Shown here: positions 1 to 64,000 of the stretch, piece by piece
How positions within the stretch are numbered: position 1 is the first letter of the stretch
How the letters are laid out: each line of letters opens with the position of its first letter
Origin: a virus
Lineage: Duplodnaviria; Heunggongvirae; Uroviricota; Caudoviricetes
Strand: one strand, 5' to 3'
Length of the DNA stretch: 64,000 bases
Virus record (IMG/VR): IMGVR_UViG_3300046055_000032
Span: 22,145 to 86,144 of that record
Program-made: the position numbers and the translations under genes
The notes under the pieces: generated by a model
The model's database searches: none
Told to the model about the DNA's origin: nothing
What the model saw: only the letters and a program-made list of their open reading frames with translations

Positions 1-167
1 CGAGAAGGAGTGCGAGTGGTGCGATGTCCAGTCGTTGTGCCGGGCCGAGGACGATGGGGAGGACGGTTGGGTGCGCGTGAAAGCTGGGAACCACAAGGAG
101 ACGTGGCGGTCACCGTTGGAGGACGTCAAGGAGAACGATACGGTGCTCCAGCCCGAGGCCGTTACTG

Positions 168-341
168 ATGAGTGATCCGAACCTGAAGCTCGTTCTCGCT
201 GCCTTGCTGGAGCGGGAGGGTGGCGGCGTCGTCGTTACGGCGAAGGATTTGGAGCGTGCGTCGGGTGCGAGTGATCGCGTCGTCGTGGAGCGCAGCGACG
301 AGATGGACGGTTGGATCGTTACGTTGCGCGGCGACGAATGA
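168..341 (+). CDS. small hypothetical protein (57 aa)
   Basis: ATG-initiated ORF, acidic, codon usage consistent with the rest; ATGA overlap with the next ORF. Confidence 0.3.
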   Translation: MSDPNLKLVLAALLEREGGGVVVTAKDLERASGASDRVVVERSDEMDGWIVTLRGDE

Positions 342-514
342 TCGTGGCGTCGACGGTGGGTTGGAAGACGCACGTTTTGCCGCGAGCGGGTGAGGGCGTG
401 CCGGCTCGTTGCGGTCTCTGCCCCGCTTGGGGATGGGGTTACGTGCAGGAGAACGCGACGTTGGCGGGAGTTCGCGCGGGCGAGTTGTGTGAGCGTTGCG
501 AGCGCTCGCTTTGA
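338..514 (+). CDS. small Cys-rich (Zn-ribbon-like) protein
   Basis: Internal ATG of track ORF 311..514; CGLCP...CERCERS motif; translationally coupled to the upstream ORF. Confidence 0.3.
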   Translation: MIVASTVGWKTHVLPRAGEGVPARCGLCPAWGWGYVQENATLAGVRAGELCERCERSL

Positions 515-620
515 TTGATTGGCGTTACGCCAGCCAAATATTTAAATCTCTAAAGAGCCTTGGCTCGCTGGCGAGGTGCCAAGCATTCATGTTCGCATCG
601 ATCCGGGAGAGTGACGTTCG

Positions 621-1832
621 ATGAGTGCAACCGCGTTCGCGATCGCGGGGTTCGGTTCGTTCGGTCTTCTCGCGTACGCCGTGACGCAAATCGACGAGCT
701 GCGGGATCGTTTCCCGTTCGTCGGTGAGAGCGATGGGGTCGGTGCGGACACTGGGGATGTGTACGACCCCATCCTGATGTCGAATGTCGTGGACGGCTGG
801 GGATGGTGCTGCCTGGACTGCTCGTCGCATTCGTGGTCGAACCGCGAGTACCGGAAGCAGAACGCTGAAGAGTACGCTCAACGGCACGAACGAGAGTACG
901 GGCACGGTACCGTTCTCGCGCCCGCGAACGAGATACGCGACGCCGTGAACGGGAAGTCGATTTCGTACGAGAGCGGAACGGATGACGGTCTCCACGAATG
1001 CGTTTGTGGTGCCGAGTTCGCGACGGCCAGACAGTTAACGGGTCATTACTCTCACTGTGACGAGTACCTTTCCGAGGACGAGGACGTCGAGGCCGATCCC
1101 GAGGACGTCGAGCCCAGCATCCAGACCACGGAGCCCGATGCCGAGGCCGTGCAGCCTGAGGCGAACTCCGAGTTCAAGGTCGAGATCGACACGGACCCGA
1201 ACGCTCGGAACGCCTCAGAGGACGAACCCGCCGACGACAGCGACGAGCCGCACCCCGAGTACCCGAAAGCGATGCCCGGTGACGTGCCGCGCCTCGTCGA
1301 ACCTCACCGGTTCGCAGACGACCTGGACTGCCCGGTCGCGGGATGCGGTTTCCATCACGACTGGAAGCCCAGCATCGCGCTGCACGCCTCCTCCACGCAT
1401 GACATGACCATGGACGAATGGTTGGACGTTTTCCTCGCAACGAACAGGAACGAGGACGGGGGACAGCTTGCCATGAGCGACGGGACCGGGAAAGGTTACA
1501 AGTATCTCGTCATGGACGAACTGACGAGCCGTGACGAGCCCGGGCGCTTCGAGGTGGGCGACCTCGCCGAGCACGTCGGGTTACCGAACGCGACCGTCAG
1601 CTCCATCCTGTCCCGACTTCACGGCGAGTTGGATGGGCTCGTTGATGGCGGGTACGGTGAATGGGTGTGGCGTCCCGAGCGGGAGCGATGGGAGGAGCCG
1701 CGGGCGTGCGACGAGCCGGGGTGCGGTTTCAGCACGGACGTGCCGAGCGCGATGCAGCGGCACATTGAAACCAAGCACGGCCGCGACGTTGACGTTGCCG
1801 GTCGTGATGACACAACGCCCGAGGCGGCGTGA
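621..1832 (+). CDS. membrane-anchored protein with C2H2-like zinc fingers and a C-terminal wHTH-like segment (putative regulator)
   Basis: 403 aa ORF; N-terminal hydrophobic helix; HECVCGAEF...HYSHC and CPVAGCGFHHD...H motifs; LAEHVGLPNATVSSILSRL helix-turn-helix-like; SD-like GGGAGAGTGA upstream. Confidence 0.55.
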   Translation: MSATAFAIAGFGSFGLLAYAVTQIDELRDRFPFVGESDGVGADTGDVYDPILMSNVVDGWGWCCLDCSSHSWSNREYRKQNAEEYAQRHEREYGHGTVLAPANEIRDAVNGKSISYESGTDDGLHECVCGAEFATARQLTGHYSHCDEYLSEDEDVEADPEDVEPSIQTTEPDAEAVQPEANSEFKVEIDTDPNARNASEDEPADDSDEPHPEYPKAMPGDVPRLVEPHRFADDLDCPVAGCGFHHDWKPSIALHASSTHDMTMDEWLDVFLATNRNEDGGQLAMSDGTGKGYKYLVMDELTSRDEPGRFEVGDLAEHVGLPNATVSSILSRLHGELDGLVDGGYGEWVWRPERERWEEPRACDEPGCGFSTDVPSAMQRHIETKHGRDVDVAGRDDTTPEAA

Positions 1833-1835
1833 CGT

Positions 1836-2174
1836 ATGCGGACGGGCCGGTACGTTACGCGCGGCACGCCCTGCCCGGCGCTGGACTGTGACGGCGAGTT
1901 GCGGCCCGTCCTGACCGGCGTGACGCTCGTCACGGACGATGGTCGCTTGCTCGGCGGATCGCTCGTGGACGAGGACGGTCGCTCGCGGGCGCCGTACGTG
2001 AACGGGGACTTGTTCGGTTGCGAGGCGTGCGGGCAACGTGTCGTGAGCGGGTTCAACGCCGAAGTGGCTCGCGACCAGCTCGATCAAGCTCTGGAAGAGG
2101 GCGTGGCGGCGGGCGACGTGACGCCCGCGTTGAGCCCCGAGATGCGGCGTTTCGTTGCGGCTCGCGATCCGTGA
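1836..2174 (+). CDS. Zn-ribbon protein
   Basis: CPALDCDG...CEACG; 4 nt after the upstream gene. Confidence 0.5.
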   Translation: MRTGRYVTRGTPCPALDCDGELRPVLTGVTLVTDDGRLLGGSLVDEDGRSRAPYVNGDLFGCEACGQRVVSGFNAEVARDQLDQALEEGVAAGDVTPALSPEMRRFVAARDP

Positions 2175-2197
2175 CGGGTTTTTGCTCTCTTTTCGCT

Positions 2198-2263
2198 TTT
2201 AGAAAGTTTAATGAGGGGTGAGGTCATACCATTACTTTAGATAGCGCAGCTACCTATCGAGAG
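2198..2263 (+). promoter_or_regulatory. Conserved promoter/5'UTR cassette (copy D): TTTAGAAAGTTTAATGAG ... GAGAGGTGCCAGAC-GTG
   Basis: Homologous to three minus-strand cassettes at 32.8, 34.0 and 35.1 kb; TATA-like TTTAAT about 60 nt upstream of the start; GAGGTGCC SD-like box immediately 5' of the GTG start of 2264..2689. Confidence 0.5.
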
Positions 2264-2689
2264 GTGCCAGACGTGAGCCAACAACAACGCGACGACGGCG
2301 GACGAGAGCAACGAACGTTCCCCATCGGGGACGAGCAACGGACGGTTGACGAACTGGCGGCGAAGCTCGCGCGATGGGACCGGGTCCGCAAGCAACGGCT
2401 CGGGTGCGAGGACAGCGAGGACGAGCTGAAGGAAGAGTTCGCGCAGCTGGATCTTCCGATCGGAACGCACCGTTTCGGGGACCAGGAACTCAGGGTGCAA
2501 CGTTACAAGCACACGTGGCTGAAGAAACAGGACCTCATCGAGGAGCTGCTCGCCCGGTTCGGTGACGATGTCGAGGATCTCCTCGCCACGGACGAGAACG
2601 GCGAAACGGTGAAGACGTTCCACCCCCGCTTCCGTGGCGAGTCGGAGGGTAAATCGTACATCCCGCAGGGGGAGGCTGACGATGACTGA
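2264..2689 (+). CDS. hypothetical protein (141 aa)
   Basis: GTG start preceded by GAGGTGCC; charged, coiled-coil-like. Confidence 0.5.
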   Translation: MPDVSQQQRDDGGREQRTFPIGDEQRTVDELAAKLARWDRVRKQRLGCEDSEDELKEEFAQLDLPIGTHRFGDQELRVQRYKHTWLKKQDLIEELLARFGDDVEDLLATDENGETVKTFHPRFRGESEGKSYIPQGEADDD

Positions 2690-2873
2690 CGTGCGCCAAA
2701 CCGCGCTGGTCAAGCTGACGAGACGGATGCGCGAGACGGGGCACATCGGGCCCGGTGACATCGTGATTGACGTCGCCATGCCTGGTCACGGTCCCGTCGT
2801 CTGTTACGCTGACCAGCGAACCGTTACCGACAAGCTGCCGGTACCGGACGGTATCATCTTCCCGGAGGAATGA
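2682..2873 (+). CDS. small hypothetical protein (63 aa)
   Basis: Internal ATG (MTDVRQ) of track ORF 2634..2873; overlaps the upstream stop. Confidence 0.35.
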   Translation: MTDVRQTALVKLTRRMRETGHIGPGDIVIDVAMPGHGPVVCYADQRTVTDKLPVPDGIIFPEE

Positions 2874-2877
2874 CCAC

Positions 2878-4101
2878 ATGACGCAACAAGCAGACACCAC
2901 GTGGACGTGCTCGTGCGGCGGAGCGAGCAACAAGACCTGGAACGAAGAGATCGAGCCCGAGTGGTCGCAAGACGAGCGGCGCGACGAGACGCGCGCCGGC
3001 ACGGCCGCGCGACAGCACCGAGGCCGATCGAACGGTGACGGGCACGAGATCATGGTTCACGTGGCCACGGACGAGAACCCGTGGGTGCGCGAGGACCACG
3101 ACGTGATCGAGGTCCGCGGCCGCATCACGTCGTTCGCGTTCGATACGGACAAGAACCAAGGCCAGTTGACGATCCGGGGCCTCGACGGCGACCAGTACGA
3201 GGCCGAGCTGCCGTCGCGCGCAGCCGCGATGCTCAGTCACCGGCCACAGTACGGGTCGGAACTCACCTACGGCGAGCGCGTCACGATCATGGACGAGGAA
3301 CCGGATCGGGTCGCCGAGGATTGCACGGACCCGGCCGTGTTCCGGATCGTGCAAGACGAGACGCCGTGGCTGTTCGGCGTGGTGAGCGAGAAGTACGAGC
3401 CCGTGAGCGTGAACGATCTGCGGGACGCTGTCCAGGACGTGGCCGAGGACTTGGACGTTCAAATCGTTCGCGAGCCCGACGGTCAGCATGGCGGGATCAT
3501 GGACGTGACCCTTGGGGAACGCGGCCCCGCAGAGCTGAGTCTGTTCGTGAACGCTGGGCACAAGAATGGGATGGAGAGCGCTCAAGCGCGGGCGCGTGCC
3601 GAGGTTCTCGCTTGCCAGAACATGATGACGCTCGACGTGGACGGGCTCGTCGCGGACGTTCCACAGCTCCGGTTCGAGCGACGGGCACGTCACTTGCCGG
3701 GTAGCGTGGAGGCGTTCGCTGACGACCTCATGGAGCTGCAAGAGGTCGCGGAACAGTTCCAGACGATGACGGACGCGGCGACGAGCGCTGACGTCACCGA
3801 GGACGACGTCCAGCACATCCTGCGCTTCTACGTGGAGCGGGGCCGCATCAGCGAGCGCACGAAGAACCTCGTCTTGCAGGCGTGGGGTGATGACGACATC
3901 ACGCAAGAGCCGGGAACGTTGTATGGGCTCGCGATGGCGGCGACGTGGGTCGGTACGCACGGCGTGCTGCCAAACGGGAACGATCTCAGCGGTGGCGTCA
4001 CAGAGGAGTTGCAGCAGATCGGTGGTGAGATGTTGATCGTTGCGCCGAGCGTTGACGAGTACATGGATCTCGTCGTGGAGAACCAGCCGGTGGAGGCGTA
4101 A
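2878..4101 (+). CDS. hypothetical protein (407 aa), conserved phage/plasmid-like protein
   Basis: Internal ATG (MTQQADTTW) of track ORF 2767..4101; long acidic ORF with a CSCGG motif. Confidence 0.55.
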   Translation: MTQQADTTWTCSCGGASNKTWNEEIEPEWSQDERRDETRAGTAARQHRGRSNGDGHEIMVHVATDENPWVREDHDVIEVRGRITSFAFDTDKNQGQLTIRGLDGDQYEAELPSRAAAMLSHRPQYGSELTYGERVTIMDEEPDRVAEDCTDPAVFRIVQDETPWLFGVVSEKYEPVSVNDLRDAVQDVAEDLDVQIVREPDGQHGGIMDVTLGERGPAELSLFVNAGHKNGMESAQARARAEVLACQNMMTLDVDGLVADVPQLRFERRARHLPGSVEAFADDLMELQEVAEQFQTMTDAATSADVTEDDVQHILRFYVERGRISERTKNLVLQAWGDDDITQEPGTLYGLAMAATWVGTHGVLPNGNDLSGGVTEELQQIGGEMLIVAPSVDEYMDLVVENQPVEA

Positions 4102-4176
4102 CGGGTTCGGAGGATGGAAGGGCGGGGGCTGCGGGGCCAGGGCTGCCCCTCCCCTCCTCGGTTCCCCTGGCCCCTG

Positions 4177-4746
4177 TTATCGGTTCTCGATCCAGGACGT
4201 CAGGCGTGCTTGCACGTTCTCGTTCACGATGTCGTCAGCGTCGCGGAGACGTACCTGGTCGATCGCGGGCCGCATGAACGGTTGCGGTTCCACGCCGGGG
4301 TGCATGACTTTTTGCGCGAACACTGTTTTCGTTCCGCCTGTGTTGGGGTCGTGAACGTTGAAGCGGAGCGCGTCCGCGTTCGTGGGCGTGATCTCGTACT
4401 TGGTCCAGGTCCGTTTCCCGGGCGGCACGGTCGGCCAGTCGGGCGCCACCATGGGGTGGCGATCGGCGAAGGGTTCCCCTTTCGTGGCGCTGCCGAACTC
4501 TTGCGAGGCCGCGTAGTCGGCGTCTGCGCCGAAAATGCTTCGCAGTCCCGTCGTGGTTCGCGTGACGGGGTTGGCGTAAATGCTGCGCTGCAAGTTCCCG
4601 GCGCCGGTCCCGTCACCGACGGGCGCGTTGCGGATCGCTAACTCTTCGATCCGGTGACTAATGTCTTGGATGGCGTCGCGGATGCCGCGCCGGATGGCGT
4701 CTTTGATCTCGTCGCTGTGATCCTCGACGTTGAGGCGGTTCGGCAT
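4177..4746 (-). CDS. HK97 gp10-like head-tail connector / tail-completion protein
   Basis: AIRNAPVGDGTGAGNLQRSIY resembles the ApvdTGnLrrSi signature of the HK97_gp10 family. Confidence 0.5.
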   Translation of the reverse strand: MPNRLNVEDHSDEIKDAIRRGIRDAIQDISHRIEELAIRNAPVGDGTGAGNLQRSIYANPVTRTTTGLRSIFGADADYAASQEFGSATKGEPFADRHPMVAPDWPTVPPGKRTWTKYEITPTNADALRFNVHDPNTGGTKTVFAQKVMHPGVEPQPFMRPAIDQVRLRDADDIVNENVQARLTSWIENR

Positions 4747-4747
4747 G

Positions 4748-5830
4748 TCAGGTTCCGTGCGTGTGTTTCGGTTTCACCCACGCGCTGGCTTCGATGCTGA
4801 AGTCGCTGGACGTGTTCGAGTCGTTGTTAATGATCTCGATTTGGAGCGTGGAGAGCGGGTCTTCGCCGTTCACGTCCGTGGTTCCGCGAACGATGGCGGC
4901 CCAGGCGTGCGACGGGATGAAGTCCGTCCAGGATTGTTGCCGGCCGGACGTATCGTCTGACGTCGTGACGGCCATCGTCTTGTACGGGGTTGGTTCCCCG
5001 TCCTCGTACAGTTTCCATTGATAGTCCACGGATTCTTGGGCCGTGATGGCGATCTTGTACGTGAATCCGTCGTCGTCGGCGAGGTTTAGGATCTCGTTCG
5101 CGAACCGGAGCTTGATGTCCTCGACGCCGCCACTGTTAACGTTGATGGTGTCTTGGACTTGCGCGCCGGTCGTGTTGCGCGTCGGGGAGCCGGCTTGCCC
5201 GGTCGCGGTCGTGGATTGGATGTTCGTTTCGACTTCCTCGTGCCGGCGCCGGTTGCGTTCCATTTTGGCGAGACGGCTCGGTTTCGGGAGGCCGACGCGG
5301 ACCGTTAGCGCTTCGCGCATCTGCTCGTACTCGAATCCCATGAAGCGGCCGGTGAGTTGCGTACCGTTGGATCGGCGGACGCCCACCTTGTCTCCAACGT
5401 TCGCGTTAAAGTCGTCACCTTGCAGCTCTCCCGAGTAAAGCGTGGCTTCGATTTGTCGGATACCGTTATAGTTGCCGTCGTCGTCTTGCCCGTTGTACAT
5501 TTCGATGAGCGTGTTCGCGAGCTTTTGCGCGGTTGTTTGGTCGTCGATCCAGGGAGTATACACGACGGCTTCGCGGCGACCGAAGGCATCGATGCTGTTC
5601 GTGTCCGTGATGAAGTCCGTTTCCTCTTGCGGTTCGCCGGTTCCCATGCCGGCGTACCGTACCGTGATGGCGTTCATGATTCTCTCGCGATCCAGGTCGC
5701 TTTTCAGTTTGCGTAGTTCGGTGTCCTCGTCCAGGATGCGATCCTCGTCGGGGCCGTCGAACGGGTTCGTTGTATCGAACCGTTCCCCGTCGGATGTTTG
5801 GTAATTGACTCGGAGTGTCGGTCCGCCCAT
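4748..5830 (-). CDS. virion structural protein (360 aa)
   Basis: Ser/Thr/Asn-rich ORF in the structural block; 2 nt after the upstream gene. Confidence 0.55.
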   Translation of the reverse strand: MGGPTLRVNYQTSDGERFDTTNPFDGPDEDRILDEDTELRKLKSDLDRERIMNAITVRYAGMGTGEPQEETDFITDTNSIDAFGRREAVVYTPWIDDQTTAQKLANTLIEMYNGQDDDGNYNGIRQIEATLYSGELQGDDFNANVGDKVGVRRSNGTQLTGRFMGFEYEQMREALTVRVGLPKPSRLAKMERNRRRHEEVETNIQSTTATGQAGSPTRNTTGAQVQDTINVNSGGVEDIKLRFANEILNLADDDGFTYKIAITAQESVDYQWKLYEDGEPTPYKTMAVTTSDDTSGRQQSWTDFIPSHAWAAIVRGTTDVNGEDPLSTLQIEIINNDSNTSSDFSIEASAWVKPKHTHGT

Positions 5831-5832
5831 CG

Positions 5833-6492
5833 TTAGTAGTCCATAGCGTACGTGATGGCAACGATGTCGCCGTCCGTGACGGACGTCGCGGTAACGCTCG
5901 CGTGATCCAGGAGGAAGTCGGCGAGGCTGGCGCCGCCGTAGTTGCCGACGATGTACAGGCCGACGTTCGTGATGTCCATTGATCCTTGATCGTGCTCGTA
6001 CTGCATGGATACGTCAAGTTTCGTATTGTGGATGTCGAGCGTGGAGGAGTCCACGGCGGATGTGACTTGCTCGCCGCTGACCGTCGTGTCCGTGCGTGAC
6101 GGGGACGCGCCCCCGTTACCGTACGCCAATTTCAGTTTCTCGTCGGGGTTATCGTTCCAGAAGTGTGGGTCCAAAGTGTTTCCGTTCTCGCCGATTTTGA
6201 TCGCAACGGTCCGGTTGTTGCCGCCGCTGTCCGTGAGCGTGCGTTCGTTGTCAGCGTTCTGTCGGCTGGGCTCGAAGAGGCCGTCCAGGATCTTGCCCCA
6301 GTTCTCGTTCCCCAGCTCGCGCTCGCTCCATCCGCTGGATCGGGCCGGTTCGGGCGCGTGCGGGTCGTTCCATACGTCGACGCGAGCGTACATTCCGATC
6401 GGGAAGCTCCCGTCCTCGTCGGGGAGTGATCGCTCCCGGGGCTTGTCTCCGCTCCAGGCGTCGGCGTCAATGTTCGTCATCGTCGTCACCAT
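5833..6492 (-). CDS. tail fiber / receptor-binding-like protein, paralog B
   Basis: Paralogous to 6486..7133 (GMYARVDV vs GMRGRVAV; C-terminal GDIVAITYAMDY vs GDTVQVTYEISW). Confidence 0.55.
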   Translation of the reverse strand: MVTTMTNIDADAWSGDKPRERSLPDEDGSFPIGMYARVDVWNDPHAPEPARSSGWSERELGNENWGKILDGLFEPSRQNADNERTLTDSGGNNRTVAIKIGENGNTLDPHFWNDNPDEKLKLAYGNGGASPSRTDTTVSGEQVTSAVDSSTLDIHNTKLDVSMQYEHDQGSMDITNVGLYIVGNYGGASLADFLLDHASVTATSVTDGDIVAITYAMDY

Positions 6493-7133
6493 GAAATTTC
6501 GTACGTTACTTGTACCGTGTCGCCGTCGGAGACGTTTGGGCCGCTGATGTATGTGTGATCCATCAAGGAGTAGTGATACGCGGCGTCCGTACCGTTATTG
6601 CTGTTAACGAGGAGGTAATAACCGATGTTCTCGACCGTGGTGGGGCTCCCTCCGTAAGCGGAGGACCCGCTAACGGTTAGCGTTCCGTTGCTGGTATCGA
6701 GTGACGTTTCGCCGGCGTTAAACTCATCGTACTTGGAACTGATGTCGTCATCGCTGATGGACGCGCTGCCGCTGCCGTCGTCTCCCCACCCTACGCGAGC
6801 CCAAGTGAAACGGTCATCAGCGTCCGCGAACACGTTTGACCATTCCGTTTGTCCTTCGGCGTTTTCCCAAGTTTGGAACGTAATCTTGGCGCCGTTATAA
6901 ACTTGGATTTTGTCTCCGCCGTCGGTTACTTGTTGGACGCTCACGTCACCGGGTTTGTCAGTAAGGATGCTGTGGAAGAGCAGTCCGAAGTTCTGGGTCC
7001 CGAGCTGGTACGGGGACCAAGGGCTGTGCTCCGTTTCGCCGTTCTCGCGATGCACTGCGACGCGTCCGCGCATCCCGACGGCGACGCCGGGTTTGTGTTC
7101 CGGTCGCGGTGGTTCCCACGTTTCAATCGGCAC
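6486..7133 (-). CDS. tail fiber / receptor-binding-like protein, paralog A
   Basis: GTG start; paralog of 5833..6492; overlaps it by 7 nt. Confidence 0.55.
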   Translation of the reverse strand: MPIETWEPPRPEHKPGVAVGMRGRVAVHRENGETEHSPWSPYQLGTQNFGLLFHSILTDKPGDVSVQQVTDGGDKIQVYNGAKITFQTWENAEGQTEWSNVFADADDRFTWARVGWGDDGSGSASISDDDISSKYDEFNAGETSLDTSNGTLTVSGSSAYGGSPTTVENIGYYLLVNSNNGTDAAYHYSLMDHTYISGPNVSDGDTVQVTYEISW

Positions 7134-7215
7134 CGTCGTCCTCCTCCTCCTCCTCGTCGTCGTCGTCGTTGATGATTTGAGCGTACCCGTTTTGTTCGAA
7201 ACCGATAGTCGTCAT
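7134..7215 (-). repeat. Trinucleotide microsatellite (GAC)4(GAG)5(GAC)2 inside a 30-codon upstream ORF (MTTIGFEQNGYAQIINDDDDEEEEEDDGAD)
   Basis: Perfect triplet array at about 7134-7168; the ATG at 7215 opens a short ORF ending in a TGA that overlaps the GTG start of 6486..7133. Confidence 0.4.
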
Positions 7216-7223
7216 GTTATCAC

Positions 7224-9497
7224 TTAGGGGTTAATGTCCAGCGTGGGGTTGAGAGTGTACGTTTTCGATGTTTGCGTTCCGCTCGGCTCGACGGTGACGT
7301 CACCGGTCAAGGGATAACTCTTCGAGATGAACGTCCCGCTTGGCTCGATCGTGAGATCGCCAGCAAGGCTATAGTCCTTGTTCGTGAGTGTTCCAGCGGG
7401 CTCGATCGTGAGATCGCCGGTCAGCGAGTAGTTGAACGTTTCGTCGGCCGTCGGGTTCGGGCTCGGCGGTTCGGCCGTTTCCGAGACGCCGGTCGTGGTG
7501 TCGATGCTGATATAGTCCTCGAACCGGGGGCTGCCGCTGCTGCCCGTCATGGCGAGATCGTACAGGAAATCGCGGACGTTCTCGTTCCGTACGCGAACGA
7601 CTTGTTCCTCGCCGGTATCAATGGCGCCTCCGACGACGTTGCGGGCACCCTCTTGCTCTTCGAGCTGCTCCAGGACGGGCGTTGGGCGTTCGTCGATGCG
7701 CCATTGCGCGACGGTCGTTGAACTCAAACCCCCGGAAGCCGACCCCGGACCCCGGATCTCTTCCCGCGGCCGCGTGATGGTTCGAAGGGTCGCTTTGGGC
7801 TCGCTGTCGTCCCAGATCTGGCCGTAATTCGCGCTGCCGTCCAGGACGTCCCGGGTAACGTTCCCGTTCCCGTCCAAGTCGTGAGCGGCACCGAGCGTGA
7901 AATACCCGTCCTCGCCACCTTTCGGCGTGATGTTAATGTTCGACGTGTACTCGTTCCCGTTGATGGAGACGGTCAAGTCGTCTTCTTGGAGGTCACGGTA
8001 CACCCAGACACGGTTGAGGCCGGTCGGGACGTTACCGACTTGAACGGTTTGCGCGCCGCCGTCGCCTTCGTGCCGGAACACCAGTTCGTCCGAGGCGTTC
8101 ACGGACAGTTCGTAAAGCGTGTTCGTTCGATCCGTGCCGGTCGTGCTCGTCGTGCCGGTCCATCCCAGGATGCCGTGCTCGACGCCCGAAGCGTCGCGCT
8201 CGAAGATGACGGCGATGGATAGGTCGCCCGTGATGCGGAGCTGGTCGTCGTGCCCAACCGCCTCCCCATCGCTTCCATCCGCCTCGATGCCGATCCCCCA
8301 TTTGGGCTCAGCGCTCTCGCGCGTCCCGATGGGGTGCTCTCGCCGGAGATGAATGTTGTTGTTGGTGGTGTCGTCGAGGGACAGTTTCGGCGACCCCTCG
8401 TACAGGCCCATCGGGAACCATGTCTGTTCGTCGCCGAGGAGACCGATCGGGCCGCTGCCGGACGTGTATTCCGTGAGGACGCCGAGCGGTTTCGGGATGT
8501 CCCAGAAACGGGCGCCATAGACGTGCCCGTCGAGATAGCGGTTGCCGTCATCGTGCCCGATGTAACACTCTCCATCCCCGCCGCCGTCCGGGGAGTTGCT
8601 GTACGTTTCATCAATGAATGTGTCGCCGTCCACGTTGATCTCGATGGTTTGCTCGGCGTCGTCGCGCGATAGCGTGAGGACGTGAAAACCGGGGGGGATG
8701 CCGTTCGAGCTGGTGAACGTTACGGAATTGTTCGAGCCGTACTGGTGACGGTACCGGAGAACGTTCCCGTTGTTGCTGGGCTCGATCTCCAGGTAGTACT
8801 GGTCGTTGTCGCTTTGCGATGTACCGGCAGAAGAGGTCCAACCGAGGAGCGGGTCCACGCTCCCGTCGCTGTTGCGATGGAAAGCGAAGAGGATGGTTAG
8901 GTCGCCACCGTGACTGCCTCCGAACTTCAAGTCCAGAGAACCGCTGTACAGGTACCCGTTGCTGCCATCGAAACCGTAACCGGTCTGGAACTTGTCTTGC
9001 CTCGAAACGTTGGAGAGACCGTCGTCGCTTTCGTTCAAGTAGAGGTTACCGACCTTGTCGTGCGGGCTCGCGTACCCGCGCTGCTCGCCCATGATGATGC
9101 TGCGAACGTTCCCCTCGTGCTGCTCTTCGTTGTCGAACACCTTTGACAGCATCTCGCGCTCCAAGCCCTTGCCGCGGAGTTCGTACGTGACGGGCTTGTT
9201 ATTGTACGCGTCGATGGCGGATTGGTCATCGGATTCGGCACGATCGAGGACGCCCGTGAACAGGAACGTTCCGTCCGTTCCGTCCGTGCTGTCGTTCTTC
9301 GTTACACGGAACAGGCGGTCGTTCGTCATGAGATCCTGGACGGACGACGACGTCACGTACGCGGTCAGGGAGACGGTCGGGATCTCGTTCAGTGAGCGCC
9401 CGAGCGACATGCCCGTAAAGCGATCCACTTCGTACCAAGCCTCGGCGTCGTCGTCGAAGAGCCACAACTTGTAGTATTGGCTCGTCACGTTACCCAC
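7224..9497 (-). CDS. large tail fiber/adhesin with two LamG (concanavalin-like) domains and three C-terminal 18-aa tandem repeats
   Basis: 757 aa; two similar roughly 130-aa segments (GDLTILFAFHRNSDGS.../GDLSIAVIFERDASG...); C-terminal repeats YSLTGDLTIEPAGTLTNK / YSLAGDLTIEPSGTFISK / YPLTGDVTVEPSGTQTSK. Confidence 0.65.
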   Translation of the reverse strand: MGNVTSQYYKLWLFDDDAEAWYEVDRFTGMSLGRSLNEIPTVSLTAYVTSSSVQDLMTNDRLFRVTKNDSTDGTDGTFLFTGVLDRAESDDQSAIDAYNNKPVTYELRGKGLEREMLSKVFDNEEQHEGNVRSIIMGEQRGYASPHDKVGNLYLNESDDGLSNVSRQDKFQTGYGFDGSNGYLYSGSLDLKFGGSHGGDLTILFAFHRNSDGSVDPLLGWTSSAGTSQSDNDQYYLEIEPSNNGNVLRYRHQYGSNNSVTFTSSNGIPPGFHVLTLSRDDAEQTIEINVDGDTFIDETYSNSPDGGGDGECYIGHDDGNRYLDGHVYGARFWDIPKPLGVLTEYTSGSGPIGLLGDEQTWFPMGLYEGSPKLSLDDTTNNNIHLRREHPIGTRESAEPKWGIGIEADGSDGEAVGHDDQLRITGDLSIAVIFERDASGVEHGILGWTGTTSTTGTDRTNTLYELSVNASDELVFRHEGDGGAQTVQVGNVPTGLNRVWVYRDLQEDDLTVSINGNEYTSNINITPKGGEDGYFTLGAAHDLDGNGNVTRDVLDGSANYGQIWDDSEPKATLRTITRPREEIRGPGSASGGLSSTTVAQWRIDERPTPVLEQLEEQEGARNVVGGAIDTGEEQVVRVRNENVRDFLYDLAMTGSSGSPRFEDYISIDTTTGVSETAEPPSPNPTADETFNYSLTGDLTIEPAGTLTNKDYSLAGDLTIEPSGTFISKSYPLTGDVTVEPSGTQTSKTYTLNPTLDINP

Positions 9498-10059
9498 CTC
9501 CGAGGTTCCCGACCGAAAACGTTAACTGGTACACGTACTGGTCCACTTCGCCCGCGACTTCCGTGGATCGCAACTGGTTCACCATGCCCTCCCATTCGCG
9601 CGGGTTCTCGCTGCTGCTCCACTCAGGGTACCCGAGCTTGATGGGGCCGCTCGCGTAATCTTGATGCGCTTGATCCGCGACGAAGTCGTACAGCATGTCC
9701 CGCACGTCCCGGCCGAGCTGTTGCGAGGAAACCGTGCTGGTATCGCTGTCCCCGTCCCGTTGCGCGGGAATGTGCTCCCCGTTGCCGTCACCGTACGGGG
9801 CGTTCGAGAGGTCGGGATAATCCGCCGCCTCGGCCGTAAGGATGAAACCGCTGATTTGGATGCGCGGCTGCTGGCTGCCGAGGTTAATGATGAAGTTCGT
9901 GGCGGACTCGCCTGTCAACTCGGTTGAAGTGTTCCCAGGGATTTGCGGGTCGATGAGTCGTACTTCGAGCGTTGGTTTTAACCGTTCGGCGGACAGGAAC
10001 AAGTACTCGTTGTTGCCGGTGCCGTCGTGTTGGCGCCGCAAATAGAACGTTAGGGACAT
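9490..10059 (-). CDS. tail structural protein (distal tail/baseplate-like)
   Basis: 189 aa ORF between the tape-measure genes and the fibers. Confidence 0.5.
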   Translation of the reverse strand: MSLTFYLRRQHDGTGNNEYLFLSAERLKPTLEVRLIDPQIPGNTSTELTGESATNFIINLGSQQPRIQISGFILTAEAADYPDLSNAPYGDGNGEHIPAQRDGDSDTSTVSSQQLGRDVRDMLYDFVADQAHQDYASGPIKLGYPEWSSSENPREWEGMVNQLRSTEVAGEVDQYVYQLTFSVGNLGGG

Positions 10060-10065
10060 GATGAA

Positions 10066-11094
10066 TCAATGCGTTGGTTGGTGGTTGCCGGTGCTGATGC
10101 CCATGTCTTGAAGATCCTTGTCGCTGAGTGCACCGATGATGGGCAATCCCTCGCCGGGTTCTCCCATGTCCATGCCGTGGAATTTGCCGTCCTCCATGCT
10201 GGGCAGGAAGCTGAGGAAGCCGTCAGCGATGAACTCGCCGATCGTCATCCACGAGTCCTTGAACAGGACGATCACTTCCATGAACAGTTCGCCGAGCGAC
10301 TTGATGTAGTCCACCCACGTGTCCATGAACTCGGACGCGCCCTCCTGTAGGAAGTCCATGCTGTCGTCATCGATCAACTCGCGCTCGCCGCGAAGCTTCG
10401 CCAGCATACCTTCCACGATTTGCGTCCCGATCTCCATCAAGCCCGCGCTCATTTTCAGGAGACCGCCGATCAGGATGCTCGCGATCCCGACGCCCGCCTC
10501 CGGTCCGAAGAGGGCGCCGAGGATGCCACCCTCTTGACTAGACAGGTCGACGAGGAAGCGCGCCAGCTCTTGCATGGTTTCCATGAGCGGACGAATCACG
10601 GGCAGAAGCGAAATGAACAAGAGATCGCTGAAGAGGCCCAGGATGTCGCCGAGCAGCTTGAACACTTGCTTGAAACCTTCCCCGCTGAACAGTACGGCGA
10701 GCGCGCCGAACCCGGCCATCATGGCGCCGCCGCCTTTCTGGAACGCGCTGAACGCCGCCTCCATCATGCCCGCCTGCTCGCTGACCTGGTCAACTTTTTC
10801 CTGCTCCTCCTCGGGCGGCATCATGTCGAAGTTGTCGTACATGTCTTGCAAGGCGTCGCGGCTGGATTGGAACTCTTCCGCGAATTCGCCTTGCGGGAGA
10901 GCGCCCATCGCTTCCGAGATGCGCAGGGAGGCGTCGCTGATGAGTTCGGCGCCCTCCTGGAAGTCCTCCATCGCGGCCGTTAGTTCGGGTGCTTGATCCG
11001 CGAACTCGTCCAGTTTGTCCATTTCCGCGCGCGGTACGTCGAACTCGACGGCGCCCTGCAACGCGCCGAGGTTGAACTCGGGACCGTCAGCCAT
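10066..11094 (-). CDS. tape-measure-like protein, paralog 2
   Basis: Met/Ala/Leu/Gly-rich with hydrophobic helices; paralog of 11087..12250 (LAVLFSGEGFKQVFKLLGDILGLFSDLLFISLLPVIRPLMETMQELARFLVD vs LAVLLAGDGFQFLLRAFMDFAQLFSEFMFVALLPIVKRAAPVMQHLLDTIRD). Confidence 0.6.
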   Translation of the reverse strand: MADGPEFNLGALQGAVEFDVPRAEMDKLDEFADQAPELTAAMEDFQEGAELISDASLRISEAMGALPQGEFAEEFQSSRDALQDMYDNFDMMPPEEEQEKVDQVSEQAGMMEAAFSAFQKGGGAMMAGFGALAVLFSGEGFKQVFKLLGDILGLFSDLLFISLLPVIRPLMETMQELARFLVDLSSQEGGILGALFGPEAGVGIASILIGGLLKMSAGLMEIGTQIVEGMLAKLRGERELIDDDSMDFLQEGASEFMDTWVDYIKSLGELFMEVIVLFKDSWMTIGEFIADGFLSFLPSMEDGKFHGMDMGEPGEGLPIIGALSDKDLQDMGISTGNHQPTH

Positions 11095-12250
11095 TAATGA
11101 TGCCCTCCGATGGTTGCTGTCCGGTGTGACCGCTCACGGCTTGTCCTTTGTCTACCTGCCCAACGTAATCGTTCACGTCACCGGGAACGAGGTCGGGCGT
11201 CACGTGCCGTCGCACGTATTCGCCGATATGGTTCCAGGCGTCCTCTAACTCGATCATGGCTTGCATGAACACGTCCGCGAGATCGTACGAAGCGGACAGG
11301 AACGCGTTCGCGCTCTCGCGCAAGTACCGGAACGGGCGCTCCAACGTTTCGAGATCCTCCCGCATCCCCTCCAGCCCGTTCTGGATCTGCGCCGTGAGTT
11401 GGTCAACGATCCTCGTACCGATCTCCATAAAGCCCGTGGACAGTTTCAGGAACCCGGCAACGAGAACGGACCCCAGCTCGGTAAGTTTCTCGGGACTGGC
11501 ATCTTGGAGCCCGGGGCCGCCCATGATGTCCCGGATGGTGTCAAGGAGATGCTGCATGACGGGTGCCGCCCGCTTGACGATCGGCAGCAACGCCACGAAC
11601 ATGAACTCGCTGAACAGTTGCGCAAAGTCCATGAATGCGCGGAGCAGGAACTGGAACCCGTCCCCGGCCAACAGGACGGCCAACGCACCCAACATGCCCG
11701 TCAACGGGCCCGCCCCCTTCGCCAGTTTCGGGAACACGCGCTTCGCAACGCCTCGACCGGCAACGAACGTGTCCAACTTGTCCAGGACTTGATCCGACAA
11801 GCTCAGATCCTGCGTTTGGGCGTGATCCACGGCCTCGCGCGTCTTCGCCTCAGCGTTGGTCGCGTCCGTCGTTGCGTCCCGGAGCTGCTCCATGCCGTAC
11901 TCTGGCCGGAGCGCCATCGCTGCGGCATCCAGTTCTTGCGCGCCGCGCAAGAACGACGCGGACGCATCCTCGGTATCGCGTGCCGCGGCAGCTTTCTCCG
12001 TTAAGAGATCCAGCTCGAACGTTGGCGTTTGCATGTCAACGGTACCGCGGAACGTTCCGAGGTTCAAGTCGCTGGTCATCAGTTCACGAAGTTCTCGTAC
12101 TCGCGTTGCCGTTTCCGTTTCTCCATACGCCGCTCGCGCTCCTCCTTCTCCGCTTGCTGGAAACCGATGAAGTGCTTCATACGCCGGACGGGCATCCGTT
12201 CCGCCTCCTCGCGCGTGTAACGCAGCGCGTCCATCTTGATCAACATCCAT
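11087..12250 (-). CDS. tape-measure-like protein, paralog 1
   Basis: Lies immediately downstream of the chaperone frameshift cassette; coiled-coil and hydrophobic segments. Confidence 0.6.
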   Translation of the reverse strand: MDVDQDGRAALHARGGGTDARPAYEALHRFPASGEGGARAAYGETETATRVRELRELMTSDLNLGTFRGTVDMQTPTFELDLLTEKAAAARDTEDASASFLRGAQELDAAAMALRPEYGMEQLRDATTDATNAEAKTREAVDHAQTQDLSLSDQVLDKLDTFVAGRGVAKRVFPKLAKGAGPLTGMLGALAVLLAGDGFQFLLRAFMDFAQLFSEFMFVALLPIVKRAAPVMQHLLDTIRDIMGGPGLQDASPEKLTELGSVLVAGFLKLSTGFMEIGTRIVDQLTAQIQNGLEGMREDLETLERPFRYLRESANAFLSASYDLADVFMQAMIELEDAWNHIGEYVRRHVTPDLVPGDVNDYVGQVDKGQAVSGHTGQQPSEGIING

Positions 12251-12270
12251 TCCGTAAGGTTGCGCTGCAT
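12079..12270 (-). CDS. -1 frame extension ('T-like' part) of the tail assembly chaperone
   Basis: ORF in the -1 frame relative to 12306..12755; it is entered exactly by a -1 slip at A_AAA_AAG (12309-12315). Confidence 0.45.
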   Translation of the reverse strand: MQRNLTEWMLIKMDALRYTREEAERMPVRRMKHFIGFQQAEKEERERRMEKRKRQREYENFVN

Positions 12271-12305
12271 CCGAGGGTCAGGCTGCCGGTCTGCCCGTCC
12301 CAGTG

Positions 12306-12755
12306 CTACTTTTTTGCGTCCTGGACCTCCTGGTCAGTCGCGGACGCGCTTCGAACGGCGGCCGTGATGCCGGTCTCGTCCAGGATCTTGTCAGCGAGAT
12401 CGCCATCTTTCAGCATCTCCCAACCGATCGAGGGCGATTTGGGGAGGTTCCATTTCTTCACGACCCGCCGTACGAGTTCGCGCTCCATCACGCTCGGCAT
12501 GGTTCTTGGTTCGTCCGCGTTCGGGTTCTCCTCCATGTACGCGAGCGCCGCCTTCTCGGCGGCCTCGTACTTCATACCGCGCGTCACTTCGTAATGCCAA
12601 ACCTTGATCGTTTGGCCGCGATGCTCGAACTGCGCGAGCTGTGTTTCTTGCGAGGCGAAGAAGTCTTTCGGGTCCTCGACTTGCTCCTGCCGCTCCTGCT
12701 CGGGATCGGGGGCGTCGTCGTCACTCATACATACACTCCTTGAGCCGCTTTTCAC
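12306..12755 (-). CDS. tail assembly chaperone ('G-like'), ends AKK-TAG on the slippery heptamer
   Basis: Position between the major tail protein and the tape-measure genes; slippery site GCA AAA AAG TAG at its 3' end. Confidence 0.6.
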   Translation of the reverse strand: MKSGSRSVCMSDDDAPDPEQERQEQVEDPKDFFASQETQLAQFEHRGQTIKVWHYEVTRGMKYEAAEKAALAYMEENPNADEPRTMPSVMERELVRRVVKKWNLPKSPSIGWEMLKDGDLADKILDETGITAAVRSASATDQEVQDAKK

Positions 12756-12787
12756 ACGGCGTTAACCGCTGTCACGCGGCGTAACGG

Positions 12788-13906
12788 TTACAGGCTGTTA
12801 TACGCGGATTGGGTGTCGAGGCTGATGACGCGGATCTCGTGCGGGACGACGTCAACGCTCGTCACGACTTCGTCGCCGGTTTCGTTCCACGGGTGCGGTG
12901 ATGCTTGAATGTGACAGTCCTGGAACACGAAATGCAGTTCGTCGCTGCCGTCGGCGCGCTGGAAGGGGATGAGGATGTCACCTTGAACGCCGTCTTCGAG
13001 CAAGTCGTACGTGGCGTTACTGTCCTCGCTCGCGAGATGCGCGGCGGGAACGACGTCCATGCTGAGCGAGTACTCGGGCTGACTGGTCGTAAAGAACTTG
13101 ACTTTTTGAGCGTCGCCGGAATGCGTGAAGAATTGCGGTTTGAGGCCGTTGCGGATGCTCCAGTTGAAACTGTTCACGTGCGCGATCGTGCGTCCGTCCG
13201 AGCCGAGGTTGATGCCGAGATCGTCCTGGTCGTAGGATGGGGAAGAGTAATCGAAGCTCCCCATCATCTGGATGTTCGCGGCGCGGTCGTAGAACATGTA
13301 CGGGTTACCGGGATCGTTCGGGTTCGCGGCGTCACCGGGCTCGGGTTGCGACGGAAGCGTCGGGTTCGCGTCGTCGTGATCCTGGACTTCTTTCGCGCGG
13401 AAGCTCGTACTGACTTGCAGCTCGCCGCCCTCGCTAATGCTGACGGTCGCTTCCTCGACCGTGCAGCCCGTGAAGGTTCGCAGAAAGTCCGGGTTCCCTT
13501 CGAGGGGGGCTTTCAACGTGAAGCTGGGCAGTTTCGTTGCCTGGCTCGTCGTCGTGCCGGGGGGAGTGGGTCCTTTGTCGTCCGGCATGAGCGTGTGAGC
13601 GTTCTCGACACCTGACGGGGTATTGTTCGAGGACTCGAACGTTTCCGTCCCGAAAACGTACCAGAAGAACTCTCCGGTCGTGGGCAGGATGTCGAGCGTT
13701 GCGGGCCCGTACTCTTCCCGTCCCTCTTTGCTCTTGTACCGGCGGCGCCCGGCACCGAAACTGTTGTACTCTTTGACGTCCACGGCCTTGTCCGGGAGGT
13801 CAGCGTTCGCGTTCGTGATACCAAGAAAGCGGTCAGTAGTGGCTGCCGTCCCGAACGTGGCCTCTTGACCGTACGCGAGCCGTGTTTGGCTGCTAACCCA
13901 TACCAT
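12788..13906 (-). CDS. major tail (tube) protein
   Basis: 372 aa structural ORF immediately upstream of the chaperone and tape-measure genes. Confidence 0.5.
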   Translation of the reverse strand: MVWVSSQTRLAYGQEATFGTAATTDRFLGITNANADLPDKAVDVKEYNSFGAGRRRYKSKEGREEYGPATLDILPTTGEFFWYVFGTETFESSNNTPSGVENAHTLMPDDKGPTPPGTTTSQATKLPSFTLKAPLEGNPDFLRTFTGCTVEEATVSISEGGELQVSTSFRAKEVQDHDDANPTLPSQPEPGDAANPNDPGNPYMFYDRAANIQMMGSFDYSSPSYDQDDLGINLGSDGRTIAHVNSFNWSIRNGLKPQFFTHSGDAQKVKFFTTSQPEYSLSMDVVPAAHLASEDSNATYDLLEDGVQGDILIPFQRADGSDELHFVFQDCHIQASPHPWNETGDEVVTSVDVVPHEIRVISLDTQSAYNSL

Positions 13907-13957
13907 GCGGGCGGGGAGAGGCGCTTGTTCGCTCGGGATAAAGGTTCGGGGATTCTG

Positions 13958-14602
13958 TTACGCGCCGCCGGCAACGTACTCGCATTGATCGATGAACCCC
14001 GGCTCGTTCATGGACCAACCGACGCCGCCGCCCGCGAACGTCGTATCCGTCGCACTCACGGACCCGTACGATACGCCGTCCAAGTCGTAGACGGTGCACG
14101 TGATGGTGCCATCGTTCGCCCATCGAACCACGACCTCCAACCATTCGTCAGAGGGTGAGAGCGATCCCTCGTGAGTAGCCAGACTGGATGACGAGCCGCC
14201 GTCCGTTACGCTGAGCGTCATGGTCCTCGGAGTGGGGCCGCGCACCCCGAACTCGTATTGGTAATAGTTGCTCGCGTTTTGCATCCCGAAATAGAACAGG
14301 ACTTCCGTTGGTTGCGTGTTGGAGCCGCTCGTGTCCCGGTACGCGAAGAACCGGATCTTGTCTCCCTGCGACGGATAGCTCGGGAGACCACTGGTCGAGA
14401 AGATGACGTTCGAGCTGTTCGTGCTCTGCTCCAGGGATCGCTGCTCGGCGTACGGACGCGTCGTGCTGGCAGCCCACGAGCCCGTATCGCCAACGTACTC
14501 GCTGATGTTGCCGTCCTCCGCATCCTCGACCGTGACCCAATCGAAGCGCTCCGTCGCGGCGCGCAGCCCGCTGTCGCGCAATGTGCCGTCGTTGCTTGTC
14601 AT
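13958..14602 (-). CDS. tail/neck structural protein
   Basis: 214 aa Ser/Thr/Gly-rich ORF. Confidence 0.5.
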   Translation of the reverse strand: MTSNDGTLRDSGLRAATERFDWVTVEDAEDGNISEYVGDTGSWAASTTRPYAEQRSLEQSTNSSNVIFSTSGLPSYPSQGDKIRFFAYRDTSGSNTQPTEVLFYFGMQNASNYYQYEFGVRGPTPRTMTLSVTDGGSSSSLATHEGSLSPSDEWLEVVVRWANDGTITCTVYDLDGVSYGSVSATDTTFAGGGVGWSMNEPGFIDQCEYVAGGA

Positions 14603-14606
14603 CGTG

Positions 14607-15107
14607 TCACCGGTACGCTTGGTACGTTACGTTCGCTGCCGACGATGATTTGATCCACGTCACGCCGAACCCGTCGTCGTGAAACGTCGAGCGGGCCGTC
14701 GCGTAACCGTCGATGTTTGACCCGCTGTTGCTGGTCTCGATCAAGTACACGATGCGTTCGTCTCCCGTGAACGAGTGATGCCGTTCCGTGCCCCCGGAGT
14801 TGCAAGACATGCCCGTCACGACTTCTTTCGTGCCGCCGGCCTGGTCCGGGTCCCAGGTCGCGAGACCGCGACTGTAACCGAACGCGTTGTTCCCGTCGGG
14901 CCCGGACGAGTACTCGCTGCCGCGTGAACCCAAATGCAGGTTCGCGTAAAACAGGACGAGTGAGGGGCGGAACCCCAGCGAGATCGACGACGTGCTGGTC
15001 GAGAACGTTCCGGTAGCGTCAGCTTGTCCCGCGGGAAGTTGCTGCAACATGGTTACGCGATCGCTCGGTACAGCGTGAACACGTTCGGCGTGACGGTTGA
15101 CGACCAC
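14607..15107 (-). CDS. small tail protein, paralog of 15053..15508
   Basis: Shared PQLVLFYSNLH / PSLVLFYANLH and DDGF..W motifs; the start may be the internal MLQQL. Confidence 0.5.
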   Translation of the reverse strand: MVVNRHAERVHAVPSDRVTMLQQLPAGQADATGTFSTSTSSISLGFRPSLVLFYANLHLGSRGSEYSSGPDGNNAFGYSRGLATWDPDQAGGTKEVVTGMSCNSGGTERHHSFTGDERIVYLIETSNSGSNIDGYATARSTFHDDGFGVTWIKSSSAANVTYQAYR

Positions 15108-15508
15108 GACAACGAGAACCCGTCGTCGTTGAACGACGACACCGCCGCGCGAGCACGTCCTGTAACGTTCGATCCGGAGTTGTCCGTGTAGATGATGTAC
15201 ACGACTTCGCCATCGCCCACGTACGAGTGATGCTCGTCCGGGGAGTCAGAGCTGGCACTGACGCTGGACACGTGCTGTTCCCCGCTCGCGCTCCCGACCG
15301 CGCTGCCTTCACTGAACGCGAGACTGTTCGCGCCACCGCCAGCGTTCGCTCCGCTATTGTACTCTGCGTTGAACGAGTTCTGGTGCAAGTTACTGTAGAA
15401 CAGTACGAGCTGCGGCGCGAACCCGGTCGTGACGTTCGTCTGCGATTGCGTCACGTACCCGACGTCAACGTCACCGGTGATGTTCGAGCCCGTCCGGTTC
15501 GTGCCCAT
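15053..15508 (-). CDS. small tail protein, paralog of 14607..15107
   Basis: See 14607..15107. Confidence 0.5.
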   Translation of the reverse strand: MGTNRTGSNITGDVDVGYVTQSQTNVTTGFAPQLVLFYSNLHQNSFNAEYNSGANAGGGANSLAFSEGSAVGSASGEQHVSSVSASSDSPDEHHSYVGDGEVVYIIYTDNSGSNVTGRARAAVSSFNDDGFSLSWSSTVTPNVFTLYRAIA

Positions 15509-15834
15509 TAGTCGTCAACCTCCAGGCCCGTCATGTAATAGTCCTGTGAGGCGCCGCTCGTGTTCTCGATGCGGAGCCGGTGATTGTTGGATGCGGAAAC
15601 GACGAGCTGGTTCAGTTGGCTGTGCCATTCCCCAGCGAACGAGTCGATCTTCACGCTCACCTCGAACGTGCCGTCACCGTTCACGTCGGTTTCGCGGTAA
15701 ACGTTCGCGTCACCGGTACCGCCTAACTCGACGATTTCGGCGGCCCCAGTCTCACCGGAGGAGCCGTCGGCGGTAACGCTGTTCGTGTCCGCGATCTCGT
15801 TGCCAGTCACGTGGAACGTGTCGTTGAGGGCCAT
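15508..15834 (-). CDS. hypothetical structural protein (108 aa)
   Basis: 1-nt ATGA-style overlap with the downstream gene. Confidence 0.5.
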   Translation of the reverse strand: MALNDTFHVTGNEIADTNSVTADGSSGETGAAEIVELGGTGDANVYRETDVNGDGTFEVSVKIDSFAGEWHSQLNQLVVSASNNHRLRIENTSGASQDYYMTGLEVDD

Positions 15835-15836
15835 GG

Positions 15837-16037
15837 TTATGCTTGCTGGTTACCGACATTGCGTCGCGCCAACGCTTGCGCCGTTGACGTGCTGACGTTT
15901 GACCATTGCTCGATGCGCGTCGCGGCGAGATCGTTCCCGCGCCGAGCCAACAGTTGCGCCGCGGACAGATCACCGCCACCGCCACCACCACTGCTGCCAT
16001 CGACGAGAGCGATCCCGTCGAGCGGTGCGAGACTCAT
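15837..16037 (-). CDS. small Gly-rich protein
   Basis: 66 aa; GTGA overlap with the upstream gene. Confidence 0.4.
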   Translation of the reverse strand: MSLAPLDGIALVDGSSGGGGGGDLSAAQLLARRGNDLAATRIEQWSNVSTSTAQALARRNVGNQQA

Positions 16038-17431
16038 CCCGTCACCCCGTACGAGTACGCGACGACGTCCTGGCTCGCGCCGGAAGCGTTCGCGACGACG
16101 ACAGCGATGGTTTTGGCGCTACCGGTATTGTTCGTCCAGCTCCAGCCGGTGGTGTCGCGGTCGTGAATCGTGCTGCCGTCGCCGCTCAGGATCGTGGTTC
16201 GAGTGGTGGAGGTGCCGCCGCTGAGCGTAACGATCACGAGATCCACGCCGGCGGGAACGGCCGTCCCGTCCGGGTGCGTGAGGCCGGCTTTCGTGATGGT
16301 GACGTCGTCGCCGTCGGCGAGGCGGTCGATGACGAGCACGCCCTCGTTGCTGTCGGCGACGGTCCCGCTCTCGGTGGCGCGGATCATGTTTTGGAAGTCC
16401 GCGTCGAGCGTTGCGTCACTGTTGGCGCCGTCGTCCGTGAGGCTGAGGCCGGGGCCCGCGTTCAGGGTTCGCTCGTTCGCGAGATCCGTGGAGGCGGTGA
16501 GCGTAACGTACGGAGCGTCGTCGGGAGCGTGCGGGAGATCGCTGACGGCGACGTTGCGATGGTCAGCGTTCGCGTTATCGTACAGGAGGAGCTTGTCCGC
16601 GTCGCTGGTGCTCGTTTCGGTCGTTAGGCTGTCCACGTCAAGGTTCGCGGTGACGTTCCCCTCCGCGCTGCCGTCCGCGACACTGAGACCAGGGCCGCCG
16701 GCGAGGACGCGTTCCGCGGACAGGTCGTCGTTGCTGTTAACGGTCACGTACGGTGCGTCCGGGGGCGCGCCGCCGGGAAGGTTGTCTCCCGTAACTTTCC
16801 GGTGCTTTCCCTGCGAGCGGTCGTAAACGAGGAAAAAGTCGGCGGAACCGTCAACGGACGAGATCTCGGTGAGGCCGTTAACGTTCACGCTCACCGTGAC
16901 GTCGTTCCCCGCGCCGGCGTCGTTCAGATCCAGGACGGCGCCCGTGGCCAAGGACCGTTCGTTGTCGAGCGCACTGTCCGAGGCGAGGGCGACATAGCTG
17001 GGGGATGCGAGGCCGCTGAGGCGCGCTGCCACGGATGTCGCGTTGCCGCTGGGGTCCGTGCCCAGCTCCCCCTGAACGCTGATGAGTTCCTGGAGCGTAC
17101 GGTTGTGGAGATGCGCCGGGATGCGGATCTCGACCGCGTCCCCGGCTGCGTGACTCGCGGGTGGGCTACCGTCGACGCCGCGGGACGTTTGCGTGAACTC
17201 GTCCGCGACCGTGTCACGGGAAGTGTACTTGATGCGTTCATCGTTGATCGTGATGACGGCCTGGTCCGGCGCTTCCCCGACGCTCTCCTGGATGGGGATA
17301 ACGTCGTCCGTGCTCGTGACGTCCGCGGCGAGCGTTAACGTGATACGGTTCGAGAGCAGGCCCACGTCCCCGCGGGACAGTAACGTGCCCGGGTACCCGG
17401 CCGAGGGATCCCGGAAGCCCTCGCCAGTCAT
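16034..17431 (-). CDS. fiber-like protein with about three 45-50 aa tandem repeats
   Basis: Repeat units APYVTVNSNDDLSAERVLAGGPGLSVADG... / APYVTLTASTDLANERTLNAGPGLSLTDDG... / PSYVALASDSALDNERSLATGAVLDLNDAG... Confidence 0.6.
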   Translation of the reverse strand: MTGEGFRDPSAGYPGTLLSRGDVGLLSNRITLTLAADVTSTDDVIPIQESVGEAPDQAVITINDERIKYTSRDTVADEFTQTSRGVDGSPPASHAAGDAVEIRIPAHLHNRTLQELISVQGELGTDPSGNATSVAARLSGLASPSYVALASDSALDNERSLATGAVLDLNDAGAGNDVTVSVNVNGLTEISSVDGSADFFLVYDRSQGKHRKVTGDNLPGGAPPDAPYVTVNSNDDLSAERVLAGGPGLSVADGSAEGNVTANLDVDSLTTETSTSDADKLLLYDNANADHRNVAVSDLPHAPDDAPYVTLTASTDLANERTLNAGPGLSLTDDGANSDATLDADFQNMIRATESGTVADSNEGVLVIDRLADGDDVTITKAGLTHPDGTAVPAGVDLVIVTLSGGTSTTRTTILSGDGSTIHDRDTTGWSWTNNTGSAKTIAVVVANASGASQDVVAYSYGVTG

Positions 17432-17739
17432 CGGATCGTCACCTCGAAGCGGAGACTTTTTCGCTCGGTGCGGGTCCCGCTCGTCAGGTCCACGTCAGCG
17501 TCAACCGTGGCGCGGTACGTTCCATGCGCATCACCGGGCGCTTCCCAGTAGTAGACCCAAAGACCGGTTTTCTCTTCCGTCATGGCGTCAGCGTCAACGA
17601 TTTTCTCGCCGTCGGGATCGACAATGTCAATGGTGGGCGTACCGTCAACGTCCACCCGGTTACCGTCAGTGTCGGTGAATCGCGCGACGAGGTCGGCCGT
17701 GCTGCCCGGTTCAACGTTGTTCTGCGCGATGCTCGTCAT
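17428..17739 (-). CDS. hypothetical (103 aa), beta-rich
   Basis: ATGA overlap with the downstream gene. Confidence 0.5.
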   Translation of the reverse strand: MTSIAQNNVEPGSTADLVARFTDTDGNRVDVDGTPTIDIVDPDGEKIVDADAMTEEKTGLWVYYWEAPGDAHGTYRATVDADVDLTSGTRTERKSLRFEVTIR

Positions 17740-17984
17740 GGGGACCCTCGCAGGAAGACGTTAACGTTCACGGGCTCCGTGACGTTCTCGGTCGTGACGC
17801 TCGCGATCCCGTCCGCGGTAACGGACGCGTCCGGGACGAAGTCGTCCACGACGACCGTCTCACTGTCGACGTTTTCCGTGGCGCGGCGCCCACCTCGCCG
17901 CTCCAGCTCGATGTGCGTTGTGTCGCGGATCGACACGTCAACGGTAACGTTGTCGCGAAGGTAAACGGTCAGCGAGGACGTCAT
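17736..17984 (-). CDS. hypothetical (82 aa)
   Basis: Internal ATG (MTSSLTVYL) of track ORF 17736..18245, chosen for its ATGA overlap with 17981..18550. Confidence 0.4.
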   Translation of the reverse strand: MTSSLTVYLRDNVTVDVSIRDTTHIELERRGGRRATENVDSETVVVDDFVPDASVTADGIASVTTENVTEPVNVNVFLRGSP

Positions 17985-18550
17985 GCGGTCATCTCCCGGA
18001 ACCGCCAACGGATCTCTAACTCGGCTTGGCGCCGATACCATCCCTTCGAGATGGTATCGAAAACGTTGATGGTGCGCCATTGCATCCAGCTTCGGCCCGA
18101 AACGTTGTCCCGGTCCAGGTTCTCGAACGGGTCGTTGCGGTTGTTCTCGATGATGCGTCGCAGCTCCCCGATGAAACGGTTCGCGTGGGAGCGACTGTGA
18201 CGAGTAAACGTCTCGATCTGGAGCGTCATCCGCTCGTTCGTCCACTGGTGCGTGATGGTGACGGGTTCGCTCTGCTCGGGCAGGCTCCAGATCACGACCC
18301 AGTCGTTGTTGCGAAAGTTAACGCCTTTCGTGTGCTCCCCGAACTCGATGTTCGGTACCTTGCCGTCCGTGTTCTCGGGTTTCCACTCCTCGCGCAGCAT
18401 CGCGATGACGAGCGTGGGGACGTCCACGGCGACGCCGTCGCCGGCCGTCACGAACGCGTCGTTGCGCGTAACGTTCTCCTCTAACGTCGTCACAGGAGCG
18501 TCCACCTCTGGTGATCTTGACCCATGAACTCTCGCCAGCGCTCGTTCCAT
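17981..18550 (-). CDS. hypothetical structural protein (189 aa)
   Basis: ORF; overlaps the upstream gene's end. Confidence 0.5.
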   Translation of the reverse strand: MERALARVHGSRSPEVDAPVTTLEENVTRNDAFVTAGDGVAVDVPTLVIAMLREEWKPENTDGKVPNIEFGEHTKGVNFRNNDWVVIWSLPEQSEPVTITHQWTNERMTLQIETFTRHSRSHANRFIGELRRIIENNRNDPFENLDRDNVSGRSWMQWRTINVFDTISKGWYRRQAELEIRWRFREMTA

Positions 18551-19782
18551 CGCTGGATCTTGTTCTGGTACTGGGGACTCATGTTCGAGCCCTCCGGCAC
18601 GGCTTGTACGTACTCTTCGTTATCGAGCAAGTCCGCGGCCGCCTTCATGGCCGTGTTCTTGCGGACAGCGTCTGGGACTTCCACGATTTCAGCGTTCGCG
18701 GGATGCTGGCTGGCTTGCGTGCCGAGTTGCGCGCGAGCGCATCCCGTGAACTTGTCTTGCGTTTTGCCGGTATGCCAAACGTACTCGTCCCCGATACGGA
18801 TCATGCCGCGCGTCTCGTACCGGTGCGTGGACTCGCACGGGATCGCGGTTTGCGCGTTCGAGACGGTACTGGATGTGGTCGTGATGGGTTTCCCGTACTC
18901 GTAACTGACGCGGAGCAAGCTCGCGCGACGGAACAGGAACGTTTTCCTGACTTTCAACTGTCCTTTCTGTTCGTCCAGCCACCAATCGTTGTTGCGGCCC
19001 TGGGTTTTCTCCGCGAGGAAGTCCGTCCACTCCCCTTGCGGTTGCGCCGCCGAGATCTCGCCGCTGCTGCCCTCGTAGACTTCGATCTTGTGCCCTCGCC
19101 CCGCATCGAACGGCAGCACGGGTGCGTGATTCAGTTGGACGGGACGCGGGACCGCGAACCAGTTCTGGAAGATCTCGCGGTGCCGTTCACGCCACGCGTG
19201 CAAGTCGTGGATTTCGTGCTGCACGAACACGGGCCGGTACGCTTTCCCGGTCCGATCCTCGAACTCGCCTTCGGCGCCGAGAATGTACGACGTGATTTGT
19301 CCTTTTTCGGGCAACGAGTTCTGGTTAAAGCCTTCGAGTTTGAGGAGCCAGTTCTGTACGTCGTTCGGGGTACAGTACGTGTACGGGGTCGTTGCTGGGG
19401 AGGAATCGGACACGCTCGCGCCGGCGTCAACGACGCTAACGCAAACGTTGTGATCCTTCTGGACGCCTTCGTGCGTGAACGTCGTTTCAACGTACCACGT
19501 ACCGGTCGTGGCTTGCTGGTGAAAGTCAACGTTCACGTAAAAGGCGTCCGTGGTGCCCGTCACGCTTCCGTCCGTGTCGTGCGTGGCGGTGAACGTCCCG
19601 GTCGCGGTCTGGCTGGTCCCGTTCGGGTCCCGTTGCGAGTCGTTCGGGTTGAACAGTTTCTCGCTATGGCTCGCGGGAACGATGGTCTGCCCGCTGGAGT
19701 CGTCGACGTACGTCCAGTACAGGAGGAACGCGTCCTCCCCTTGCTCCGCGACTTCACTGAACGTTACGTCGCACGATACCAA
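18490..19782 (-). CDS. virion structural protein (430 aa)
   Basis: Long ORF in the structural block. Confidence 0.55.
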   Translation of the reverse strand: MVSCDVTFSEVAEQGEDAFLLYWTYVDDSSGQTIVPASHSEKLFNPNDSQRDPNGTSQTATGTFTATHDTDGSVTGTTDAFYVNVDFHQQATTGTWYVETTFTHEGVQKDHNVCVSVVDAGASVSDSSPATTPYTYCTPNDVQNWLLKLEGFNQNSLPEKGQITSYILGAEGEFEDRTGKAYRPVFVQHEIHDLHAWRERHREIFQNWFAVPRPVQLNHAPVLPFDAGRGHKIEVYEGSSGEISAAQPQGEWTDFLAEKTQGRNNDWWLDEQKGQLKVRKTFLFRRASLLRVSYEYGKPITTTSSTVSNAQTAIPCESTHRYETRGMIRIGDEYVWHTGKTQDKFTGCARAQLGTQASQHPANAEIVEVPDAVRKNTAMKAAADLLDNEEYVQAVPEGSNMSPQYQNKIQRWNERWREFMGQDHQRWTLL

Positions 19783-19842
19783 GCGAAGAGACCTCCGAGG
19801 AGGTACCGTTCAGGCCCTTGTTACCAATATTTAAGGTCCCGG

Positions 19843-20304
19843 CTATCCCGCTTCCACGCTCGCGCCGCTCTCGATCCATTGCAGCTCGCCGCCGAACGTG
19901 TCGTCTTGTTCGTAATCGTCGAGGAGGGCGTCCCAGACGGCTTCAGCGATCTGGTCCTGGGTCAGGCTGGCGCCGCCTGACAAGTCGTCCAAGTCATGGC
20001 TGGTCACGTAATGTCCCTCGCCAAGCGGTGGCAAAGCCGGGTCCGAGTGCTCGGCCACAGCGACGATGTTGTGGCTTTGCATACTGCTCGGGATCTCGAT
20101 ACCGAGACGCCATCCAAGTCCGGGCGTGAACGTCATCGAGTGCCGGTACGTTGCGGTGTCCCAACTGGATTCGTCTTGTTGCAAGTACTCGACAGTACCA
20201 CTGTTGTTCCGGACGAACGCGACGTCCGCGCTCCCGGACGTTACGTCGTTACCGTTCTTGTACCAGCGGCGAATGATGAGTTCGTGATCCCCGATCTGCC
20301 ACAT
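19843..20304 (-). CDS. hypothetical (153 aa)
   Basis: ORF. Confidence 0.5.
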   Translation of the reverse strand: MWQIGDHELIIRRWYKNGNDVTSGSADVAFVRNNSGTVEYLQQDESSWDTATYRHSMTFTPGLGWRLGIEIPSSMQSHNIVAVAEHSDPALPPLGEGHYVTSHDLDDLSGGASLTQDQIAEAVWDALLDDYEQDDTFGGELQWIESGASVEAG

Positions 20305-20306
20305 CG

Positions 20307-21482
20307 CTATTTGAAGGGGAAGTCAGTCACGAAACCGATCCCGTCGAACGTGTCGTCGGTGGTCTCGAACGTTTCGCTGTGCTCTTCGTTCCCGTGCGGG
20401 GGGCTGTGCTGGATCACGATGTGCTCGGCGAGCAACGATTTCGCGGTGTCGGTGTCTTGGTCTTGGAACCGGATCTCGCCGTTCTCGGGTATGTGAACTA
20501 CGACGTTGTCCGTCCTGTCCTCGTCCCCGCTACTCACGCTGTTACGTTTATTCTCGCTTCGACGAGCACTTCTCTCGCTCCCAATGTCCGGGTCGCGGAC
20601 CTCGAACAGGGCGTTACTGGCGTCACCTGGACTCAAGCTTTCGTGACGCACGCCCGCGTGATATTCCACTGGGAACTGTCCGTTCAAGTACTGAGTCCAG
20701 GTCTCGTTCTCCAACCCTGTCTCTTGATCGTCGAGGTAAATGGTGGTGTGGTCAACCCACCGATGGAACAGGTAGTTCTGTGCGTCCCGTCTCGTTGACT
20801 CGTCGAGATCAACACTGTACAGGAGGACCTCGCACATAACGCCGTTCCAGTGATCTTGAACGCTTCCCGCGCCCTCGTCGGCCCATCGAGCACCCAGCGT
20901 GACCGTCGTTGACGTGCTCTTGGCGGTCCTCCCCGAGCTGTTCTCGTCAGCTCCCCACCGCTGCAAACTTACCGTGTCGTTGCCACCGCTAACGTAGCCG
21001 CGAAGCGTTGACACGGACCACGTCCCCGGTACTTGAAGCGGTCGGTACGGGCCGCTCCCGTTATAGTTGTGCTGCTGTTGCTGTAACGGATCGTTGGGGT
21101 CAGCGTCCGCGAACGTGAGCGCCCACTCTTGATCGGGGAGGCTCACGTCGTGTTTGGCGATCGGGAACTGGGTCCCGATCGCGCCCCATTCGTTCTTGTA
21201 AACGATGATGAGGGTGAAGGGTTGCAGACCGTCGAGCGTGGAGTCATGCCCGATCGACATGAAATCGTCGCCGCCATCGAAACGGACCCCGGGACGAGCG
21301 CGGCCATAGTCTTCCGTGTACGTGGGCTGGTTCGCGGACGTGGGTTGCGAAGCGTGGAACCCGTTCCCGCTCTGGTCCCCCCACTGGCTGAGGCTGTCGC
21401 CATCGTTGGCGGTGATTTGTTTCGCGTCAAGGTGCAGCTCCAAGTCCGCGGTTTGTGGCGGGGAGAGCGGAGGGCGAGCCAT
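20307..21482 (-). CDS. LamG/concanavalin-like domain structural protein
   Basis: GDDFMSIGHD...FTLIIVYKNEW... pattern typical of laminin-G-like lectin folds. Confidence 0.55.
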   Translation of the reverse strand: MARPPLSPPQTADLELHLDAKQITANDGDSLSQWGDQSGNGFHASQPTSANQPTYTEDYGRARPGVRFDGGDDFMSIGHDSTLDGLQPFTLIIVYKNEWGAIGTQFPIAKHDVSLPDQEWALTFADADPNDPLQQQQHNYNGSGPYRPLQVPGTWSVSTLRGYVSGGNDTVSLQRWGADENSSGRTAKSTSTTVTLGARWADEGAGSVQDHWNGVMCEVLLYSVDLDESTRRDAQNYLFHRWVDHTTIYLDDQETGLENETWTQYLNGQFPVEYHAGVRHESLSPGDASNALFEVRDPDIGSERSARRSENKRNSVSSGDEDRTDNVVVHIPENGEIRFQDQDTDTAKSLLAEHIVIQHSPPHGNEEHSETFETTDDTFDGIGFVTDFPFK

Positions 21483-21613
21483 ACGTTACACCCACCGGAT
21501 GCGGCGCCGGAACTCGTGCCCCGGGTGCTGTTCCAAATGTTGTTTGACGCCTCCCGCGGACGTTTTCTCGCTGTTACAGTTCATGCAAACGTACACGTTC
21601 GTGACGGTCACCG

Positions 21614-21943
21614 TTACCACCCACTGCCCCGTTGATCCCAAGCGATGCCTTCGCGGAGACGGGCACGTTTCGGGTTCGCGTTCCCGTCACAGTACACGCG
21701 AACCACGTCCCAGTCCGACGCTGACGTCGCCGTCCCGTCCGGCGCGACGCCAATGTAAATGTCGTCGTTCGCGAGATCGCTCGGGATCGCGAATCGCATC
21801 TCTTCGCCGTCCGAGGGTTGGCGCGCCAAAAGGCGAGAGAACTTCGAGTGGCCTGCCGTCAGGAGGCCGCTCGCTGCGCTAACGTCAACGGCTCGATCCC
21901 CCGGCTTGTTAATGATGACGCTGTAATCGTGCTCGCTCGCCAC
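21614..21943 (-). CDS. hypothetical (109 aa)
   Basis: ORF. Confidence 0.45.
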   Translation of the reverse strand: MASEHDYSVIINKPGDRAVDVSAASGLLTAGHSKFSRLLARQPSDGEEMRFAIPSDLANDDIYIGVAPDGTATSASDWDVVRVYCDGNANPKRARLREGIAWDQRGSGW

Positions 21944-22106
21944 GGCTCGTCACCGTTTACGGGTCCGTGATGTCCTCCAGGAGTTCGTTCGTTCGGCGCT
22001 GCTCCTCCAGGAGGTTGTCCACGAGATGGATCAACATCGCCCAGGACTCGCGGCGACTGTCAACGTCCACTTGCGCCTCCGGTGCCTCGTCCTCAGTCAT
22101 GATCCG

Positions 22107-23105
22107 TTACTCCTCGCTCCATTCGAGCGTTACGTCAACGTCAGCCGTGTTCCCGACGGACGGTTCCTTGTTCTCGACGACGACATCGAACTGTTCGTCC
22201 TGCGTACCGTTCACGGCCTGCTGGAACAGTGACGCGTTCGCGACCTTGGGTTCCCAGTCAACGCTCGTATTCGAGCGCCCATGCAGTTGCGCGATCGTCG
22301 TTGGCGTCCCGCCGCTATCCACTTTCTGGACTTCGGCACGGAACGGGACTTCGGCACTGATGGTAGCCTTGCGGACCGTTGCCGTAACGCTCGCGCTCGG
22401 CTGGAACGTGAGCGTGCTGGTCGTGCCTGGAGACACCGCGGCAGCGGTTTGCTGTCCAGCGTCGTCCGTGCCGAGCACGCCCTCCTCCACGATCGGGACC
22501 GGGTTGCTGGAGCTGACGGCCGATCCGCCAACGTACAGGTCAGCGTCCGCGAGCAAGTTCCCGAAACTGGACTGCGTAACGGTCGCGTCAAAGTTACCGT
22601 CGTCCGTGACCGTCACGGTTGCAGCACTAACGTCCAACGCGGCGCCGCTTTGGCCGTTAACGTCCACGGCCAGGTCGTTGGTTTGCGATCCGGCGCCGCC
22701 CGTCGTGATGTCATCGATACTGTTAACGTCGAACGCGCCGTCGTCCGTGACTGTCACGGTCGCGGCACTGACGTCCAACGCGGACGCGCTCTGCGCCGCG
22801 ATGTCGACGAGGAGGTTGTTCGTTTGCGCGCCGCCCGTATTCACGTCCTGTAGCTCGTTCACGCTGAACGAACCGTTGTCCGTGACCGTTACCGTGGCGC
22901 CGCTAACGTCCAACGCGGACCCGCTTTGCGCGTTAACGTCCACGGCAAGGTTGTCCGTTTGCGAACCCACGCCGCCGGTGGTGACGTCACTGATGTCGTT
23001 CTCGAACGTGCCGTCGTCGGTGACCGTGACGCCGCCACTGGACGAGATGTCCAAACGGTCGCCGTCGCTGTCGAGTAGTCGAACGTCTTGTGGTGCTTGC
23101 GTCAT
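22107..23105 (-). CDS. repeat protein (4 units of about 40 aa), head decoration or fiber candidate
   Basis: Repeated TVTDDG.F..N...DV.TGG.GSQTN.LAVDVN.QSG.ALDVS.A. Confidence 0.55.
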   Translation of the reverse strand: MTQAPQDVRLLDSDGDRLDISSSGGVTVTDDGTFENDISDVTTGGVGSQTDNLAVDVNAQSGSALDVSGATVTVTDNGSFSVNELQDVNTGGAQTNNLLVDIAAQSASALDVSAATVTVTDDGAFDVNSIDDITTGGAGSQTNDLAVDVNGQSGAALDVSAATVTVTDDGNFDATVTQSSFGNLLADADLYVGGSAVSSSNPVPIVEEGVLGTDDAGQQTAAAVSPGTTSTLTFQPSASVTATVRKATISAEVPFRAEVQKVDSGGTPTTIAQLHGRSNTSVDWEPKVANASLFQQAVNGTQDEQFDVVVENKEPSVGNTADVDVTLEWSEE

Positions 23106-23120
23106 GGAGTGCCTCCTACA

Positions 23121-23318
23121 TTACAGTTCTGCGAGCTCCTCTTCGAGTTGCGCGATCTCGTCGTCATAGTCCTCAACCATCTGCTCCTTCTCCGCGATTT
23201 GTCGCTTCATGTCGAGGATCTGTTTCCTCGCTTCCGCCTTACGGCTCTGATAATTCGCGAGCTGGGCGCTCACCCGCGCGCGCTCCAGTTCGTCCTCGGC
23301 AGGTGCGTCAGCCGTCAT
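23121..23318 (-). CDS. small coiled-coil protein
   Basis: 65 aa, heptad-like acidic/basic pattern. Confidence 0.45.
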   Translation of the reverse strand: MTADAPAEDELERARVSAQLANYQSRKAEARKQILDMKRQIAEKEQMVEDYDDEIAQLEEELAEL

Positions 23319-23661
23319 CCAACATCACCGTAACGTGATAATCCGCGCTCTCGAAGCTTACGTTCTCGACTGCGATCTCGGCCGTGTCTGTGCTGTCCAC
23401 GGGAAGTCGACCACCTAACAGGACGGTTTTGCTGAGTTCGCTGCCCGTCGTGCTGGCTTGGATCTTGAGAGCGCCGCCGATGCGAAGCCGCCACACGCCC
23501 GGGTGCGTCCCGTCCACGATGAAGCCAACGATGTCCTCCGATCCCGAGAACGAGACGAGCGTGTTCGTGGCGTCCGTCACTAACGTGTCCACGCTCCCGA
23601 CCCGCAACTTGATCGGCGCATCGGACAGCTGCGTGACGACGCTGCCAGAAATAACGCCCAT
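23308..23661 (-). CDS. hypothetical (117 aa)
   Basis: ORF. Confidence 0.5.
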   Translation of the reverse strand: MGVISGSVVTQLSDAPIKLRVGSVDTLVTDATNTLVSFSGSEDIVGFIVDGTHPGVWRLRIGGALKIQASTTGSELSKTVLLGGRLPVDSTDTAEIAVENVSFESADYHVTVMLDDG

Positions 23662-23672
23662 GCATCATATCC

Positions 23673-24071
23673 TCATGTCGTTTTCGCGCAAACGTCCACC
23701 ACGAGTTCGCCGCTCGTCGCGTCGGCGGCGTCGGTGCTCGCGTTAACGCGAACGAACGGAGCGTGCCGAGTGACGGTGAGCGTCGCGAATTGCGTCGTCG
23801 CGGAGCCGTCGGGGAGCGTGACGTCGCTGCCAACCTGGTGCTGGTTCCCGCGAGAGAAACCAACGTCCGGCGCGTCGAAGACCTGTACCGTGGCGCTGTC
23901 GTCGCCCGTGTATTGGAAATATAGTGTTACTTGATCGTACCCCTCCCACTCCAAGACGGGCGCATCCGATCCGGTGGTCGTTAAGTCGCTGGTCGAGAAC
24001 GTGACCTCGAACCGGGCAACGCTCGTACCGCGCCGCGTCTTGTGGTCATAGTGAGTCGTGACGGACACCAT
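23673..24071 (-). CDS. hypothetical (132 aa)
   Basis: ORF; directly abuts 24072..24329. Confidence 0.5.
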   Translation of the reverse strand: MVSVTTHYDHKTRRGTSVARFEVTFSTSDLTTTGSDAPVLEWEGYDQVTLYFQYTGDDSATVQVFDAPDVGFSRGNQHQVGSDVTLPDGSATTQFATLTVTRHAPFVRVNASTDAADATSGELVVDVCAKTT

Positions 24072-24329
24072 TTACTCGTCGTCCTCCGCGATGATGATGC
24101 GCTCCTTCTCCTTCCCCTGGACGCGCCCGAACAAGTAAACCGTTACGCCGCTCAGGAACGTCCACAACTCTTTCGCCTCCTCCCGATGCAGCGGCACGAC
24201 ACCGTACAGGAGGCCGAGGCCACCGATCGCCCACACGGCAACGATGACCCACAGAACGTACTTTTCCGTGTCGTTGTTCCGGGGCGTGAGGCTGAACGTG
24301 CGTTGGAGTGCTCGCAACTCATTCATCAA
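24072..24329 (-). CDS. small membrane protein (2 TM helices)
   Basis: YVLWVIVAVWAIGGLGLLYGVV and FLSGVTVYLFG hydrophobic helices. Confidence 0.45.
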   Translation of the reverse strand: MMNELRALQRTFSLTPRNNDTEKYVLWVIVAVWAIGGLGLLYGVVPLHREEAKELWTFLSGVTVYLFGRVQGKEKERIIIAEDDE

Positions 24330-24402
24330 CGTTATCGTTCCTCGTGAAGCATCGAAGAACGGACTTCGCTTCCCGTCGCAGAGCGCGTTTGAGGTTCATC
24401 GT

Positions 24403-24705
24403 TCATGACCCGATGACTTCGACGCGAACCGTCATGGATTCGTTCTCCGGGATCGGGTCCAACCCAAGGATCGGGTCGTTCGTGTCTCCGTTCCAGTACA
24501 CGTTCCAGAACCCGTCAAGGGGTTGAACGTTCAGGTGCGAGAGGCGACGAACGCCGAGCTGGGCGGCGTCCAGCGAGAGGAAGCGCTCGTCCCAGTTCTC
24601 GATGTGAACATCCACGACGCGGTGCTTCTGCCCGCGCTCCTCCGGGATGCGCTCCACCATCTCGTACTCGACGGCGGCTTCGTCCGATGCGGGCGTGATG
24701 TTCAT
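24403..24705 (-). CDS. hypothetical (100 aa)
   Basis: ORF. Confidence 0.45.
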   Translation of the reverse strand: MNITPASDEAAVEYEMVERIPEERGQKHRVVDVHIENWDERFLSLDAAQLGVRRLSHLNVQPLDGFWNVYWNGDTNDPILGLDPIPENESMTVRVEVIGS

Positions 24706-24711
24706 CGGGGA

Positions 24712-25047
24712 TCACTTCCCGATCACGATGCACCAGGCTTCGCCGGCGTCATCGCTGCCATCGGCTTCGGCGAGACCCACCGTATCGGACCCGGACGTGC
24801 CGCTGCCGTCTTGCGCGAACGCCTTAACTTGGTCGTTGCTCTCGTCGTAATGGAACACGAACCCTTGATCGCTCACGCCACCGAACAGGACGGTCGTGAC
24901 GGTGGAGCTAAGACCCGGCACGTCGCTCAGAGCGAAGTCTTCACCCCCGGACGTGTAACTGGTAATGTCCAGGCGCCCGAACACGGCCGTCATGTCACCG
25001 AACGCGCCTCGCTTGGTCTCGTCAACCTTCGTAAAGGTTTTCGTCAC
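24712..25047 (-). CDS. hypothetical (111 aa), head completion candidate
   Basis: ORF downstream of the capsid gene. Confidence 0.45.
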   Translation of the reverse strand: MTKTFTKVDETKRGAFGDMTAVFGRLDITSYTSGGEDFALSDVPGLSSTVTTVLFGGVSDQGFVFHYDESNDQVKAFAQDGSGTSGSDTVGLAEADGSDDAGEAWCIVIGK

Positions 25048-25053
25048 GTGTCA

Positions 25054-25479
25054 TCACTCCTCGTCATTGATACGGTCAAGGATGTCCTGCTTGGTGCCTG
25101 ACGTGGCGACGCCAACGTTGGCAGCGTACGCGCGCAGCTCGTCTTTCAGCCAATCCAACGACGGCTCGCCGTCAGGGTGATCGTCATCCTCAGCTGGATC
25201 GTCCTCGTCAACCGGTGTCGCGGCCGTCTCTGCGGCAGGATCGTCGCCCTCATCAGGCTCCGTGCCCTCGGACGTTGCCGCGTCAGTCCTCTCCTCGACT
25301 GCCTGCCCGTCTTGTTCGTCCTCGGCGAGGATCGAGAGGTCATCGTACTCCGCGACCAGGTGGCGATGCCCAACGTACTCGTTACCGGGCCGGAGAGTGA
25401 TCGCCGCTCCGCCCGCCATCACGCGCCGTGGAGGCGTAGCGCGCGAACCGTCCACCGTGAATCGTACTCGCTCCGTCAT
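25054..25479 (-). CDS. acidic protein with a C-terminal HeH/SAP-like motif
   Basis: LDWLKDELRAYAANVGVATSGTKQDILDRI resembles HeH (Rho-N/SAP-like) motifs. Confidence 0.5.
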   Translation of the reverse strand: MTERVRFTVDGSRATPPRRVMAGGAAITLRPGNEYVGHRHLVAEYDDLSILAEDEQDGQAVEERTDAATSEGTEPDEGDDPAAETAATPVDEDDPAEDDDHPDGEPSLDWLKDELRAYAANVGVATSGTKQDILDRINDEE

Positions 25480-25511
25480 GTCCTCACCGATACGTCGTTC
25501 TCGTCGTTTGG

Positions 25512-26774
25512 TCAGTCCGCGCTACGCTGCTTGCCGTGGACGTTGTACCGCGTAAAGTACGATTGCTCGCACGTCAAGTACAGCGCCCGCGTATCGAACT
25601 GTCCGCGGATGACCGGGTTATCCACGTCAACGTACAGCGTCGGGAAGCCCACCTTCATGTGCGCGTGGCGCTGGTCGATGAGGTAGGTGTGGGTCAGTCC
25701 CGTGCCGCCGTTCTCGCCGTCGTCGTCGAAGTCGTTCGTCCCGTTCGACGCCAGCTTCTTGTCGGCAACGATCGGCCGATCCTGGTAGGCGCGGATCGTG
25801 AAGGTGATGTCGCGCCCGGGGTGCGTGGCGGTGGTGCTGAGCCCGTCCATGTCCAGCTTCGCCTGCACGCTCGTCAGGTCGTACCGGCCCTGGCTTTGCA
25901 GCTCGCGATAGAACGCGCGCCGCGTGTCACGGCCCGTCAGGAAGACTTGAGCCGTCGGGTCCGCGCCGTTGTCCTCCGTGTCGTCGATGATGGTATCCCA
26001 TCCGTCGAGCTGCCACGTAAGGTTCTGGTTGTAGTTGTTCTTCGATCCGTCGGGGCGCGCCACGACGCTATCGAACGTGGTAGCGCTGCGATCAACGTCG
26101 CCCTCGTACGGGTCGTAGTGACCGTTATCGTTCGAGGACGCCAAGTCGTCGTCCTCTTGATCGCTGGCGATGTGGCGATCGATGGTCTCCAGACCCTTCG
26201 CGTTCGAGTTCGCGTCGTTCTTCGCATCGCTCGTCGCGTTGGCGCCGATGTCGTTCGAGTCCGCGTGCGCGGAACGAACCAGCTCTTCGTTGAGCAGCTG
26301 CGAGTGAATGTCCCGCATAACGGCGAGCTTCCACTCCCAGACGTCCAGCCCGTCGTCGTGCTGCGCACGGAACCCGGCGTCGGTCGTCAAGTTGAACGGC
26401 GAATGCAGGAACCCCGGGATGCTATCCAGCTCGGTCGGGCTCGTATCAATGTTGCTGGCGACCGTGCCTTGCGTCGAGCCGCTGGCCGTGTCAGCGTCCG
26501 GGTCGGCGCCGCCGGCGCCCTTCGTGTTCGGGTCGCTGGTCGTGACGCGGAAACCGGACCGCTCCCACGGCTCCTTCTTCAAGATCGCGTGAGCGTTGCT
26601 TTCACGGTTCACCTGGTCGTAAACCAGGGCGCCGTAGGTGACGTTGATGGCGCCACCAAGATTGCTCACGTCACCGGCCTTGAAGAAGTTCTTCGCGAAC
26701 TTGGGGTACGCCTTGTTCTCCAGGCTCCACTCGACGTAGCTGGAGACGTTGTTACCGAGTAGGTCGTTCGACAT
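25512..26774 (-). CDS. major capsid protein (HK97-fold candidate)
   Basis: 420 aa ORF directly downstream of the scaffold and protease genes, in the canonical gene order. Confidence 0.65.
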   Translation of the reverse strand: MSNDLLGNNVSSYVEWSLENKAYPKFAKNFFKAGDVSNLGGAINVTYGALVYDQVNRESNAHAILKKEPWERSGFRVTTSDPNTKGAGGADPDADTASGSTQGTVASNIDTSPTELDSIPGFLHSPFNLTTDAGFRAQHDDGLDVWEWKLAVMRDIHSQLLNEELVRSAHADSNDIGANATSDAKNDANSNAKGLETIDRHIASDQEDDDLASSNDNGHYDPYEGDVDRSATTFDSVVARPDGSKNNYNQNLTWQLDGWDTIIDDTEDNGADPTAQVFLTGRDTRRAFYRELQSQGRYDLTSVQAKLDMDGLSTTATHPGRDITFTIRAYQDRPIVADKKLASNGTNDFDDDGENGGTGLTHTYLIDQRHAHMKVGFPTLYVDVDNPVIRGQFDTRALYLTCEQSYFTRYNVHGKQRSAD

Positions 26775-26776
26775 GT

Positions 26777-27586
26777 TCAGCGACCTCCAAAGTAGGTCTT
26801 GTTCAGGTACTTGTTGACCTCGAAGTGGTTCTGCTTCGTCCCAGCGCGGAACCCAACGCGACCACTGGACTCGAACGTGCCCCCGCTCACGTCCCGATCC
26901 TCACCGATCGCCTTCTCGATCAAGTTCGGGAGCGCCTTCCGCGGATCGTTATCGTTCTTCTGGAACACTTCTTGCAGCTCGTCGCTGCGACCGAAACCCG
27001 GTGGCGCGGGCGTGGACGCTTTCGCGACCTCCTCAGCGCGCTCTTCAGCCTGAGACACGGCCCGGCTCGTCGCCTCGTCGAGCAGCTCCTCGACTTCGTC
27101 GCGCGTGAACGTGTCGCGGCTCTTCGGGATCTTGGACTCGTCCTCGTCCGTGGTATCGTTAGCCGGCTCCGAGGACGAGCGCTGGTGACGTTGCGCGTCG
27201 GAGTCCGTGTAACGGTCCGGCGCACCGCCGCCCTCCTCTTCCTCGGGGTTCTCCCCGACGGCCTCCTCCTGTTGGCCGTCCGGGAACTCCACGTCGTCCT
27301 CGGGATGAGGCTCGTCCTCCTTCAGGACGCGCCGCTCGATCCGGTCGAGCCGCTCACCCATGCGCTCCTGCTGCTTCGAAACGGACTGGAGCGCCTGCAC
27401 GGCCTTGTCGAGAACCTCCTCGGTCTCAGCTTCGGGCGAGCCCTCGTCCTCCTCGTCCTCGTCGCGCTCGGGCGAGCGATCCTGCGTCTCCTCGTCCGGG
27501 GGTCCAGTGTCGTTCATCAGTGCGATCTCCTCGTCGTCGTCCTCCTCCTCGTCGTCGGGAGGAGGCACGTTGGTATCCTCAGTCAT
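26777..27586 (-). CDS. scaffolding protein
   Basis: 269 aa, extremely acidic (D/E runs), coiled-coil; lies between the protease and the capsid gene. Confidence 0.6.
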   Translation of the reverse strand: MTEDTNVPPPDDEEEDDDEEIALMNDTGPPDEETQDRSPERDEDEEDEGSPEAETEEVLDKAVQALQSVSKQQERMGERLDRIERRVLKEDEPHPEDDVEFPDGQQEEAVGENPEEEEGGGAPDRYTDSDAQRHQRSSSEPANDTTDEDESKIPKSRDTFTRDEVEELLDEATSRAVSQAEERAEEVAKASTPAPPGFGRSDELQEVFQKNDNDPRKALPNLIEKAIGEDRDVSGGTFESSGRVGFRAGTKQNHFEVNKYLNKTYFGGR

Positions 27587-27637
27587 TGTGTACCTCCGTG
27601 AACCCTCCCCACGAAGAGGAGGGGGGAGCGTGAGCCG

Positions 27638-30600
27638 TCATGGAATCATACCTCTCGGCATGGCGTTCCCGGTCAGTTGTTCGTAAACGATCGGGAACGT
27701 GTCCTTGAACTCCAAGTAATCCTGCTCCGGCAACATGGACGCGTCAATGTTCCCGTCCAGGCTATGCTTCATCGCGTCGAACACCCGGTCAGGGTTATCG
27801 AACTCTTGATACATCTTGAAGCAGGCCGAGCATTGCTCGTTCCACTCCTCCTCGAACACTTCGCCGCCCAGCGCCGCGAACGCGAGCATGTGCGCGGCCA
27901 AGCTCGGGTCGTCCGTTTTCGTTAACCGGTGATCCACGCGCCGAGCCTGTGATCGCGGGATCTCGTTCAACGCCCTCACGAACGCGTCACTGTGCACGTG
28001 ACTGACGCCGTGCGCGTCCGCGCTCTTCTGTTGATGTTGACAGATCGCCCACGCACTCTCCTCGTCATGACCCTCGTCGCGCAAACTCTCGACGCACTCG
28101 TGCGCTTCTTTCGGGTTCGCGACGTGCTCGTCAACCGGGACGTCCCCCCCGTCGCCGTCCCGATCGCGCGGAGAGTCAGCGGCTCGCTGCTCGCGCCGCT
28201 GCTTGTCTTGCGCCATCTGTTGATCGAGGCCGTTAAAGATCCCGTCCTTGTCGGCGGCGGAGCCCTCGTGCTCGTTAACGTCGTCCGTTTCGTCGAGCCG
28301 GCGATCCTCGTAATCGTCCTCGTCCTCTTGCTCGAAACGGGTATCGTCGCGATCCTTGCCACGGATCATGCCGAGCGTGCCCTTGTACATGCTCGCGACC
28401 CGCTCGTGACTGGGCTTCTTCGTGAATTGGCGCAGCATGGCGTGACGTTTCGCGCGCCACTCGCTCGCGGCGTGAAGCTCGTCGAGCGTCTTGCTCATCG
28501 CCGCAACGTCCCCGTCGTCTCGGTGCTCGCAGTCCTCGGGGCAACCGTCTTCGTGCCGCGGGCACGCCCCGTACTCCTCGCTGTCCTCGTCCTCGTCGTC
28601 TTTGGCGAGGACGTCATCCAGCTGGTTCTCGTACTCCTTCATCGCGAACCCTCGCGGGCGTGTCCCGGCCGTGTCGTCGTCATCGTTCGCGGAGTCCTCC
28701 GTACGGTCACTGCCCGCCGGGTAAAGATAATCCTCGACGTCACCGAGCTGCGGCTTCTGCGACGACGCGTCAGCGCGCGCCACGTGCGCCGACGACGCCG
28801 CGGTCGGGCGCGCCGGATAATCCAACGGGAACCCCCGGAACGAGCCGCTGTCGTCGCTGCCACGATTCTGCCCGTACGTGGGCCGCTGACGCATCACTTC
28901 GCTGCCGAGCGACTTCATCTTGTGCTCACCGGTATCGCGGAAGTACCTGTCACCGCTCGGGTGAGCCAACTCGCGCGCGAGCGCGTTACGGTATCCCGGA
29001 AGGGTGTTCATGTCTTTTCTGTCAAGGACTCGCGCATAGTCCGAGGTGCCGCCATAGCCGTGTGACTCGACGGTCTCGATCACGTCCCGCAACGCTTCCG
29101 GCTTGATCTCGAAGATCTCTTCGATCTTCTCGTAATCCGGCTCACGACCAAGCATCTCCCGGACCTCCGGGAATCGGGCTCCGCCACCCTCGCCGCCGGG
29201 ATCGCCCCCATCATGGGGATCGCCCTCGCCGTGAGGCTCGTCACCCCCGCTCTCGGCGCTCTCGTCGTAATAGTAGCCGCCGCGCGGGCCTTGCTGTACG
29301 TCCGCTCCCTCGGGTGCGTCCGAGGGGTCATCGACGTACGTGCGATCCTTAACGAGCGTCTGCAATTCCTTCAGCGTCTTGTCGCGGTGCGCGGCGTGCT
29401 CGTCGTAACTGTCAGCGACGTGCTCGTCGAGGTCACTGATAACGTCAACGGCGCTTTCCAGCCATGCGATGTCGTCGGCGCTGACGTTGCGCTCGAACGC
29501 TCGCATGTACTCTTGAAAGTCATCGAGCGCGTCATGGACGTCCCTGCGTTCCTCGCGGCGCATCGCGTCAACGTGATCTTTGACGAGCGCGTCGTCTCGT
29601 TTCAGTCGCGCGATCGCGAGACCGGCCCGGTCAACGTTACCTTTCTGGAGATCGATGCTGGCCTCGTACAGGTAATCGGCGAGGGAGCCGCACGCGATAG
29701 CGTCCTTGAACGCGATACCGTCCAGGATCGCCGCCTTGCTCGTTTCGTCCTCGATGACGTCGTCGTGGGACCGATGCTCGTCCTCGTCATCGCGTCCCGT
29801 CTCGTCGAGGCGCTCCAGGCGGCGCTTCATCTCCTTGCCCTCCTCTTCTTCTTTCTCGTCGTCGCTGTCCGCTTCCTCGTCAGCGTCCGCTCCGTCCTCG
29901 TCGTTGAGGAGGTCGTCGAGCGCCTTGTCAACGGTCGCGAGCGCGTCCTCGTACTCTTCGACGTCCTCGTCACCGTCCTGCTTGTCCGGTTCCTCGTCGT
30001 CGTCGTTCCAGAAGAAACGATACGACTCTTCGCCGTCGCTGACTCGCATCCCGTTCTCGGTTTTCGCGATGACGTCGAACCCCGCGCCTTGATTCATGCC
30101 GCGATCGCAGATCGTGACGGCGCTGAGGCTAATCTTCTCGATCTCGTTAACGAGCTTGCACGTGAACCCGCTACAGTCCGTCGTTTGTTGGGACTGCACG
30201 GCTTGCCCGCTGATACTGAACGCGCGCAAATCACCTTTCAGGATCTTCTCCGCGATGTCGCGCCCGATCTCGTCGTCCGTGTAAATTTTCCCAACGACGA
30301 ACAGGGCTTCCGTCCCCGGTTCGACGTCCGCGTCCTTGAGCAGATCGAACCGTTGCAGATCACTGGGCGTGACGGCGCGGACCTCGGTCTTGTAAACCGT
30401 GCCGTCCTTCGCCTCCCACGATTCGAGGATCTCGCCCGGAATGATGTCCGTGTGCTGCAACGAGAACCGGGCGCGCTTCAAGAGTTGCGGGAGCGCCGCC
30501 CGGAGCGCGTCGCCTTTGATGAGGTCGTTTTCGTCGTCAACGACGGCCACCGACGCGGGACCGTAAATCGTGACGCCGTCGCGCGCCTTGAACACGCGCA

Positions 30601-31018
30601 TCTCGTTCCGCGGACTCGGACGCCGCGCCGCTTTTCGCGCTCGATTGATGGGGTTGCTGTCCTCGGGCTCCGCCGCGTCCTCGGGCTCGTTCGAGTCCTG
30701 GCAAGAGCAATCCGTTCCGCGGCCGCAGCCACAATCCTTCGCCGTCGCGTCCTCGTCGTCCTCTTCATCGTCTGCGGGAAAGTCACGCTCCTCGTCGTCG
30801 CCGCTGACGACTTGCCGGAAGGAGTCCGGGTCGCCTTTCAGGATGTCGTTCGCGACCGCGTCCGCGAGCTGTTTCGAGAGACCGTTGCTCCGCAGGTCCT
30901 CTCGGATGGTGGCGTACGCGGTATCGTCCCCGAACTCCTCGCGGACGCGCTGCGCCTTACGGAAATAGTGCAGGAACCCCTCGCTCGGGGTCCCGTCAGC
31001 GATTGGAGTGGCCACCAA
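27638..31018 (-). CDS. 1126-aa polyprotein with an HK97-family prohead protease domain (aa ~140-320) and a long acidic scaffold-like extension
   Basis: RVFKARDGVTIYGPASVAVVDDENDLIKGDA...LQHTD...GLRAFSISGQ resembles S78 prohead protease motifs; the remainder is D/E-rich; contains the shared YVDDPSDAPEGADVQQGPRGGYYYDES motif (nt ~29261-29341). Confidence 0.65.
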   Translation of the reverse strand: MVATPIADGTPSEGFLHYFRKAQRVREEFGDDTAYATIREDLRSNGLSKQLADAVANDILKGDPDSFRQVVSGDDEERDFPADDEEDDEDATAKDCGCGRGTDCSCQDSNEPEDAAEPEDSNPINRARKAARRPSPRNEMRVFKARDGVTIYGPASVAVVDDENDLIKGDALRAALPQLLKRARFSLQHTDIIPGEILESWEAKDGTVYKTEVRAVTPSDLQRFDLLKDADVEPGTEALFVVGKIYTDDEIGRDIAEKILKGDLRAFSISGQAVQSQQTTDCSGFTCKLVNEIEKISLSAVTICDRGMNQGAGFDVIAKTENGMRVSDGEESYRFFWNDDDEEPDKQDGDEDVEEYEDALATVDKALDDLLNDEDGADADEEADSDDEKEEEEGKEMKRRLERLDETGRDDEDEHRSHDDVIEDETSKAAILDGIAFKDAIACGSLADYLYEASIDLQKGNVDRAGLAIARLKRDDALVKDHVDAMRREERRDVHDALDDFQEYMRAFERNVSADDIAWLESAVDVISDLDEHVADSYDEHAAHRDKTLKELQTLVKDRTYVDDPSDAPEGADVQQGPRGGYYYDESAESGGDEPHGEGDPHDGGDPGGEGGGARFPEVREMLGREPDYEKIEEIFEIKPEALRDVIETVESHGYGGTSDYARVLDRKDMNTLPGYRNALARELAHPSGDRYFRDTGEHKMKSLGSEVMRQRPTYGQNRGSDDSGSFRGFPLDYPARPTAASSAHVARADASSQKPQLGDVEDYLYPAGSDRTEDSANDDDDTAGTRPRGFAMKEYENQLDDVLAKDDEDEDSEEYGACPRHEDGCPEDCEHRDDGDVAAMSKTLDELHAASEWRAKRHAMLRQFTKKPSHERVASMYKGTLGMIRGKDRDDTRFEQEDEDDYEDRRLDETDDVNEHEGSAADKDGIFNGLDQQMAQDKQRREQRAADSPRDRDGDGGDVPVDEHVANPKEAHECVESLRDEGHDEESAWAICQHQQKSADAHGVSHVHSDAFVRALNEIPRSQARRVDHRLTKTDDPSLAAHMLAFAALGGEVFEEEWNEQCSACFKMYQEFDNPDRVFDAMKHSLDGNIDASMLPEQDYLEFKDTFPIVYEQLTGNAMPRGMIP

Positions 31019-31109
31019 CAGCAGTGCGTGCCGGCGACATATATAGGCATTTCCCTACTTATGCACGCCCGCGGAACGTTTTCGCTGGACCCGAAAACGT
31101 CGAAAACGT

Positions 31110-31643
31110 TCACTCGACGTCGCGCTTCCGATCCCGAACCAACGCGGCAGCTTTCTCTAACAGCGCTCGCTCCCCGTCGGGGGCCACCGACTCCGCCATG
31201 TCCTCCACAACCCCGGCCGCTTCGTCGATGCCGCGATTCTCCGCCTGCTTCAGCCCACGCACGACGTGCGGCATCAATTCTCGGATGCGCGTCCCGGACA
31301 ACCCCGACAGAGAGTCATCACGGTTCGGTCCGGTCAAAAGCCCGTACGCGCGCTCGCGATGATCCGTGTCGAGCGCCCCATTGTGATCCTCCAACAGTTG
31401 CCGGCGCTCGCGCTCCCAACGACCACGCTCCTCCTCCCACGCACCCCGAACAAGATCACTTAACCGTTGACAGTGAGCGTCCTCCAACGCAGCGCGCGCC
31501 GCGTCAACGATCCGCACCGCCTCAAAGTCACAGTACTTCGCAACGATGATCCCCAGCGCTCGCGCATCGTCCACGTCCCCGGGCCGCGCGAAACGGTCCC
31601 GTTTGACGTCCCGAACGATCGGTTCCAGCCGATCCCGCATCAC
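31110..31643 (-). CDS. hypothetical (177 aa), first gene of the accessory island
   Basis: ORF; coiled-coil-like. Confidence 0.45.
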   Translation of the reverse strand: MMRDRLEPIVRDVKRDRFARPGDVDDARALGIIVAKYCDFEAVRIVDAARAALEDAHCQRLSDLVRGAWEEERGRWERERRQLLEDHNGALDTDHRERAYGLLTGPNRDDSLSGLSGTRIRELMPHVVRGLKQAENRGIDEAAGVVEDMAESVAPDGERALLEKAAALVRDRKRDVE

Positions 31644-31954
31644 GCGGACGCCTCCTCAACGTCTTCGTCAAGGTTGTGCGTCTCTTTCTCGGTCACGCGG
31701 TACGTGATGAGGACCTGGTGCCCGTTCCCACACGCGAGCGTTTCGACGACTTTGGCGGGGAAGCCGTTCGTTCGTAACCAGTTGACGGCGACCCGGTCGG
31801 CGCCAGCCTCGCACTCAGGACAGCGAGGCATCACACTCCCTCCTGCGCGTCGGGACGCCCATCCCGCGGCGATGCCAGCAGCTCGACTAACGCCTCCCGC
31901 CGAGCGTCTCCGAGGATGCTCGTGCGCCCATACCGCGAACGCGTCACGGCTCAT
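31640..31954 (-). CDS. Zn-ribbon protein (104 aa)
   Basis: Internal ATG (MSRDAF) chosen for its ATGA overlap with 31954..32547; CPECEAG...CGNGH. Confidence 0.45.
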   Translation of the reverse strand: MSRDAFAVWAHEHPRRRSAGGVSRAAGIAAGWASRRAGGSVMPRCPECEAGADRVAVNWLRTNGFPAKVVETLACGNGHQVLITYRVTEKETHNLDEDVEEASA

Positions 31955-32547
31955 CACCGCACCTCCAACTGGATGGGTTCCCAACCAACGTCACAGCACA
32001 GGTACGCGACGCCATCAAGGAGGATGATGTCACCGACGCGGAAGGATCGGATCGCGTCCTCGTCGTCGACGACCCGCGGAACGGGGCAGTGCGGACCACC
32101 CGCCTCGACGCTTTGCCAAAGCGCTTCGAGGAACGCGTCCGTCGTGATGCCCAGCTCGTTCCGCGCCAACGAGCGCGGGTCCTTGGTGGGCGCGTGAGCG
32201 GCCACTTCCTCGGGCGCGAGCTGGCCGCGCCACGTCTCCTCGTACTGGTCGCGAAGATCCGCGAGACTGGGCGTTTCCGGTTCGTCGTCGTCACCGTAGT
32301 TGCGATGCCCGATCGGATTCGGATACCTCATCCGTTGATTGTGATGCCAGATGCGGACCTCGGCCTGGTACTCGTTCAGCCCGTCGAGCACGGCCTGGAA
32401 CTGCTCGTAACGGTCCGGGTGCGATGCCTCGTCCGCGGTCTCGTCGCAGTGATAACCGCAAAAGCAAACGTCCGCAGCAGCAGCCGTGACGCGGCACGCG
32501 CGCCGCGCGTGCTCGTCATGCTTCGCGCCAGCGCGAGTCAGGCTCAC
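31954..32547 (-). CDS. hypothetical Cys-rich protein (197 aa)
   Basis: ORF; CFCGYHCDE and LCCDVGW motifs. Confidence 0.5.
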   Translation of the reverse strand: MSLTRAGAKHDEHARRACRVTAAAADVCFCGYHCDETADEASHPDRYEQFQAVLDGLNEYQAEVRIWHHNQRMRYPNPIGHRNYGDDDEPETPSLADLRDQYEETWRGQLAPEEVAAHAPTKDPRSLARNELGITTDAFLEALWQSVEAGGPHCPVPRVVDDEDAIRSFRVGDIILLDGVAYLCCDVGWEPIQLEVR

Positions 32548-32744
32548 AGGACCTCCTCCTGGTAGATCGCGTCCGTGTACGCGGCGCGGACCCTGCGATT
32601 GATCTCCGCACGCGATCCTTGCACGTCCGGGTGCTGTGTGGCGTCCCGGATCGCCGCAGCGAGGAAGCGGTCACTCCACTCGCCGTCAGTTCGCTGGACG
32701 GCTGTCGTCACGATCTCGCGGATAGCGGTTTGCGTCCTCATCAT
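32544..32744 (-). CDS. small protein (66 aa) driven by cassette copy A
   Basis: ATG 8 nt after GAGGTGCC. Confidence 0.5.
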   Translation of the reverse strand: MMRTQTAIREIVTTAVQRTDGEWSDRFLAAAIRDATQHPDVQGSRAEINRRVRAAYTDAIYQEEVL

Positions 32745-32811
32745 GGCACCTCAACGCGCCCGCGTGGGCGCATATAGTAGTAGGACCTACTTGCTTATTA
32801 AATTTTCTAAA
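32745..32811 (-). promoter_or_regulatory. Promoter/5'UTR cassette copy A (TTTAGAAAATTTAATAAG-CAAGTAGGTCCTACTAC-hairpin GCGCCCACGCGGGCGC-GAGGTGCC-ATG)
   Basis: Near-identical to copy B; TATA-like TTTAAT about 55 nt upstream of the start; SD-like GAGGTG. Confidence 0.6.
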
Positions 32812-33025
32812 GGCCCGACGGTTCGCCCACGGGCGGCAGCACCCGGATCGTCTCGCTCGTCTCGTGGCGCAATTGATCCATCACGAAACCCTCGTCCTTG
32901 ACGGCGGGCACTCCCTCAGCGAGCCCCGGACCCGCCTCCGGCCCGTACGGATGCAGCTGAAGCGGCACCCACTTGTCCCGTTTCTCCTCCCACACGCCCT
33001 CGTTCCAGTTACGGCGAATCATCAT
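32807..33025 (-). CDS. hypothetical (72 aa)
   Basis: ORF; weak. Confidence 0.35.
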   Translation of the reverse strand: MMIRRNWNEGVWEEKRDKWVPLQLHPYGPEAGPGLAEGVPAVKDEGFVMDQLRHETSETIRVLPPVGEPSGL

Positions 33026-33096
33026 AACGCCCCTGACCGGACTCGAACCGGCGGCACTCGATCAAACGGTGCCGGGCCCCGTGCGGCCTCGCGGGG

Positions 33097-33279
33097 CTAC
33101 GACCCGGTACGGACGACCTCGATCCTGCTGGCACGATCCGCATCCGACGCATCGCTCTCCCACAACGCGCCGCACGCGCACACGAACTTGTACGCGAACC
33201 CCCCGAACGCCTGAGGACGGTACGTGGGGCTGCCCACGGCCACCCCGTGGCAGCCGTTGCTCGGGCAAGACTGACTCAT
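33097..33279 (-). CDS. small Zn-ribbon protein (60 aa)
   Basis: Internal ATG (MSQSCPSNGCHG...CACG) of track ORF 33097..33750; 1-nt overlap with the upstream stop. Confidence 0.4.
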   Translation of the reverse strand: MSQSCPSNGCHGVAVGSPTYRPQAFGGFAYKFVCACGALWESDASDADRASRIEVVRTGS

Positions 33280-33992
33280 CACATACGCACGCCCTTGGGG
33301 ACGTCGCTTGCGCGCTTCGCCGCAGCCGCGACCTCCTCCTCGGCCTCGCCGGCGTCGTCCGACGCCCACACGGCCTTGTCCAGGCGGTCCAGCACGACGA
33401 GAGTGCCGGCGTCGAAAACGTTCTTCACGACGCCCTCGTACGTTTCCCCGTTCTTGTGCTCGACGGTGAACCGCTGACGGACGGTCGAGCCCTCGCCGCT
33501 GCCCGTCTTCGTGACGTCCCCGAACGAAAGGTCCTTGATCGGCGCCATCGTCTCGCGCTTCCGCTCCTCGCGCTCCTTCCAGCGGAGCGCCTCCTCGTGC
33601 TGCTTGTTGCGGCGCTCGCGCTCGGCCTGCTCGGCCAGCTCCTCCTCGCGCTCCCGGATGCGCTCGCGCGCGTCCTCGCTGACCGGGTACGCCGTCCAGC
33701 GGGTGCTCGTCGCCCAGAACGTGTCCCCGAGTTCGTCGTTCAGCTCGCACAGGACGCCGTCCGTGTACGAGCCGACCGCGTCAGGGTGCGAGAGCCGTTC
33801 GCGGGGTTCGTCGTCCACGATCGAAACGATGTACCCGGTCTTGCCCTCCGCGGGGCGAGGATGGACCTTCTCGACCCGCACGGTCGCCAACGCGGCGCGC
33901 TTGGGGCTATAGTTGTAAAGCAGCGCCGGGAACGTGTCCCCGACGTCCGTCGGCCAGTCCTCGGGATCGAGTCCTGTCGCGTTGATCGTCAT
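33279..33992 (-). CDS. hypothetical (238 aa) with a central coiled-coil (ERIREREEELAEQAERERRNKQ)
   Basis: Start reassigned to the internal ATG (MTINATG) downstream of cassette copy B; the track ORF extends upstream only by reading through the cassette. Confidence 0.55.
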   Translation of the reverse strand: MTINATGLDPEDWPTDVGDTFPALLYNYSPKRAALATVRVEKVHPRPAEGKTGYIVSIVDDEPRERLSHPDAVGSYTDGVLCELNDELGDTFWATSTRWTAYPVSEDARERIREREEELAEQAERERRNKQHEEALRWKEREERKRETMAPIKDLSFGDVTKTGSGEGSTVRQRFTVEHKNGETYEGVVKNVFDAGTLVVLDRLDKAVWASDDAGEAEEEVAAAAKRASDVPKGVRM

Positions 33993-34064
33993 CGTCTGGC
34001 ACCTCAAACGCCCATCGCGGGCGCGAATAGTAGTAGGACCTACTTGCTTATTAAATTTTCTAAA
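33993..34064 (-). promoter_or_regulatory. Promoter/5'UTR cassette copy B
   Basis: TTTAGAAAATTTAATAAGCAAGTAGGTCCTACTACTATTCGCGCCCGCGATGGGCGTTTGAGGTGCCAGACG-ATG. Confidence 0.6.
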
Positions 34065-34614
34065 CCTCCTGGGGCGAGTCGGGGGTGCTGACGTCAATCG
34101 CTAAACAATCCGGGAGCGGAAGCGCTTCGCTCCAAACCCCCAACCCCTCACAGGACAGCTCTCCCCTCTCTCGACCCTCCTCGGACTCGGCCGCCGCGAA
34201 CGCGCCCGGCGCCTCCCCGCACTCAAGCACCACATCCGCAACGACCGTGCTGTCAGCGCTCACCACGAGCGTATGCGAACCCTCGCCCAAGCACGGAAGG
34301 GCGCGGGCCTCCCCTATGTCCCAGCCCTCAGCCGCGAACTCGGCGCGATCCATGCCCGCCTCCACGCGCAGCGTCGCGTCCAGCGGCGCATTCTCAGCAC
34401 CAGTCAACGTGACGCGCAACGTGTCGATGGCAAGGTTCTCGTCCATGTCCGCACCGTCGGTGCGAGCGCTCGCGTACGGTGCCGGCTCGTACTCCAGCCA
34501 TTCCGGACCGACGAGAACGGTCGCCGCCAACGCGACGGTCACGGCCATCATCAGCACCACGCCAACGACCGGCGAGACGGCGCGATCCTCAACGGTTCGC
34601 GTATTCGCGATCAT
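34060..34614 (-). CDS. membrane-anchored / secreted protein (184 aa)
   Basis: Internal ATG (MIANTR) with ATGA overlap; N-terminal TM or signal helix VVGVVLMMAVTVALAATVLV; 4 Cys. Confidence 0.5.
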   Translation of the reverse strand: MIANTRTVEDRAVSPVVGVVLMMAVTVALAATVLVGPEWLEYEPAPYASARTDGADMDENLAIDTLRVTLTGAENAPLDATLRVEAGMDRAEFAAEGWDIGEARALPCLGEGSHTLVVSADSTVVADVVLECGEAPGAFAAAESEEGRERGELSCEGLGVWSEALPLPDCLAIDVSTPDSPQEV

Positions 34615-34955
34615 GGTTCGTCCTCCGGGTCGTGCGCGAGGGCCCGATAAGCGTCCCCAGTGTTGCGGGGGATCGAGCCCGTCATGTACTCCAGAAACAC
34701 CGTCAGGCATTCATCGACGTTCGTGTCGTCAGCGTCCCGCGCAGAAACCGACGTGTAGTCGAGGTAAATGCTGTCGGGATCGGTGGGTCGCCACACCTCC
34801 GCGATGATGCCCCGCTCGGCCGTGCGGCGGAACCGGACGCGCCCGCCGGTACCGAACCAGGCCTCGACCGCGGGTTCGCCCTGCTTGCTCGTCCGCGTGA
34901 CGCGGGTCACGGTGAGGCTGCTGTCGGGGGAGTCGTCGCCGGGTTCAGGCATCAT
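34611..34955 (-). CDS. hypothetical (115 aa)
   Basis: Internal start MMPEPGDD overlapping the stop of the 47-aa ORF. Confidence 0.5.
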   Translation of the reverse strand: MMPEPGDDSPDSSLTVTRVTRTSKQGEPAVEAWFGTGGRVRFRRTAERGIIAEVWRPTDPDSIYLDYTSVSARDADDTNVDECLTVFLEYMTGSIPRNTGDAYRALAHDPEDEP

Positions 34956-35088
34956 TCGCCCTCTCCCCCGCCTCGTCGGGGTGCGGGTACGCCGCGCGCT
35001 TCGCTTGCTTGCCAAGGTAACGCTGAACCTCGGCGCTGTGCTCGACCTTGTCGCCGGGCGGGACCAGGTCCGTGTTGGTTCCGTTCAT
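34945..35088 (-). CDS. small protein (47 aa) driven by cassette copy C
   Basis: My own translation (not in the ORF track): MNGTNTDLVPPGDKVEHSAEVQRYLGKQAKRAAYPHPDEAGERANDA; GAGGTGCC 4 nt upstream of the ATG. Confidence 0.4.
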   Translation of the reverse strand: MNGTNTDLVPPGDKVEHSAEVQRYLGKQAKRAAYPHPDEAGERANDA

Positions 35089-35155
35089 CGTGGCACCTCA
35101 AGCCCTCTCGGGCGCAATAAGTAGTAGGACCTACACCCTCATTAAAGTTTCTAAA
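35089..35155 (-). promoter_or_regulatory. Promoter/5'UTR cassette copy C
   Basis: TTTAGAAACTTTAATGAGGGTGTAGGTCCTACTACTTATTGCGCCCGAGAGGGCTTGAGGTGCCACG-ATG. Confidence 0.55.
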
Positions 35156-35422
35156 TTGGGAGCAGCGGGCAACCGACAAGCAGGGACACCCCTGACAACC
35201 ACGACGCCGAACACGCTCCCGTGTCGGCGTAACCGGCGAACCCGAAGCCAGCTCGCCCGAGCCGAACGAGCAGCTCTCGATCTACCGCCGAGCGGGCTCC
35301 CTGAGCCCACGGCAGGGCCGGAGCGACTCGTCAAGCGACGAGAAGGAAAAGCAAAGGCGGGCGTGCGCCCCGTTGAAGGTTAAGGTGAATCGTAAGCGCC
35401 CGCACGCTCGGGCAGCCCTCGA

Positions 35423-35563
35423 TCACCGCTCCGGCAACGGGACCGGCACGATCACGCCGTCACCGCCGCAATGAACGTGTTTGAACATCACGGCGTGCAG
35501 CGCGCTGGCACAGTACGCGTGATTGCTGCCGGTGATGTCGATCTTGAACGCGACGTCACACAT
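35423..35563 (-). CDS. small Cys/His protein (46 aa)
   Basis: Internal ATG of track ORF 35423..35650; weak. Confidence 0.3.
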   Translation of the reverse strand: MCDVAFKIDITGSNHAYCASALHAVMFKHVHCGGDGVIVPVPLPER

Positions 35564-35786
35564 CGACGTGCTCCGGCCAGTCGTGAACCTGCTTGAGCGA
35601 CAAGAACCGCTCGACGCTGGTCGCGGTCTCGCGGTAAAGCTTGTAATCACTCAAGTCGTACTCCTCCCGGATCTGGCTGGCGGACTCTTGCGCCCGCTGC
35701 GCACCCGCAGGGCTGTCGTCGAAGATCTCCATCTCGACCAGCGTGCGCGGGTTCGCTTCATCACGGAGAGCGACGATCAATGGCAT
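35556..35786 (-). CDS. hypothetical (76 aa)
   Basis: ORF preceded by the degenerate cassette GATTTAATATCCTTAAAG...GAGGTCGCCATCGA-ATG. Confidence 0.45.
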   Translation of the reverse strand: MPLIVALRDEANPRTLVEMEIFDDSPAGAQRAQESASQIREEYDLSDYKLYRETATSVERFLSLKQVHDWPEHVDV

Positions 35787-35832
35787 TCGATGGCGACCTC
35801 ATGTGGGGGCTTTAAGGATATTAAATCTTCGC
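35787..35832 (-). promoter_or_regulatory. Degenerate promoter cassette (TTTAATAT ... GAGGTCGCC)
   Basis: Similar architecture to copies A-D, with lower identity. Confidence 0.4.
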
Positions 35833-37200
35833 TTACTCGACATAGCCGTATTGCCCGAAGCAGTGACCGTTCTCGCGCACCCGCGGCGGGCACTCCGGTT
35901 TCTCGACGTCAACGCCCCGCTCTCTCTGGAACGCCCACTCACCGAGCTTCTCGGCGTAGTCCAAGTACTGGGGATCGTCGTCGTTGTCGCCCTTGTAGAC
36001 GCCCGCGAAGTCCTGCGCCCACTCCTTGACTTCCTCGACCTGCTCGCTCATCACTTGGATCTCGGCCGGGACGCCATCGACCGTCACGACCACGTGAACG
36101 GCGCGATAGTAACCACCGGCTGGGTCCTCCCGAAACTTGTCGTCCACTTCGCGAACCTCAGCGCCTTCGGCGACGCTCCACTCTTGCAACCGGCGAACGG
36201 TCTGCTCCAGGTCGTCGGACGTGTCCGTGAGGACGCGCATCCCGATGATGTCGTCCATGTGCTCTAACGGATCGTCGTCGTACTCCTCCTTGCGATCCTC
36301 ACGTTTTGTCTTGAGCGACCCGGCATCCTTGAGGCGACCACGGGTCTTGGAACCCGAGAACGCTTCCCTCAAGGATGAGTGAAGGTCGTAGAACGGTTCC
36401 GTGAGTTGACCAACCCACTCGTCGTACTCGTTCTCGCTCGCGCCCATCTCTGGCGCGTCCTGGATGTGCTCCGCCCATGTTCGATCGAACGCGGGCGCGT
36501 GCTCGACCACAGCCTCCCGATCCTCAGCCGCCGCGAGCGCTTTCCGCCGATCGACAAACACCCCACCTTGCGGACCCTCGTGAACGGGAACGCCCTCGGG
36601 CACATCGTCTGGACCCTCCACGTACTGGCGATGATCGGGCGGTGGGAGATCGCCCGGGGTCGTTTGCGTCACGACGATCTCGCCAGTGTTGACGCCAACC
36701 TTCAGGAGCGATGTCTCGATCTCTTCGTTACGCATCGCCTCGAACGAGTTCCCGGTCGCCTGCCGAGCATCATCCAGCGATCCGTAGATGCTTACGTGCG
36801 GGTGATCGAGTTCCTGGTCGAACGCGTCGCGTTTCCAGTCAAGGTAAACGTCGCTCTCCGGGAAGTCAACCGCAACGCCCACGACCTTACCGTCCTCGTC
36901 GATGACCCGATAACAGGAACCATCCCCGAACCAGTTCCCGTCCTCTTGCTTCACGATCACTTCACCCGTCTCGGGATCAATGTCGTGATCCACGACCCTG
37001 TCAAGCGACACAAGCCCGTCCTCCTCGTCTTGTTCTTCGCGCAGCTGCTCCTCGAACTCGGACCCCGGTGCCTCCTCACGCATCCACTGACTTTTCACAG
37101 CGACGCGCTGCTCGACATCGCGTTGCTCGTCCCCGTCGCGTCTCCCCTCATGCAGCCAGTGAGCGTTCCTCTCGCTCTCACGCCAATCGATCGTGATCAT
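35833..37200 (-). CDS. RelA/SpoT-like nucleotidyltransferase (small-alarmone-synthetase/toxSAS-like) domain protein
   Basis: C-terminal SGSKTRGRLKDAGSLKTK...DDIIGMRVLT...GGYYRAVHVVVTVDGVPAEIQVMSEQ..W matches the GRVKs..Si..K / DliGiRii / YrSlHlvv...EiQiRT motifs of the RelA_SpoT synthetase fold; the start is set to the internal ATG that gives an ATGA overlap; carries the shared QYVEGPDDVPEGVPVHEGPQGGVFVD motif. Confidence 0.6.
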   Translation of the reverse strand: MITIDWRESERNAHWLHEGRRDGDEQRDVEQRVAVKSQWMREEAPGSEFEEQLREEQDEEDGLVSLDRVVDHDIDPETGEVIVKQEDGNWFGDGSCYRVIDEDGKVVGVAVDFPESDVYLDWKRDAFDQELDHPHVSIYGSLDDARQATGNSFEAMRNEEIETSLLKVGVNTGEIVVTQTTPGDLPPPDHRQYVEGPDDVPEGVPVHEGPQGGVFVDRRKALAAAEDREAVVEHAPAFDRTWAEHIQDAPEMGASENEYDEWVGQLTEPFYDLHSSLREAFSGSKTRGRLKDAGSLKTKREDRKEEYDDDPLEHMDDIIGMRVLTDTSDDLEQTVRRLQEWSVAEGAEVREVDDKFREDPAGGYYRAVHVVVTVDGVPAEIQVMSEQVEEVKEWAQDFAGVYKGDNDDDPQYLDYAEKLGEWAFQRERGVDVEKPECPPRVRENGHCFGQYGYVE

Positions 37201-39248
37201 ACCGGGACTGCCTCCTGCCATTGCTCGATCGCTTCCTCCCACGCCCGCTGGAACGCTGTCTCGGACGGTTCGTGAACATCGTCCAAACGGTACACGGCCT
37301 CTTCCGGGCTCGCCACGACGTACTCGGCTTCGTCGTCGAAAAGACCCGGGCCCGTCATCCAAGACGTGGCGATGTTCTCCACGGGAACGCGAGCACTCAG
37401 CACCACGTCACCGAAATCTTGCGCGACTTCCGGGTCGGCCGTCCACGATTCGAGCGCGCGATGCTGGACGGCCAGCTGCTCCTCGTTCCCTTCCTCTTTC
37501 GCGCGCCGTAGCTCGTCCGCGATCTCGCCACTGACGCCGCGGTACATTGTGACGGTGTCCGTGTCCGGGTCGTACGTCGGGTCCACGTCACGCACGAACG
37601 CTTGCGTGAACGCGGCCATGCGCGCCATGTGCTCGGCGTCCCGTTGCCCAACGCCAAACGACTCCGAGCGCTTCTGTTCCTCGGCCAGGATGCCGGGATG
37701 CACGAACGAGTTCCCGGTCTTCTGCACCGCCCACGCCCACATCGGTAACGTGGACGGTTCCTCAGGGCTCTGGCCCCAACTGTCCGTCGCGTTAACGGCT
37801 TCCGGGAGCTTCTCCACTAACTGTTCCCCGATCTTACTGTAAAGCGGGCCGGCGTGCAGTTCCTCGAACGTTGATGTCTCACCGATCGTCACTTCGTCAG
37901 CGTTCGTCTTGACCAGGTTCTTGAGATGCGACGACGCGGCCTCGCGGTAATCCGTTTCGTCGAGGCGTTCCCGGATCGCGTCCCAGTCGATGCCGTCCAC
38001 CAGCTTTTCGCCGTACTGTTCCGCGTCCTGGATCGAGACCGTCTCGCTCACGCGGCTCGATTCGTGCGCCGCGTCGCTGGTCTCGACTTGCTCCGACGCG
38101 ACGTCGTGACCCGTCGCGGAAACGTGCCCGCCGAGACCGGACGGCGTCTCGAAACAGTGACCCGGCACGTCACAGTACTCTTCACCCTGCTTGTGGATGC
38201 GCGTCATCTGTAACTCGGCACCGACCGGCGCGTCGAGCAGCTCCGAAACGTACCGTCTCGTTTTCCCGATGCCGTCCGAGTCAACGTCCCGGAGACGATC
38301 CACCCACTCGTTGCGGACAGCGACCGCCTCTTCGTTGTACAGTTGCCAGCGCTCCTCCTGGTCCATGATGTTAACGTTCTCGCGCGTGTAGGTGTCACCG
38401 TCCGGGTCCCCAGCGACGAGCACCTCTGCCTCCTCACCCCCGAACAGTCCCGAGGACAGCCAGGAACCAATAACGCGCTCCACGGGAACGCGCGTCGAGA
38501 TGACGACGCCGTGGTTGTCCTCGGCAAAGTTGCCCGCCACGACAGGGTTGGCCGTCCACGACTCCACTGCCCGATGCGTGACGTCCGCTTCGTCGGTCGA
38601 TGGGCCCACGCCCGAGCGGATGAGTTGGTCAAGCTCTTCCTGAAAGTGCTCCGCGCCCGTGCCGCGGAACACTTCGATGGTGTCGGTGCCCGGGTCGTAG
38701 GTCGGATTCCACTCCCGATGCAACGCTTGGTCCAACGCCGCCGCCTGCTCGAACTGTTCAGCCTGCTCGGGCGACAGGTCGTGCTCCGCCACTTCTTCCT
38801 CCACGTCCGGGTGAAGCTTGTCAACGCCGTACTTCTCGCGCGCCCACGCCCACACCGGGACCGTCGCCTCGCTGTTCGGCCAGCCGCCGAAACGGTTCAG
38901 CGCGTCCGGTGTGACGTCCTCGATCTCCCCGGGCGCTTCGACCAGGCGGAACGGTTCCTCGAACTGTTCGTACTCCTCCATCGTCATGCGGGAGGGATCA
39001 AGGCCGTTCTCCCAGTCGGACAGGGGCGCTTGCTCTAACCGTTCCTGCACAGCGTCACGGTACCCTTCTGCAAGCGTCGCCGGTGATGCGCCTGCGACAC
39101 CTGACGACTCGGCTTCGTCCTCATCAACGCTCCCCTCCGACTCGTAGTACAAGCCACCGCGCGGTCCTTCATGGATCTCGACGCCGTTCGGCGCTTCCGA
39201 AGGATCGTCAATGTAGATGTTCGCTTTCGCAGCGCGCTTCCCCGTCAT
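37197..39248 (-). CDS. protein with two tandem ADP-ribosyltransferase-like (R-S-E) domains
   Basis: Two homologous roughly 170-aa segments, each with FRG/YRG (Arg), ESWTA (S-x-T) and GGEEAEVLV / DDEAEYVV (E-x-E) in the order and spacing of ART toxins; N-terminal shared motif IYIDDPSEAPNGVEIHEGPRGGLYYES. Confidence 0.55.
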   Translation of the reverse strand: MTGKRAAKANIYIDDPSEAPNGVEIHEGPRGGLYYESEGSVDEDEAESSGVAGASPATLAEGYRDAVQERLEQAPLSDWENGLDPSRMTMEEYEQFEEPFRLVEAPGEIEDVTPDALNRFGGWPNSEATVPVWAWAREKYGVDKLHPDVEEEVAEHDLSPEQAEQFEQAAALDQALHREWNPTYDPGTDTIEVFRGTGAEHFQEELDQLIRSGVGPSTDEADVTHRAVESWTANPVVAGNFAEDNHGVVISTRVPVERVIGSWLSSGLFGGEEAEVLVAGDPDGDTYTRENVNIMDQEERWQLYNEEAVAVRNEWVDRLRDVDSDGIGKTRRYVSELLDAPVGAELQMTRIHKQGEEYCDVPGHCFETPSGLGGHVSATGHDVASEQVETSDAAHESSRVSETVSIQDAEQYGEKLVDGIDWDAIRERLDETDYREAASSHLKNLVKTNADEVTIGETSTFEELHAGPLYSKIGEQLVEKLPEAVNATDSWGQSPEEPSTLPMWAWAVQKTGNSFVHPGILAEEQKRSESFGVGQRDAEHMARMAAFTQAFVRDVDPTYDPDTDTVTMYRGVSGEIADELRRAKEEGNEEQLAVQHRALESWTADPEVAQDFGDVVLSARVPVENIATSWMTGPGLFDDEAEYVVASPEEAVYRLDDVHEPSETAFQRAWEEAIEQWQEAVPV

Positions 39249-40180
39249 CGATCCCCGTCACCTCGTTCTTGCTCGGGCTCCACGATACCGGTACGGAAAT
39301 GCCGGTGACGGCACCTGGGATGCGGGAGCGGGAAGTTGTCGTCGCGGACAGGGTCCCACGAGGGGTTCCCCAGGTCCGGGTACTCGGGGTGCTGTCCCGT
39401 GCTGACGTCAATAATGAGTTCTTTCAGTTCCGGTTTCGGGATGCCGCCCTCGCTCTCCTCCATGATGACGCGGCACACGTCGCACGTTTTCTCGTCGTTC
39501 ACGGTCCCGAACTCGTACAAGAAGGAACGGTCCGTGCGCTCCTCCGCTTCATCGTACGCTTCGTCGCGCGCCGTCTGGTACACTTTCCACGTTTCCGTGG
39601 ACGCGATGCGCTCCAACTGGGAACGTACCTCGTGCCCGATCTCTTGTACGAGACGCGAACTGATGCGCCCCGGACTCACGCGCCCGTCACGGTACGCTTC
39701 AAGAATCACTTCCCGGATCGTGCGCGCCTGCTCGTTCGTAAAGGACGCGAACGTGTCCGCTAACGTTTCCTCACTTAACGCTTGCTGGAACGAGCGTTCG
39801 TGCCGTGGCGAGAACGCCATCGAGACGCCCACGCCCGTCGCGACGTCCTGTAGCCCGCGAACGTACGTGTCGCGTAACCGTGACTCCATGATGGACTGCA
39901 TACGGTCCGCGGTCCGTTCCGAAATATTGTTCACGAGCTGGTTCAGTTCGTCCGGTGACGCGTGCCGATGCTGCGGCAACGCCTCCAACTCTTCCCGCAA
40001 GACGCGATCCAGATCCCGCGACAAGCGCTCCTCCGCGACGTCAGCGCCGCTCTGCTTCCGCAACCATCGCGCCGCTTCCTGGTGCTTGCGCAGGAACGCA
40101 TGAAAGTTCGCGAGCCGGTTCTCGGCCGTGCTTTGTCCCAGTTCCAGTACGTGCTGGTTCGCGCGAAAGATCGGGTTCAT
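39245..40180 (-). CDS. phage Mu gpF-like minor head (head morphogenesis) protein
   Basis: C-terminal PLPHPRCRHRH matches the conserved 'hPnCRC' signature of Phage_Mu_F; located just downstream of the portal. Confidence 0.65.
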   Translation of the reverse strand: MNPIFRANQHVLELGQSTAENRLANFHAFLRKHQEAARWLRKQSGADVAEERLSRDLDRVLREELEALPQHRHASPDELNQLVNNISERTADRMQSIMESRLRDTYVRGLQDVATGVGVSMAFSPRHERSFQQALSEETLADTFASFTNEQARTIREVILEAYRDGRVSPGRISSRLVQEIGHEVRSQLERIASTETWKVYQTARDEAYDEAEERTDRSFLYEFGTVNDEKTCDVCRVIMEESEGGIPKPELKELIIDVSTGQHPEYPDLGNPSWDPVRDDNFPLPHPRCRHRHFRTGIVEPEQERGDGDR

Positions 40181-40425
40181 CGATGCGCCTCCCAGTCCGT
40201 GAGCGTCACCATGCGGTGCCAATCACAGTCCTCGTTCGGGCAGATCACGCTCGGCTCAACGTTCCCGTTCGCGCCGATCTCGTGCTCGGGATGAAGGCGC
40301 GCGACGTGTCCGCGCGGACATCGCATCCAGACGGTCCCGCTCGCCGCCAAGTACCAGGTTAACGGGTCGTCGAGGTTCTCGTCGTGCGTTAACGTGCTCG
40401 TCGGGTCCGCGATCCCGGGCGTCAT
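40177..40425 (-). CDS. small Cys/His protein (82 aa)
   Basis: Internal ATG of track ORF 40177..40446; CPRGH...CPNEDCDWH. Confidence 0.4.
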   Translation of the reverse strand: MTPGIADPTSTLTHDENLDDPLTWYLAASGTVWMRCPRGHVARLHPEHEIGANGNVEPSVICPNEDCDWHRMVTLTDWEAHR

Positions 40426-40589
40426 CGGAACGTTTCCTCCCACCACTCTTGCGCGAGCCGTTCCGCGTTCTCGTCACCGTACACGCCGCTTAACAAGCTT
40501 CGCTTCCAGCCCAACATGCAGGAACGACACATAGGCGCCGTCGATCCGTCGACACGCTCTGCTTCTGGTTCCCCGCACCCGCACGTCAT
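40422..40589 (-). CDS. small Zn-ribbon protein (55 aa)
   Basis: Internal ATG (MTCGCGEPEAE...CRSC). Confidence 0.35.
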   Translation of the reverse strand: MTCGCGEPEAERVDGSTAPMCRSCMLGWKRSLLSGVYGDENAERLAQEWWEETFR

Positions 40590-40647
40590 GGGTGACCCCC
40601 GTGACCGTTCACGCACCGGCCCACCCGATGCGGCAAACCGGAACGAT

Positions 40648-42699
40648 TCACCGACCCCCACCTCCTTGGCCGCCGCCGAGACCGCCGCCTTGGCCTTGTG
40701 GCGCGCCGCCAAGACCGCCTTGCCCGCTACCCATGCCGCCGCTGGGGAGGCCTCCCATGCCGCTTGAGCCGCTGCCTTGCCCGCCGGGCGATGCGTCCGG
40801 CACGTCCTCCGGCTCGACCGGGAACTCGAACTCGCCCGTCTCCGGGTTCCGGCCTTTCGGCGGGAAACCGAGCTGCTGCATGGACATCGCGAAGTTCGCG
40901 CGCATCGTTTTCTCCTGCAACTGCTGCATCTCGTCCTCTAACTCGACCGGCGCCAACTGTAACTCCCACTCGTTAACGCTAACGCGCCCCTCACCGTCGC
41001 ACAGACCGCACTGCTCGTTGTCGAAGCCCTCCCATTTGCTGCGCTCCTCGCACTCCGGGCACGGCAACCGGATCAAGTTCAACAACGCCGGAAAGATCTC
41101 TTCGTTATAGATGCACTGTCCCTTCTTCGCGCCGAGTAACGTGACTTGCCATTGCGTGGGGCCCTGGTTCTGGAGACCGACCGCGTCCACGTTCCCGTGA
41201 AACACGGGCGCCACGTCGTACGCGCTCCCGATGCGGCGATAGAACTCGTCGCGGACTTGCTCGAACTGCATCTCCTCCGGCAGCCGCGAGAACTCCATGT
41301 ATTGCGGCATCGCGGAACTGTCACCCGGATCGAAACCGAACTTCGGCACGTAATGACCGTCCTGGCTCACGTTCCGATCCTCCGCGCTTTTCCACATCGC
41401 CTGCACGCTATCCGGGTTCCGCGTCGGGATGAACAACGCGCTGCGCGGCATACGCTCCTCCTCGTAGAACGTCCGCATGAAGCGCTCCATCGAGAGGAGC
41501 GTTTTCGCCATGTCGTAGACGCTCACGAGCGGGGACGTCCCGTACCCGTAACTGGGATCGAACTTCGTAGCGTGCACGACCTCGCCCGGGAAACCGCTCT
41601 CCGGGTCCGGTCCCACGTAATACTCGACGATGTTCTCGCTGCCGCCACCCTGCTGACCGGTCGAGGAGCCGCCCGTACCGGGCTCCACGGCCACCCACCA
41701 TACCTCGTGCAGCTTCCGCCCGCACTGCTCGCACTCGCCCGGTTCCTCGTACACTTTCCCTTGACTCGGAACGTTACCGACGCTCCCCGGCGACGGGTGC
41801 GAGTACGCGTCCTCGTCACCGTCCGCGAACGGTTCGCGCCGCCACTGTTCCGAGCCGTCATCGTAACGGTACGCCTCGTCTGGTCGTGGTCTGTGACGAA
41901 GACAAATCCAGTACCGTCCACCGGGCGTCATGAGGCGCGGATGAACGACTTTCTGGAAATTGCGCGGGTCAGCAACGAACACTTCGCGCGTGATCCAGTC
42001 CTTGATGTGACCGTCCCCGTCAATGTCGTAATCGGCGAGATGAATCATCAAGCCGTCGTCCACGATGTCGAGATGCTTCTCGAAGATGCGGAGCGCCGTC
42101 ATGAAGTCGTGACCGTTCCGATCCACTTTCTCGAAAAAATCCTCGACGGCCGCCACGACGCGCCGATCCGGTTCCGCGAACCAGTCAACGTCCGGCGGGA
42201 AACGTACGCCCTCGTCCGTTTCGACGGGCTTGTCATCGTCGCCAGGCATCGGGCCGCTCGGGTCCTCCGCCTCCCCTCCCCCGGGACCAGCGGGCGCCGA
42301 CTCGCCGCTCACACCGCTTGGAGCAGCGTCCTCGTTCTCGCGCTCGGTCTCGTACTCGTTCGCGTCCAGTGCGGTATGTGCACCGCACTCCCGGCACCAG
42401 TCCGGTTCCTCGTCCACGCCGTACTCTTCACGGCACACTTTACATTTCGCGCCGTACGTTGGCTGCCATTCGTAACCGTTCATCAGGATGGTGTCCCGCA
42501 ACGCTTGAACGCTTTTACGAACGGCATTGTTTTTACGGTACAGTTCGTACAGTTCGTTGATGCCAACCTCACCGAACCCGTCGCGATTCAACGGTCCGGC
42601 ACGGTCGCGCTGCAACGGGCCCGCGCGCCGATCCGGCATCACGCCACGCGACGCGAGCCCGGCCTTGAACAAGCGAGCCGTTCGCGACCAATCAACCAT
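40648..42699 (-). CDS. portal protein with embedded Zn-ribbon inserts and a Gly-rich C-terminal tail
   Basis: 683 aa; lies between the terminase and MuF/protease genes; CKVCREE...CRECGAH, CEQCGRK, CPECEER...CGLCDGEG inserts; C-terminal (GGxG)n. Confidence 0.7.
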   Translation of the reverse strand: MVDWSRTARLFKAGLASRGVMPDRRAGPLQRDRAGPLNRDGFGEVGINELYELYRKNNAVRKSVQALRDTILMNGYEWQPTYGAKCKVCREEYGVDEEPDWCRECGAHTALDANEYETERENEDAAPSGVSGESAPAGPGGGEAEDPSGPMPGDDDKPVETDEGVRFPPDVDWFAEPDRRVVAAVEDFFEKVDRNGHDFMTALRIFEKHLDIVDDGLMIHLADYDIDGDGHIKDWITREVFVADPRNFQKVVHPRLMTPGGRYWICLRHRPRPDEAYRYDDGSEQWRREPFADGDEDAYSHPSPGSVGNVPSQGKVYEEPGECEQCGRKLHEVWWVAVEPGTGGSSTGQQGGGSENIVEYYVGPDPESGFPGEVVHATKFDPSYGYGTSPLVSVYDMAKTLLSMERFMRTFYEEERMPRSALFIPTRNPDSVQAMWKSAEDRNVSQDGHYVPKFGFDPGDSSAMPQYMEFSRLPEEMQFEQVRDEFYRRIGSAYDVAPVFHGNVDAVGLQNQGPTQWQVTLLGAKKGQCIYNEEIFPALLNLIRLPCPECEERSKWEGFDNEQCGLCDGEGRVSVNEWELQLAPVELEDEMQQLQEKTMRANFAMSMQQLGFPPKGRNPETGEFEFPVEPEDVPDASPGGQGSGSSGMGGLPSGGMGSGQGGLGGAPQGQGGGLGGGQGGGGR

Positions 42700-42893
42700 T
42701 CACGTACTCCTCCCACAAGTAGACCGCGACGCCCGCGAGAACGCCACCCAACACGTAACCCGCGGCTCCGATCAACGTCACGGCCCAGCCTCCTCCACGC
42801 CCGGGCACGGTCCCCGATGCAAGCCGCGAGCGTGGGATCGCAGCTCGTCACCGTCAACGGGCACCTTGCTGTCACAGGTCGGGCACGTAACGT

Positions 42894-43205
42894 TCACGGT
42901 TCGTCCTCCTCCGCTTGCATGACGAGCAACTTCACGTCGTCCCCGTTCTCGAAGTACGTTCGCAGGAAGCTCGCGACTTCCGTCCGATCCACGAGCGCGT
43001 CCGCGCCGCCTTGCCCGTCGCCGCGGAAACGGATACCGCCTTCGAGCACGAACGCGCCAAAGTCTTCCAGCAACGTTTCGCGTTTCCGGTCAATGTACTG
43101 TTTCGCTTCCTTGCGCGCGATGCGGGCAATGTCGTCTTTCGCCCACCGGCGCTCTTCATAGTACTCGGCATCCGACGGACCGGGATCATCGTTGTCGTCA
43201 GACAT
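42894..43205 (-). CDS. hypothetical acidic protein
   Basis: Internal ATG (MSDDNDD) of the track ORF. Confidence 0.45.
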   Translation of the reverse strand: MSDDNDDPGPSDAEYYEERRWAKDDIARIARKEAKQYIDRKRETLLEDFGAFVLEGGIRFRGDGQGGADALVDRTEVASFLRTYFENGDDVKLLVMQAEEDEP

Positions 43206-43261
43206 GGTGCCGCTCCTCTTGCTTGATAAGGGTTCGTCGTAGCATGGCCAGCCACAGCACG

Positions 43262-43732
43262 TCAACGACCGCTTGTCTTGTGTTGTCGAACATCGTTGGC
43301 CGTCACTTCCGCATCGCTCTCGTCGTCGCCCTGTTTCAGGCGAGCCACTTCTCGCTGCAACTCCTCGTACTCTTGCAGCTTGTCTTTCGCTTCACTGTAC
43401 TTGTCCTTGAGCCGCTCGTGCTTCGTCTCCATCTCGGCGAGGCGCTCGTTGATCTTGCGCTGCCGGTGATGATCCTGTTGCGCGCCGCGCGCCATCTGTT
43501 GCTCGAACTTGACGGCCGCCTTCTCCTGCTCGGACAAGTTCTCCTCCGGGAACAGTGCCGGGTGAATGTACAAGTCCCACGCAAAGAACAAGCACCAAAC
43601 GGTAGCCGTCACGAAACCCACCCACCGCCGCCAAAAGAACGCTGACAGGGACGTCCCGACGAACATCATCGTATTGTACCACAGGAACGTGTGCGCTTCC
43701 GTACGCGGCCAATCGAACAACGTCACGGGCAT
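43262..43732 (-). CDS. membrane protein (2 TM) with a C-terminal coiled-coil
   Basis: FLWYNTMMFVGTSLSAFFW and VGFVTATVWCLFFAW helices, followed by an ERLAEMETKHERLKDKYSEAKDKLQEYEELQREVARLK coiled-coil. Confidence 0.5.
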   Translation of the reverse strand: MPVTLFDWPRTEAHTFLWYNTMMFVGTSLSAFFWRRWVGFVTATVWCLFFAWDLYIHPALFPEENLSEQEKAAVKFEQQMARGAQQDHHRQRKINERLAEMETKHERLKDKYSEAKDKLQEYEELQREVARLKQGDDESDAEVTANDVRQHKTSGR

Positions 43733-43877
43733 TCCCCCAACGAGACCAACGCTCGCAACGAACTGTTAGTCGTCATCACTCGCCTCCGCGTCACGGATCA
43801 CGTCCCCGGCCAGCGTGACGGTCGTCCACTGGTCGCCGTCCCGGTGACGGAGACGGAGACGTGACGCCTCGATCCCG

Positions 43878-44072
43878 TTACCCGTCATCGCGAACCACTC
43901 CCGCCAACGCTTCACTGTAACGGCACAACCGCTCCGCGGCCCCCTGATCCATGACCATGTTCATCTCCATCCATAGACAGATCTGGATCGCCTGGTGCGG
44001 GTGAGCGTTCGCGAACCGGTTCAGGTTCGCCATCTCGGTCTCGTCCAATTGCGCGAACTGGAACTTATCCAT
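43878..44072 (-). CDS. hypothetical (64 aa)
   Basis: Internal ATG (MDKFQFAQ). Confidence 0.4.
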   Translation of the reverse strand: MDKFQFAQLDETEMANLNRFANAHPHQAIQICLWMEMNMVMDQGAAERLCRYSEALAGVVRDDG

Positions 44073-44259
44073 GCTCGACACTCCGCAACGCTTTCTCCGC
44101 GTTCCTGTGCATGTGCTCGACGAGCACCAATAAACGCTCCGCGTCCTCCGCCGGTAACGTGCCGTCGTCACGCAACGCCTCGACGCGATCACGTACGCTT
44201 GCCGCGGCGCCGATCACGCGCCCCACGTACGTGGCCTGCGAGAGGTCGTTACGCGCCAT
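44065..44259 (-). CDS. hypothetical (64 aa)
   Basis: ORF. Confidence 0.4.
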   Translation of the reverse strand: MARNDLSQATYVGRVIGAAASVRDRVEALRDDGTLPAEDAERLLVLVEHMHRNAEKALRSVEHG

Positions 44260-44473
44260 GATGCGCCGCCTCTTGCTGTGCGTGCCAGCCGCACAAGTGA
44301 ACCGTAACGTTCACGGCACGATCCACGAGTCGAACCTCGTACGTGAGCCTTGCCTCCGCGGATCGCGGGCAACGGTACCCGTCCGAGCGATCCCGGATCT
44401 CGCATGTCGGCGAGTCCTCGTCCCCCGGCAACGGTTGCACGCTTCGGAACTGTAAGACGTGACGGTCACTCAT
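44249..44473 (-). CDS. small Cys protein (74 aa)
   Basis: ORF; CEIRD...CPRS...CGWH. Confidence 0.4.
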   Translation of the reverse strand: MSDRHVLQFRSVQPLPGDEDSPTCEIRDRSDGYRCPRSAEARLTYEVRLVDRAVNVTVHLCGWHAQQEAAHHGA

Positions 44474-44732
44474 CGCGTTCCTCCAACGTGGGCGCGCCCA
44501 AGTACACGGCCAACCGGTCGAGCAAACACACGGGGCACCGACCCGGGACCGGGACGCCGCTAAGGCGCGGCTCGTTCGTCATGAACGCTCGCCCGCACTC
44601 CGGGCACTCGTAACGTTCCCGATCCGTGACGTTCACGGCGTTCCGTGGTGTCGTATCGTTCCCACCCAACGATAACGTGCCCCACTCAGCGTGCCTCGTA
44701 CCGTTGCCGTTCGATGATTCGTTGCTGGACAT
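44466..44732 (-). CDS. Zn-ribbon protein (88 aa)
   Basis: Internal ATG (MSSNESS); CPECGRAF...CPVC. Confidence 0.4.
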   Translation of the reverse strand: MSSNESSNGNGTRHAEWGTLSLGGNDTTPRNAVNVTDRERYECPECGRAFMTNEPRLSGVPVPGRCPVCLLDRLAVYLGAPTLEERDE

Positions 44733-44933
44733 GAACGTCACACTCCCAATTCCCGCTTCGCCCACTCACCGCGCACGTCCCGGAACGCTTCCGCGCGGAG
44801 ACGTCCCCCGCACTGCTCCCGCTCGCGATGCTGCTCACCTTGATGCTCGGCCGACGCCTGGGTCCGGAACAATGTTTGCGCGTTGCTGCCGCACGAGCAC
44901 ATCCACACGTAACCGTCCCGGTTCGTTGACGAG

Positions 44934-45653
44934 TCAATGTTCATGGCACACCTCGGACGCGAACGGGTTCCGGTACAGGATACTGTCGTGATCGCCGACC
45001 CGTGCCGCCATCTGGCGGTTCTCGGCACGTGCCTTCGCCTGCTTCATGTCCTCGATTGTGCGCGCCACGGCCCGTGCCGGGTTCTCGGCTTCGCGCTTCA
45101 CTTGGTTCGCCCACGCCGTCATGTTGCGCGCCACGTCCATTTTGCTGTCTTGGCCGTGCCCGGCGACCGGGTCCAGGTTCTTCCCGATGTGCACCGGCTC
45201 GTTCACGCCACCGTGCGTGTCCTTGAGCCGGTCCAGGATCTTGTTGCTCCAGCCCGTATAGTTCTGATTCACGACTTGCGCCTCCACGCTCATGTCGCGC
45301 AGCTCCTGTTTCGTGAAGTTAGCGTTACAGGTCGGGCACTGGCGCGGGATGCAGATCGTGGCCGGGTCCGCGAGCCGGTGACATTCCGGGCAACGCATCG
45401 GGTAATCGTGCTCCGGCAAGAACAGCCACTCGTTGTGCGTTCCGTGCCGGTTCTCTTGGTCCCGGTGCTTGTACTGGAACTTGCGCGGCAGCGACGTCCC
45501 GCCGGGACTGGATTGCTCAACCATCGTCGTCCCCTCGTCGCGTTGGTTCGCCGCACGTTTCACAGAACGGTTCCGCGCGCCCGCTGCTCTCCGCCTCGAT
45601 ATGCCCGACGGCCCGGCACAGTTCGTGTTTCGCGTCCGGTAGTACCTGGTCAA
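44934..45653 (-). CDS. hypothetical Zn-finger protein
   Basis: CPECHRL...CPTCNANF; the true start may be the internal MVEQSS (~45524). Confidence 0.45.
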   Translation of the reverse strand: MTRYYRTRNTNCAGPSGISRRRAAGARNRSVKRAANQRDEGTTMVEQSSPGGTSLPRKFQYKHRDQENRHGTHNEWLFLPEHDYPMRCPECHRLADPATICIPRQCPTCNANFTKQELRDMSVEAQVVNQNYTGWSNKILDRLKDTHGGVNEPVHIGKNLDPVAGHGQDSKMDVARNMTAWANQVKREAENPARAVARTIEDMKQAKARAENRQMAARVGDHDSILYRNPFASEVCHEH

Positions 45654-45703
45654 TGATCGGGTTCGTGGTCACGATAACGCCTCACTGTTCCGATGGATTC
45701 GCT

Positions 45704-45925
45704 TCATTCCCCGCACACTTCCTCGTACAGGGTCTCGACGCGCTCCGGCGATAACGTGCCGACGCGCTGCCCGGGATCAACCGCGATCGGGACGACGCCT
45801 TCGGGGAGGCGAGGCCGGACTTGCTGGATGAGTCGTTGCGCGGCCGCGGGCTCGCTCGTCTCCACGACGAGCACGTCACCCGGCTGCGGATCGAGAGTGT
45901 CGATGCGCGCGATCGCGTCATTCAT
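45704..45925 (-). CDS. hypothetical (73 aa)
   Basis: ORF. Confidence 0.45.
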   Translation of the reverse strand: MNDAIARIDTLDPQPGDVLVVETSEPAAAQRLIQQVRPRLPEGVVPIAVDPGQRVGTLSPERVETLYEEVCGE

Positions 45926-46063
45926 TCGCGCTCACCAACTCGCTCGGATCCTCGCGTCTCGTCGTGGGTTGCCCGCACACGACGCAAGCGCGCGGCACGT
46001 CCGCGTCACCGTCATGTACCCGCAACAGGAGATGCTCGCTACAGATCGGTACCAGGTTCGTCA

Positions 46064-46255
46064 TCACGCCGGCACCGCCCGGGTATTGCCGTCGCGCACG
46101 TCCTGTAACCGTTCCCGGAACGCTTCCAGGCTCAACACCGTCCGCGTACCGCAACGGCACGAAAGCGTCACGGTGCGCTCGTTGTGATTGAACGATCGCT
46201 GCATGTCTCGCCGGCAAATCGGGCATCGCGTCGGGTGAGGCTGTTCGCGCGTCAT
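46064..46255 (-). CDS. Zn-ribbon protein (63 aa)
   Basis: Internal ATG (MTREQPHPTRCPICRR...CRCG); ATGA overlap. Confidence 0.4.
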   Translation of the reverse strand: MTREQPHPTRCPICRRDMQRSFNHNERTVTLSCRCGTRTVLSLEAFRERLQDVRDGNTRAVPA

Positions 46256-46469
46256 GGGTTCGAGCGATCCTCGACGCCCCGGAACTCTTCCGGCGCCTCG
46301 GGAGGGTTCTCTTTCTGTTTTTGTAGATAGTTCTCCGATACGGCCTCGTCCGGGTCCGCGCCCTTGAACTCTGACATGTTCCCGTGACAGCAACGGTTGT
46401 CGGGACCGTTTTTGTCCAGATAGTCGTCCTCGTACACGCTACCGCACACCGTGCATCGTTGATGCGTCA
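46252..46469 (-). CDS. Zn-ribbon protein (72 aa)
   Basis: Internal ATG (MTHQRCTVCG...CCHG). Confidence 0.4.
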
Positions 46470-46472
46470 TGG

Positions 46473-47966
46473 TTACACCACCAAATCCAAGTCCGCGTTG
46501 TCGATCGCGCTCACACTGGGACCCGTCGCGAGGCTCATCGCGCCGTAACGTAGCGCGTCCATCGTGTGATCGTCCTTGTCCTGCGGCGTTTCCTTCGCCG
46601 GCTCGTCCTCGCCCGTTTCGGGGTAATGGTACCGGCGGATTTCGCGCTGCACGTTCTCGCACCGTTGCGCTACCATCAATCGCGGCAACCCGTCGTCTTG
46701 GATCGTTAACCGGCTCGTAACTTCCTGGATGCCCGGCATGATCTCGTTGTTCGCGCCCTCGCTCGGGAACCCGATGCGCGCCATTTTCTCGATCTCGTCC
46801 GGCTCGGACGGGTCACATACCATCGTGCCGTTACCGTGTTTGGCGACCCAGTTCTCTCGCACCCAGCGCCCCATCTCGGCGGCGAGCGTTTGCGTTCGAT
46901 AGTACTCGTCCGCGATGATCATGCGGCCGTCACCGTCCACGAGGCACAGCAAACACACGATCGGGTTCTGGTACCCCCAATCCACGAAGTAGCGTATGTC
47001 CTCCGGCCGGAAGCGGCGGTCGTTCGTGTGATCAACCCACGCGCCGTACTCGTCGTCGTACGAGAGATCGATGACGTGCGTATCGACCGAGAACCCCGGG
47101 TACACGAGACCTTCCAACTGCACGAACTCGCCGTGGATCTCTTGCGCCGCGAACTCGGAATCGCCGTACGTTCGTCGCAAGCTGCGAAGGTACTCGTCAC
47201 TCAACCACGGATTGTCCGTCGCACTCACGCGCACCCAATCGTACCCGTCCGTGGCGTCCTCGCTCGCGAACCGCTCGAACAGCCAATTGTGCCCGTTCGG
47301 GGTCGTCGTCACGACGCCACCTTGCGGGTAACCGACTTGCCGCAAACGCCCCACGATCACGTTCCAAGCGTCCGCGCTCGCGAACGCTGCCTCGTCCACG
47401 TGAAAGAACGCTGCGTCGATGCCGCGAAACGCGTCGTCGGGGTTCGTCGTCGTACGGAAATACACGTCACTGCCGTTCGTGAGGACGGTGTGTTTTTCGC
47501 CCTTGTTTCTACTGTGTAGCGCGAGCGGGTGCAGCACGTTAAAGAACGCCGGGATCGTGCTGGACATCAACTGCTTGTAACTGTTCGCGGCCACGATCGC
47601 CGTCAATCCCGGATGCTCGATCAACCACTTCACCGTCTCCGCGCAGCCCGTCAACGTTTTCCCGGACCCCAAACCGCCAACGAACGCCGCGAAACGGATG
47701 TCTTGTTCATCGTCCCGGACGCCATCACACAGCGCGTGAAACGCTTGCTGTTTCTCGTGCGGGTTCTCGTCATGCCAGGGATCGTAACCTTTCCCCTCCA
47801 ACGCATGATGCCAATGCCAACGATAGTTGCTCGCAACTAACCCAGCACGCACCAATTCTGCCTCGCTCGCACTCGACGAAACATGCTTCGGCTCACGCCG
47901 AACTGTATCCGGGAACTCCTCACGGAGCGACGTCCGCATCACTGTCAACTCCCTCGAAACGAGCAA
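46473..47966 (-). CDS. terL: terminase large subunit
   Basis: 497 aa; Walker A GLGSGKTLTG; ATPase plus C-terminal nuclease-like acidic residues; adjacent small subunit candidate. Confidence 0.8.
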   Translation of the reverse strand: MLVSRELTVMRTSLREEFPDTVRREPKHVSSSASEAELVRAGLVASNYRWHWHHALEGKGYDPWHDENPHEKQQAFHALCDGVRDDEQDIRFAAFVGGLGSGKTLTGCAETVKWLIEHPGLTAIVAANSYKQLMSSTIPAFFNVLHPLALHSRNKGEKHTVLTNGSDVYFRTTTNPDDAFRGIDAAFFHVDEAAFASADAWNVIVGRLRQVGYPQGGVVTTTPNGHNWLFERFASEDATDGYDWVRVSATDNPWLSDEYLRSLRRTYGDSEFAAQEIHGEFVQLEGLVYPGFSVDTHVIDLSYDDEYGAWVDHTNDRRFRPEDIRYFVDWGYQNPIVCLLCLVDGDGRMIIADEYYRTQTLAAEMGRWVRENWVAKHGNGTMVCDPSEPDEIEKMARIGFPSEGANNEIMPGIQEVTSRLTIQDDGLPRLMVAQRCENVQREIRRYHYPETGEDEPAKETPQDKDDHTMDALRYGAMSLATGPSVSAIDNADLDLVV

Positions 47967-48480
47967 TAACTTCCTCCGCGCGCTCCGGGTCCTCTTTCGC
48001 CAACTCCTCGACGAGAATATTCACGCTCTCGTCATGCTGCTCAACATTCGTCTGCTGCAACACGAGAGAAAAATTACCTTGTTCCTCAAAAAAGTCTTTA
48101 TTATTATGCCACCAGCCCGTGATGCGCGACTCGTAAAACTGCATCCGCTCGAACGCCTCCCCGTCACCCGACGCCTCAAACGCCTCCTCCGCCTCATCGT
48201 ACTTCCGCAAAAACTTCTCTAACCGCCGACGAGCCGTCTTCTGCAACTTACGCAACTCGTGCGCCATCCCCGCCTGCACGATCTCGTTCGTCCCATCCCC
48301 CAACCGCGACAAGAAATGCCCAATCGTTCGCGGATCAACAAAGACTGACTCCGTCTCCCTTAAATACTCCGTAACCTCCCCCGGCTCCATACCCTGACGC
48401 GTGCACTCCAAGATCTGCAAATGCAAACCCTCCCGCTGCAACTCGCTGATACGAACCTGCGGAAGGTCCTCCTCACTCAT
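47920..48480 (-). CDS. putative terminase small subunit
   Basis: 186 aa acidic helical protein immediately upstream of terL, overlapping it by 47 nt. Confidence 0.5.
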   Translation of the reverse strand: MSEEDLPQVRISELQREGLHLQILECTRQGMEPGEVTEYLRETESVFVDPRTIGHFLSRLGDGTNEIVQAGMAHELRKLQKTARRRLEKFLRKYDEAEEAFEASGDGEAFERMQFYESRITGWWHNNKDFFEEQGNFSLVLQQTNVEQHDESVNILVEELAKEDPERAEEVIARFEGVDSDADVAP

Positions 48481-48868
48481 CGCACCATAAAAGAGACCAA
48501 GTCCCCTATCAAACCTTGCCGACTTTAGTTAGCTAAAACATCGGGTGACGGAAACGCCAACACGACGAGACGGCTCCGATCACCGCCAACACGACGCGAA
48601 ACAAGAACGCAACAGATCACGTCACGACGACCGCGACCCTGTCGACCGGTGACGAGCAGCACCCTGCGCACCGAAACACGGACGACACAACTCCGGGTTC
48701 CGGCCAACGGTTCGCTGACTGGCGTCGTACCACTCGCCGCAGTTCGAGCACCGCCTCACCCCCGCAGATCCTCCCTATGGCAGTCCTCGTCAACGGGCGG
48801 TCGATGCCAAGTACTGCATCTCACGCACCATTCCTGACGCTCGGCTTTCCCCTCCCCACTAACGCTCA

Positions 48869-49174
48869 TCACTCACGCACCTCCTCGTTGAATGTTCGAG
48901 CCTGCTCGGCGATCCCCGCCGCCCCCTCGTCACAGCCGCCAGCCTCGCCCACGTCTTCGAGGCGGCGCAAGTCTCGCCGCATCGCCTCCTCGGGATCGTC
49001 ATCCCCGATCCCGTGGCTGTGTATGAGGGCCTGAACCACCTTGTGGTAGCAGGCGAGGCGACGAGCGGCATGGACCGGGCGCCCCTCGATCTCGTGCAAC
49101 GCTTCCTCAGCGTTGGCTCGCAGCGGCAGCGCAAGTTCGTTGACCTGCGAACGCTTTCCCCCGTCCTCGCTCAT
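48869..49174 (-). CDS. hypothetical (101 aa)
   Basis: ORF. Confidence 0.45.
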   Translation of the reverse strand: MSEDGGKRSQVNELALPLRANAEEALHEIEGRPVHAARRLACYHKVVQALIHSHGIGDDDPEEAMRRDLRRLEDVGEAGGCDEGAAGIAEQARTFNEEVRE

Positions 49175-49382
49175 GCCGTCACCACCTCGATCTTGGCGCC
49201 GGTCGGCGCGAAGACGTCACTCGCAAGACCGCTGCGCCGATGCTCATCCCCGCTCGCCGCAACCAGCGAGACGACACCGGTCACGCCACCACCTTCGAGC
49301 CGTCGCGCCCGCGGTCGGTTACCGACTCCCCCTCGCCGCCGCGGAACGTCGATCGTGATCGAGAGGACATGGTTAGCGTCTC

Positions 49383-49652
49383 CTACGTCACCTTGAATGT
49401 CCCGAGCACGGGCTCGAACACGCGCCCCCGCCCCAACAAAGCGTTCACGGCCTCTTCGACTGCTTGTTGGCTGAACCCTTGGCCGGTGAAGTGCTTCGCG
49501 ATCTCGTCGTAGGTCACGCCCGCACCGTCGTCGTGCTGGTCACAGTACGCAACGATGCGATCCCCCAACGGCCCCTCATCGACCCTCGGCCCGCGCACGG
49601 GCTCCTCGTTTGATTCACTCACACTCTCGAACGGGTGGTCGTCACTCATCAT
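49383..49652 (-). CDS. small winged-helix-like DNA-binding protein
   Basis: 89 aa; VTYDEIAKHFTGQGFSQQAVEEAVNALLGRGRV helix-turn-wing pattern. Confidence 0.45.
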   Translation of the reverse strand: MMSDDHPFESVSESNEEPVRGPRVDEGPLGDRIVAYCDQHDDGAGVTYDEIAKHFTGQGFSQQAVEEAVNALLGRGRVFEPVLGTFKVT

Positions 49653-49770
49653 GTGTCACTCCACGTGTGGATCGCTCGCATCGGGAAGCAACGCTGCCAG
49701 CAAGCCATTGAGCGGCTTCTCACGGCCGCACCCCCCAGCCCGCCCTCCCCCTTTCCCTCACGAGAACACC

Positions 49771-50390
49771 TCAAAACCACGCCTCCACCTCCCGCAGCGC
49801 ATTCTTGCGCTCCAGCACGAGACCCAACGCTTCGAGCGCCGCGACATAGTCAGCGTTAACGTTCTCGGCGCCGAAGGTCACGATCGCGCTCGCGAAGCTG
49901 GCGTGCCCATCCATCTCGCCCACGAAACCGACGCGATGATCAACGAACGTGAACAGGTCCGCGTCATTCAAGTGCTCGTGCCACCGATCCGTGGACGTGG
50001 CCGCAGACACCAACGCGGTGATAGTGTTGACGTCATCGCGCTCCGCTTCGCGAGCCATCTTGTCAGCCCACGGGTCGTTGAAGCGGCGCCCGTACGGCGG
50101 ATTCACCCACACATGCCCCCCCCCCAGGACTGGGCGAGCCCGTCAACGACGCGACGCGTGACATGTGCGAAAGGATTGGCGGGCGAGCCCCACTCCTCGC
50201 TCGGAACCGTCGGGGTGCAGTCGTTGTCGAGGGTCCAACGCTCGGCAGCGATCGGCGCCGGCTCGCACCCGGATGCGGGATCGAGGTCGAAACCACCGAG
50301 CGCGGCACCCAACGGCTCCCAAAGATAGCGAGGCGTCGCCCACTCGGGACCAGTGCCGTGCTCGCCGTAAAAGTCCGTTCCGTCACTCAT
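49771..50390 (-). pseudogene. phage Dam-type N6-adenine DNA methyltransferase split by a frameshift in a G10 (plus-strand C10) homopolymer
   Basis: N-terminal part (50103..50390) EWATPRYLWEPLGAALGGFDLDPAS resembles the Dam (PF05869-like) N-terminus and ends SWGGGMCG-stop; the C-terminal part (49771..50112) starts VWVNPPYG with the catalytic NPPY; an 8- or 11-G tract would fuse them in frame. Confidence 0.6.
50116..50125 (-). repeat. C10/G10 homopolymeric tract inside the methyltransferase gene
   Basis: acatg-cccccccccc-aggac. Confidence 0.9.
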
Positions 50391-50651
50391 CGTAGCTCTT
50401 CATCGCCGCAACTCGGGCAACCATCACTAAGCCGCTCGACGGCTTCCGGGGACCGGATCGGAAAGGTCTCCCCGCCATCCCGGCAGGTGACGTCGCTGGG
50501 GCTCGAATGTAACCGGGCTCGGTGAAGGTCATGCCAGAAACCCATCAATCACTCACTCTCCGCGACCGTTCCGTGGTGGGATCTCGGTCGTCGGCCCCGG
50601 TGATGCGCATCTCGCCGATGACGACCGGGACGCCGACAGCGACGTCACGCC

Positions 50652-50997
50652 TCACTCCCATGCCATCACCACGTCCGTGACGCCCAACCACTCCTCGATG
50701 CGCCGCTGCACGTCACGCGCAACGGCTCGCTCGTCGTCCGATAACAGCGACCCGTGCTCCGGTCGATCCTGAACGAGTTCCTCGTACCAAGAACAGTGAT
50801 CCCGTGCCCACGTCCGCAACGCTTCCTCGCCAACGTTCACGCGCTTCGCCGCGTCCTGCAAGGTCTCTTCGTCCGCGAGAACCCGTAACCGGTACTTGAC
50901 GTCGTCCTCAGACAACGCGCCCGCGAACGTCGGGCCCGCCAAGTACTGTTCGACGTCCGCTGGCACGTCACGCTCACTCTCCATCGTCATCACGCCC
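50652..50997 (-). CDS. hypothetical (about 115 aa)
   Basis: Internal ATG (MTMESERD) of track ORF 50652..51278. Confidence 0.4.
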
Positions 50998-51453
50998 GAT
51001 GCCGGCGTCGCGCGCCCGCTGCAACGCGGGTTGCGCCTCTTGGCTGATGGCGCCGTTCCGTGACCAGGCCGCGACGCGAGCCAGCGTGGCGTAGAGGTCC
51101 TCGGCGGTGCGCTCGTATTGGTCGTCATGCTCGTCCTCCACGAAACACCACAAGCACTCGTACCCGGTTCCCGTGAACGGTGCATCGAGCAGGTGCTCGC
51201 GGCACGCATCGTAACGGATGGTCGCGTTCCCGCGACGATCGGGGGGTTCAGTCTCGTCGCGGAGCACGTCCACGACACGCAACATTAACTCGGGCAACCC
51301 CCGCATGGGAGGGTGAGTCATCTCCTCGGGACGCACCTTCCCCTGCAACCATCGAGCCTGCTCCTCTAACCAGTCAAGATCGTTGGGGGACAAGAGCCTG
51401 CGATCGTGAGATCCTCGAACGGGGTCCGCGTTCTCGTGTTCGTTACTCGTCAT
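50974..51453 (-). CDS. hypothetical (159 aa)
   Basis: ORF. Confidence 0.4.
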   Translation of the reverse strand: MTSNEHENADPVRGSHDRRLLSPNDLDWLEEQARWLQGKVRPEEMTHPPMRGLPELMLRVVDVLRDETEPPDRRGNATIRYDACREHLLDAPFTGTGYECLWCFVEDEHDDQYERTAEDLYATLARVAAWSRNGAISQEAQPALQRARDAGIGRDDDGE

Positions 51454-51611
51454 GGGTGTCCTCCGAACAAGCGTTCACGTGATGGTGACCAGACAACAAA
51501 CGTTCAGCGACGTCACTCACCACCAGCTCGATCGCCGGATCGCGGCCGACGAGTGCGTTCTTGCATACAACGACGCCTCGCGCCTCTCCAGGTGTCGGAT
51601 GCTCGTGATCG

Positions 51612-51887
51612 TTAGTCATCGTCAGTGTCCTCCTCTCGTTGGCGTGCCTGATACATCTCGCGGGCGAAGTGACAGAACAGCGCTGGTCCGTGAACAATGA
51701 ACAGGAACATGCCAAGCGCACGCCAAAACATGACGTCGCCAACGAACCATTGCATCGCGTACAGGACGGCCGCGCACAGGAACGTGACGCCGCTCACGAG
51801 CAGGAACGCTTCCCCGAAGATGCGCTGCTCCCGCGGACTGTACGAATCAGTGACCATCCGCGACTCCGATCCGTTCTCGTGCCGCAT
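51612..51887 (-). CDS. small membrane protein
   Basis: Internal start; FLLVSGVTFLCAAVLYAMQWFV and ALGMFLFIVHGPALFCHF helices. Confidence 0.4.
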   Translation of the reverse strand: MRHENGSESRMVTDSYSPREQRIFGEAFLLVSGVTFLCAAVLYAMQWFVGDVMFWRALGMFLFIVHGPALFCHFAREMYQARQREEDTDDD

Positions 51888-52367
51888 GACAAGCCTCGCA
51901 ACGGAGCTGAAGCATGTCGCGCAACCGGCGGATCTCGTGGACGAGTCGCAAGCCGTCGTCCACGCTGAGATGCATCCCGTTGTCCAGCTTCGCCGCCAAA
52001 CGGTCAAGGACGTCCCGGGTAACGGGTTCGTGCTCGTCTACCGCCACGTGACGTCCCCTCCGTAACGGCAGAGTCGAGCCTGCCATGCGCCGTTGCGATC
52101 CATATGATGTTGCAGCATCGCGCTCGTCCCGAGGGAGCAGCGACAGACCCCACGAGGAACGCTACTCATCCTGCCCCTCCACGAACTCGGCGCGCAGACG
52201 GCGCAGATCCTCGAACTCCTCCGCGAGCACCACGTCGTTGCGTTGCCCCGACTCGGGGGGGCCGATCCTCGGCACCGAAACGTTCACATTGAAGCGCGGC
52301 GTACGCGATCTCCGTTGCCTTCTCAACGATGCGCAAGTAAAGCGTACTGTCGTCCCCGTACTCGGGA

Positions 52368-52736
52368 TCAACCATCATGTTCCTCCGTGGGTGGGTCACT
52401 GTACGTGGCGCCGCCGGCGCCGACGCGCACCTTCACGATCGGGCTTTCCGCGTCCGATAACAAGCTGCTGGGCGGGCAGCGCCGCAACAAGTTATCCACG
52501 ATGCCTTTCGTCGTCATCGCGCCACCGTGGCGCAAGAACGCGTTCATCAGGCCCAGGACATGACAGGCCTTGTCGCCGGACTTGGGTCCGTCAGGGTGCT
52601 CGTGATCGTGGACATGGAACGATCCGTTTTCGCTCCACCAAAAAGTGTGACGACCGCACCAGCAAGTGGTCGTGGGATCGTCCTTGCGAGCGTTACCGAT
52701 GAAACCGCACGCGTCACAGTACAGGAGCTTCGTCAT
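52368..52736 (-). CDS. Zn-ribbon protein (122 aa)
   Basis: CDACGF...CWCG. Confidence 0.45.
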   Translation of the reverse strand: MTKLLYCDACGFIGNARKDDPTTTCWCGRHTFWWSENGSFHVHDHEHPDGPKSGDKACHVLGLMNAFLRHGGAMTTKGIVDNLLRRCPPSSLLSDAESPIVKVRVGAGGATYSDPPTEEHDG

Positions 52737-52808
52737 CGCGACCCCCCGAACGAAACGAAACCAGGCTGGCGGTGCGGGGGGGTCGCCATGCAGCGCTCAC
52801 GAGTCACG

Positions 52809-53069
52809 TCAACGGGGGTCGTTGTCGTCATGCTCACCCTCCGTCCCATCAATGGTCGCCACCCAATCCTTGGGCTCGATGCGGAGCCTCGTGACGCCCC
52901 CGTCGTCCTTCATAGCGTTAACGAGCGCGTGACGGTCCAGACGCACGCAAACCACGTCCCGTGAGTCGCCGGCGTGCTCGGGCGGGACGAACCCGTCATC
53001 GAACGTGACCAATACGTGCTCGTCGTCGGCGGCGATCGTGGCCGTGATCGGTTCGTTCTCGTCAGTCAT
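52809..53069 (-). CDS. hypothetical (86 aa)
   Basis: ORF. Confidence 0.4.
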   Translation of the reverse strand: MTDENEPITATIAADDEHVLVTFDDGFVPPEHAGDSRDVVCVRLDRHALVNAMKDDGGVTRLRIEPKDWVATIDGTEGEHDDNDPR

Positions 53070-53524
53070 GGGTTAACGCCTCCACGTCGCAGCGATGCAT
53101 CGTAATCCATGCCCTTTACCCGCCCGCGGGACGCGTCCGCGTCGACCTTCGCGCCCCCGTTGTCCTTCGCGTCCATGAGCGCGTCAATCGCTTGTTGGGT
53201 GCGTTCCCGCATCCTGTGCGCGGCATCGCTGAGAGTGCGCGAGCTGTCGTCAGGCACGTCGATCGTTTCCGTGACGTCAGGGTCCAGCGCCTCGATGCGA
53301 TCCCGGCGCTCCCCCAACGCCTCGATGGCCACGAGCCATTGCTCCCGGAACGCGAACGTCCAACGATCATCGTTGTCGAGAGCGTGATGGTGACGGTACA
53401 GGAACAGGCACGTACCGGCCGGGTCACCGACGCCCAGCTCGTCATTGATGCGGCGGTACAACGCTTTCGCCAGCGCCTCGCTGGGTCCCGGGTCCAAGTC
53501 CACGACCACGTACGGGTCAGTCAT
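53066..53524 (-). CDS. hypothetical (152 aa)
   Basis: Internal ATG (MTDPYVVVDL) giving an ATGA overlap with the upstream gene. Confidence 0.45.
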   Translation of the reverse strand: MTDPYVVVDLDPGPSEALAKALYRRINDELGVGDPAGTCLFLYRHHHALDNDDRWTFAFREQWLVAIEALGERRDRIEALDPDVTETIDVPDDSSRTLSDAAHRMRERTQQAIDALMDAKDNGGAKVDADASRGRVKGMDYDASLRRGGVNP

Positions 53525-54381
53525 GTTGCTCCTCCAACTCGTTCTCTCGCGTCGGTTCGTCGCGCGCAAGCCCGCGGTTCGCGGGCGAGGACCTCGTCTA
53601 TCGCGAACTCTATGGCCCAGATCCACGGGTTGTCTCTCCATCGGAGTCCGTCCTCGTCGTAGGTCTCGTTCCATCGCCGTCGAAAACAAGCGATGGGGAT
53701 CTGCTCAGGCCGAGTGATGTCGCGGTGATCATAGTCAGCAGGAACAACGCCCTCAGCGTAAGCGTCCTCGCGCGACATCTCGTTTAGGCGCTCGACGCGG
53801 ACGTCGGTGACGTGCAACCAGATACGGGTCGCCCACTTCGGCATGTGAATGCTCGGCCGCCAACCGAACTCGTCCTCGTCGTAATCGAGCAGATGCCCGG
53901 GATCCTGCTTGTAGAACTCTTCCGCGAACCATTCCACGATCTCGGTTTCCTGTTCGTCGGTCCAATCAGCGTTCTCGGGATGCCGATACGCGCCGTCGGC
54001 CCGATAAACGATGACGGGCGCACCGCCACCGTTCTTGATCTCGGTCCCGGCGCGGTGCGTTTCCCGCACGTACGCGCGATCACCGGCTTGCACGATCGGG
54101 CAAAGAGACGCGGCGTGGTCGTGCTCGGGCCCACGCCCCGGATGGTCCGTTTCCAAGACGATCATCGTTCCCTCGCCGCCAGGCAAGTGACAGGACCACC
54201 AGACGCCCGAGTAATCGTTGCCGGTGATCGAGTCAACGCGCTCGAAGCGCTCCGGTTGCGGTTTTAGAGGGCGCCGCGTTTGGGTCTTGCGGCCGTCAAG
54301 GATGCCGCGAACCGAGCGAGCGTGGAACCGAAGCGGGCGCTCGCGGAGCGTGACGAGTTCCGTGAGGGAGGCGTCGCTCAT
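53521..54381 (-). CDS. ASCH/PUA-like domain protein
   Basis: Internal ATG; N-terminal RSVRGILDGRKTQTRRP and GDRAYVRETH match the common phage ASCH-domain family opening (..AIL.GRKTQTRR.. / GD.lwVRE). Confidence 0.5.
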   Translation of the reverse strand: MSDASLTELVTLRERPLRFHARSVRGILDGRKTQTRRPLKPQPERFERVDSITGNDYSGVWWSCHLPGGEGTMIVLETDHPGRGPEHDHAASLCPIVQAGDRAYVRETHRAGTEIKNGGGAPVIVYRADGAYRHPENADWTDEQETEIVEWFAEEFYKQDPGHLLDYDEDEFGWRPSIHMPKWATRIWLHVTDVRVERLNEMSREDAYAEGVVPADYDHRDITRPEQIPIACFRRRWNETYDEDGLRWRDNPWIWAIEFAIDEVLAREPRACARRTDARERVGGAT

Positions 54382-54677
54382 CAGACCCTCGCTCGCGTGA
54401 TGATGCGAACCCACTTGTCCAGGAGCTTCGTCGATTCCGTCGGCGGCTCCGGCGGCGCCGCATCGAGAGATCGGATGCGCGCGCGCAGCGCAGCGTTCGT
54501 GCGCCGCAACTCCCAGCTCGCTTGCACGAGATCCGCAGGCTTGGTGACGTGCAGGTCGTGACAGTACTCGCGTAACGGTCCCGGGAGCGCGTTGATGTTC
54601 TCGGGCGACGGCTCCCAATCCGGCGGGATCGTGACGGTGCGCGGACCTTGACGTCTCGTCGGGCTGCCCAGTGTCAC
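54381..54677 (-). CDS. hypothetical (98 aa)
   Basis: ORF. Confidence 0.4.
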   Translation of the reverse strand: MTLGSPTRRQGPRTVTIPPDWEPSPENINALPGPLREYCHDLHVTKPADLVQASWELRRTNAALRARIRSLDAAPPEPPTESTKLLDKWVRIITRARV

Positions 54678-54737
54678 GTCTTCAGCACCCCGAGAGGATC
54701 GTTACGAGCGGCGCGCGAGTCGTCCGTGTGCTCGTCG

Positions 54738-55091
54738 TCAGTCATCGCTGCCGTCACGCTCCGTCACGCTCGGGTCCCGGTGCTTCTGCACGGTCTCCAT
54801 CTCGAAACGGGACGAGTGGGTCGGGATACCGAAACCGTTCGCGTCCAACGCGTCACCGTGATGGATCGCAAGCAACATGACTTCGCACAGCTTCCCGAGC
54901 GTGCATTCCGCGGCCCCGAACGCGATCGCCGCACGACGCACCGCCGGATGACTCTTCAACGCGCCCGCGCTCACGTCCAAGGCCTCGCGCGCCTCCTCGT
55001 ATCGACGCATATGCTCTGCGGCCTCGATCAAGCCTTCCCGCTCCAGGCGTTCGCTCATGAGGTCCGCGTCGTCGGGATCGTTACTCGTCAT
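54738..55091 (-). CDS. hypothetical (117 aa)
   Basis: ORF. Confidence 0.4.
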   Translation of the reverse strand: MTSNDPDDADLMSERLEREGLIEAAEHMRRYEEAREALDVSAGALKSHPAVRRAAIAFGAAECTLGKLCEVMLLAIHHGDALDANGFGIPTHSSRFEMETVQKHRDPSVTERDGSDD

Positions 55092-55755
55092 CGTTCACCT
55101 CCACAGGGAACACCTCGGCATGGATCTCCTCCTCGATGAATCGCCACACTTCGTGAATGCCGTGCTCCGCAAGGACGTCCCTCGCCGCCGCTTGCTCTTC
55201 CGAACCGCCGCGCCCGACCGCGAACAGAGCCAAGAGGCGCAGCACTTCGTCCTGGGGAGCGTACTGTGACGGCTCGGGGGGGAGGGCTGCCAGCGCGGCG
55301 CGCAACGTAGCGAGCGCTTGATCCGGTGTCTCGTCCAACTGGAACAGCTCTCGTCCGTACGTGACGGGTTGATCCTGCTCGTCATGTCCCGCATAGCTCA
55401 CCTTGTACGTGACGGGAACATTGGAGTTTTCGCCTGATTCCGACCATCGGCGGGGATCTTGTTGGCGGTGAATGTGCACGGTCCCGATGTGGCAACCGTT
55501 CACGCGCAACTCGGCATCCAACATCACGGCACCCCCGACGAGCCGTCCTCCCACACGACGCGACCCTCGATCATGAGGCTCCCGCCCTCGGGGAGGTAGA
55601 TCTCGTCCACCATGTCGCCGTCCGGGCCGTGAACGTACGCGACGACTTCCGTCACGGCTCGTCCTCCAGTACGCGTTTCGCGTCATCCCGCAACGCGACG
55701 GCCTGGAGACGCAACAACCGTTGCCGGCGCTCGTCCCCGTCCTTGATCGCGTCAC
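55081..55755 (-). CDS. hypothetical (start uncertain)
   Basis: ORF; the N-terminal 60 aa are Arg-rich and may not be coding. Confidence 0.35.
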   Translation of the reverse strand: MTRSRTGTSAGNGCCVSRPSRCGMTRNAYWRTSRDGSRRVRSRPGRRHGGRDLPPRGREPHDRGSRRVGGRLVGGAVMLDAELRVNGCHIGTVHIHRQQDPRRWSESGENSNVPVTYKVSYAGHDEQDQPVTYGRELFQLDETPDQALATLRAALAALPPEPSQYAPQDEVLRLLALFAVGRGGSEEQAAARDVLAEHGIHEVWRFIEEEIHAEVFPVEVNDDE

Positions 55756-55904
55756 TGAATTGTTGATTCAACGTCACGCTGCGTTGCAGCAACGTCACGA
55801 GCCGATCGTTCTCGTTGCGGGCGTGCTGTAGGGGCTTGTTCGTGTTCTCCATCATCGTGTCCTCCTCGCTACGCTTCATGCTTGGCTGCGGGGGCGTGAA
55901 TTGT

Positions 55905-56210
55905 TCAGTCATCGGTGGCGCACCTCGCCTCGAACCCGCACTGCTTTTGCATCGAATCTTGATGCACCCACACCAGGCTCGGCGGCTCGTTCTGGTGCGT
56001 TCCCCGGCGCTCGGGAGCGCGATGATACACCTTGATAAGTTCTTGGCCGCAATGATCGCACTCGCACGTTAACGGTGGCGCTTTCCTCGCAACGTCCGCT
56101 TGCGCTTCCCGTAGCTCTTTCCGCATCGGCTGGATCGTTACGGAGTACAGATAGAGAGCCGTACCGACGCCGGCAGCGAGCGCACCGATGAACGCGTCAA
56201 CGAGCATCAC
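55905..56210 (-). CDS. small membrane-anchored Zn-ribbon protein
   Basis: N-terminal helix LVDAFIGALAAGVGTALYLY; CECDHCG. Confidence 0.4.
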   Translation of the reverse strand: MMLVDAFIGALAAGVGTALYLYSVTIQPMRKELREAQADVARKAPPLTCECDHCGQELIKVYHRAPERRGTHQNEPPSLVWVHQDSMQKQCGFEARCATDD

Positions 56211-56743
56211 AACGCTTCCTCCAAGATCGCGAGCTGCTGTCCCGCGACACGCGCCTGATGGATCGCGTCATCCAGCGCGTTATGATGCGTGCCCTCCCGG
56301 TCCGGGTGCTCGATCGGGACGAGCTTGTCCAGCGTACGGCAGCATCGCGCCTCCGCCGGATGCCAGGGAACGTCGTAGTCGATGTGCTCGTACGCGTCGC
56401 GCAGCACGACGTGATCGAACGTGGGCGGGTTCGCCCACAGCACTGTCTCGCGAACGCCACGGTACCAGCTACGGAAACGCCGAAACGCTCGCCGAACGTT
56501 CACGTCACCCTGGACAGCGGCGTGGCGCGCTGGATCGCTTTGCTGCATCCACCACGCAGCCGTGTCCGGGCACGCAACGAAACCTTCCGCCGCCAAACTT
56601 TCCGGGTCGATGGCGGTATAGAACCGTTCGTTGTCGTGCTGCGACGGACCGTTCTCGTCAAACAATACGGCCCCGATACTCAGCACGGGCGCCGGTTTCT
56701 CCGCGCCGAGCGTCTCGATGTCCAGCATCACGTGATTCGTCAT
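56207..56743 (-). CDS. DEDDh-type 3'-5' exonuclease (DnaQ-like)
   Basis: LDIETLG (Exo I), HNALDDAIHQA (Exo III with catalytic His). Confidence 0.6.
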   Translation of the reverse strand: MTNHVMLDIETLGAEKPAPVLSIGAVLFDENGPSQHDNERFYTAIDPESLAAEGFVACPDTAAWWMQQSDPARHAAVQGDVNVRRAFRRFRSWYRGVRETVLWANPPTFDHVVLRDAYEHIDYDVPWHPAEARCCRTLDKLVPIEHPDREGTHHNALDDAIHQARVAGQQLAILEEAL

Positions 56744-57252
56744 GCGAGCATCTCCGAGTCGCCGTCGTCGTTCAAGACGAGCGTGCTGTCGTCACCGCTC
56801 TCGACGAGGACTTCGATACTGTTCACGTCCGCGGCCAGTTGCAGCTGCGTCGAGTACGTATGTCGTCCCTGGGTGCTGACGCGACCCAGCGGGACGCCCA
56901 CCTCGTCCAAGTCGTCGTCTCCAGTGCCTTGAAGCGGTGCGGGCGCGAACGTCCAAACGCCACCCGGGCCGTACAGTACGTGCACGACGATGTCTCGCGT
57001 GGGGTCGTTCGCTAACCGGACGCGCAACTCGCCCTGATACGCGCCGCGATTTCCACCGGGGAGTTCGGAAGTGGATACTTCTTCACGGTGCGAGTTAATG
57101 TGCACGTGAACGAGGTCGTCGCTGTAACCTTCGAACCGAATGGCGTCCATCGTCGCTGACGCCTCGCGTGAGTCGGTGTCAGTCACTGGTCTTCCTCCAA
57201 GTCCTCCATAACGTCGATCTCGGCTTCGATCTCGTCCAGCCAGTCCCGGCAA
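56740..57252 (-). CDS. hypothetical (170 aa)
   Basis: ORF. Confidence 0.4.
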   Translation of the reverse strand: MPGLAGRDRSRDRRYGGLGGRPVTDTDSREASATMDAIRFEGYSDDLVHVHINSHREEVSTSELPGGNRGAYQGELRVRLANDPTRDIVVHVLYGPGGVWTFAPAPLQGTGDDDLDEVGVPLGRVSTQGRHTYSTQLQLAADVNSIEVLVESGDDSTLVLNDDGDSEMLA

Positions 57253-57378
57253 CGGTCAACGAGCCCGCGAGCAGAGTCGAAGGTGTTTCCTGCCAGTTTG
57301 CGTTTCAGATCGTCCACGTCAGTTGACAGTTCTTGATGGTACGCTTTCGCACGCACCCGAGCCTTCTTGCGCTGTCGT

Positions 57379-58089
57379 CTATCCATCCGCGACCCTTTCC
57401 CGTTCCGTGAACTCGTCAACGACTTGCACGTTCTCGTGTCCGTCACGGAACGCCGGCAAATCGTCCTTCCGCAGCTCGCGTTCCCGTTGAACGGTTTCCG
57501 TGAGCGTTACCTCCTCACGGCTCGTCGTTTCGAACAAGAGCAAGTTCTCGGCATCCAGCGACGAGACCAAGCGGGAGCGGACATCGACTCGCGTTTGGGA
57601 CGGTTTGGGTGTCGTGGTGATGGCCTGGAAGCGTTTCAAGTGAAGCTTGCCGTTCGTTGCTTCCTTCTCGTCCCACGTGATGTCATCCACTTCAACGGTT
57701 TCGCCGTCGATCGCGAAAAGGGCGCGGCTCGTATGGCGCGTGAACGTTTTCGCGATCTCCTCCTCGAACGTGACCGTCACGTACGTGACGTCCTCGTACT
57801 GTTCGTCGAGCACCGCCTCGACCTCCTCCTTCTTCGCTTCCAGCTCCTCCATGCGCTCGTAGAACGCCTCCTCAGCCTCCTGCTTGGCGTTCTCGGCCCG
57901 CTCCCGGGCCTCATCCCGCTCCCGTTTCAGCTCGCGGACACGCGCCTCACGGCGCTCCCACGCTTCGGCAGGTACCATCGTCATGCGAACCTCGGTGTCA
58001 TCCGAGACGTCGTCCGCGGGCTCATCCGTTGCGTCCCCGTCCGTGATCTCCTCGTCGTCCGGTTCGTCGTCTCGGTTCCAGAGACCCAT
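57379..58089 (-). CDS. acidic coiled-coil protein (236 aa)
   Basis: ORF. Confidence 0.45.
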   Translation of the reverse strand: MGLWNRDDEPDDEEITDGDATDEPADDVSDDTEVRMTMVPAEAWERREARVRELKRERDEARERAENAKQEAEEAFYERMEELEAKKEEVEAVLDEQYEDVTYVTVTFEEEIAKTFTRHTSRALFAIDGETVEVDDITWDEKEATNGKLHLKRFQAITTTPKPSQTRVDVRSRLVSSLDAENLLLFETTSREEVTLTETVQRERELRKDDLPAFRDGHENVQVVDEFTERERVADG

Positions 58090-58804
58090 CAGTTACGCAC
58101 CCCGAACTCTTGGCCGAAGAACGCTTCGGCGGCCGCGATCGCGACGCGGCACCCGCCGACGTGATTCTCGTTGTCGATCTTGTTCCACGCTTTCTCGATG
58201 CCGTTCTCCAGGACGCGATCACGGTAGTTCGGGCCAGTGCTAACGTCATCGATGACGCGCGACTCGTAATGATCCTGCGACTGGTCGCGGTCGTATTCTT
58301 TGTCCTGGCTTTCACTTCGAGCGCGATCCACGCCGCCTCCCGTGGGCGCCCCGTATCGTAACCGTCCGATGCGATGCCTTTGCGGTCGCTGCTCACGAAA
58401 CGGAACGCGCTTTTCATCCCGTGAAAGCACGCCTTCGCTGCGTGATCGTGCTTCAAGCTCTCGTTGCACAGCCCGTGATGATGATGGCAGCGCTCCTCGT
58501 CGCCGCGCGTACCCGGTAACTCGCACGGCGAACCGTTGTCCGTCGGGTAACCGCACTCGGGAACGAGCCCGTCGTGATGATGGCAACGATCCTCACCGTC
58601 CGGCGGAATGAGCTGGCAGGGGGAGCCGTCGTCCGTCGGGTACTCGCAACGATCCGGTGACGCGTCCCCCGCGTTCCCGTCGCCGTTGGCGACGTATGTG
58701 GGGATATGGCTCACGGACGTGCCACCGCTCCCCGCCAAACTGTCCCAGGACGAGAACCGTTTCGCGGTCTTGGCTCCATCTGAGCTGAGCGTCATGCTTG
58801 TCAT
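58089..58804 (-). pseudogene. Cys/His-rich protein with a duplicated C-x-YPTD-x-GSPC...RCHHH(H)GL motif; the reading frame breaks mid-gene
   Basis: Track ORF 58022..58804 looks protein-like only in its first ~140-150 aa; track ORF 58089..58586 looks protein-like only in its last ~80 aa (..YRDRVLENGIEKAWNKIDNENHVGGCRVAIAAAEAFFGQEF) and ends exactly at the start of the next gene; the switch maps to ~58325-58385, near a GGGGCGCCC run. Confidence 0.4.
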
Positions 58805-58858
58805 CGTGATCCTGGCATCCTCTATCGCCAGGAACCCGCTTCGGCCCCTTAAGATTTT

Positions 58859-59863
58859 TTATTTCGTCTCGTTGGATGCCTGCACCGGCGCTCCCGGCTC
58901 GGGCTGATCCAGTTCGTGCTGCGCTTGCAGATGCAAACGCAACGCGTCGTGCGTCCCGAACCCGGCATCGCAGAGCGGGCACGACGAGACGTCCTCGGGT
59001 GTCGCACCGGGCTCGTTCGAGCCCGGGCAATCCTCCCCCGTCGCCGGGTCCTCGTGAACGGCGGGCGCCGCGTCGCCTCCCCCCGCCCAGCAGAGCGACC
59101 CGCAGCGTTGGCACCGCACGTTCTCCGACAACTCCGGGTGCGCGCCGCTGCCATCGCAGGGATAGTCACCCGTTTTGCGGTTCTTGTGCTTGTACAGGAC
59201 CGGTCGATGTTCTCGCGTATGGAACGACGCCTCGCACACCGGGCACTTCGCCGTGCTTTCCCGCTCCGCCCGGATCTCGTCCTGCGTCTTGTTCTGCACT
59301 TCGGGACGGTCCGGGCAACGGTGCCGCTGATGCGTCGTGAGTGCCGTACGCCATGTCGTCTCGTAACCGCAACCGTGACGGCAACAGGTCGGTTCATCGA
59401 ACGTGTTCGATTTCACGTTCTCCATCGCGTCCCGGTCCGGTCCGTCCTCGGAACGGCTCTGGTCCGATACCGCCGGGTGATCCTCCGGGTCCTGGTCATA
59501 GTACTCTAAGAGAGCCCACCGTACTTGCTCCGAGATGGTGGTACCCTCCAACAGTTTGACTTGATGCAAGAGATGGTGCAGCGAGCCGGGGAGGTGGACT
59601 TTGACGTTTTGCGTACCGCCGAACGATGACGCTAACTCGTCGTCGTCCGTGCCCCTGTCGTTCTCGATGTTCACGAGCCCTCCTCCGCACCGCAGCACGT
59701 TGGACAGTACCAGCGAGATCCTTGACGCGCTTGCCCCACGTGCGTCGATGCCCCGCAACCGAGCGTTGCGCACTCCTTCGCGTGAACAGCTCTCTTCTGA
59801 CTCATGGGATAACGCCCCGCAAAGCGTCGAACGCTTCGACCCCGATCGCCGTCGCGAAACCAA
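58859..59863 (-). CDS. C2H2-type zinc-finger protein (334 aa)
   Basis: CPVCEASFHTREH..., CPLCDAGFGTHDALRLHLQAQH. Confidence 0.45.
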   Translation of the reverse strand: MVSRRRSGSKRSTLCGALSHESEESCSREGVRNARLRGIDARGASASRISLVLSNVLRCGGGLVNIENDRGTDDDELASSFGGTQNVKVHLPGSLHHLLHQVKLLEGTTISEQVRWALLEYYDQDPEDHPAVSDQSRSEDGPDRDAMENVKSNTFDEPTCCRHGCGYETTWRTALTTHQRHRCPDRPEVQNKTQDEIRAERESTAKCPVCEASFHTREHRPVLYKHKNRKTGDYPCDGSGAHPELSENVRCQRCGSLCWAGGGDAAPAVHEDPATGEDCPGSNEPGATPEDVSSCPLCDAGFGTHDALRLHLQAQHELDQPEPGAPVQASNETK

Positions 59864-59991
59864 GAAGGGCTGCTAACACGATCACGCAGCCCGTGAGGAC
59901 GAACCAAGCGACCGTCACTTCAACGATTCGAGTCATCGGTACCCCTCCGCAACCGCGGTGACGAGCCAAGGGACGAGCAGTGCGCGACGCA

Positions 59992-60876
59992 TCAGTTCCC
60001 GCCTCCTGCCGTGGACGTTTGCGCGGAACCGTCCGTGCCCGGGACGGGAATCAGCAGATCCGCATCCGTCCCGTTCCCGCCGCCGGCGATGGTCGTGGGC
60101 GTGACGCCGTTCCATTGCTCGATCCACTTGTAGATCAAGTAGTTCTGGTTTTGCGCTAACTGTTGATTGATGGTCTCGATCGCGTCCGCCTCCCCCTCCG
60201 CCGTGATGCGAGTCTGGTTCGCTTCGTGCCCCGCCGCGATCTCCAACCGCTTCTGCTTCTGCGCCTTTTGCTCGGCCACAACTTTCTGCTCGATGCTGTC
60301 CGTGATCTCTTTCGAGAACACGAGGTTCTCGATGTCAATGTTCGTGACCACGATATGGTTCTCGTTCAGTACCGGGGACAGCTCATCCTCGACGGTCGGC
60401 GCCAACATGGAACGGTTCTTGATGAGTTCTTCAGCCGTGAACTGCGCCATCGTGGCCTTCACGCTCTGCTTGATCGCGGGCTCGATCACGATGTTCTTCA
60501 CGTCGCTCGGGTTCCCGATGTTCTGGTACACCCACGGCGTCCATCCCGCTTCGAGCCGATACCCGACGGTGACGCGAACGTCAACGATCTGCAAATCATC
60601 GCTAGTGCTCTCCAACTCCTCTGTGCTCTTCTGCTTCTGGACGCTGTACACGATCGCGTCCTGCACGAACGGAGTCTTCACGTGCCATCCCTCTTCCCGT
60701 ACGGGCTGCTCTTGCGTTCCCGAGCGCTGGTCAAAGATGACGGCCTCGTGACCGGCCGGTACTTCGTAGACAGCACTGATGAGCGCCGCCGCCCCGATGA
60801 GGGCAGCGATGATCACGATAGCGCCCATGACTTTCCCTACAGCCGTTACGTTGCCTCGTGCGTCAGTGAGTTCCAT
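59992..60876 (-). CDS. SPFH / band-7 (prohibitin/stomatin-like) membrane protein
   Basis: N-terminal TM helix VMGAIVIIAALIGAAALISAV, then VPAGHEAVIFDQRSG...VDVRVTVGYRL...ATMAQFTAEELIKNRSML..., then an EQKVVAEQKAQKQKRLEIAAGHEANQTRITAEGEADAI coiled-coil, as in SPFH proteins. Confidence 0.65.
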   Translation of the reverse strand: MELTDARGNVTAVGKVMGAIVIIAALIGAAALISAVYEVPAGHEAVIFDQRSGTQEQPVREEGWHVKTPFVQDAIVYSVQKQKSTEELESTSDDLQIVDVRVTVGYRLEAGWTPWVYQNIGNPSDVKNIVIEPAIKQSVKATMAQFTAEELIKNRSMLAPTVEDELSPVLNENHIVVTNIDIENLVFSKEITDSIEQKVVAEQKAQKQKRLEIAAGHEANQTRITAEGEADAIETINQQLAQNQNYLIYKWIEQWNGVTPTTIAGGGNGTDADLLIPVPGTDGSAQTSTAGGGN

Positions 60877-61033
60877 CTTGGCATCCCATCTCGTAGCGTC
60901 GATTAGTTGTTTTCGTCGTCGCGTTGCTGCTCGATCTCGCGGACCCGCCGATCCTGCTGGATCGCGTACGCGAGAGCAAGGAACGTGACGGCCAGAACGA
61001 TGAGGGCAGCGGCCGCGATACGCAGCCCAGCAC

Positions 61034-61432
61034 TCACGGGATCGTCTCCGTGCCGGTTCGCGAAACGTTCACGGACGACGGCTCGTCACTGACAGCGACC
61101 AGCTCTTCGAGGACGGCGCGCGTCTCCTGGATCTGTTGCTTCGCAGAGTCGTCCCGGGAGAGTCCGTAGCGTGGCGCGCGCCAACATTGTTCCCCGTCAG
61201 CGGCGGCGGCGATGATGCGCTCGGCGCGTGTCCCGTTCAACCAGTCCTCGTTGTGGCCACCGAAGAGGGCCGTCAGCGGGCAAGGTGCTTCCATGCGGTC
61301 CTCGTCCGCGCAGTTCGCCAAACGGATGAATCCCTGTTCGTTTTGGCGAAGGGAAACGTCGCCGCCACGTACCGCAGCGGTGAGCTTCACCGTCAGTTCC
61401 GCGAGCGTGAAGTCCCGCATCGTGATCGTCAC
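61034..61432 (-). CDS. hypothetical (132 aa)
   Basis: ORF. Confidence 0.4.
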   Translation of the reverse strand: MTITMRDFTLAELTVKLTAAVRGGDVSLRQNEQGFIRLANCADEDRMEAPCPLTALFGGHNEDWLNGTRAERIIAAAADGEQCWRAPRYGLSRDDSAKQQIQETRAVLEELVAVSDEPSSVNVSRTGTETIP

Positions 61433-61493
61433 GTGATGAACCCGCCTCGGCTCTTTTCTTTCTTTTGGATTCGGTACGCTCGGCGGAGCAACG

Positions 61494-61805
61494 TCACTTC
61501 TTGTTCCACCAGGTGGCGAGTTGGTCGCCCGAGATGGTCCGCGGCTTCAGCCCGTCCCGCTCGTCGCCGCACTCCACGCACTCGTTCTCGGATCGCTCGA
61601 CGGCTTGACGGATCGTGGCCTCGAACAGTTCGTGCGCCGTGTCCACGGCGTCGGCCTCGACCTGTAGATCCGTGTAGTGCTTCAGCGCTTCCCAGACCTC
61701 GTTCCGCGAAAAGTACCGGTCGTCCGCGTGGTGTCCGTTCCTCGTGGTCCCACCCTCGTCGTTAAATGTCTCCTCTGCTGGCAAAGCGAACGCCTCGCAA
61801 GGCAA
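61494..61805 (-). CDS. hypothetical (103 aa), non-ATG start
   Basis: TTG-initiated ORF preceded by the degenerate cassette TTTAGAAAGATTAAAG; CVECG. Confidence 0.35.
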   Translation of the reverse strand: MPCEAFALPAEETFNDEGGTTRNGHHADDRYFSRNEVWEALKHYTDLQVEADAVDTAHELFEATIRQAVERSENECVECGDERDGLKPRTISGDQLATWWNKK

Positions 61806-61915
61806 GCAGTCGATTGGTTGGGCTTTAATCTTTCTAAATCCGCAAGGCGTTGGTGTGAGAAGAAAACGTCGATGAATCGCTCTCCCATCGAATCATCCAG
61901 AGCGGGGGCGAAGCG

Positions 61916-62386
61916 TCACGCCGCGCTGTACCAATCGTCGGGGATCGGTCCGATCGGTGACGCACGCCTCGCCCACACCCATCCGTCGCGAGGCCGACGC
62001 GAGCGCCCGTCCGCCTCCCAACGCTCGCGTTCCTTCGCGCGTGATGAGGCGAGGAGCAGATACACGCGGAAGAAATGGTTCCGTCTCCGCCCATCATCAG
62101 GGTCTCTCTCGCTTCTCCAGGCCAGCAGATAGCGTTGCTCCCACGAGCGAGGGGGGACAAAGGCCTCACCGTCACGGCGCTCCATGCGCTTCAGTCGGCC
62201 GCTGACGCCATTCGTCGTCGTCGCCTGAACGAGCGCAAAGCCCGTCGGGATGAAACCGATGACGTCCGCGCCGAAGAGATCCTCCGCTTGCCATTGAGTC
62301 TTGACCGCGCGGTGCGTATGGCGGGCGAGCTTTTCCTCGATGAGCCACGTCTCCGCAGCCCGTTCCCGAGCCTTGTCACTTACCAT
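61916..62386 (-). CDS. hypothetical, weak resemblance to a restriction-endonuclease-like nuclease or resolvase
   Basis: DLFGADVIGF...GFALVQATT is reminiscent of PD-(D/E)xK / Hjc-type cores, but incomplete. Confidence 0.35.
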   Translation of the reverse strand: MVSDKARERAAETWLIEEKLARHTHRAVKTQWQAEDLFGADVIGFIPTGFALVQATTTNGVSGRLKRMERRDGEAFVPPRSWEQRYLLAWRSERDPDDGRRRNHFFRVYLLLASSRAKERERWEADGRSRRPRDGWVWARRASPIGPIPDDWYSAA

Positions 62387-62518
62387 GTTTCCTCACGTAC
62401 GTGAAAGAAAGGTCCAGAGACAGTGAAGAGAAGTACCACTACAGTCGTCCCCTCTGACCACTCTCTCTACATCCTTTGCTGAGGCGGTTCGTGTTCTCTT
62501 CCTCATGGCATGAAAGGC

Positions 62519-63721
62519 TTATGGCTTCTCAATATCACAGACACACTCCCACTTCGGGAGGTTGCAGTCCTCGCACTCGGGCACCTCACCAGCCTGTTCC
62601 AAGAAGTCCGGCGGCGCTTTCGGGGCAGGTTCGACGGCTGCCGCCCACGAGGCCATGTCCTTCGGCGAGTCCGGGAGCTTGCTCTGCACGGCGTCGATGC
62701 CCTTGGCAACGGTTTGCGCCGATCCGCTGTCCTCGTCCATGACGACCGGATCGACGTACTCATCGAACCATTCGTAACCCTTCTCCGTCACCTCGAACAG
62801 TTTACGGCCATGCTCACCCCGACGCCCGAGGAGCTTCAGCATGCCGGTCTTGCGCGCGTTCTTGAACGCTTTCCGGGCACGGTACTCGCTGATACCGGGA
62901 GTTCGGCGCTTCACGAACTCGCTGACGCGCACCGTCTCGTCTTCCATTTCTCTCTGGCGCGCGAACTCGATCGCGGAGATCAAGTTCTCCTCCTCCTCCA
63001 TCGAGAGGGTTTGCATACGCGCCCGCCGCCAAACGCCTTCCATGTTATCGCCAAGCTCGAACATGAACCCGTACATGGTTTGCCGGCCACGAGCCTTGTC
63101 GCGCGTGATCATGCGTTGATCGGGGACGTCTTGAGCACCACTCGGTTTGTGCTCCAGCATCCAAGTGAAGTCCACGCCAGCTCGGTTGTGTTGGCTGCCG
63201 TAGTACTCGCCGTCTTTCGTCATGTGCGCGAGGAGGGCGATGGTGCAGGGGTGGTCGTGCTTGACTTGCTTGATGTTGCCGAGCGCGTTCTTGACAGGCA
63301 CGTGCATCGCAGGGTCCTCGAACATGACTTCCGTCAGGCTGTCGATGATGACGATGTCCGGTTCGTACCGCTTCACCCACTTCTTGAACTTGTCGCGTCC
63401 CTCCGGCGAGTCGAGCTTGATGTTCTCGTGATGCTTCGCGTACAGTTCCCCGTCAGGGGGGTCGCCGTCGCTCTTCGCCTGGTACACGCTGCCGATGCGC
63501 TGCTGCCAATGGTCCTCGTTCATGTCCTGGTTGACGAAGAGGACGGAGTCAACCTGCTCGGTTGCCAGCTTCCCGAGCGCGCGGGTGCCCATCAGGCAGC
63601 TGAGGGCAGCGTCGATCGCGAGCGCCGTCTTGCCGCTCTGCGCTTGCCCGAAGATGATGCCCAGCTCGTTCTTGGGTAGGAAACCGTCGATGTACCAGCC
63701 GTCGCGGGGTTTACTCGTCAT
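62519..63721 (-). CDS. RecA/DnaB-superfamily replication ATPase (AAA_25/RepA-like) with a C-terminal wHTH
   Basis: Walker A GQAQSGKT; Walker B VIIDSL; CTIALLAHMTKDG sensor-like region; C-terminal helix-turn-helix; TATA-like and AT-rich sequence upstream. Confidence 0.65.
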   Translation of the reverse strand: MTSKPRDGWYIDGFLPKNELGIIFGQAQSGKTALAIDAALSCLMGTRALGKLATEQVDSVLFVNQDMNEDHWQQRIGSVYQAKSDGDPPDGELYAKHHENIKLDSPEGRDKFKKWVKRYEPDIVIIDSLTEVMFEDPAMHVPVKNALGNIKQVKHDHPCTIALLAHMTKDGEYYGSQHNRAGVDFTWMLEHKPSGAQDVPDQRMITRDKARGRQTMYGFMFELGDNMEGVWRRARMQTLSMEEEENLISAIEFARQREMEDETVRVSEFVKRRTPGISEYRARKAFKNARKTGMLKLLGRRGEHGRKLFEVTEKGYEWFDEYVDPVVMDEDSGSAQTVAKGIDAVQSKLPDSPKDMASWAAAVEPAPKAPPDFLEQAGEVPECEDCNLPKWECVCDIEKP

Positions 63722-63924
63722 CGGGGTCCATCTCCAAGTAGTTTCGAAGGGCGTCGGTTACGATGTGGCTCCTTGGTCGATCTTCTTCCTCCGCTGCGTC
63801 GTCGAGAGCTTCAGCCAGGTGCCGATCGAAGCTATGTGATAGAACGACTTTATGCATTTTTCGCTTCGACGCCAAGGAGGGTCGCCTCGCTTCATAAATA
63901 TTTCGATCTGCGTTCGATAGCAGG

Positions 63925-64000
63925 TGAGAGAAGAGAGAGGGAGAGGGGGAAGGTTGGGTTGGGAGGTAGGATCGGAGTAGAGAGAGGGGGGGAGGAGGGT
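63925..64000. repeat. polypurine (GA-rich) tract at the right end of the window
   Basis: gtgagagaagagagagggagagggggaaggttgggttgggaggtaggatcggagtagagagagggggggaggagggt, roughly 95% purine over about 75 nt. Confidence 0.7.

What the first reader, a model, noticed from the sequence alone, without database searches (positions are those of the whole stretch)
12079..12755. Canonical -1 programmed ribosomal frameshift cassette (A_AAA_AAG then TAG) in the tail assembly chaperone of an archaeal virus
The chaperone ORF between the major tail protein and the tape-measure gene ends ...GAC GCA AAA AAG TAG. The heptamer A AAA AAG (minus strand, 12315-12309) is the textbook -1 slippery site. A -1 slip reads GTA GCA CTG... 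and enters ORF 12079..12270, extending the protein by about 80 aa that overlap the tape-measure start. This is the lambda G/GT arrangement, preserved in a haloarchaeal virus.
Basis: partly seen in the sequence, partly recalled or inferred. Interest (0 to 1): 0.55.

Follow-up and report, generated by a model that had tools for sequence, protein, structure and literature searches.

The report
Tail-chaperone −1 frameshift site, halophile virus

Summary
On the minus strand the 140-codon ORF 12728..12306 ends GCA AAA AAG TAG, with A_AAA_AAG (12315..12309) in the 0 frame. The −1 frame is open for 76 codons to TGA 12081..12079, which shares its A with the ATG of the next gene.

The heptamer alone is not beyond chance (2 found, 1.98 expected). 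Comparison makes the case. Ten metagenomic relatives (tube 32–60% identical) all carry an in-frame X_XXY_YYZ heptamer at the same alignment column: nine A_AAA_AAC and one G_GGA_AAC. The G_GGA_AAC is a coordinated switch that keeps slipperiness but breaks the A-run.

Protein-level conservation jumps from the 0 frame to the −1 frame exactly at the heptamer. Five relatives have no start codon from which the conserved T domain could be made. No in-frame G–T fusion exists among 1.84 billion representative proteins.

The flanking genes are a tail tube (Pfam Phage_tube_2) and tape-measure-like proteins, and the G model resembles tail assembly chaperones. No conserved downstream RNA structure was found.

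Haloviruses HCTV-2 (GCA AAA AAC TGA), HCTV-5/HVTV-1 and Hardycor1 already have this frameshift annotated or published. Verdict: a new member of a known kind.

The parts
12788..13906 (-). Tail tube (major tail) protein gene, 372 aa, immediately upstream of the chaperone gene
   Evidence: Pfam Phage_tube_2 3.7e-11; PHROG 290; about 23% identity to the annotated tail tube of HCTV-5, HVTV-1, HHTV-2 and HCTV-2
12306..12728 (-). G ORF: tail assembly chaperone, 0 frame, 140 aa plus TAG. ATG 12728 is preceded by an AAGGAG SD-like motif
12326..12330 (-). GGAGG, exactly 10 nt 5' of the heptamer: candidate SD-like stimulator (unproven; also encodes a conserved Glu)
   Evidence: Exact in 6 of 11 family members and a 4/5 match in the other five. 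Same motif and spacing in the unrelated HCTV-5 site. GGAGG lies upstream of 7 of 22 gene starts against 3.3% background. Not separable from coding constraint; absent in HCTV-2 and displaced in Hardycor1
12309..12315 (-). Slippery heptamer A_AAA_AAG in the 0 frame (codons GCA AAA AAG)
   Evidence: Invariant GCAAAAAA island in the first nine aligned loci. In-frame heptamer at the same column in 11 of 11 loci. All nine loci examined use the minority codons GCA (12%) and AAA (22%)
12306..12308 (-). 0-frame stop TAG directly abutting the heptamer
   Evidence: In relatives the 0-frame stop lies 3 to 42 nt downstream, so the abutting stop is particular to this virus, as it is in HCTV-2
12079..12309 (-). 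T segment: -1 frame, 76 codons (VALGRA...ENFVN) plus TGA 12081..12079. The GT fusion is 216 aa
   Evidence: -1 frame free of stops in 11 of 11 loci, and the only conserved frame downstream of the slip (mean score 108.5 against 35 and 37). Basic, pI 10.3, in an acidic proteome
12275..12301 (-). Local 8-bp hairpin starting 7 nt 3' of the heptamer; not supported as a stimulator
   Evidence: Fold z-score +0.72 against shuffles; RNAalifold predicts 0 conserved pairs in 9 loci; no Rfam match
11087..12079 (-). Tape-measure-like gene 1 (330 aa); its ATG 12079..12077 overlaps the T stop as TGATG
   Evidence: Weak similarity to the L009 homologue (1e-4), which hits PHROG tape-measure families
10066..11094 (-). 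Tape-measure-like gene 2 (342 aa), a tandem paralogue of gene 1
   Evidence: 30% identity, E 9e-31 to gene 1. 6e-11 to the L015 homologue, which hits PHROG tape-measure families at 3.4e-9

Best explanation
This is a programmed -1 ribosomal frameshift of the lambda G/GT type in the tail assembly chaperone gene of a tailed virus of a salt-in halophile, most likely a haloarchaeon.

Most ribosomes translate ORF G (12728..12306) and stop at TAG, giving a 140-aa acidic chaperone. A minority slip back one base, with the P- and A-site tRNAs on AAA and AAG of A_AAA_AAG (12315..12309). They then read GTA GCA CTG... in the -1 frame and make a 216-aa GT protein whose 76-aa C-terminal T domain is basic. 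The T stop overlaps the start of the tape-measure-like gene (TGATG).

By analogy with lambda, the shared G part would coat the tape-measure protein and the T part would recruit tube subunits. A fixed low GT:G ratio would be set by slip efficiency.

Shown here: the sequence anatomy, synteny, conservation of the slip pattern, the frame switch in conservation, and the lack of an independent route to T. Inferred: that slippage occurs, its efficiency, the roles of G and T, and the host. No conserved downstream RNA structure was found. The adjacent stop codon and/or an upstream GGAGG (10 nt, dnaX-like spacing) may stimulate slippage, but that is unproven.
For: - **Anatomy.** An in-frame A_AAA_AAG is followed by TAG, with the -1 frame open for 76 codons to the next gene's ATG.
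- **Synteny.** The order is tail tube, then G, then T, then tape-measure-like genes, inside a terminase-portal-tail module on one strand.
- **Conserved heptamer.** Ten relatives with 32-60% tube identity all have an in-frame X_XXY_YYZ heptamer at the same alignment column. The 0-frame stop wanders from 0 to 42 nt downstream, and the -1 frame always ends at the next gene's start (-44 to +13 nt).
- **Invariant island.** GCAAAAAA is an invariant island in DNA of 62% mean column identity. It uses codons chosen only 12% (GCA) and 22% (AAA) of the time elsewhere.
- **Coordinated switch.** L014 has GCG GGA AAC (G_GGA_AAC). The triplet change keeps slipperiness but changes Lys to Gly and abolishes the A-run.
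- **Frame switch.** Protein-level conservation switches frame at the heptamer: the 0 frame scores 104 upstream, and the -1 frame scores 108.5 downstream against 35-37 for the other frames. There are no -1 stops in 11 of 11 loci.
- **No independent start.** L006, L008, L012 and L013 have no ATG/GTG/TTG in the -1 frame before the conserved D-Y-E-x-W motif. L014 has one only about 50 codons upstream of the slip.
- **Conservation upstream of the window's ATG.** In the window, conserved residues (A-L-G-R-A-D-R, matching L-V-L-G-R-A-D-R in L007) lie upstream of the only ATG, at 12270.
- **No in-frame fusion.** The T peptide finds only 57-92 aa orphan ORFs and no in-frame G-T fusion among 1.84 billion representatives.
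- **Fold.** The G model resembles tail assembly chaperones.
- **Precedent.** GenBank annotates joined chaperone CDSs in HCTV-2 (GCA AAA AAC TGA) and HCTV-5 (G_GGA_AAG). Hardycor1 has G_GGA_AAT (PMC7911831).
Against: - No experimental evidence exists for the fusion product here, or (in the literature I could read: PMC5009743, PMC8211752) for any haloarchaeal virus.
- No conserved downstream stimulatory structure was found, so efficiency cannot be argued from the sequence.
- The window's Z base is G, unlike the AAC of all ten relatives. A_AAA_AAG is optimal in E. coli but poor in eukaryotic-type systems, and its behaviour on haloarchaeal ribosomes is unknown.
- The window's tape-measure-like ORFs have no direct family hit.
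Confidence: 0.85

Rival explanations
1. T is an ordinary small gene (63 aa, ATG 12270) translated on its own, by re-initiation or coupling after G. The heptamer is a coincidental Ala-Lys-Lys C-terminus and no fusion protein is made.
For: - An ATG exists in the -1 frame at 12270, 35 nt after the G stop, and gene callers report a 63-aa ORF there.
- L004, L009 and L015 have an ATG two codons after the slip.
- Public gene calls list such orphans.
Against: - L006, L008, L012 and L013 have no start codon before the conserved motif, and L014 has none within about 50 codons.
- Gene callers found no T gene at all in L006, L007, L011 and L013, leaving 150-210 nt 'gaps'.
- Called starts are inconsistent and some truncate the conserved domain.
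- Conservation in the -1 frame begins at the slip site, upstream of ATG 12270.
- The heptamer is kept against codon bias, and is kept as a pattern (AAA to GGG) rather than as amino acids.
Confidence: 0.07
2. The same GT protein is produced by transcriptional slippage. RNA polymerase adds one extra A in the A6 run, giving an mRNA subpopulation in which G and T are in frame.
For: - Ten of eleven loci have a run of six A's.
- The protein product would be identical (GCA AAA AAA GTA...), so protein data cannot separate the two mechanisms.
- Only 4 A6 runs occur in 128 kb of both strands.
Against: - L014 replaces the run by GGGAAAC, which has no homopolymer longer than 3 yet is still a perfect X_XXY_YYZ in the correct frame.
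- The heptamer is always in the 0-frame register that tandem tRNA slippage needs (11 of 11), which polymerase slippage does not require.
- Six A's is shorter than the runs of about 9 or more typical of productive slippage (own knowledge).
- Other haloviral sites are G_GGA_AAG and G_GGA_AAT.
Confidence: 0.05
3. Artefact or decay: G and T are one gene broken by an assembly or homopolymer error, or by a recent frameshift mutation (pseudogene).
For: Homopolymer runs are error-prone in sequencing. The window was supplied without provenance.
Against: - The same -1 relationship is seen in 11 loci from different samples and assemblers.
- 0-frame stop positions differ between loci.
- The identical sequence occurs in two assemblies.
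- No in-frame version exists anywhere in 1.84 billion representative proteins.
Confidence: 0.02

Closest known systems
Haloarcula californiae tailed virus 2 (HCTV-2) tail assembly chaperone genes 40/41 (GenBank KC292028, joined CDS; Sencilo et al. 2013, as cited in PMC5009743)
   Same: Haloarchaeal siphovirus with the order tube, chaperone, tape measure. The slip cassette is GCA AAA AAC TGA, i.e. the same GCA-AAA-AAN context with the stop codon abutting the heptamer. The -1 ORF ends 4 nt before the tape-measure start.
Bacteriophage lambda G/GT and the conserved tail-chaperone frameshift of long-tailed phages (Xu, Hendrix & Duda 2004, cited in PMC5009743, PMC7230728, PMC7911831)
   Same: Two overlapping ORFs lie between the major tail and tape-measure genes. 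[quoted passage not shown] The second ORF has no reliable start of its own. The arrangement is conserved despite sequence divergence.
   Different: Lambda uses G_GGA_AAG and bacterial ribosomes. Here the host is a halophile (probably archaeal), the heptamer is A_AAA_AAG with an abutting stop, and the T part is unusually short and basic. The function of G and T is untested here.
HCTV-5 / HVTV-1 (G_GGA_AAG) and Hardycor1 (G_GGA_AAT, PMC7911831) chaperone frameshifts
   Same: These are predicted -1 sites in haloarchaeal siphoviruses at the same genomic position. HCTV-5 also has GGAGG exactly 10 nt upstream. L014 of the present clade uses the related G_GGA_AAC.
   Different: The heptamer class differs from the window's, the chaperones are unrelated, and Hardycor1 has only CGAGG at 7 nt.
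E. coli dnaX tau/gamma -1 frameshift signal (own knowledge; SD-like stimulators mentioned in PMC8211752)
   Same: The core is identical (GCA AAA AAG), with an SD-like element 10 nt upstream of the heptamer. The 0 frame or -1 frame ends close to the site.
   Different: dnaX depends strongly on a downstream stem-loop, and none is conserved here. dnaX shortens the protein, whereas this site lengthens it. The host domain also differs.
Saccharolobus solfataricus fucA1 (A_AAA_AAT), the only experimentally demonstrated archaeal -1 frameshift (PMC8211752, PMC8037382)
   Same: An A-rich X_XXY_YYZ heptamer is decoded by archaeal ribosomes, and two ORFs are joined in the -1 direction.
   Different: fucA1 is a cellular crenarchaeal gene with flanking rare codons and a putative stem-loop, and close homologues are uninterrupted. 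Here, no uninterrupted homologue exists.

Membership tests
Caudoviricetes tail assembly chaperone G/GT programmed frameshift | Two ORFs located between the major tail (tube) gene and the tape-measure gene | tested here: met
   Tube: Pfam PF18906. The downstream gene's positional homologues hit PHROG tape-measure families, and the window's ORFs align to them. The same order holds in 11 loci.
Caudoviricetes tail assembly chaperone G/GT programmed frameshift | [quoted passage not shown] | tested here: met
   A_AAA_AAG at 12315..12309, 0 nt before the stop. The -1 frame opens 8 codons upstream of it.
Caudoviricetes tail assembly chaperone G/GT programmed frameshift | Second ORF in the -1 frame, lacking a dependable initiation site, and ending at the tape-measure start | tested here: met
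   The T stop overlaps the next ATG (TGATG). Four relatives have no start codon before the conserved motif, and a fifth has none nearby. The window has an ATG at T codon 13, but conservation extends upstream of it.
Caudoviricetes tail assembly chaperone G/GT programmed frameshift | Arrangement conserved among relatives despite sequence divergence | tested here: met
   11 of 11 loci, with G 18-60% identical. Frame switch in conservation at the heptamer. Coordinated AAA to GGG switch in L014.
Caudoviricetes tail assembly chaperone G/GT programmed frameshift | G protein has the tail-assembly-chaperone fold or family signature | tested here: inconclusive
Caudoviricetes tail assembly chaperone G/GT programmed frameshift | Two proteins with a common N-terminus are made at a fixed ratio; both are needed for tail assembly and absent from virions | not testable with these tools
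   Requires expression, proteomics and genetics.
dnaX-type tripartite -1 signal (SD-like element + A_AAA_AAG + 3' stem-loop) | A_AAA_AAG heptamer | tested here: met
dnaX-type tripartite -1 signal (SD-like element + A_AAA_AAG + 3' stem-loop) | SD-like sequence about 10 nt upstream acting through the anti-SD of 16S rRNA | tested here: inconclusive
   GGAGG lies at 12330..12326, 10 nt upstream. It is exact in 6 of 11 loci and a 4/5 match in 5 of 11, and is also present in HCTV-5. SD-like motifs are enriched at gene starts (7 of 22 against 3.3%). However, it encodes a conserved Glu plus Val/Ala consistent with codon bias, it is absent in HCTV-2, and it is shifted in Hardycor1.
dnaX-type tripartite -1 signal (SD-like element + A_AAA_AAG + 3' stem-loop) | Stable stem-loop or pseudoknot 5-9 nt downstream | tested here: not met
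   RNAalifold finds 0 conserved pairs. Single-sequence folds give z from -2.2 to +1.5, and the window gives +0.72. No Rfam hit. Pseudoknots were not searched.
Programmed transcriptional slippage | Long homopolymer run (typically 9 or more) conserved irrespective of reading-frame register | tested here: not met
   The run is only 6 A's. It is replaced by GGGAAAC in L014, and the register is always that of tandem tRNA slippage.

The most novel reading that the evidence does not exclude
In this virus clade, -1 frameshifting on haloarchaeal ribosomes needs no downstream RNA structure. Instead it is stimulated by an internal Shine-Dalgarno-like GGAGG placed exactly 10 nt upstream of the heptamer, pairing with the 16S rRNA 3' end as in E. 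coli dnaX. In this particular virus the abutting stop codon adds to the effect. That would be the first anti-SD-dependent recoding signal in Archaea, and a compact cassette of about 25 nt for studying archaeal frameshifting.
Probability: 0.15. Interest if true: 0.55.

Novelty: new member of a known kind. Interest (0 to 1): 0.28.

Why it matters
The practical value is correct annotation. In this uncultured clade the T domain is either missed, leaving 150-210 nt 'intergenic gaps', or called as inconsistent 50-90 aa orphan ORFs. One public source names G as a DUF523/YbbK protein, which nothing here supports.

Scientifically, the 11-locus comparison, with its coordinated A_AAA_AAC to G_GGA_AAC switch, is unusually clean comparative evidence that haloarchaeal ribosomes perform tandem-slippage -1 frameshifting. 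In the reviews I could read, this is still only 'very likely' for haloviruses. Archaeal -1 frameshifting has been demonstrated experimentally only for S. solfataricus fucA1 (PMC8211752, PMC8037382).

The cassette is short and lacks an obvious structure, so it is a convenient reporter substrate. None of this changes the picture of how tailed viruses build tails.

Tried and rejected
- **DNA-level search** of 9000..15000 against annotated phages found no match. A tblastn of the GT fusion against phages also found none.
- **The search for related loci** with the tube protein, or a 2-sequence profile, found nothing in genome contigs, viral contigs or metagenome contigs. No provirus or host genome could therefore be identified. 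Only the 16-sequence profile recovered two IMG/VR loci.
- **Family assignment of G by sequence** failed: Pfam and PHROGs, the PDB profile search, and hhalign against HCTV-2/HHTV-2/HCTV-5 chaperones.
- **Downstream stimulatory structure** was rejected.
- **Direct similarity** of the window's tape-measure-like ORF to HCTV-2's TMP or to L013's ORF of more than 1400 aa was insignificant. The link had to go through L009 and L015.
- **Primary papers.** Sencilo 2013 and Pietila 2013 are not held, so their content is cited only through reviews.
- **Long T-peptide hits.** P0026 and P0028 are tandem-repeat artefacts.
- **Second candidate site.** C_CCA_AAC at 6540 was judged chance, because its linker in the -1 frame is Arg-rich and unlike this proteome.
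- **SD-like stimulator.** I could not separate it from coding constraint.
Full report
**1. The observation**

Reading the minus strand gives ...CAG GAG GTC CAG GAC GCA AAA AAG TAG CAC TGG GAC GGG.... The mechanical ORF 12306..12755 most plausibly starts at ATG 12728, which is preceded by AAGGAG. That gives 140 aa, the length of the identical gene called in two public assemblies. The heptamer A_AAA_AAG occupies 12315..12309 in the 0-frame register required for tandem slippage, and the stop TAG (12308..12306) abuts it.

After a -1 slip the ribosome reads GTA GCA CTG GGA CGG... = VALGRADRQPDPRMQRNLTEWMLIKMD..., for 76 codons up to TGA 12081..12079. That A is also the first base of the ATG (12079..12077) of the next gene (TGATG). 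The extension is 76 aa rather than 'about 80', and the overlap with the real start of the next gene is a single base.

**2. Is it more than chance?**

Not as a bare motif. AAAAAAG occurs twice in the window against 1.98 expected from shuffles, and A6 occurs four times against 8.6 expected. In 28 minus-strand genes (10,285 codons) there are 7 in-frame X_XXY_YYZ heptamers, or 0.00068 per codon.

Only two of those lie near a gene's end with a long open -1 frame. One is the site under study. The other is C_CCA_AAC at 6540, which I judge coincidental: the -1 linker reads KRLRRRHGTSNVRNF, alien to this acidic proteome, and the genes simply overlap as ATGGTGA. The case therefore rests on context and comparison.

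**3. Context**

- **Upstream gene.** Gene 12788..13906 is a tail tube protein (Pfam Phage_tube_2, 3.7e-11; PHROG 290). Ten annotated phage records match it, all at about 23% identity. Nine are records of five Haloarcula siphoviruses (HCTV-5, HVTV-1, HVTV-2, HHTV-2, HCTV-2) and the tenth is Rossellomorea phage phiT1.
- **Wider module.** The same strand carries a large terminase (46473..47966) and a portal (40648..42699), so this is the structural module of a tailed virus.
- **Proteome and host.** The proteins are strongly acidic: D+E 17.8%, K+R 8.7%, all twelve tested at pI 4.05-4.89. GC is 60-67%. Together with the tube relatives, this makes a haloarchaeal host likely, but no host genome or provirus could be found, so it remains an inference.
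- **Downstream genes.** Two tandem paralogues follow: 11087..12079 and 10066..11094 (30% identity, 9e-31). Neither hits a family directly. However, the positionally equivalent genes of relatives hit PHROG tape-measure families (L013 2.9e-9, L015 3.4e-9, L009 2.9e-7, L012 6.5e-6), and the window's ORFs align to L015 (6e-11) and L009 (1e-4).

**4. Relatives**

The chaperone has only one non-identical relative by direct search (P0002, 60% identity). Using the tube protein as bait, and fetching contigs plus two IMG/VR loci, I assembled ten related loci with the same gene order.

| Feature | Result across the 11 loci |
|---|---|
| Heptamer at the shared alignment column | In-frame X_XXY_YYZ in all 11: nine A_AAA_AAC, the window A_AAA_AAG, L014 G_GGA_AAC |
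| 0-frame stop position | 0, 3, 3, 3, 6, 6, 36, 39, 42, 42 and 42 nt downstream of the heptamer |
| -1 frame | Open for 68-80 codons in every locus, ending -44 to +13 nt from the next gene's start |

In the DNA alignment of the first nine loci, GCAAAAAA is an invariant island while mean column identity is 62%. It is built from codons that these genomes otherwise choose 12% (GCA for Ala) and 22% (AAA for Lys) of the time.

L014 is the most telling. GCA AAA AAC has become GCG GGA AAC. This coordinated change of the whole X triplet preserves slipperiness, changes the encoded Lys to Gly, and removes the A-run. Selection is therefore on the slippery pattern in that register, not on the peptide and not on a homopolymer.

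**5. Which frame is coding?**

Over all 55 pairs, mean local BLOSUM62 scores were as follows.

| Stretch | G (0) frame | -1 frame | Remaining frame |
|---|---|---|---|
| 198 nt upstream of heptamer | 104, no stops | the other two frames score 40 and 44 | |
| 198 nt downstream of heptamer | 35 | 108.5, no stops in any locus | 37 |

The upstream control's printed frame labels are shifted by one; the stop-free frame is the true G frame.

The GT fusions align end to end, with conserved T motifs: L-[VA]-x-G-R, D-[YLH]-E-x-W-[VIL]-L, L-P, and H-x-[IL]-G-F.

Conservation begins at the slip. The window's V-A-L-G-R-A-D-R matches L-V-L-G-R-A-D-R in L007, and this lies upstream of the window's only -1-frame ATG (12270).

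**6. Rivals**

- **Independent T gene.** L006, L008, L012 and L013 have no ATG/GTG/TTG anywhere in the open -1 frame before the conserved D-Y-E-x-W motif. L014 has none within about 50 codons.
  - Gene callers left a 150-210 nt gap there in four loci.
  - Elsewhere they called orphans with inconsistent starts, some truncating the domain.
- **Transcriptional slippage.** This would yield the identical protein. It is disfavoured by L014's GGGAAAC, by the strict register, and by the short run.
- **Assembly error or pseudogene.** This is excluded by 11 independent loci with differing stop positions. It is also excluded by the absence of any in-frame G-T protein among 1.84 billion representatives searched with the T peptide.

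**7. Is G a chaperone?**

Sequence methods say nothing. An AlphaFold2 model from a 5-sequence alignment has mean pLDDT 74.8, about 85 over residues 30-125.

- **Foldseek against BFVD.** Most of the named matches are tail assembly chaperones: HHTV-2 at rank 2 (E 1.7e-3, TM 0.47), Acinetobacter phage Loki, Bacillus phage Gemini, Gordonia phage Teatealatte, ChaoS9 and others.

Each match is weak on its own but they agree. I score this feature as inconclusive-positive.

**8. Stimulatory elements**

No conserved downstream structure was found. RNAalifold predicts no pairs. Single folds of the 80 nt after the heptamer are no more stable than shuffles, with z from -2.2 to +1.5 and the window at +0.72. 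Rfam finds nothing in the window. Pseudoknots were not examined.

Two candidate stimulators remain.

- **The abutting 0-frame stop.** This is seen in the window and in HCTV-2, but not in the rest of the clade.
- **A GGAGG 10 nt upstream (12330..12326).**
  - It is exact in 6 of 11 loci and a 4/5 match in the others.
  - The unrelated HCTV-5/HVTV-1 site also has GGAGG, then 10 nt, then G_GGA_AAG.
  - This is the spacing of the SD-like stimulator of E. coli dnaX (own knowledge; such elements are mentioned in PMC8211752).
  - The virus does use SD-like motifs: GGAGG lies within -18..-4 of 7 of 22 gene starts, against 3.3% of background windows.
  - Against it: the motif encodes a conserved Glu followed by Val or Ala with codon choices that match background bias. 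HCTV-2 lacks it, and Hardycor1 has only CGAGG at 7 nt.
  - It is a lead, not a result.

**9. What is known**

GenBank annotates joined (frameshifted) tail assembly chaperone CDSs in HCTV-5 and HCTV-2. HCTV-2's site is GCA AAA AAC TGA, nearly the window's cassette.

Reviews state that -1 frameshifting 'appears to be utilized' by HVTV-1 and HCTV-1, -2 and -5, and +1 by HSTV-2, citing Pietila 2013 and Sencilo 2013 (PMC5009743; PMC8211752). Hardycor1 has G GGA AAT (PMC7911831). HF1-group myoviruses appear to need a +1 shift (PMC7230728).

Per those reviews and PMC8037382 (abstract), archaeal -1 frameshifting has been demonstrated unequivocally only for S. solfataricus fucA1. I found no experimental proof for a haloarchaeal virus in the library. 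The two primary papers are not held.

**10. Verdict**

The feature is real and is best explained as a lambda-type G/GT programmed -1 ribosomal frameshift (confidence 0.85). It is a new member, and through the ten relatives a new uncultured clade, of a kind already described for haloarchaeal siphoviruses.

What is distinctive is modest. The chaperone family has no sequence relatives among named chaperones. The T domain is short and basic. The clade-wide heptamer is A_AAA_AAC, with this virus alone using A_AAG plus an abutting stop. No 3' structure is detectable, and there may be an SD-like 5' element. Interest 0.28.

Noticed in passing
window 10066..12079 (-); L004 4203..7441: The tape-measure-like gene is short and duplicated in tandem: 330 and 342 aa here, 30% identical. 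L004 has three consecutive ORFs of 330, 418 and 329 aa, most relatives have one of 271-335 aa, and L012, L013 and a JGI contig have 1083 to more than 1800 aa. Tape-measure length or organisation varies more than 5-fold within one tube-protein clade.
   Followed up: partly
window 35833..39248 (-): Between the portal and the head genes lie two large proteins. One has a C-terminal RelA/SpoT (alarmone synthetase-like) domain (509 aa, 4.4e-11). The other has a DRAT ADP-ribosyltransferase domain (683 aa, 2.3e-10). They may be virion-packaged effector or toxin domains. PMC8651126 mentions ADP-ribosyltransferases in HVTV-1 and HCTV-5.
   Followed up: no
window 12079..12309 (-): The T segment is strongly basic (pI 10.3; 20 K+R against 14 D+E), whereas every other protein tested in this proteome has pI 4.05-4.89. 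Its C-terminal third is a K/R/E-rich tail in all relatives.
   Followed up: partly
window 12326..12330 (-); L001 5407..5411: GGAGG lies exactly 10 nt upstream of the slip site, both in this clade (6 of 11 exact) and in the unrelated HCTV-5/HVTV-1 site. This is the spacing of the dnaX SD-like stimulator. It cannot be separated from coding constraint.
   Followed up: partly
L002 (HHTV-2, KC292024) 5440..5470: HHTV-2's chaperone ends GAG GAA AAC TGA, which is not a canonical X_XXY_YYZ heptamer. Yet the -1 frame is open for 170 codons and ends exactly at the tape-measure start. GenBank annotates two separate hypothetical proteins. This may be a non-canonical slip site (G_GAA_AAC) in a close relative of HCTV-2.
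   Followed up: no
window 6486..6546 (-): An in-frame C_CCA_AAC lies 45 nt before the stop of gene 6486..7133, with the next gene (5833..6492) in the -1 frame and that frame open across the junction (233 codons). It is probably coincidence: the linker in the -1 frame is Arg-rich (KRLRRRHGTSNVRNF), and the genes overlap as ATGGTGA.
   Followed up: partly
window 12306..12728 (-), protein P0001: One public source (JGI) names this protein 'uncharacterized protein YbbK (DUF523 family)'. No Pfam match supports that. It looks like an annotation error.
   Followed up: yes
window 27638..31018 (-): A 1126-aa ORF with 24.6% D+E and no Pfam hit lies in the head-module region. Its function is unknown.
   Followed up: no
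L014 6296..7188: In the IMG/VR relative L014, about 0.9 kb separates the tube gene from the chaperone gene, whereas they are adjacent (4-120 nt apart) in all other loci. The content of the insertion was not examined.
   Followed up: no
window 42133..42139 (-): An in-frame T_TTT_TTC lies inside the portal gene (GAT TTT TTC). The -1 frame is open for only 37 codons and the site is 1482 nt from the gene end. It is most likely just a Phe-Phe dipeptide.
   Followed up: partly

Follow-up and report, generated by a model that had tools for sequence, protein, structure and literature searches.

A mobile 30-residue module on effectors and prohead proteases of archaeal tailed viruses as a candidate capsid-loading tag

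In the 64-kb stretch of viral DNA analysed here (the window), three adjacent and otherwise unrelated proteins share a motif of about 30 residues, which behaves as a mobile module joined to dozens of unrelated domains. Beyond the three copies described in an earlier note, the motif is widespread from haloarchaeal to DPANN viruses and thus not private to this virus. The reading favoured here, to which we give about an even chance, is that of a modular tag by which injected effectors and the prohead protease are loaded into the capsid interior, possibly with additional processing by this protease.

Motif copies and their genes in the window

The window encodes TerL, portal, MuF, prohead protease, major capsid protein (MCP) and tail tube protein, and all of its genes lie on the minus strand. 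Genes carrying or flanking the motif are:

25512-26774, minus strand: MCP gene, candidate receptor (phrog_24667, E 2.7e-18)
27638-31018, minus strand: prohead protease polyprotein gene, 1126 aa, S78-type domain at aa ~140-331 (phrog_23555, E 9.4e-38)
35833-37200, minus strand: RelA/SpoT-domain protein gene (Pfam RelA_SpoT, E 4.4e-11)
37197-39248, minus strand: ART protein gene, 683 aa, two tandem DRAT-like ADP-ribosyltransferase domains (Pfam DRAT, E 2.3e-10)
39245-40222, minus strand: MuF-like head morphogenesis gene (PHROG head-morphogenesis/minor-head families, E ~1e-8)
40648-42699, minus strand: portal gene, candidate receptor (phrog_18178, E 1.3e-26)

The family matched by the protease polyprotein, phrog_23555, is that of a head maturation protease, and phmmer relates the polyprotein to the HVTV-1 prohead protease gp119 (E 2e-35); its match to Pfam Peptidase_S78 is weak and below cutoff (E 0.013), as is that of the MuF-like gene to Phage_Mu_F (E 1.4e-4). 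The MuF-like gene, itself without the motif, lies directly upstream of the ART gene, whose ATG overlaps the MuF stop (ATGA), and an internal duplication is visible in the ART translation. The true start of the RelA/SpoT gene is likely M55 of the long ORF, giving 455 aa; this start has an ATGA overlap with the ART stop, and the relative P0062 begins MITIDW.

Six-frame translation yields exactly three motif copies, all on the minus strand, and the core pattern GP[RQK]GG occurs in the same three places only. The earlier note's spelling of the motif is recovered in these minus-strand translations, whereas its coordinates, translated from the plus strand, hold no motif. The copies were scored with an external HMM of 198 instances from outside the window, with P0050 (the window's own protease) and P0062 (a 90%-identical relative of its RelA/SpoT protein) left out:

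29258-29350, minus strand: copy in the protease polyprotein, aa 557-587, KDRTYVDDPSDAPEGADVQQGPRGGYYYDES (61.8 bits, i-E 3e-18)
36544-36636, minus strand: internal copy in the RelA/SpoT protein, DHRQYVEGPDDVPEGVPVHEGPQGGVFVDRR (31.7 bits, i-E 8e-9)
39135-39227, minus strand: copy at the ART protein N-terminus, aa 8-38, KANIYIDDPSEAPNGVEIHEGPRGGLYYESE (59.4 bits, i-E 2e-17)
38208-38264, minus strand: decayed fourth copy in the ART protein, aa 329-347, KTRRYVSELLDAPVGAELQ (9.3 bits, i-E 0.077)

Beyond these the external HMM gives no match with E<1 in the window, and the motif HMM finds none in its MCP, 269-aa protein, portal and MuF. In the polyprotein, the copy is preceded by the S78 protease domain and then an acidic, helical, scaffold-like stretch, and followed by a Gly/Asp/Glu linker and a C-terminal part of ~510 aa. 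The RelA/SpoT copy, located between an N-terminal domain and the RelA_SpoT domain, is the most divergent (GVFVD where the others have xYYE) and is kept in P0062 (locus L020). An acidic Gly/Ser linker (aa 39-62) directly follows the ART copy. The decayed fourth copy, also found by BLASTP (E 0.11), sits between the two tandem ART domains and retains only the first half of the motif; L020 has the same relic (13.4 bits, i-E 5e-4).

In pairwise BLASTP of the three proteins, the motif is the sole significant similarity (E 4e-9, 2e-5 and 8e-6), in agreement with the earlier description of three adjacent head-module proteins without further relationship. That the similarity is functionless, arising by chance, from low-complexity sequence or from recent DNA duplication, is vanishingly improbable. 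Admittedly, low-complexity sequence abounds in these acidic proteins, and one BLASTP alignment extended past the motif into the acidic linker. However, copies share only 52-61% nucleotide identity and use the same codon for only about one third of the identical residues, so that the similarity has been selected at the protein level rather than inherited from a recent DNA repeat; together with the external-HMM scores and a spread over 501 clusters and a GC range of 32% to 63%, this refutes such an origin.

Conserved unit and predicted fold

The motif is present as originally written, with ~26 aa, but the conserved unit starts four residues further upstream, with [LIV]-x-K-[AG]-R-x-Y. The full consensus is [LIV]-x-K-[AG]-R-x-Y-[IV]-x-[DS]-P-S-E-A-P-E-G-[AV]-x-V-Q-E-G-P-[RQK]-G-G-x-Y-Y-E-[TS], for which no match was obtained in Pfam, NCBIfam or PDB sequences. 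Acidic (halophile-type) and Lys-rich carriers alike retain its basic residues K and R and the two adjacent aromatic tyrosines (Y-Y). The unit is predicted to be a self-contained mini-domain of ~30 residues, a three-stranded beta-meander on a flexible linker tether. AlphaFold2 returns this meander both for the ART-protein copy alone (core pLDDT ~89) and for the copy behind the protease core, there as a folded unit of pLDDT ~80 after a linker with pLDDT <50; in both of these independent contexts the motif is thus predicted to fold as an independent unit. The models cover the motif alone and behind the protease core, and carry no information on partners.

Distribution and partner domains

An exhaustive profile search places the motif in 501 protein clusters; all assignable contexts are tailed viruses of archaea (haloarchaea or DPANN), and among 50,697 phage records searched the Druskaviridae are the sole carriers. 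Related haloviruses, in which the earlier note had proposed to look for it, indeed have the motif (HVTV-1, HCTV-5 and HCTV-1). The portal family phrog_18178 also matches the portals of the motif-bearing loci L008 and L009, and phrog_24667 the MCP of L008 (E 4.8e-75); between window and HCTV-5, MCP identity is 25%. Restriction to Druskaviridae among the phage records combined with shared portal and MCP families fits a lineage-specific receptor.

The motif is attached to more than 15 unrelated Pfam domains. Among the 66 top motif matches, Pfam assigns DRAT (5), Peptidase_S78 (4), S78_2 (3), GNAT (3), RelA_SpoT (3), SAM lyase (2) and Peptidase_Mx (2), as well as single cases of zeta toxin, topoisomerase IB, ADPrib_exo_Tox, polyA polymerase and Rubrerythrin/EncFtn-like domains; prohead proteases, portals and MuF proteins are carriers, too. 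Ordinary paralogy of a larger shared domain, the outcome named earlier as refuting a dedicated signal, is rejected because the three window proteins share nothing else and the motif is attached to dozens of unrelated domains.

Carrier genes can form arrays. Five genes in succession on a Pacearchaeota MAG contig (L017) all carry the motif at the N-terminus, two of them encoding ART, one a zeta toxin plus glutaredoxin and two proteins of unassigned type, and L006 has three motif-bearing genes in a row. In the window, HVTV-1, HCTV-5, HCTV-1 and L009, motif-bearing genes lie between portal/MuF and protease/MCP.

The combination of effectors and head genes can also be read in other ways. With a small probability, the motif might serve not in loading but in ejection or translocation, or as an adaptor to MuF, portal or tape-measure, so that head-internal proteins exit along with the DNA by way of portal and tail: the carriers are effectors whose expected site of action is the next host, and copies occur near portal and MuF genes and in fusions with them. 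MuF/SPP1 gp7 associates with the portal and exits together with the DNA, which counts in the same direction. Prohead proteases, however, carry the motif as well and are not expected to be ejected. We regard as similarly improbable that the motif works in the infected cell, either docking effectors on one host hub (ribosome, chaperone, proteasome) or mediating their self-association. Such a function would suit a motif common to enzymatically diverse toxin-like domains, with K, R and Y-Y retained whatever the carrier's composition, and a carrier such as HCTV-5 gp26, encoded in the early/replication region. Yet the linkage to head-module genes is strong, the motif occurs directly behind prohead protease domains, in L008 nowhere else, and a host span from haloarchaea to DPANN would demand a universally conserved host target.

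Placement of the copies: docking or processing

Proteins contain one to five copies, at N-termini, C-termini or domain junctions and usually followed by a disordered linker; residues of disorder type (Gly/Ser/Asp/Glu/Pro/Thr) make up 66% of the 20 residues downstream versus 53% overall. Of 276 copies in 148 carriers, 174 are internal and 18 C-terminal. The first copy begins in the N-terminal 60 residues of 73 of the 148 carriers (49%), sometimes at residue 3-12, and in 10 proteins of this set no more than 30 residues follow the last copy, P0038 ending exactly in ...GGLYYE. There are six tandem motif pairs. A C-terminal tandem pair with nothing downstream occurs in HCTV-5 gp114. Multi-effector chains are common, e.g. 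P0004 (five copies) or P0112, a portal-motif-SAM lyase-RelA/SpoT protein; P0084 (L018) is a true MuF fusion of the order MuF-motif-RelA/SpoT-motif, and P0045 runs protease-motif-...-motif-ART. In the S78 proteases P0045, P0051, P0055 and P0138 the motif follows ~10-30 residues past the catalytic domain.

This architecture bears on the strongest competitor, that the motif is solely a processing or recognition site of the S78 prohead protease at polyprotein junctions in the head, packaging being achieved by other means, which we consider rather unlikely. Its position at junctions in P0112, P0084, P0045 and the window's protease polyprotein, the presence of up to five copies at a median spacing of 255 aa and the conservation of internal copies (median 52.7 bits versus 59.7 for N-terminal ones in all carriers; 47.9 for first versus 49.8 for later copies in multi-copy proteins) would all agree with cleavage, and the conserved K-x-R upstream and Y-Y-E-[TS] downstream are candidate P-site residues. 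T4-type prohead proteases cleave after Glu, and gp21 removes the T4 targeting propeptides (PMC7411985); likewise, polyvalent proteins are argued, in the passages of Iyer 2017 (PMC5512222) on processing, to need conversion into individual functional units. On the other hand, where a copy begins at residue 3-12 or closes the protein, a cut would free few residues only, and C-terminal tandem pairs as in HCTV-5 gp114 would have no obvious processing purpose. Thirty conserved, predictedly folded residues also differ from the short, extended viral cleavage sites known, the stand-alone cargo proteins have no other common element that could target them, and the motif is absent from the window's MCP, 269-aa protein, portal and MuF. 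Finally, the copy between the two ART domains has degenerated, so cutting is evidently not required at that junction.

Proposed role as a capsid-interior loading tag

For the loading tag we infer docking, packaging, ejection and cleavage of the tagged proteins. During procapsid assembly, the tag would dock on a lineage-specific internal head component, most likely the MCP inner surface or the scaffold/protease core, alternatively portal or MuF, and would thereby enclose whatever domain it carries. Enclosed effectors would subsequently exit together with the DNA to act in the next cell infected; in the window these are the double ADP-ribosyltransferase and the RelA/SpoT nucleotide pyrophosphokinase, in other viruses, among others, zeta toxin, GNAT and SAM lyase. 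Cleavage beside the tag by the prohead protease, as in T4, may in addition free cargo from carrier or tag.

Several features are consistent with such a role. By analogy, the carriers fit effector types that bacterial phages package and inject; the frequent extreme N- or C-terminal placement beside a flexible linker appears tag-like, and arrays of tagged genes and the head-module location of carrier genes would suit it, too. The position after the S78 catalytic domain would correspond to that of the HK97 gp4 targeting tail, and the modelled 30-residue unit would exceed what proteases normally need as a cleavage site. Other observations speak against it. In portal-, MuF- or protease-tag-cargo fusions, the carrier part is in the procapsid anyway and makes a docking tag superfluous, and the junction position there looks like that of a processing site. 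Internal copies seem conserved about as well as N-terminal ones, which targeting alone would not require. In L008, a fragment from portal to MCP, the protease is the only carrier found; the HVTV-1 prohead protease lacks the motif, so the latter is not a universal protease-targeting device; and the HCTV-5 gp26 gene adjoins ribonucleotide reductase, far from the head module. Of the functions proposed in the earlier note (capsid targeting, portal docking or a protease site), comparative sequence evidence fits a virion-assembly signal, be it a docking tag or a processing site.

Comparison with known systems

In encapsulins, a conserved short peptide on a flexible linker loads diverse cargo enzymes into an HK97-fold shell. 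These peptides have ~10 residues, are extended and usually C-terminal, and the shell has neither portal nor terminase. The present motif is likewise a conserved short element linked flexibly to diverse cargo, one carrier even having a Rubrerythrin/EncFtn-like domain, but its shell belongs to a genuine tailed virus with TerL, portal and tail tube, and there is no sequence similarity. For the HK97 prohead protease gp4, Duda et al. in 2013 reportedly described a C-terminal capsid-targeting tail directly after the catalytic domain. A C-terminal propeptide of the SPN3US protease gp245 was similarly proposed to target this protease into the prohead (PMC7411985). The motif directly after the catalytic domain in P0045, P0051, P0055 and P0138 resembles these tails; while they are private to the protease, it is common to many cargo proteins.

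The capsid targeting sequence (CTS) of T4 is found on IPI-III and on the ADP-ribosyltransferase Alt, which is packaged through its N-terminal CTS; CTS proteins become enclosed in the prohead and are later co-injected with the DNA, and the tag adjoins a prohead-protease site (PMC7411985). Both the CTS and the present motif are short elements common to otherwise unrelated proteins including an ART. However, the CTS is a propeptide of ~10-20 residues, N-terminal only, which attaches to the scaffold core and is cut off by gp21, whereas the motif has ~30 residues, is strongly conserved over hundreds of clusters, is predicted to be folded and occurs N-terminally, C-terminally or internally, often in several copies; the sequences are not similar. 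Within the window, only the ART protein (aa 8-38) shows CTS-type N-terminal placement.

According to the passages on these toxins in Jamet 2017 (PMC5576092), ART and RelA-like domains are frequent among the toxin domains that bacterial phages fuse to MuF, and such toxins are proposed to be packaged in the head for injection; head loading with delivery at injection is also proposed in those on polyvalent proteins in Iyer 2017 (PMC5512222). In the passages of both papers reached by the terms linker, cleavage and processing, no such motif appears. As far as these passages go, effectors (ART, RelA/SpoT) and the position beside portal/MuF overlap with the present case, motif carriers adding zeta toxin, GNAT and SAM lyase; in the bacterial cases, a covalent fusion joins the toxin to MuF, or one chain of many domains is processed by an MPTase peptidase. 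Pfam detects no MPTase in the three window carrier proteins. Unlike in a MuF polymorphic toxin, MuF, ART and RelA/SpoT are encoded in the window by separate, translationally coupled genes, with the motif shared by the two effectors. In phage P1, the N-terminal ~30 residues of DarB suffice for capsid loading of this large anti-restriction protein or of a reporter, and Dar proteins have no common consensus (PMC9024508). As with the DarB signal, a stretch of ~30 residues is proposed here to load proteins into a capsid, but the present motif is highly conserved across carriers and viruses.

Occurrence of the motif in the window

The window has a GC content of ~62% and its genes are encoded on the minus strand. 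Plus-strand translation at the positions which the earlier note had assigned to the motif yields meaningless peptides without it; the three peptides themselves are present, as written there, in the minus-strand ORFs 27638-31018, 35833-37362 and 37197-39248. In a six-frame scan of the window, GP[RQK]GG occurs at three sites only, and these are the three motif copies. Translation and scan thus bear out the proposed occurrence in three adjacent head-module proteins. The window was also rescanned with an external profile built from 198 occurrences outside it, leaving out the window's own protease (P0050) and P0062, which shares 90% identity with the window's RelA/SpoT protein. Beyond the following four copies, nothing scored below E=1.

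Copies of the motif in the window, with scores of the external profile
29258-29350, minus strand: copy in the protease polyprotein (61.8 bits, i-E 3e-18)
39135-39227, minus strand: copy at the N-terminus of the ADP-ribosyltransferase (ART) protein (59.4 bits, i-E 2e-17)
36544-36636, minus strand: copy in the RelA/SpoT protein (31.7 bits, i-E 8e-9)
38208-38264, minus strand: decayed fourth copy KTRRYVSELLDAPVGAELQ, ART protein aa 329-347 (9.3 bits)

The motif is the sole significant similarity among the three proteins (pairwise BLASTP; E 4e-9, 2e-5 and 8e-6), which are otherwise unrelated, as had been claimed. DNA identity between the copies is 52-61%, with different codons at most identical residues, so the motif is conserved at the protein level and does not represent a DNA repeat. 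Judged by sequence comparison, it is a mobile mini-domain and not a piece of a larger shared domain. This excludes ordinary paralogy, the explanation against which the earlier note had set its proposal.

The decayed copy, which has lost its GPxGGxYYE half, is placed precisely where the first of the tandem ART domains gives way to the second. Hence, two 'tag + ART' modules seem to have been fused or duplicated to give the ART protein. Internal copies are generally not such decaying relics, this one being the exception.

Consensus and predicted fold

From 221 full-length instances, the consensus [LIV]-x-K-[AG]-R-x-Y-[IV]-x-[DS]-P-S-E-A-P-E-G-[AV]-x-V-Q-E-G-P-[RQK]-G-G-x-Y-Y-E-[TS] was derived, in which Y5, P13, G21, G24, G25 and Y28 show almost no variation; it is followed by a stretch rich in E/G/D/S. 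For the N-terminal 45 residues of the ART protein, AlphaFold2 (66-sequence alignment) predicted a three-stranded beta-meander with a core pLDDT of ~89 and strands at residues 9-13, 25-27 and 33-37. In the model of the protease P0055, whose core matches the T4 gp21 structure 5jbl (Foldseek E 7.7e-5), the same meander (pLDDT ~80) lies behind the protease core, past a linker with pLDDT <50. Modeling of protease plus tag gave no informative packing; a low-confidence linker separates the tag from the protease core.

Pfam, NCBIfam and PDB sequences contain no model of the motif, and phrog_24083 (1233-position profile, function unknown) is the sole PHROG containing it. A non-significant likeness of the motif profile to the DLG5 PDZ domain (PDB 1uit_A; E 0.52), covering the first PDZ strands and the GLGF-like loop (…PLGISIVSGEKGGIYV), is mentioned as a curiosity only.

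Organization of the head module

Head module of the window in order of transcription, from high to low coordinates
46473-48020, minus strand: TerL
40648-42699, minus strand: portal (phrog_18178)
39245-40222, minus strand: MuF-like protein
37197-39248, minus strand: double DRAT-like ADP-ribosyltransferase
35833-37200, minus strand: RelA/SpoT protein
between RelA/SpoT and protease genes, minus strand: several small genes, one encoding a Pilin_N protein
27638-31018, minus strand: S78-type prohead protease polyprotein
26777-27586, minus strand: 269-aa acidic protein
25512-26774, minus strand: major capsid protein (MCP; phrog_24667)

The MuF, ART and RelA/SpoT genes are coupled by ATGA start/stop overlaps at 39245-39248 and 37197-37200 (minus strand). 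The longer RelA/SpoT ORF (TTG start, 509 aa) is probably an over-call with M55 (MITIDW...) as true start, like that of its relative P0062. In all three proteins, the motif occupies the upstream edge of a module, being N-terminal in the ART protein, ahead of the RelA_SpoT domain in the RelA/SpoT protein, and in the polyprotein behind the protease and a helical acidic stretch, followed there by a ~510-residue part without assigned function. Both the ART protein and the polyprotein continue after the motif with an acidic linker rich in Gly/Ser.

Several further features of these proteins were observed. The Pilin_N protein (34060-34710, minus strand; Pfam E 1e-7), which carries an archaeal type IV pilin N-terminal signal, is also kept in the related contig (L020 3701-4255). 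The C-terminal ~45 residues of the window portal are almost pure Gly/Ser/Gln (…GGQGSGSSGMGGLPSGGMGSGQGGLGGAPQGQGGGLGGGQGGGGR), and this protein also has several insertions that resemble zinc ribbons (CxxC…CxxC). A short Cys/His segment close to the polyprotein's C-terminal end (aa 968-1002) matches residues 1-38 of the HVTV-1 prohead protease gp119 (phmmer; L001 25288-25400), suggesting a domain permutation between the two proteases.

Distribution among viruses

A megablast search of the motif region against phages gave no match, and neither the ART protein nor the portal retrieved related loci from IMG/VR. With a four-sequence consensus alignment as query, 9 viral and 2 genome loci were obtained. 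As word-index protein searches with motif alignments hardly respond to a query of this length (1 and 2 matches), 1.84 billion cluster representatives had to be scanned exhaustively with HMMER, which yielded 501 clusters at E<=1e-3, 79 of them at E<=1e-10. The best 149 proteins were kept; P0002 and P0071 were left out as low-complexity false positives. About two thirds of those kept are very acidic (halophile-type), and one third is of ordinary or Lys-rich composition. Non-halophile carriers with assignable context are archaeal, namely on contigs of a Pacearchaeota MAG and an Aenigmatarchaeota MAG; a further archaeal contig with the tag has archaeosine tRNA-guanine transglycosylase genes. None of 72,556 plasmids contained the motif.

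The search for the motif in related haloviruses, which the earlier note had recommended, was positive: among 50,697 phage records (tblastn), it occurs only in the Druskaviridae HVTV-1, HVTV-2, HCTV-5, HCTV-1 and HCTV-16. Here, it forms the N-terminus of a giant 'zeta toxin' protein, whose gene comes after that of MuF ('gpF-like'/'head assembly') and lies upstream of those of prohead protease and MCP. HCTV-5 gp114 carries one N-terminal and two tandem C-terminal copies, the latter two being located in the separate small gp116 of HVTV-1. In HCTV-5 gp26 (145 residues; L019 3926-4363), the motif comes after an N-terminal leader, and a Gly/Ser linker joins it to a small domain. Gene 26 adjoins ribonucleotide reductase at a distance of ~60 kb to the head module, and tagged genes are hence not confined to the morphogenesis cluster. 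The MCPs of window and HCTV-5 share 25% identity. The portals of the tag-bearing loci L008 and L009 belong to the PHROG family of the window portal, as does the L008 MCP to that of the window MCP.

Architecture of the carrier proteins

One copy is present in 87 proteins, two in 49, three in 9, four in 2 and five in 1, with a median spacing of 255 residues (tandem pairs, n=6). The first copy starts <=60 residues from the N-terminus in 49% of the proteins, sometimes at residue 3-12, while 10 proteins have a copy <=30 residues from the C-terminus. Partner domains comprise DRAT/ART, RelA_SpoT, zeta toxin, GNAT, SAM lyase/DUF3293, topoisomerase IB, polyA polymerase, Peptidase_Mx, Rubrerythrin/EncFtn-like, DUF5661 (matched in P0138) and prohead proteases. 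In four proteases, the tag starts ~10-30 residues past the catalytic domain.

Carrier-tag-cargo fusions identified by local searches and Pfam
P0112: portal-tag-SAM lyase-RelA/SpoT
P0021 and P0015: portal-tag-tag
P0084 and L018: MuF-tag-RelA/SpoT-tag
P0045: S78 protease-tag-...-tag-ART

The portal of P0015 (L007 177-4910) is apparently split by a LAGLIDADG (intein-like) insertion, and its two tag copies extend the C-terminus. On the Pacearchaeota MAG contig NZCX01000018.1 (L017 759-7728), the tag stands at the start of each of five consecutive genes; two are ART-like, one encodes a zeta toxin plus glutaredoxin and two are unknown. They form a compact 'tagged effector' cassette on a DPANN-associated virus-like contig. 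At L009, three tagged proteins and, after them, a tagged MuF protein are encoded in the ~13 kb behind the portal gene, interspersed with two ORFs that lack the tag. At L008, the protease is the sole carrier found between portal and MCP. L005 (4324-18747) encodes four giant proteins (579-1586 aa) in a row with ten tag copies and several GNAT domains; in the 19 kb covered, PHROGs gave no recognizable portal or MCP.

Possible role as loading tag or processing site

Portal, MuF and protease are internal procapsid components. Together, the carriers, their genomic position and the fusions to these three components point to the virion interior. Partner domains other than ART and RelA-like ones are also toxin-like or anti-host enzymes. 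An ejection signal and docking onto a host target are minor alternatives for the role of the motif.

The chances that the motif is a loading tag, with or without cleavage, are estimated as about even. Docking is favored by the extreme N- or C-terminal placement, the tandem copies at the C-terminus, the flexible linker, the predicted autonomous fold and the limitation to a single lineage of MCP and portal. Its placement immediately after protease domains, as for the targeting tail of HK97 gp4, argues in the same direction. That it is a processing site only is considered unlikely. Such a role would fit its location at junctions of polyproteins with an N-terminal part that in itself belongs to the procapsid, the good conservation of internal copies and the conserved flanks K-x-R and Y-Y-E-[TS]. 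The window's MCP, 269-aa protein, portal and MuF protein contain no motif-like segment of the kind given by a shared protease site or mimicry. For the loading tag, a T4-like dual role is preferred, in which the tag would dock and a cut would follow, because it accommodates docking-type and processing-type facts alike.

More tentatively, the motif may be a capsid-loading tag that folds autonomously and is universal in a large archaeal tailed-virus lineage (haloarchaeal to DPANN), binding the inner face of the HK97-fold shell or the scaffold, and a conserved viral counterpart of encapsulin cargo loading. A search for it would then read out a so far unrecognized arsenal of virion-delivered effectors (ART, RelA/SpoT, zeta toxin, GNAT, SAM lyase, topoisomerase IB, polyA polymerase).

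Significance and comparison with known systems

If true, this would be the first capsid-targeting signal for archaeal viruses, strongly conserved and sequence-searchable, and the sequence by itself would suffice to identify head-packaged, presumably injected proteins of these viruses. It would reveal an anti-host/anti-defense toolkit that parallels the MuF toxins and polyvalent proteins of bacteria. As HVTV-1 and HCTV-5 are cultured, it would also afford a tractable handle on cargo/protease/shell recognition in HK97-fold capsids, as well as a peptide that could be used as it stands to bring foreign proteins into the capsids of halophilic viruses. If it were a processing signal instead, the motif would reveal the substrate code that an archaeal prohead protease follows.

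To our knowledge, capsid-targeting signals are known from few bacterial phages only (T4, P1, HK97). These are short, idiosyncratic and without sequence-recognizable pattern. The T4 ART Alt is loaded by means of a capsid targeting sequence at its N-terminus, which gp21 then removes (PMC7411985), and P1 DarB is loaded by its first 30 residues (PMC9024508). MuF-fused toxin types described for bacterial phages include ART and RelA-like domains, with injection together with DNA being proposed (PMC5576092), and RelA/SpoT also figures in a list of polyvalent-protein domains of the phage type (PMC5512222). Liu et al. (2021) simply placed the HVTV-1/HCTV-5 ART among metabolic genes. No description of the motif was found in the literature searched, and the passages of Iyer 2017 (PMC5512222) and Jamet 2017 (PMC5576092) on linker, cleavage and processing contain no such motif. 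Functionally, the motif would be of the same kind as the known capsid-targeting and cargo-loading signals, whereas it differs from these in being long, predicted to fold, strongly conserved, position-independent, multi-copy and of archaeal viruses.

Follow-up and report, generated by a model that had tools for sequence, protein, structure and literature searches.

A variable accessory gene region with repeated promoter-like cassettes between the toxin and protease genes of an uncultured haloarchaeal tailed virus

Introduction

What kind of genes separate the MuF and toxin genes from the protease-scaffold-capsid block in an uncultured haloarchaeal tailed virus? We analysed a 64-kb stretch of this virus (the window), in which positions 31110–35832 form a 4.7-kb interval with all genes on the minus strand. 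A sequence-only reading had described it as an island of about 14 small moron-like genes in at least four transcription units, each with its own near-identical promoter, at an unusual position. With a probability of roughly 0.6, we interpret the interval as a lineage-specific accessory (ORFan) region in a cargo slot, with its own cassettes and host-directed products, in which the first two genes, g1 and g2, are linked to a toxin.

Gene order and coding evidence

The proposed location of the small-gene run between the MuF/effector genes and the protease-scaffold-capsid block was confirmed by gene order (Table 1). The slot is the junction of two morphogenesis operons, with terminase, portal, MuF, and toxins upstream and protease, scaffold, capsid, and tail downstream. 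The likely start of the RelA/SpoT-like gene is the ATG at 37200, which overlaps the ART stop. The protease part of the downstream flanking product is joined to a protein of ~850 aa, whereas relatives encode the protease as a separate protein of 264–271 aa.

Thirteen ORFs fill 88% of the interval; the gene count of the sequence-only reading thus resolves into 12 intact genes and one remnant (g11). GC3 of 0.73–0.92 versus GC2 of 0.37–0.62 characterizes the island ORFs, and the flanking genes show the same. Compared to L020, a 92%-identical metagenomic contig with the same island, none of the 12 intact ORFs contains indels, which do occur in the non-coding pieces. Independent homologues exist for g1 (P0024, P0038, and two tandem copies in L016), g4, g5, g6, g10, g12, and g13. 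Synonymous versus non-synonymous counts against L020 (54 to 79 overall) indicate mild constraint only, and g6, g10, and g12 appear nearly neutral. The island is not foreign in composition, with a dinucleotide signature at the 33rd percentile of 4.7-kb segments and a GC content only ~3 points above the rest.

PADLOC, Pfam, NCBIfam, and PHROGs, as well as two structure searches, returned no functional match for the island proteins except for the pilin-like N-terminus of g5. Nothing in these scans pointed to the anti-defence or superinfection-exclusion roles suggested by the sequence-only reading. By these domain matches, g5 is the sole classifiable island gene and encodes a predicted exported protein of the archaeal type IV pilin-like kind, which makes the previously noted secreted/membrane protein more exact. 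Its TIGR02537 score is 36.7 bits (cut-off 20), and it combines a class III signal peptide (DRA|VSPVVGVVLMMAVTVALAA) with a conserved C-terminal domain that has 4 Cys; three PHROGs of unknown function also match its N-terminus. Gene g2 is 98.6% identical to L020, where it was also called as a 46-aa gene. The g4 homologue P0022 (58–62%) lies beside an integrase in an unrelated virus contig, and that of g12, P0027 (66%), among the early genes of another virus (L021/L022). For g7, nothing beyond near-identical copies was found among 1.84e9 representatives, and the g10 family shares the core ..W.GE..ALW..VE.GG..CPIPR..IRSF.VGD... The 71-nt gap between g7 and g8 is the least conserved piece relative to L020 (83%) and was negative with ARAGORN and Rfam. 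The spacer after g2 had no Rfam match and a fold z-score of -1.2; its weak hairpin and T-tract (35345–35371) are not above chance. An AT-rich element (CCTATATATG) lies between the inverted repeat on the g13 side and the protease gene.

Table 1. Features of the accessory interval, its flanks, and related elements in the window.
Feature	Position	Strand	Remarks
TerL	46473-47966	minus	first in minus-strand order
Portal	40648-42699	minus	after TerL
MuF	39245-40222	minus	after portal
DRAT-like ADP-ribosyltransferase (ART)	37197-39248	minus	after MuF
RelA/SpoT-domain protein, upstream flank	35833-37200	minus	PF04607 at 4e-11
Element F, AT-rich, promoter-like (GATTTAATATCCTTAAAG)	35812-35830	minus	AT-rich scan, alignment; RelA/SpoT-like stop to g1
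g1, 76 aa, acidic	35556-35786	minus	GC3 0.83
g2, 46 aa, 3 Cys	35423-35563	minus	start overlaps g1 stop (ATGTGTGA)
Non-coding spacer	35156-35422	minus	no high-GC3 frame; 90% identical to L020, 4 gaps
Cassette C	35089-35155	minus	TTTAGAAACTTTAATGAG-GGT-GTAGGTCCTACTAC-..GCCCGAGAGGGC..TTGAGGTGCCACG, then g3 ATG
g3, 47 aa	34945-35088	minus	starts at cassette C
g4, 114 aa	34611-34955	minus	8 synonymous, 3 non-synonymous codon differences to L020
g5, 184 aa, archaeal type IV pilin-like	34060-34614	minus	PF07790 at 8e-8; TIGR02537 at 2e-9
Cassette B	33993-34064	minus	precedes g6; g5 stop in its TTTAG
g6, 237 aa	33279-33992	minus	N-terminal domain, long helix, 4-stranded beta domain
g7, 60 aa, 4-Cys zinc-ribbon-like	33097-33279	minus	
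71-nt gap	33026-33096	minus	tRNA T-arm-like GGTTCGAGTCCGG
g8, 72 aa	32807-33025	minus	no homologues except near-identical copies
Cassette A	32745-32811	minus	precedes g9; g8 stop in its TTTAG
g9, 66 aa	32544-32744	minus	starts at cassette A
g10, 197 aa, 7 Cys	31954-32547	minus	small conserved family
g11, 38 aa	31831-31947	minus	C-terminal remnant of 99-aa gene, intact in L020
g12, 63 aa, zinc-ribbon (CPEC...C..H)	31640-31831	minus	
g13, 176 aa, helical	31110-31640	minus	N-terminal ~80 aa common to four small-protein clusters
Inverted repeat, perfect, 9-11 nt, two T4 tracts	31074-31111	minus	directly after g13 stop
Head-maturation-protease fusion, 1126 aa, downstream flank	27638-31018	minus	phrog_23555 at 9e-38
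269-aa protein in protease-scaffold-capsid block	26777-27586	minus	after protease fusion
Major capsid protein	25512-26774	minus	after 269-aa protein
TTTAGAAAGATTAAA box	61824-61838	minus	in non-structural right-hand region
Cassette D, diverged, outside island	2198-2272	plus	TTTAGAAAGTTTAATGAGGGG....GAGAGGTGCCAGAC, then GTG of 138-aa gene
Element E	534-581	plus	inverted AT-rich box and GAGGTGCCA; upstream of 403-aa C2H2 zinc-finger/HTH protein

Repeated cassettes and related boxes

A 68-nt direct repeat occurs three times in the island, at 32744–32811, 33997–34064, and 35088–35155. Two of the copies match the reference copy at 87% and 71% identity, and each copy ends at a start codon. One cassette stands at the start of each of the units g3–g5, g6–g8, and g9–g13; the claim of at least four near-identical cassettes therefore reduces to three, as the g1–g2 unit is preceded by the different, AT-rich element F, which contains no copy of the repeat and resembles element E at 534–554. 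The ~70-nt promoter/5'UTR cassette of the sequence-only reading is real as a repeat and has the look of an archaeal promoter plus 5'UTR; its promoter activity is suggested by sequence only. Cassettes A and B share a 38-nt stretch at 100% identity, and cassette A is where a Logan contig of this virus, 54.9 kb long, ends. The 38-nt core and the 14-nt dyad have no other site in the 64 kb (chance expectation 0.00 and 0.08, respectively), and a scan of viral, genome, and metagenome collections did not turn up the cassette.

Looser versions of the cassette elsewhere in the window precede non-structural genes only. The motif GAGGTGCCA has five sites in 64 kb (0.36 expected), all downstream of AT-rich boxes; three belong to the island and the others, at 573 and 2261, to the plus-strand module. 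Six TTTAGAAANTTTAAT-like boxes were found (0.27 expected), none in the structural blocks at 4.2–31 kb or 35.8–48 kb. The putative island promoters are probably non-late. Neither the cassette hairpins nor the 334-nt non-coding stretch formed by the spacer and cassette C fold better than shuffled sequence, and the terminator-like hairpins and T-tracts after g2 and g13 are no commoner or more stable than in shuffles. No terminator was found between the three cassette units, so that read-through from upstream could also express them.

Distribution and turnover of the island

Two genomes with the island are known (n = 2), those of the window and L020. They differ in gene content at one 0.8-kb site, where L020 has four extra ORFs and the window has a 45-nt deletion scar (at about 31908–31953) and the g11 remnant. 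A truncated second copy of the g12 N-terminus is present in L020. In orthologous cassettes of the two genomes, the spacer variants AAGCAA and GAGGGN have traded places; the 3' halves remain specific to each orthologue. We read this as gene conversion that homogenises the cassettes, alongside a rapid turnover of gene content.

None of the 13 genes was found in seven relatives with a 25–65% identical capsid protein (genomes covered: L009, L010–13, L023, L024, and HCTV-5); they are therefore accessory, as proposed, and not conserved core structural genes. No tblastn hits were obtained in 50,697 phage or 72,556 plasmid records. Only a few homologues, at most a handful per island gene, were found among 1.84e9 protein clusters, scattered singly in other halophile virus contigs, each in a different small-gene array that has only that one gene in common with the window. 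In the seven relatives, the same slot holds nothing, one or two genes, 12 tRNA genes (L009, between portal/MuF and protease), or nucleases, sialidase, integrase, and toxin. The location is hence not especially unusual for this virus group. In the Druskaviridae member HCTV-5 (NC_021327), the portal-to-protease slot likewise carries non-structural cargo, namely an ART, HNH endonucleases, a sialidase, an integrase, and a zeta-toxin/ParB protein. Unlike the window, HCTV-5 has no repeated cassette there and carries an altogether different set of genes, and the capsid proteins are only 25% identical.

Alternative explanations

Spurious ORFs are numerous in high-GC genomes and homologues are missing for most such ORFs, but we give almost no credence to the idea that the genes are chance open frames and the repeats non-functional duplications: the GC3 versus GC2 contrast is frame-specific, 12 ORFs stay indel-free over ~4 kb at 5–8% divergence where non-coding pieces are gapped, g1, g4, g5, g6, g10, g12, and g13 have the independent homologues named above, and the repeats are placed exactly between stop codon and start codon. 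It is very unlikely that the genes encode conserved proteins of head assembly or decoration in this virus lineage and are expressed late, along with the structural genes. The genes share strand and tight packing with the morphogenesis genes, and g4 has a weak PHROG match to 'virion structural protein' (E = 0.07); against this, all relatives with 25–65% identical capsid proteins lack them and have MuF or a toxin adjoining the protease, the homologues of g4, g6, g10, and g12 lie in non-structural small-gene regions of other viruses, and the GP[RQ]GG motif of the flanking putative internal proteins occurs in no island protein.

More deserving of attention, though still improbable, is that the whole island is a polymorphic-toxin-style array of immunity or antitoxin genes, some of them orphan, for the upstream ART and RelA/SpoT-like toxins. 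The toxin genes are directly upstream, and small putative immunity ORFs follow 89% of 191 MuF toxins (PMC10083569). Moreover, the RelA_SpoT domain, the intergenic piece, g1, and g2 form a ~920-nt block at ~99% identity to L020 (98.6–99.1%; g1, 99.1%), compared to 91% for the RelA N-terminal part, 86% for ART, and 90% for the downstream spacer. This block takes in g1–g2 only, however, and the 334-nt non-coding stretch separates g3 from them. The four profile collections match no island protein except g5, whose exported pilin-like product is ill-suited to cytoplasmic immunity, and the ART-domain relatives L009 and L023 have none of these genes. In L023, the protease comes immediately after a MuF-ART fusion, without an intervening small ORF, so that immunity genes are not obligatory in this virus group; the g1 homologues in L016 adjoin no detectable RelA/SpoT gene. 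In the preferred reading, g1–g2 are candidate immunity or neutralising partners, probably of the upstream RelA/SpoT-like toxin, which explains these two genes better than a moron character. A further possibility, unlikely but less so than the immunity array, is that the cassettes are mainly recombination modules, an archaeal counterpart of the mobile regulatory cassettes of T4, whose main role is ORFan shuffling, possibly via mini-circles, with promoter activity as a by-product. The layout of upstream stop codon, AT-rich promoter, GC stem-loop, SD, and ATG is PeSL-like (PMC2839356), the cassettes go with ORFans in a hyperplastic slot, A and B share their identical 38 nt, patches are exchanged between non-orthologous cassettes, and gene content differs between 92%-identical genomes. 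The sole such difference (g10–g12), however, is not cassette-bounded and involves the duplicated g12 N-terminus, the two genomes offer no case of a whole cassette-bounded module lost or swapped, and the collections scanned contain no other cassette. This role is compatible with the preferred reading of an accessory region in a cargo slot.

Comparison with known systems

The closest analogues are the intergenic-repeat (IR) promoters of halovirus HF2 and other haloferacalesviruses (Russ, Pfeiffer & Dyall-Smith 2021, PMC8707807) and the promoter-early stem-loop (PeSL) cassettes of T4-like hyperplastic regions (Arbiol et al. 2010, PMC2839356; Comeau et al. 2014, PMC4122927). The 58-bp and 29-bp HF2 repeats are promoters by reporter assay, with a TATA box at -26, and the proposal is that they mark temporal gene classes under the control of viral zinc-finger/HTH proteins (PMC8707807). 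Like them, the window cassettes are repeats of tens of bp confined to intergenic sites of haloarchaeal tailed viruses, combine AT-rich BRE/TATA motifs with extra conserved blocks, and keep their position in related genomes. The two kinds of repeat are not homologous in sequence (the window lacks the HF2 alpha, beta, and gamma motifs), and in contrast to the reporter-proven IRs the cassettes are putative promoters, predicted from their sequence. They also run through a hairpin/Shine-Dalgarno leader up to the start codon, lie clustered in 2.4 kb of the morphogenesis region, and have exchanged patches with one another. With T4 PeSL they share a place beside ORFans in a plastic region and an inter-copy identity long enough for homologous exchange; they differ in promoter type (archaeal BRE/TATA versus sigma-70), a terminator function of the hairpin is unsupported, and neither mini-circles nor cassette-bounded indels were observed in the two genomes.

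Lambdoid/HK97-like morons (Juhala/Hendrix concept, as summarised in PMC2839356) resemble the island in being extra genes of one genome that relatives lack at that site, and in lying within a late operon with putative promoters of their own, whereas the island is a multi-gene array and lacks distinct nucleotide composition and convincing terminators. The MuF polymorphic toxin/immunity loci of temperate phages (Jamet et al. 2017, PMC5576092; Ahmad et al. 2023, PMC10083569) likewise combine MuF, ART-type and RelA/SpoT-type toxin domains, and small ORFs, but as MuF fusions, whereas the window toxins are separate genes (the relative L023 has a fusion); this pattern fits at most g1–g2, which form one conserved block with the toxin domain. 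The island is a variable cargo slot such as other viruses are known to have and no new type of system.

Proposed expression and role

Each cassette consists of a purine-rich BRE-like AGAAA, a TATA-like TTTAAT, and a GTAGGTCCTAC dyad between the TATA-like box and the predicted start site, followed by a putative leader of ~28–33 nt with a short GC hairpin at its 5' end, the Shine-Dalgarno GAGGTG, and the ATG. Most likely, host RNA polymerase with TBP/TFB would initiate at each cassette at this predicted start site, so that the island genes would be expressed independently of the late structural operon. Together with the few other sites that have the same boxes, the cassette genes may form a common regulon; a candidate regulator is the zinc-finger/HTH protein, one of the non-structural genes behind such sites. 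The island products would have their role in the host cell and not in the virion. Apart from g5 they are small proteins, acidic or of the zinc-ribbon type, and the exported pilin-like g5 could change the cell surface.

Genomic context and coding content of the island

Genes are read on the minus strand nearly throughout from 63.7 kb down to 4.2 kb of the window (GC ~62%), and a small divergent plus-strand module occupies 0.2-4.1 kb. The order of the minus-strand genes around the island, as assigned by Pfam and PHROGs, agrees with its flanks as described in the sequence-only reading, with MuF and effector genes on one side and protease and capsid genes on the other.

Positions of the island, its flanking genes and its sequence elements in the window
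Feature	Position	Strand	Remark
Terminase large subunit	46473-47966	-	Pfam/PHROGs
Portal	40648-42699	-	Pfam/PHROGs
MuF	39245-40222	-	Pfam/PHROGs
683-aa protein with DRAT-like ADP-ribosyltransferase (ART) domain	37197-39248	-	Pfam/PHROGs
~30-aa motif, ART N-terminus	~39100-39190	-	
RelA/SpoT-domain protein	35833-37200	-	Pfam/PHROGs
~30-aa motif, RelA/SpoT-like middle	~36510-36600	-	
Island	31110-35832	-	g1-g13, in order of transcription
AT-rich element	35812-35830		precedes g1
Non-coding stretch	35089-35422		334 nt, after g2
Cassette C	35088-35155	-	71% identical to A
Cassette B	33997-34064	-	87% identical to A
g7-g8 gap	33026-33096		71 nt
Cassette A	32744-32811	-	reference copy
1126-aa protein	27638-31018	-	residues 140-331 matching head-maturation protease; Pfam/PHROGs
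~30-aa motif, protease-fusion middle	~29220-29310	-	
269-aa protein	26777-27586	-	
Major capsid protein	25512-26774	-	Pfam/PHROGs
Cassette D	2198-2272	+	diverged full-length copy; precedes 138-aa gene
403-aa protein	621-1832	+	C2H2 zinc-finger and HTH matches
Element E	534-581		precedes 403-aa protein

Thirteen minus-strand ORFs (g1-g13) were called in the island and cover 88% of it, dividing into g1-g2, g3-g5, g6-g8 and g9-g13. Each has a GC3 of 0.73-0.92 and a much lower GC2, a signature that is the same in the flanking genes and absent from alternative frames and from the non-coding stretch after g2. Stronger evidence for coding status comes from L020, a 7.8-kb JGI metagenome contig reached via a near-identical g9, which is ~92% identical to positions 38318-31291 and has the same gene order. 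Over ~4 kb of coding sequence at 1-9% divergence, the 12 intact island ORFs contain no indels relative to L020; gaps do occur in non-coding pieces and in cassette A, one of three copies of a promoter-like repeat. Coding constraint is only mild overall (54 synonymous versus 79 non-synonymous codon differences), with g4 and g5 clearly constrained and g6, g10 and g12 nearly neutral in appearance. Island GC is 65.7% versus 61-64% elsewhere, and a composition test for foreign origin was negative, the dinucleotide distance lying at the 33rd percentile of 4.7-kb windows.

A variable cargo slot

Relatives of the virus were reached by a protease-domain search (L009, L010/L011/L012 and L013, capsid proteins 61-65% identical to that of the window), to which capsid-profile scans added only L023 (55%) and L024 (34%). 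The nearest isolates belong to the Druskaviridae (25-27% protein identity), HCTV-5 being the nearest (capsid 25% identical), and megablast of 16 kb against GenBank phages gave no match. None of the 13 island proteins was detected by tblastn in these seven contigs or in HCTV-5, where the protease comes soon after MuF or the toxin, and this absence from the same slot bears out the proposed accessory status of the island. The slot holds nothing or ~0.1-0.3 kb in L013 and L023 (in L023 a MuF-ART fusion abuts the protease), one 83-91-aa gene in L010-12, two small genes in L024, a 74-aa gene and 12 opposite-strand tRNA genes in L009, and HNH endonucleases, a sialidase, an integrase and a zeta-toxin/ParB protein in HCTV-5. 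As its content differs in each relative, the MuF/toxin-to-protease slot is a recurrent cargo site in this virus group, which weakens the earlier view that the position of the island is unusual.

The tRNA genes of L009 (GCA_964507475.1, CAZDQT010000038.1; 8509-9746), the closest capsid relative (65%), lie exactly in the slot of the island. Its flanks also vary: the protease is fused to a ~850-aa protein in the window and the two are separate genes in the relatives, with a GIY-YIG homing-endonuclease-like gene between protease and partner in L012 (2848-3438) and L013 (7685-8308). The ART protein consists of two similar halves, each with WAWA..K.G...HP and TYDP.TDT, a tandem duplication of an ART-like domain; L023 has just one ART domain, joined to MuF.

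Among ~15 billion proteins, the island proteins themselves were found only on the 86-kb JGI contig that is evidently the source of the window, on L020 and on Logan contigs of the same sample series. When 1.84 billion cluster representatives were scanned exhaustively with HMMER, using the concatenated proteins g1, g4-g10, g12 and g13, there were only 33 matches including self. Homologous clusters were obtained for g10 (n = 10), the g5 C-terminal domain (n = 4), the g13 N-terminus (n = 4), g6 (n = 3), g1 (n = 2), g4 (n = 1) and g12 (n = 1), and none for g7, g8 and g9. The homologues whose context we retrieved lie in small-gene arrays on contigs of other halophile viruses. Their neighbours are an integrase, HNH endonucleases, an ExoX-like gene or, upstream of a terminase, type IV CRISPR-like csf genes, and each contig has only the one gene in common with the window. 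No island protein was matched in phage and plasmid collections by tblastn. This single-gene mosaic distribution is typical of viral ORFans. The g12 homologue is found in another halovirus of the same samples (L021 4011-7484 and L022 1195-4668; JGI 3300046050 Ga0496843_00166 and SRR18079259), beside a weak Csf1 match, a Csf3 match and a PAPS reductase, all upstream of the terminase; Csf1 and Csf3 are components of type IV CRISPR-Cas systems.

Promoter-like cassettes

A repeat search of the window returned one outstanding family, a 68-nt cassette present in three copies (A, B and C) and not in the at least four near-identical copies claimed earlier. A and B have an identical 38-nt core (0.00 matches expected in shuffles) that is absent elsewhere in the 64 kb, and the three occurrences of the 14-nt GTAGGTCCTACTAC (0.08 expected) are its only ones in the window; exact-pattern scans of viral, genome and metagenome collections did not find the cassette. 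On the coding strand, the stop codon of the preceding gene marks or contains the start of each cassette, and g5 and g8 end with the TAG of the cassette's TTTAG. There follow TTTAGAAA(A/C)TTTAAT(A/G)AG and three variable bases, then the dyad GTAGG-T-CCTAC, CTACTAT and a GC hairpin (GCGCCC-loop-GGGCGC) with a conserved stem and a loop that differs in each copy, and lastly TTGAGGTGCCA, with an ATG 0-6 nt further on. The non-coding stretch after g2 is made up of a 267-nt spacer and then cassette C, and g1 is preceded by a different AT-rich element in place of a cassette.

The AGAAA/TTTAAT layout has the look of a haloarchaeal BRE and TATA box, from which we infer a promoter. In halovirus HF2, the 58-bp and 29-bp intergenic repeats, which carry AT-rich motifs of this kind, all acted as promoters of a bgaH reporter, and their TATA box begins at -26 from the mapped start (PMC8707807). 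If this spacing is applied, the start site would be near cassette position 36-41, at the base of the GC hairpin, with a predicted leader of 27-33 nt containing the hairpin and GAGGTG, and the dyad would fall between the TATA box and the predicted start, the expected site for a repressor.

Related boxes are found outside the island. GAGGTGCCA occurs exactly five times in 64 kb (0.36 expected), in the three island cassettes and on the plus strand at 573 and 2261, while TTTAGAAANTTTAAT (<=3 mismatches) occurs six times (0.27 expected), in the three cassettes and at 2198(+), 540(-) and 61824(-). Cassette D and element E belong to these looser versions, and the structural blocks of the window contain none of the cassette-type boxes. 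[quoted passage not shown] A candidate for regulating promoters of this class is the 403-aa zinc-finger/HTH protein, whose upstream element has GAGGTGCCA in common with the cassettes of the island.

Comparison with shuffled sequence ruled out that the cassette hairpins or the terminator-like sites are thermodynamically exceptional. The hairpins are no more stable than shuffles (z -1.8 to 0.0) and should be regarded as a feature of the sequence, not as a demonstrated structure. Hairpins with T-tracts follow g2 and g13, and terminator-like sites are not above shuffled expectation (3 found versus 3.4 expected; z -0.9 and 0.0); nothing terminator-like separates the cassette units from one another. 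We also rejected the non-coding stretch after g2 as a structured RNA (fold z-score -1.2 for the ~270-nt spacer). Rfam gave nothing at the gathering threshold over the whole window and nothing over the island at E<=5 except a spurious miRNA match, and no tRNA was called by ARAGORN anywhere in the window, so that we dropped the reading of the g7-g8 gap as a tRNA or attP remnant. This gap, the least conserved piece relative to L020 (83%), has a tRNA T-arm-like GGTTCGAGTCCGG and acceptor-like pairing that neither ARAGORN nor Rfam called, and given the tRNA array of L009 it could be a decayed tRNA gene.

Turnover and exchange between cassettes

All three cassettes are at orthologous positions in L020. 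Their 3' halves (hairpin, loop, SD) are orthologue-specific and identical between the window and L020. The spacers after the TATA box are swapped, with GAGGGT in cassette C of the window versus AAGCAA in that of L020, and AAGCAA in cassette A of the window versus GAGGGG in that of L020, plus a 5-nt deletion that shortens the dyad and keeps its symmetry. Patches have thus been exchanged between non-orthologous cassettes, and nothing else directly supports a recombinational role of the cassettes.

One indel was observed, and it is not bounded by cassettes. Between g10 and g12, L020 has 0.84 kb extra with four ORFs (85, 36, 85 and 99 aa), and the window has 45 unalignable bases and the remnant g11. 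The 38-aa g11 aligns to the last 25 residues of the 99-aa gene intact in L020 and, from this alignment, is not a gene in its own right; the 36-aa ORF of L020 duplicates the g12 N-terminus in truncated form. A 104-aa g11+g12 fusion was ruled out: in L020 and the homologue P0027 the protein begins with the methionine of MPRCPEC, and what lies upstream aligns to the C-terminal end of another gene.

The ends of short-read Logan contigs of the same virus coincide exactly with cassettes. Of two from SRR18079251 (L008, L019), one of 54.9 kb terminates at cassette A and one of 1275 bp runs from cassette B to A. The repeats thus break k-mer assemblies, so that island variants may be hidden in short-read data.

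Island proteins and candidate toxin partners

The only classifiable island protein, g5, has an archaeal type IV pilin/archaellin N-terminal domain (PF07790, 33.4 bits versus a curated cut-off of 25.2; TIGR02537, 36.7 versus 20). A prepilin-type motif DRA|VSPVVGVVLMMAVTVALAA (class III signal peptide) and a hydrophobic helix are readable directly in its sequence, and its cysteine-containing C-terminal domain is common to four other clusters. A cell-surface role is conceivable for such a pilin-like protein. PADLOC defence models gave no match, and the anti-defence and superinfection-exclusion functions proposed from the sequence alone are hypotheses, without direct support as the evidence stands.

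A ~920-nt block from the RelA_SpoT catalytic domain through g2 is ~99% identical between the window and L020 (RelA_SpoT domain 98.6%, g1 99.1%, g2 98.6%, intergenic element included), while identity around it is lower (RelA N-terminal part 91%, ART 86%, spacer 90%). Small immunity ORFs follow most toxins that are associated with MuF (PMC10083569). This precedent, the conserved block and the position of g1-g2 directly after the toxin gene without a cassette make a toxin-partner role our best guess for these two genes, the only ones in the island that lie immediately downstream of a toxin domain and are inherited with it. Counting against it, no known immunity family matches g1 or g2 (g1 has no match in Pfam, NCBIfam, PHROG or PADLOC, g2 none in Pfam or PHROGs), and the g1 homologues in L016 are in tandem and not beside a detectable RelA/SpoT gene. 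These paralogues (508-732 and 772-978 of a 1.6-kb contig from another sample) are 56% and 52% identical to g1.

A ~30-aa motif, Y(I/V)(D/E)(D/G)P(S/D)(E/D)(A/V)P(N/E)G...(E/Q)GP(R/Q)GG(L/V/Y)(Y/F) (in short ..DDPS.AP.G....GP[RQ]GG.YY), occurs exactly three times in the window and in no island protein. It recurs in a giant protein of L009 (~785-925) and in the zeta-toxin/ParB protein of HCTV-5 (L001; 12830-13003 and 16439-16549). We suspect that it marks packaged or processed internal proteins, and a possible role is in directing packaged effectors to the capsid or in their processing by the prohead protease.

Relation to known systems and significance

There are clear precedents for the architecture of the island, in which accessory ORFans occupy a variable slot and have putative repeated promoters of their own, and it is not a surprising one. 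Like morons, the island is missing at the same position in relatives. A putative promoter of its own, the BRE/TATA-like cassette that ends at start codons, is present three times. Its composition is not distinct, and its hairpin/T-tract sites, which may or may not be terminators, are not above shuffled expectation, so that the moron label fits its accessory status but not its composition, and seems not to fit for terminators. The cassettes share with the HF2 repeats a length of tens of bp, a strictly intergenic location and a position kept in a related virus (here L020), and functionally these putative promoters would most resemble the HF2 repeats, which come from the same host domain and were validated by experiment. 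The HF2 alpha, beta and gamma motifs had zero matches in the window, one CCCTTTAC match at 53112 being unrelated, and the cassette is therefore an analogue and not a homologue of these repeats. In layout (stop, promoter, stem-loop, SD and ATG beside ORFans), the cassettes are closest to the T4 PeSL cassettes (PMC2839356). The PeSL promoter is of the sigma-70 type, whereas the cassette motif is of the archaeal BRE/TATA type and no sigma-70-type site was found at the cassettes; recombination of PeSLs yields indels and mini-circles, and in this island patches have been exchanged between non-orthologous cassettes and the sole indel is not bounded by them. The cassettes are homologous to neither HF2 repeats nor PeSLs.

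A more far-reaching interpretation is that the cassettes are the archaeal-virus counterpart of T4 PeSLs. Each would be a self-contained module of promoter, operator and leader, with a GTAGGTCCTAC dyad recognised by a virus-encoded zinc-finger/HTH regulator, that sets the timing of a host-takeover regulon and acts as a site of homologous recombination for the exchange of ORFan cassettes among co-occurring haloviruses. We consider this unlikely, with a probability of a little under one in five; if true, it would account for the way island genes appear one at a time in unrelated viruses sampled from the same brines.

Compact and clearly bounded, the island illustrates how accessory genes with fast turnover are carried and regulated in tailed archaeal viruses. 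It provides three near-identical promoter-like cassettes for haloarchaeal reporter work, a few candidates for host-directed proteins, among them a pilin-like protein encoded by the virus, and, in the RelA/SpoT-like domain with g1-g2, a candidate block of toxin and partner. Should the cassettes be both regulatory and recombinogenic, the modular shuffling known from PeSLs would extend from T4-like phages to archaeal viruses.
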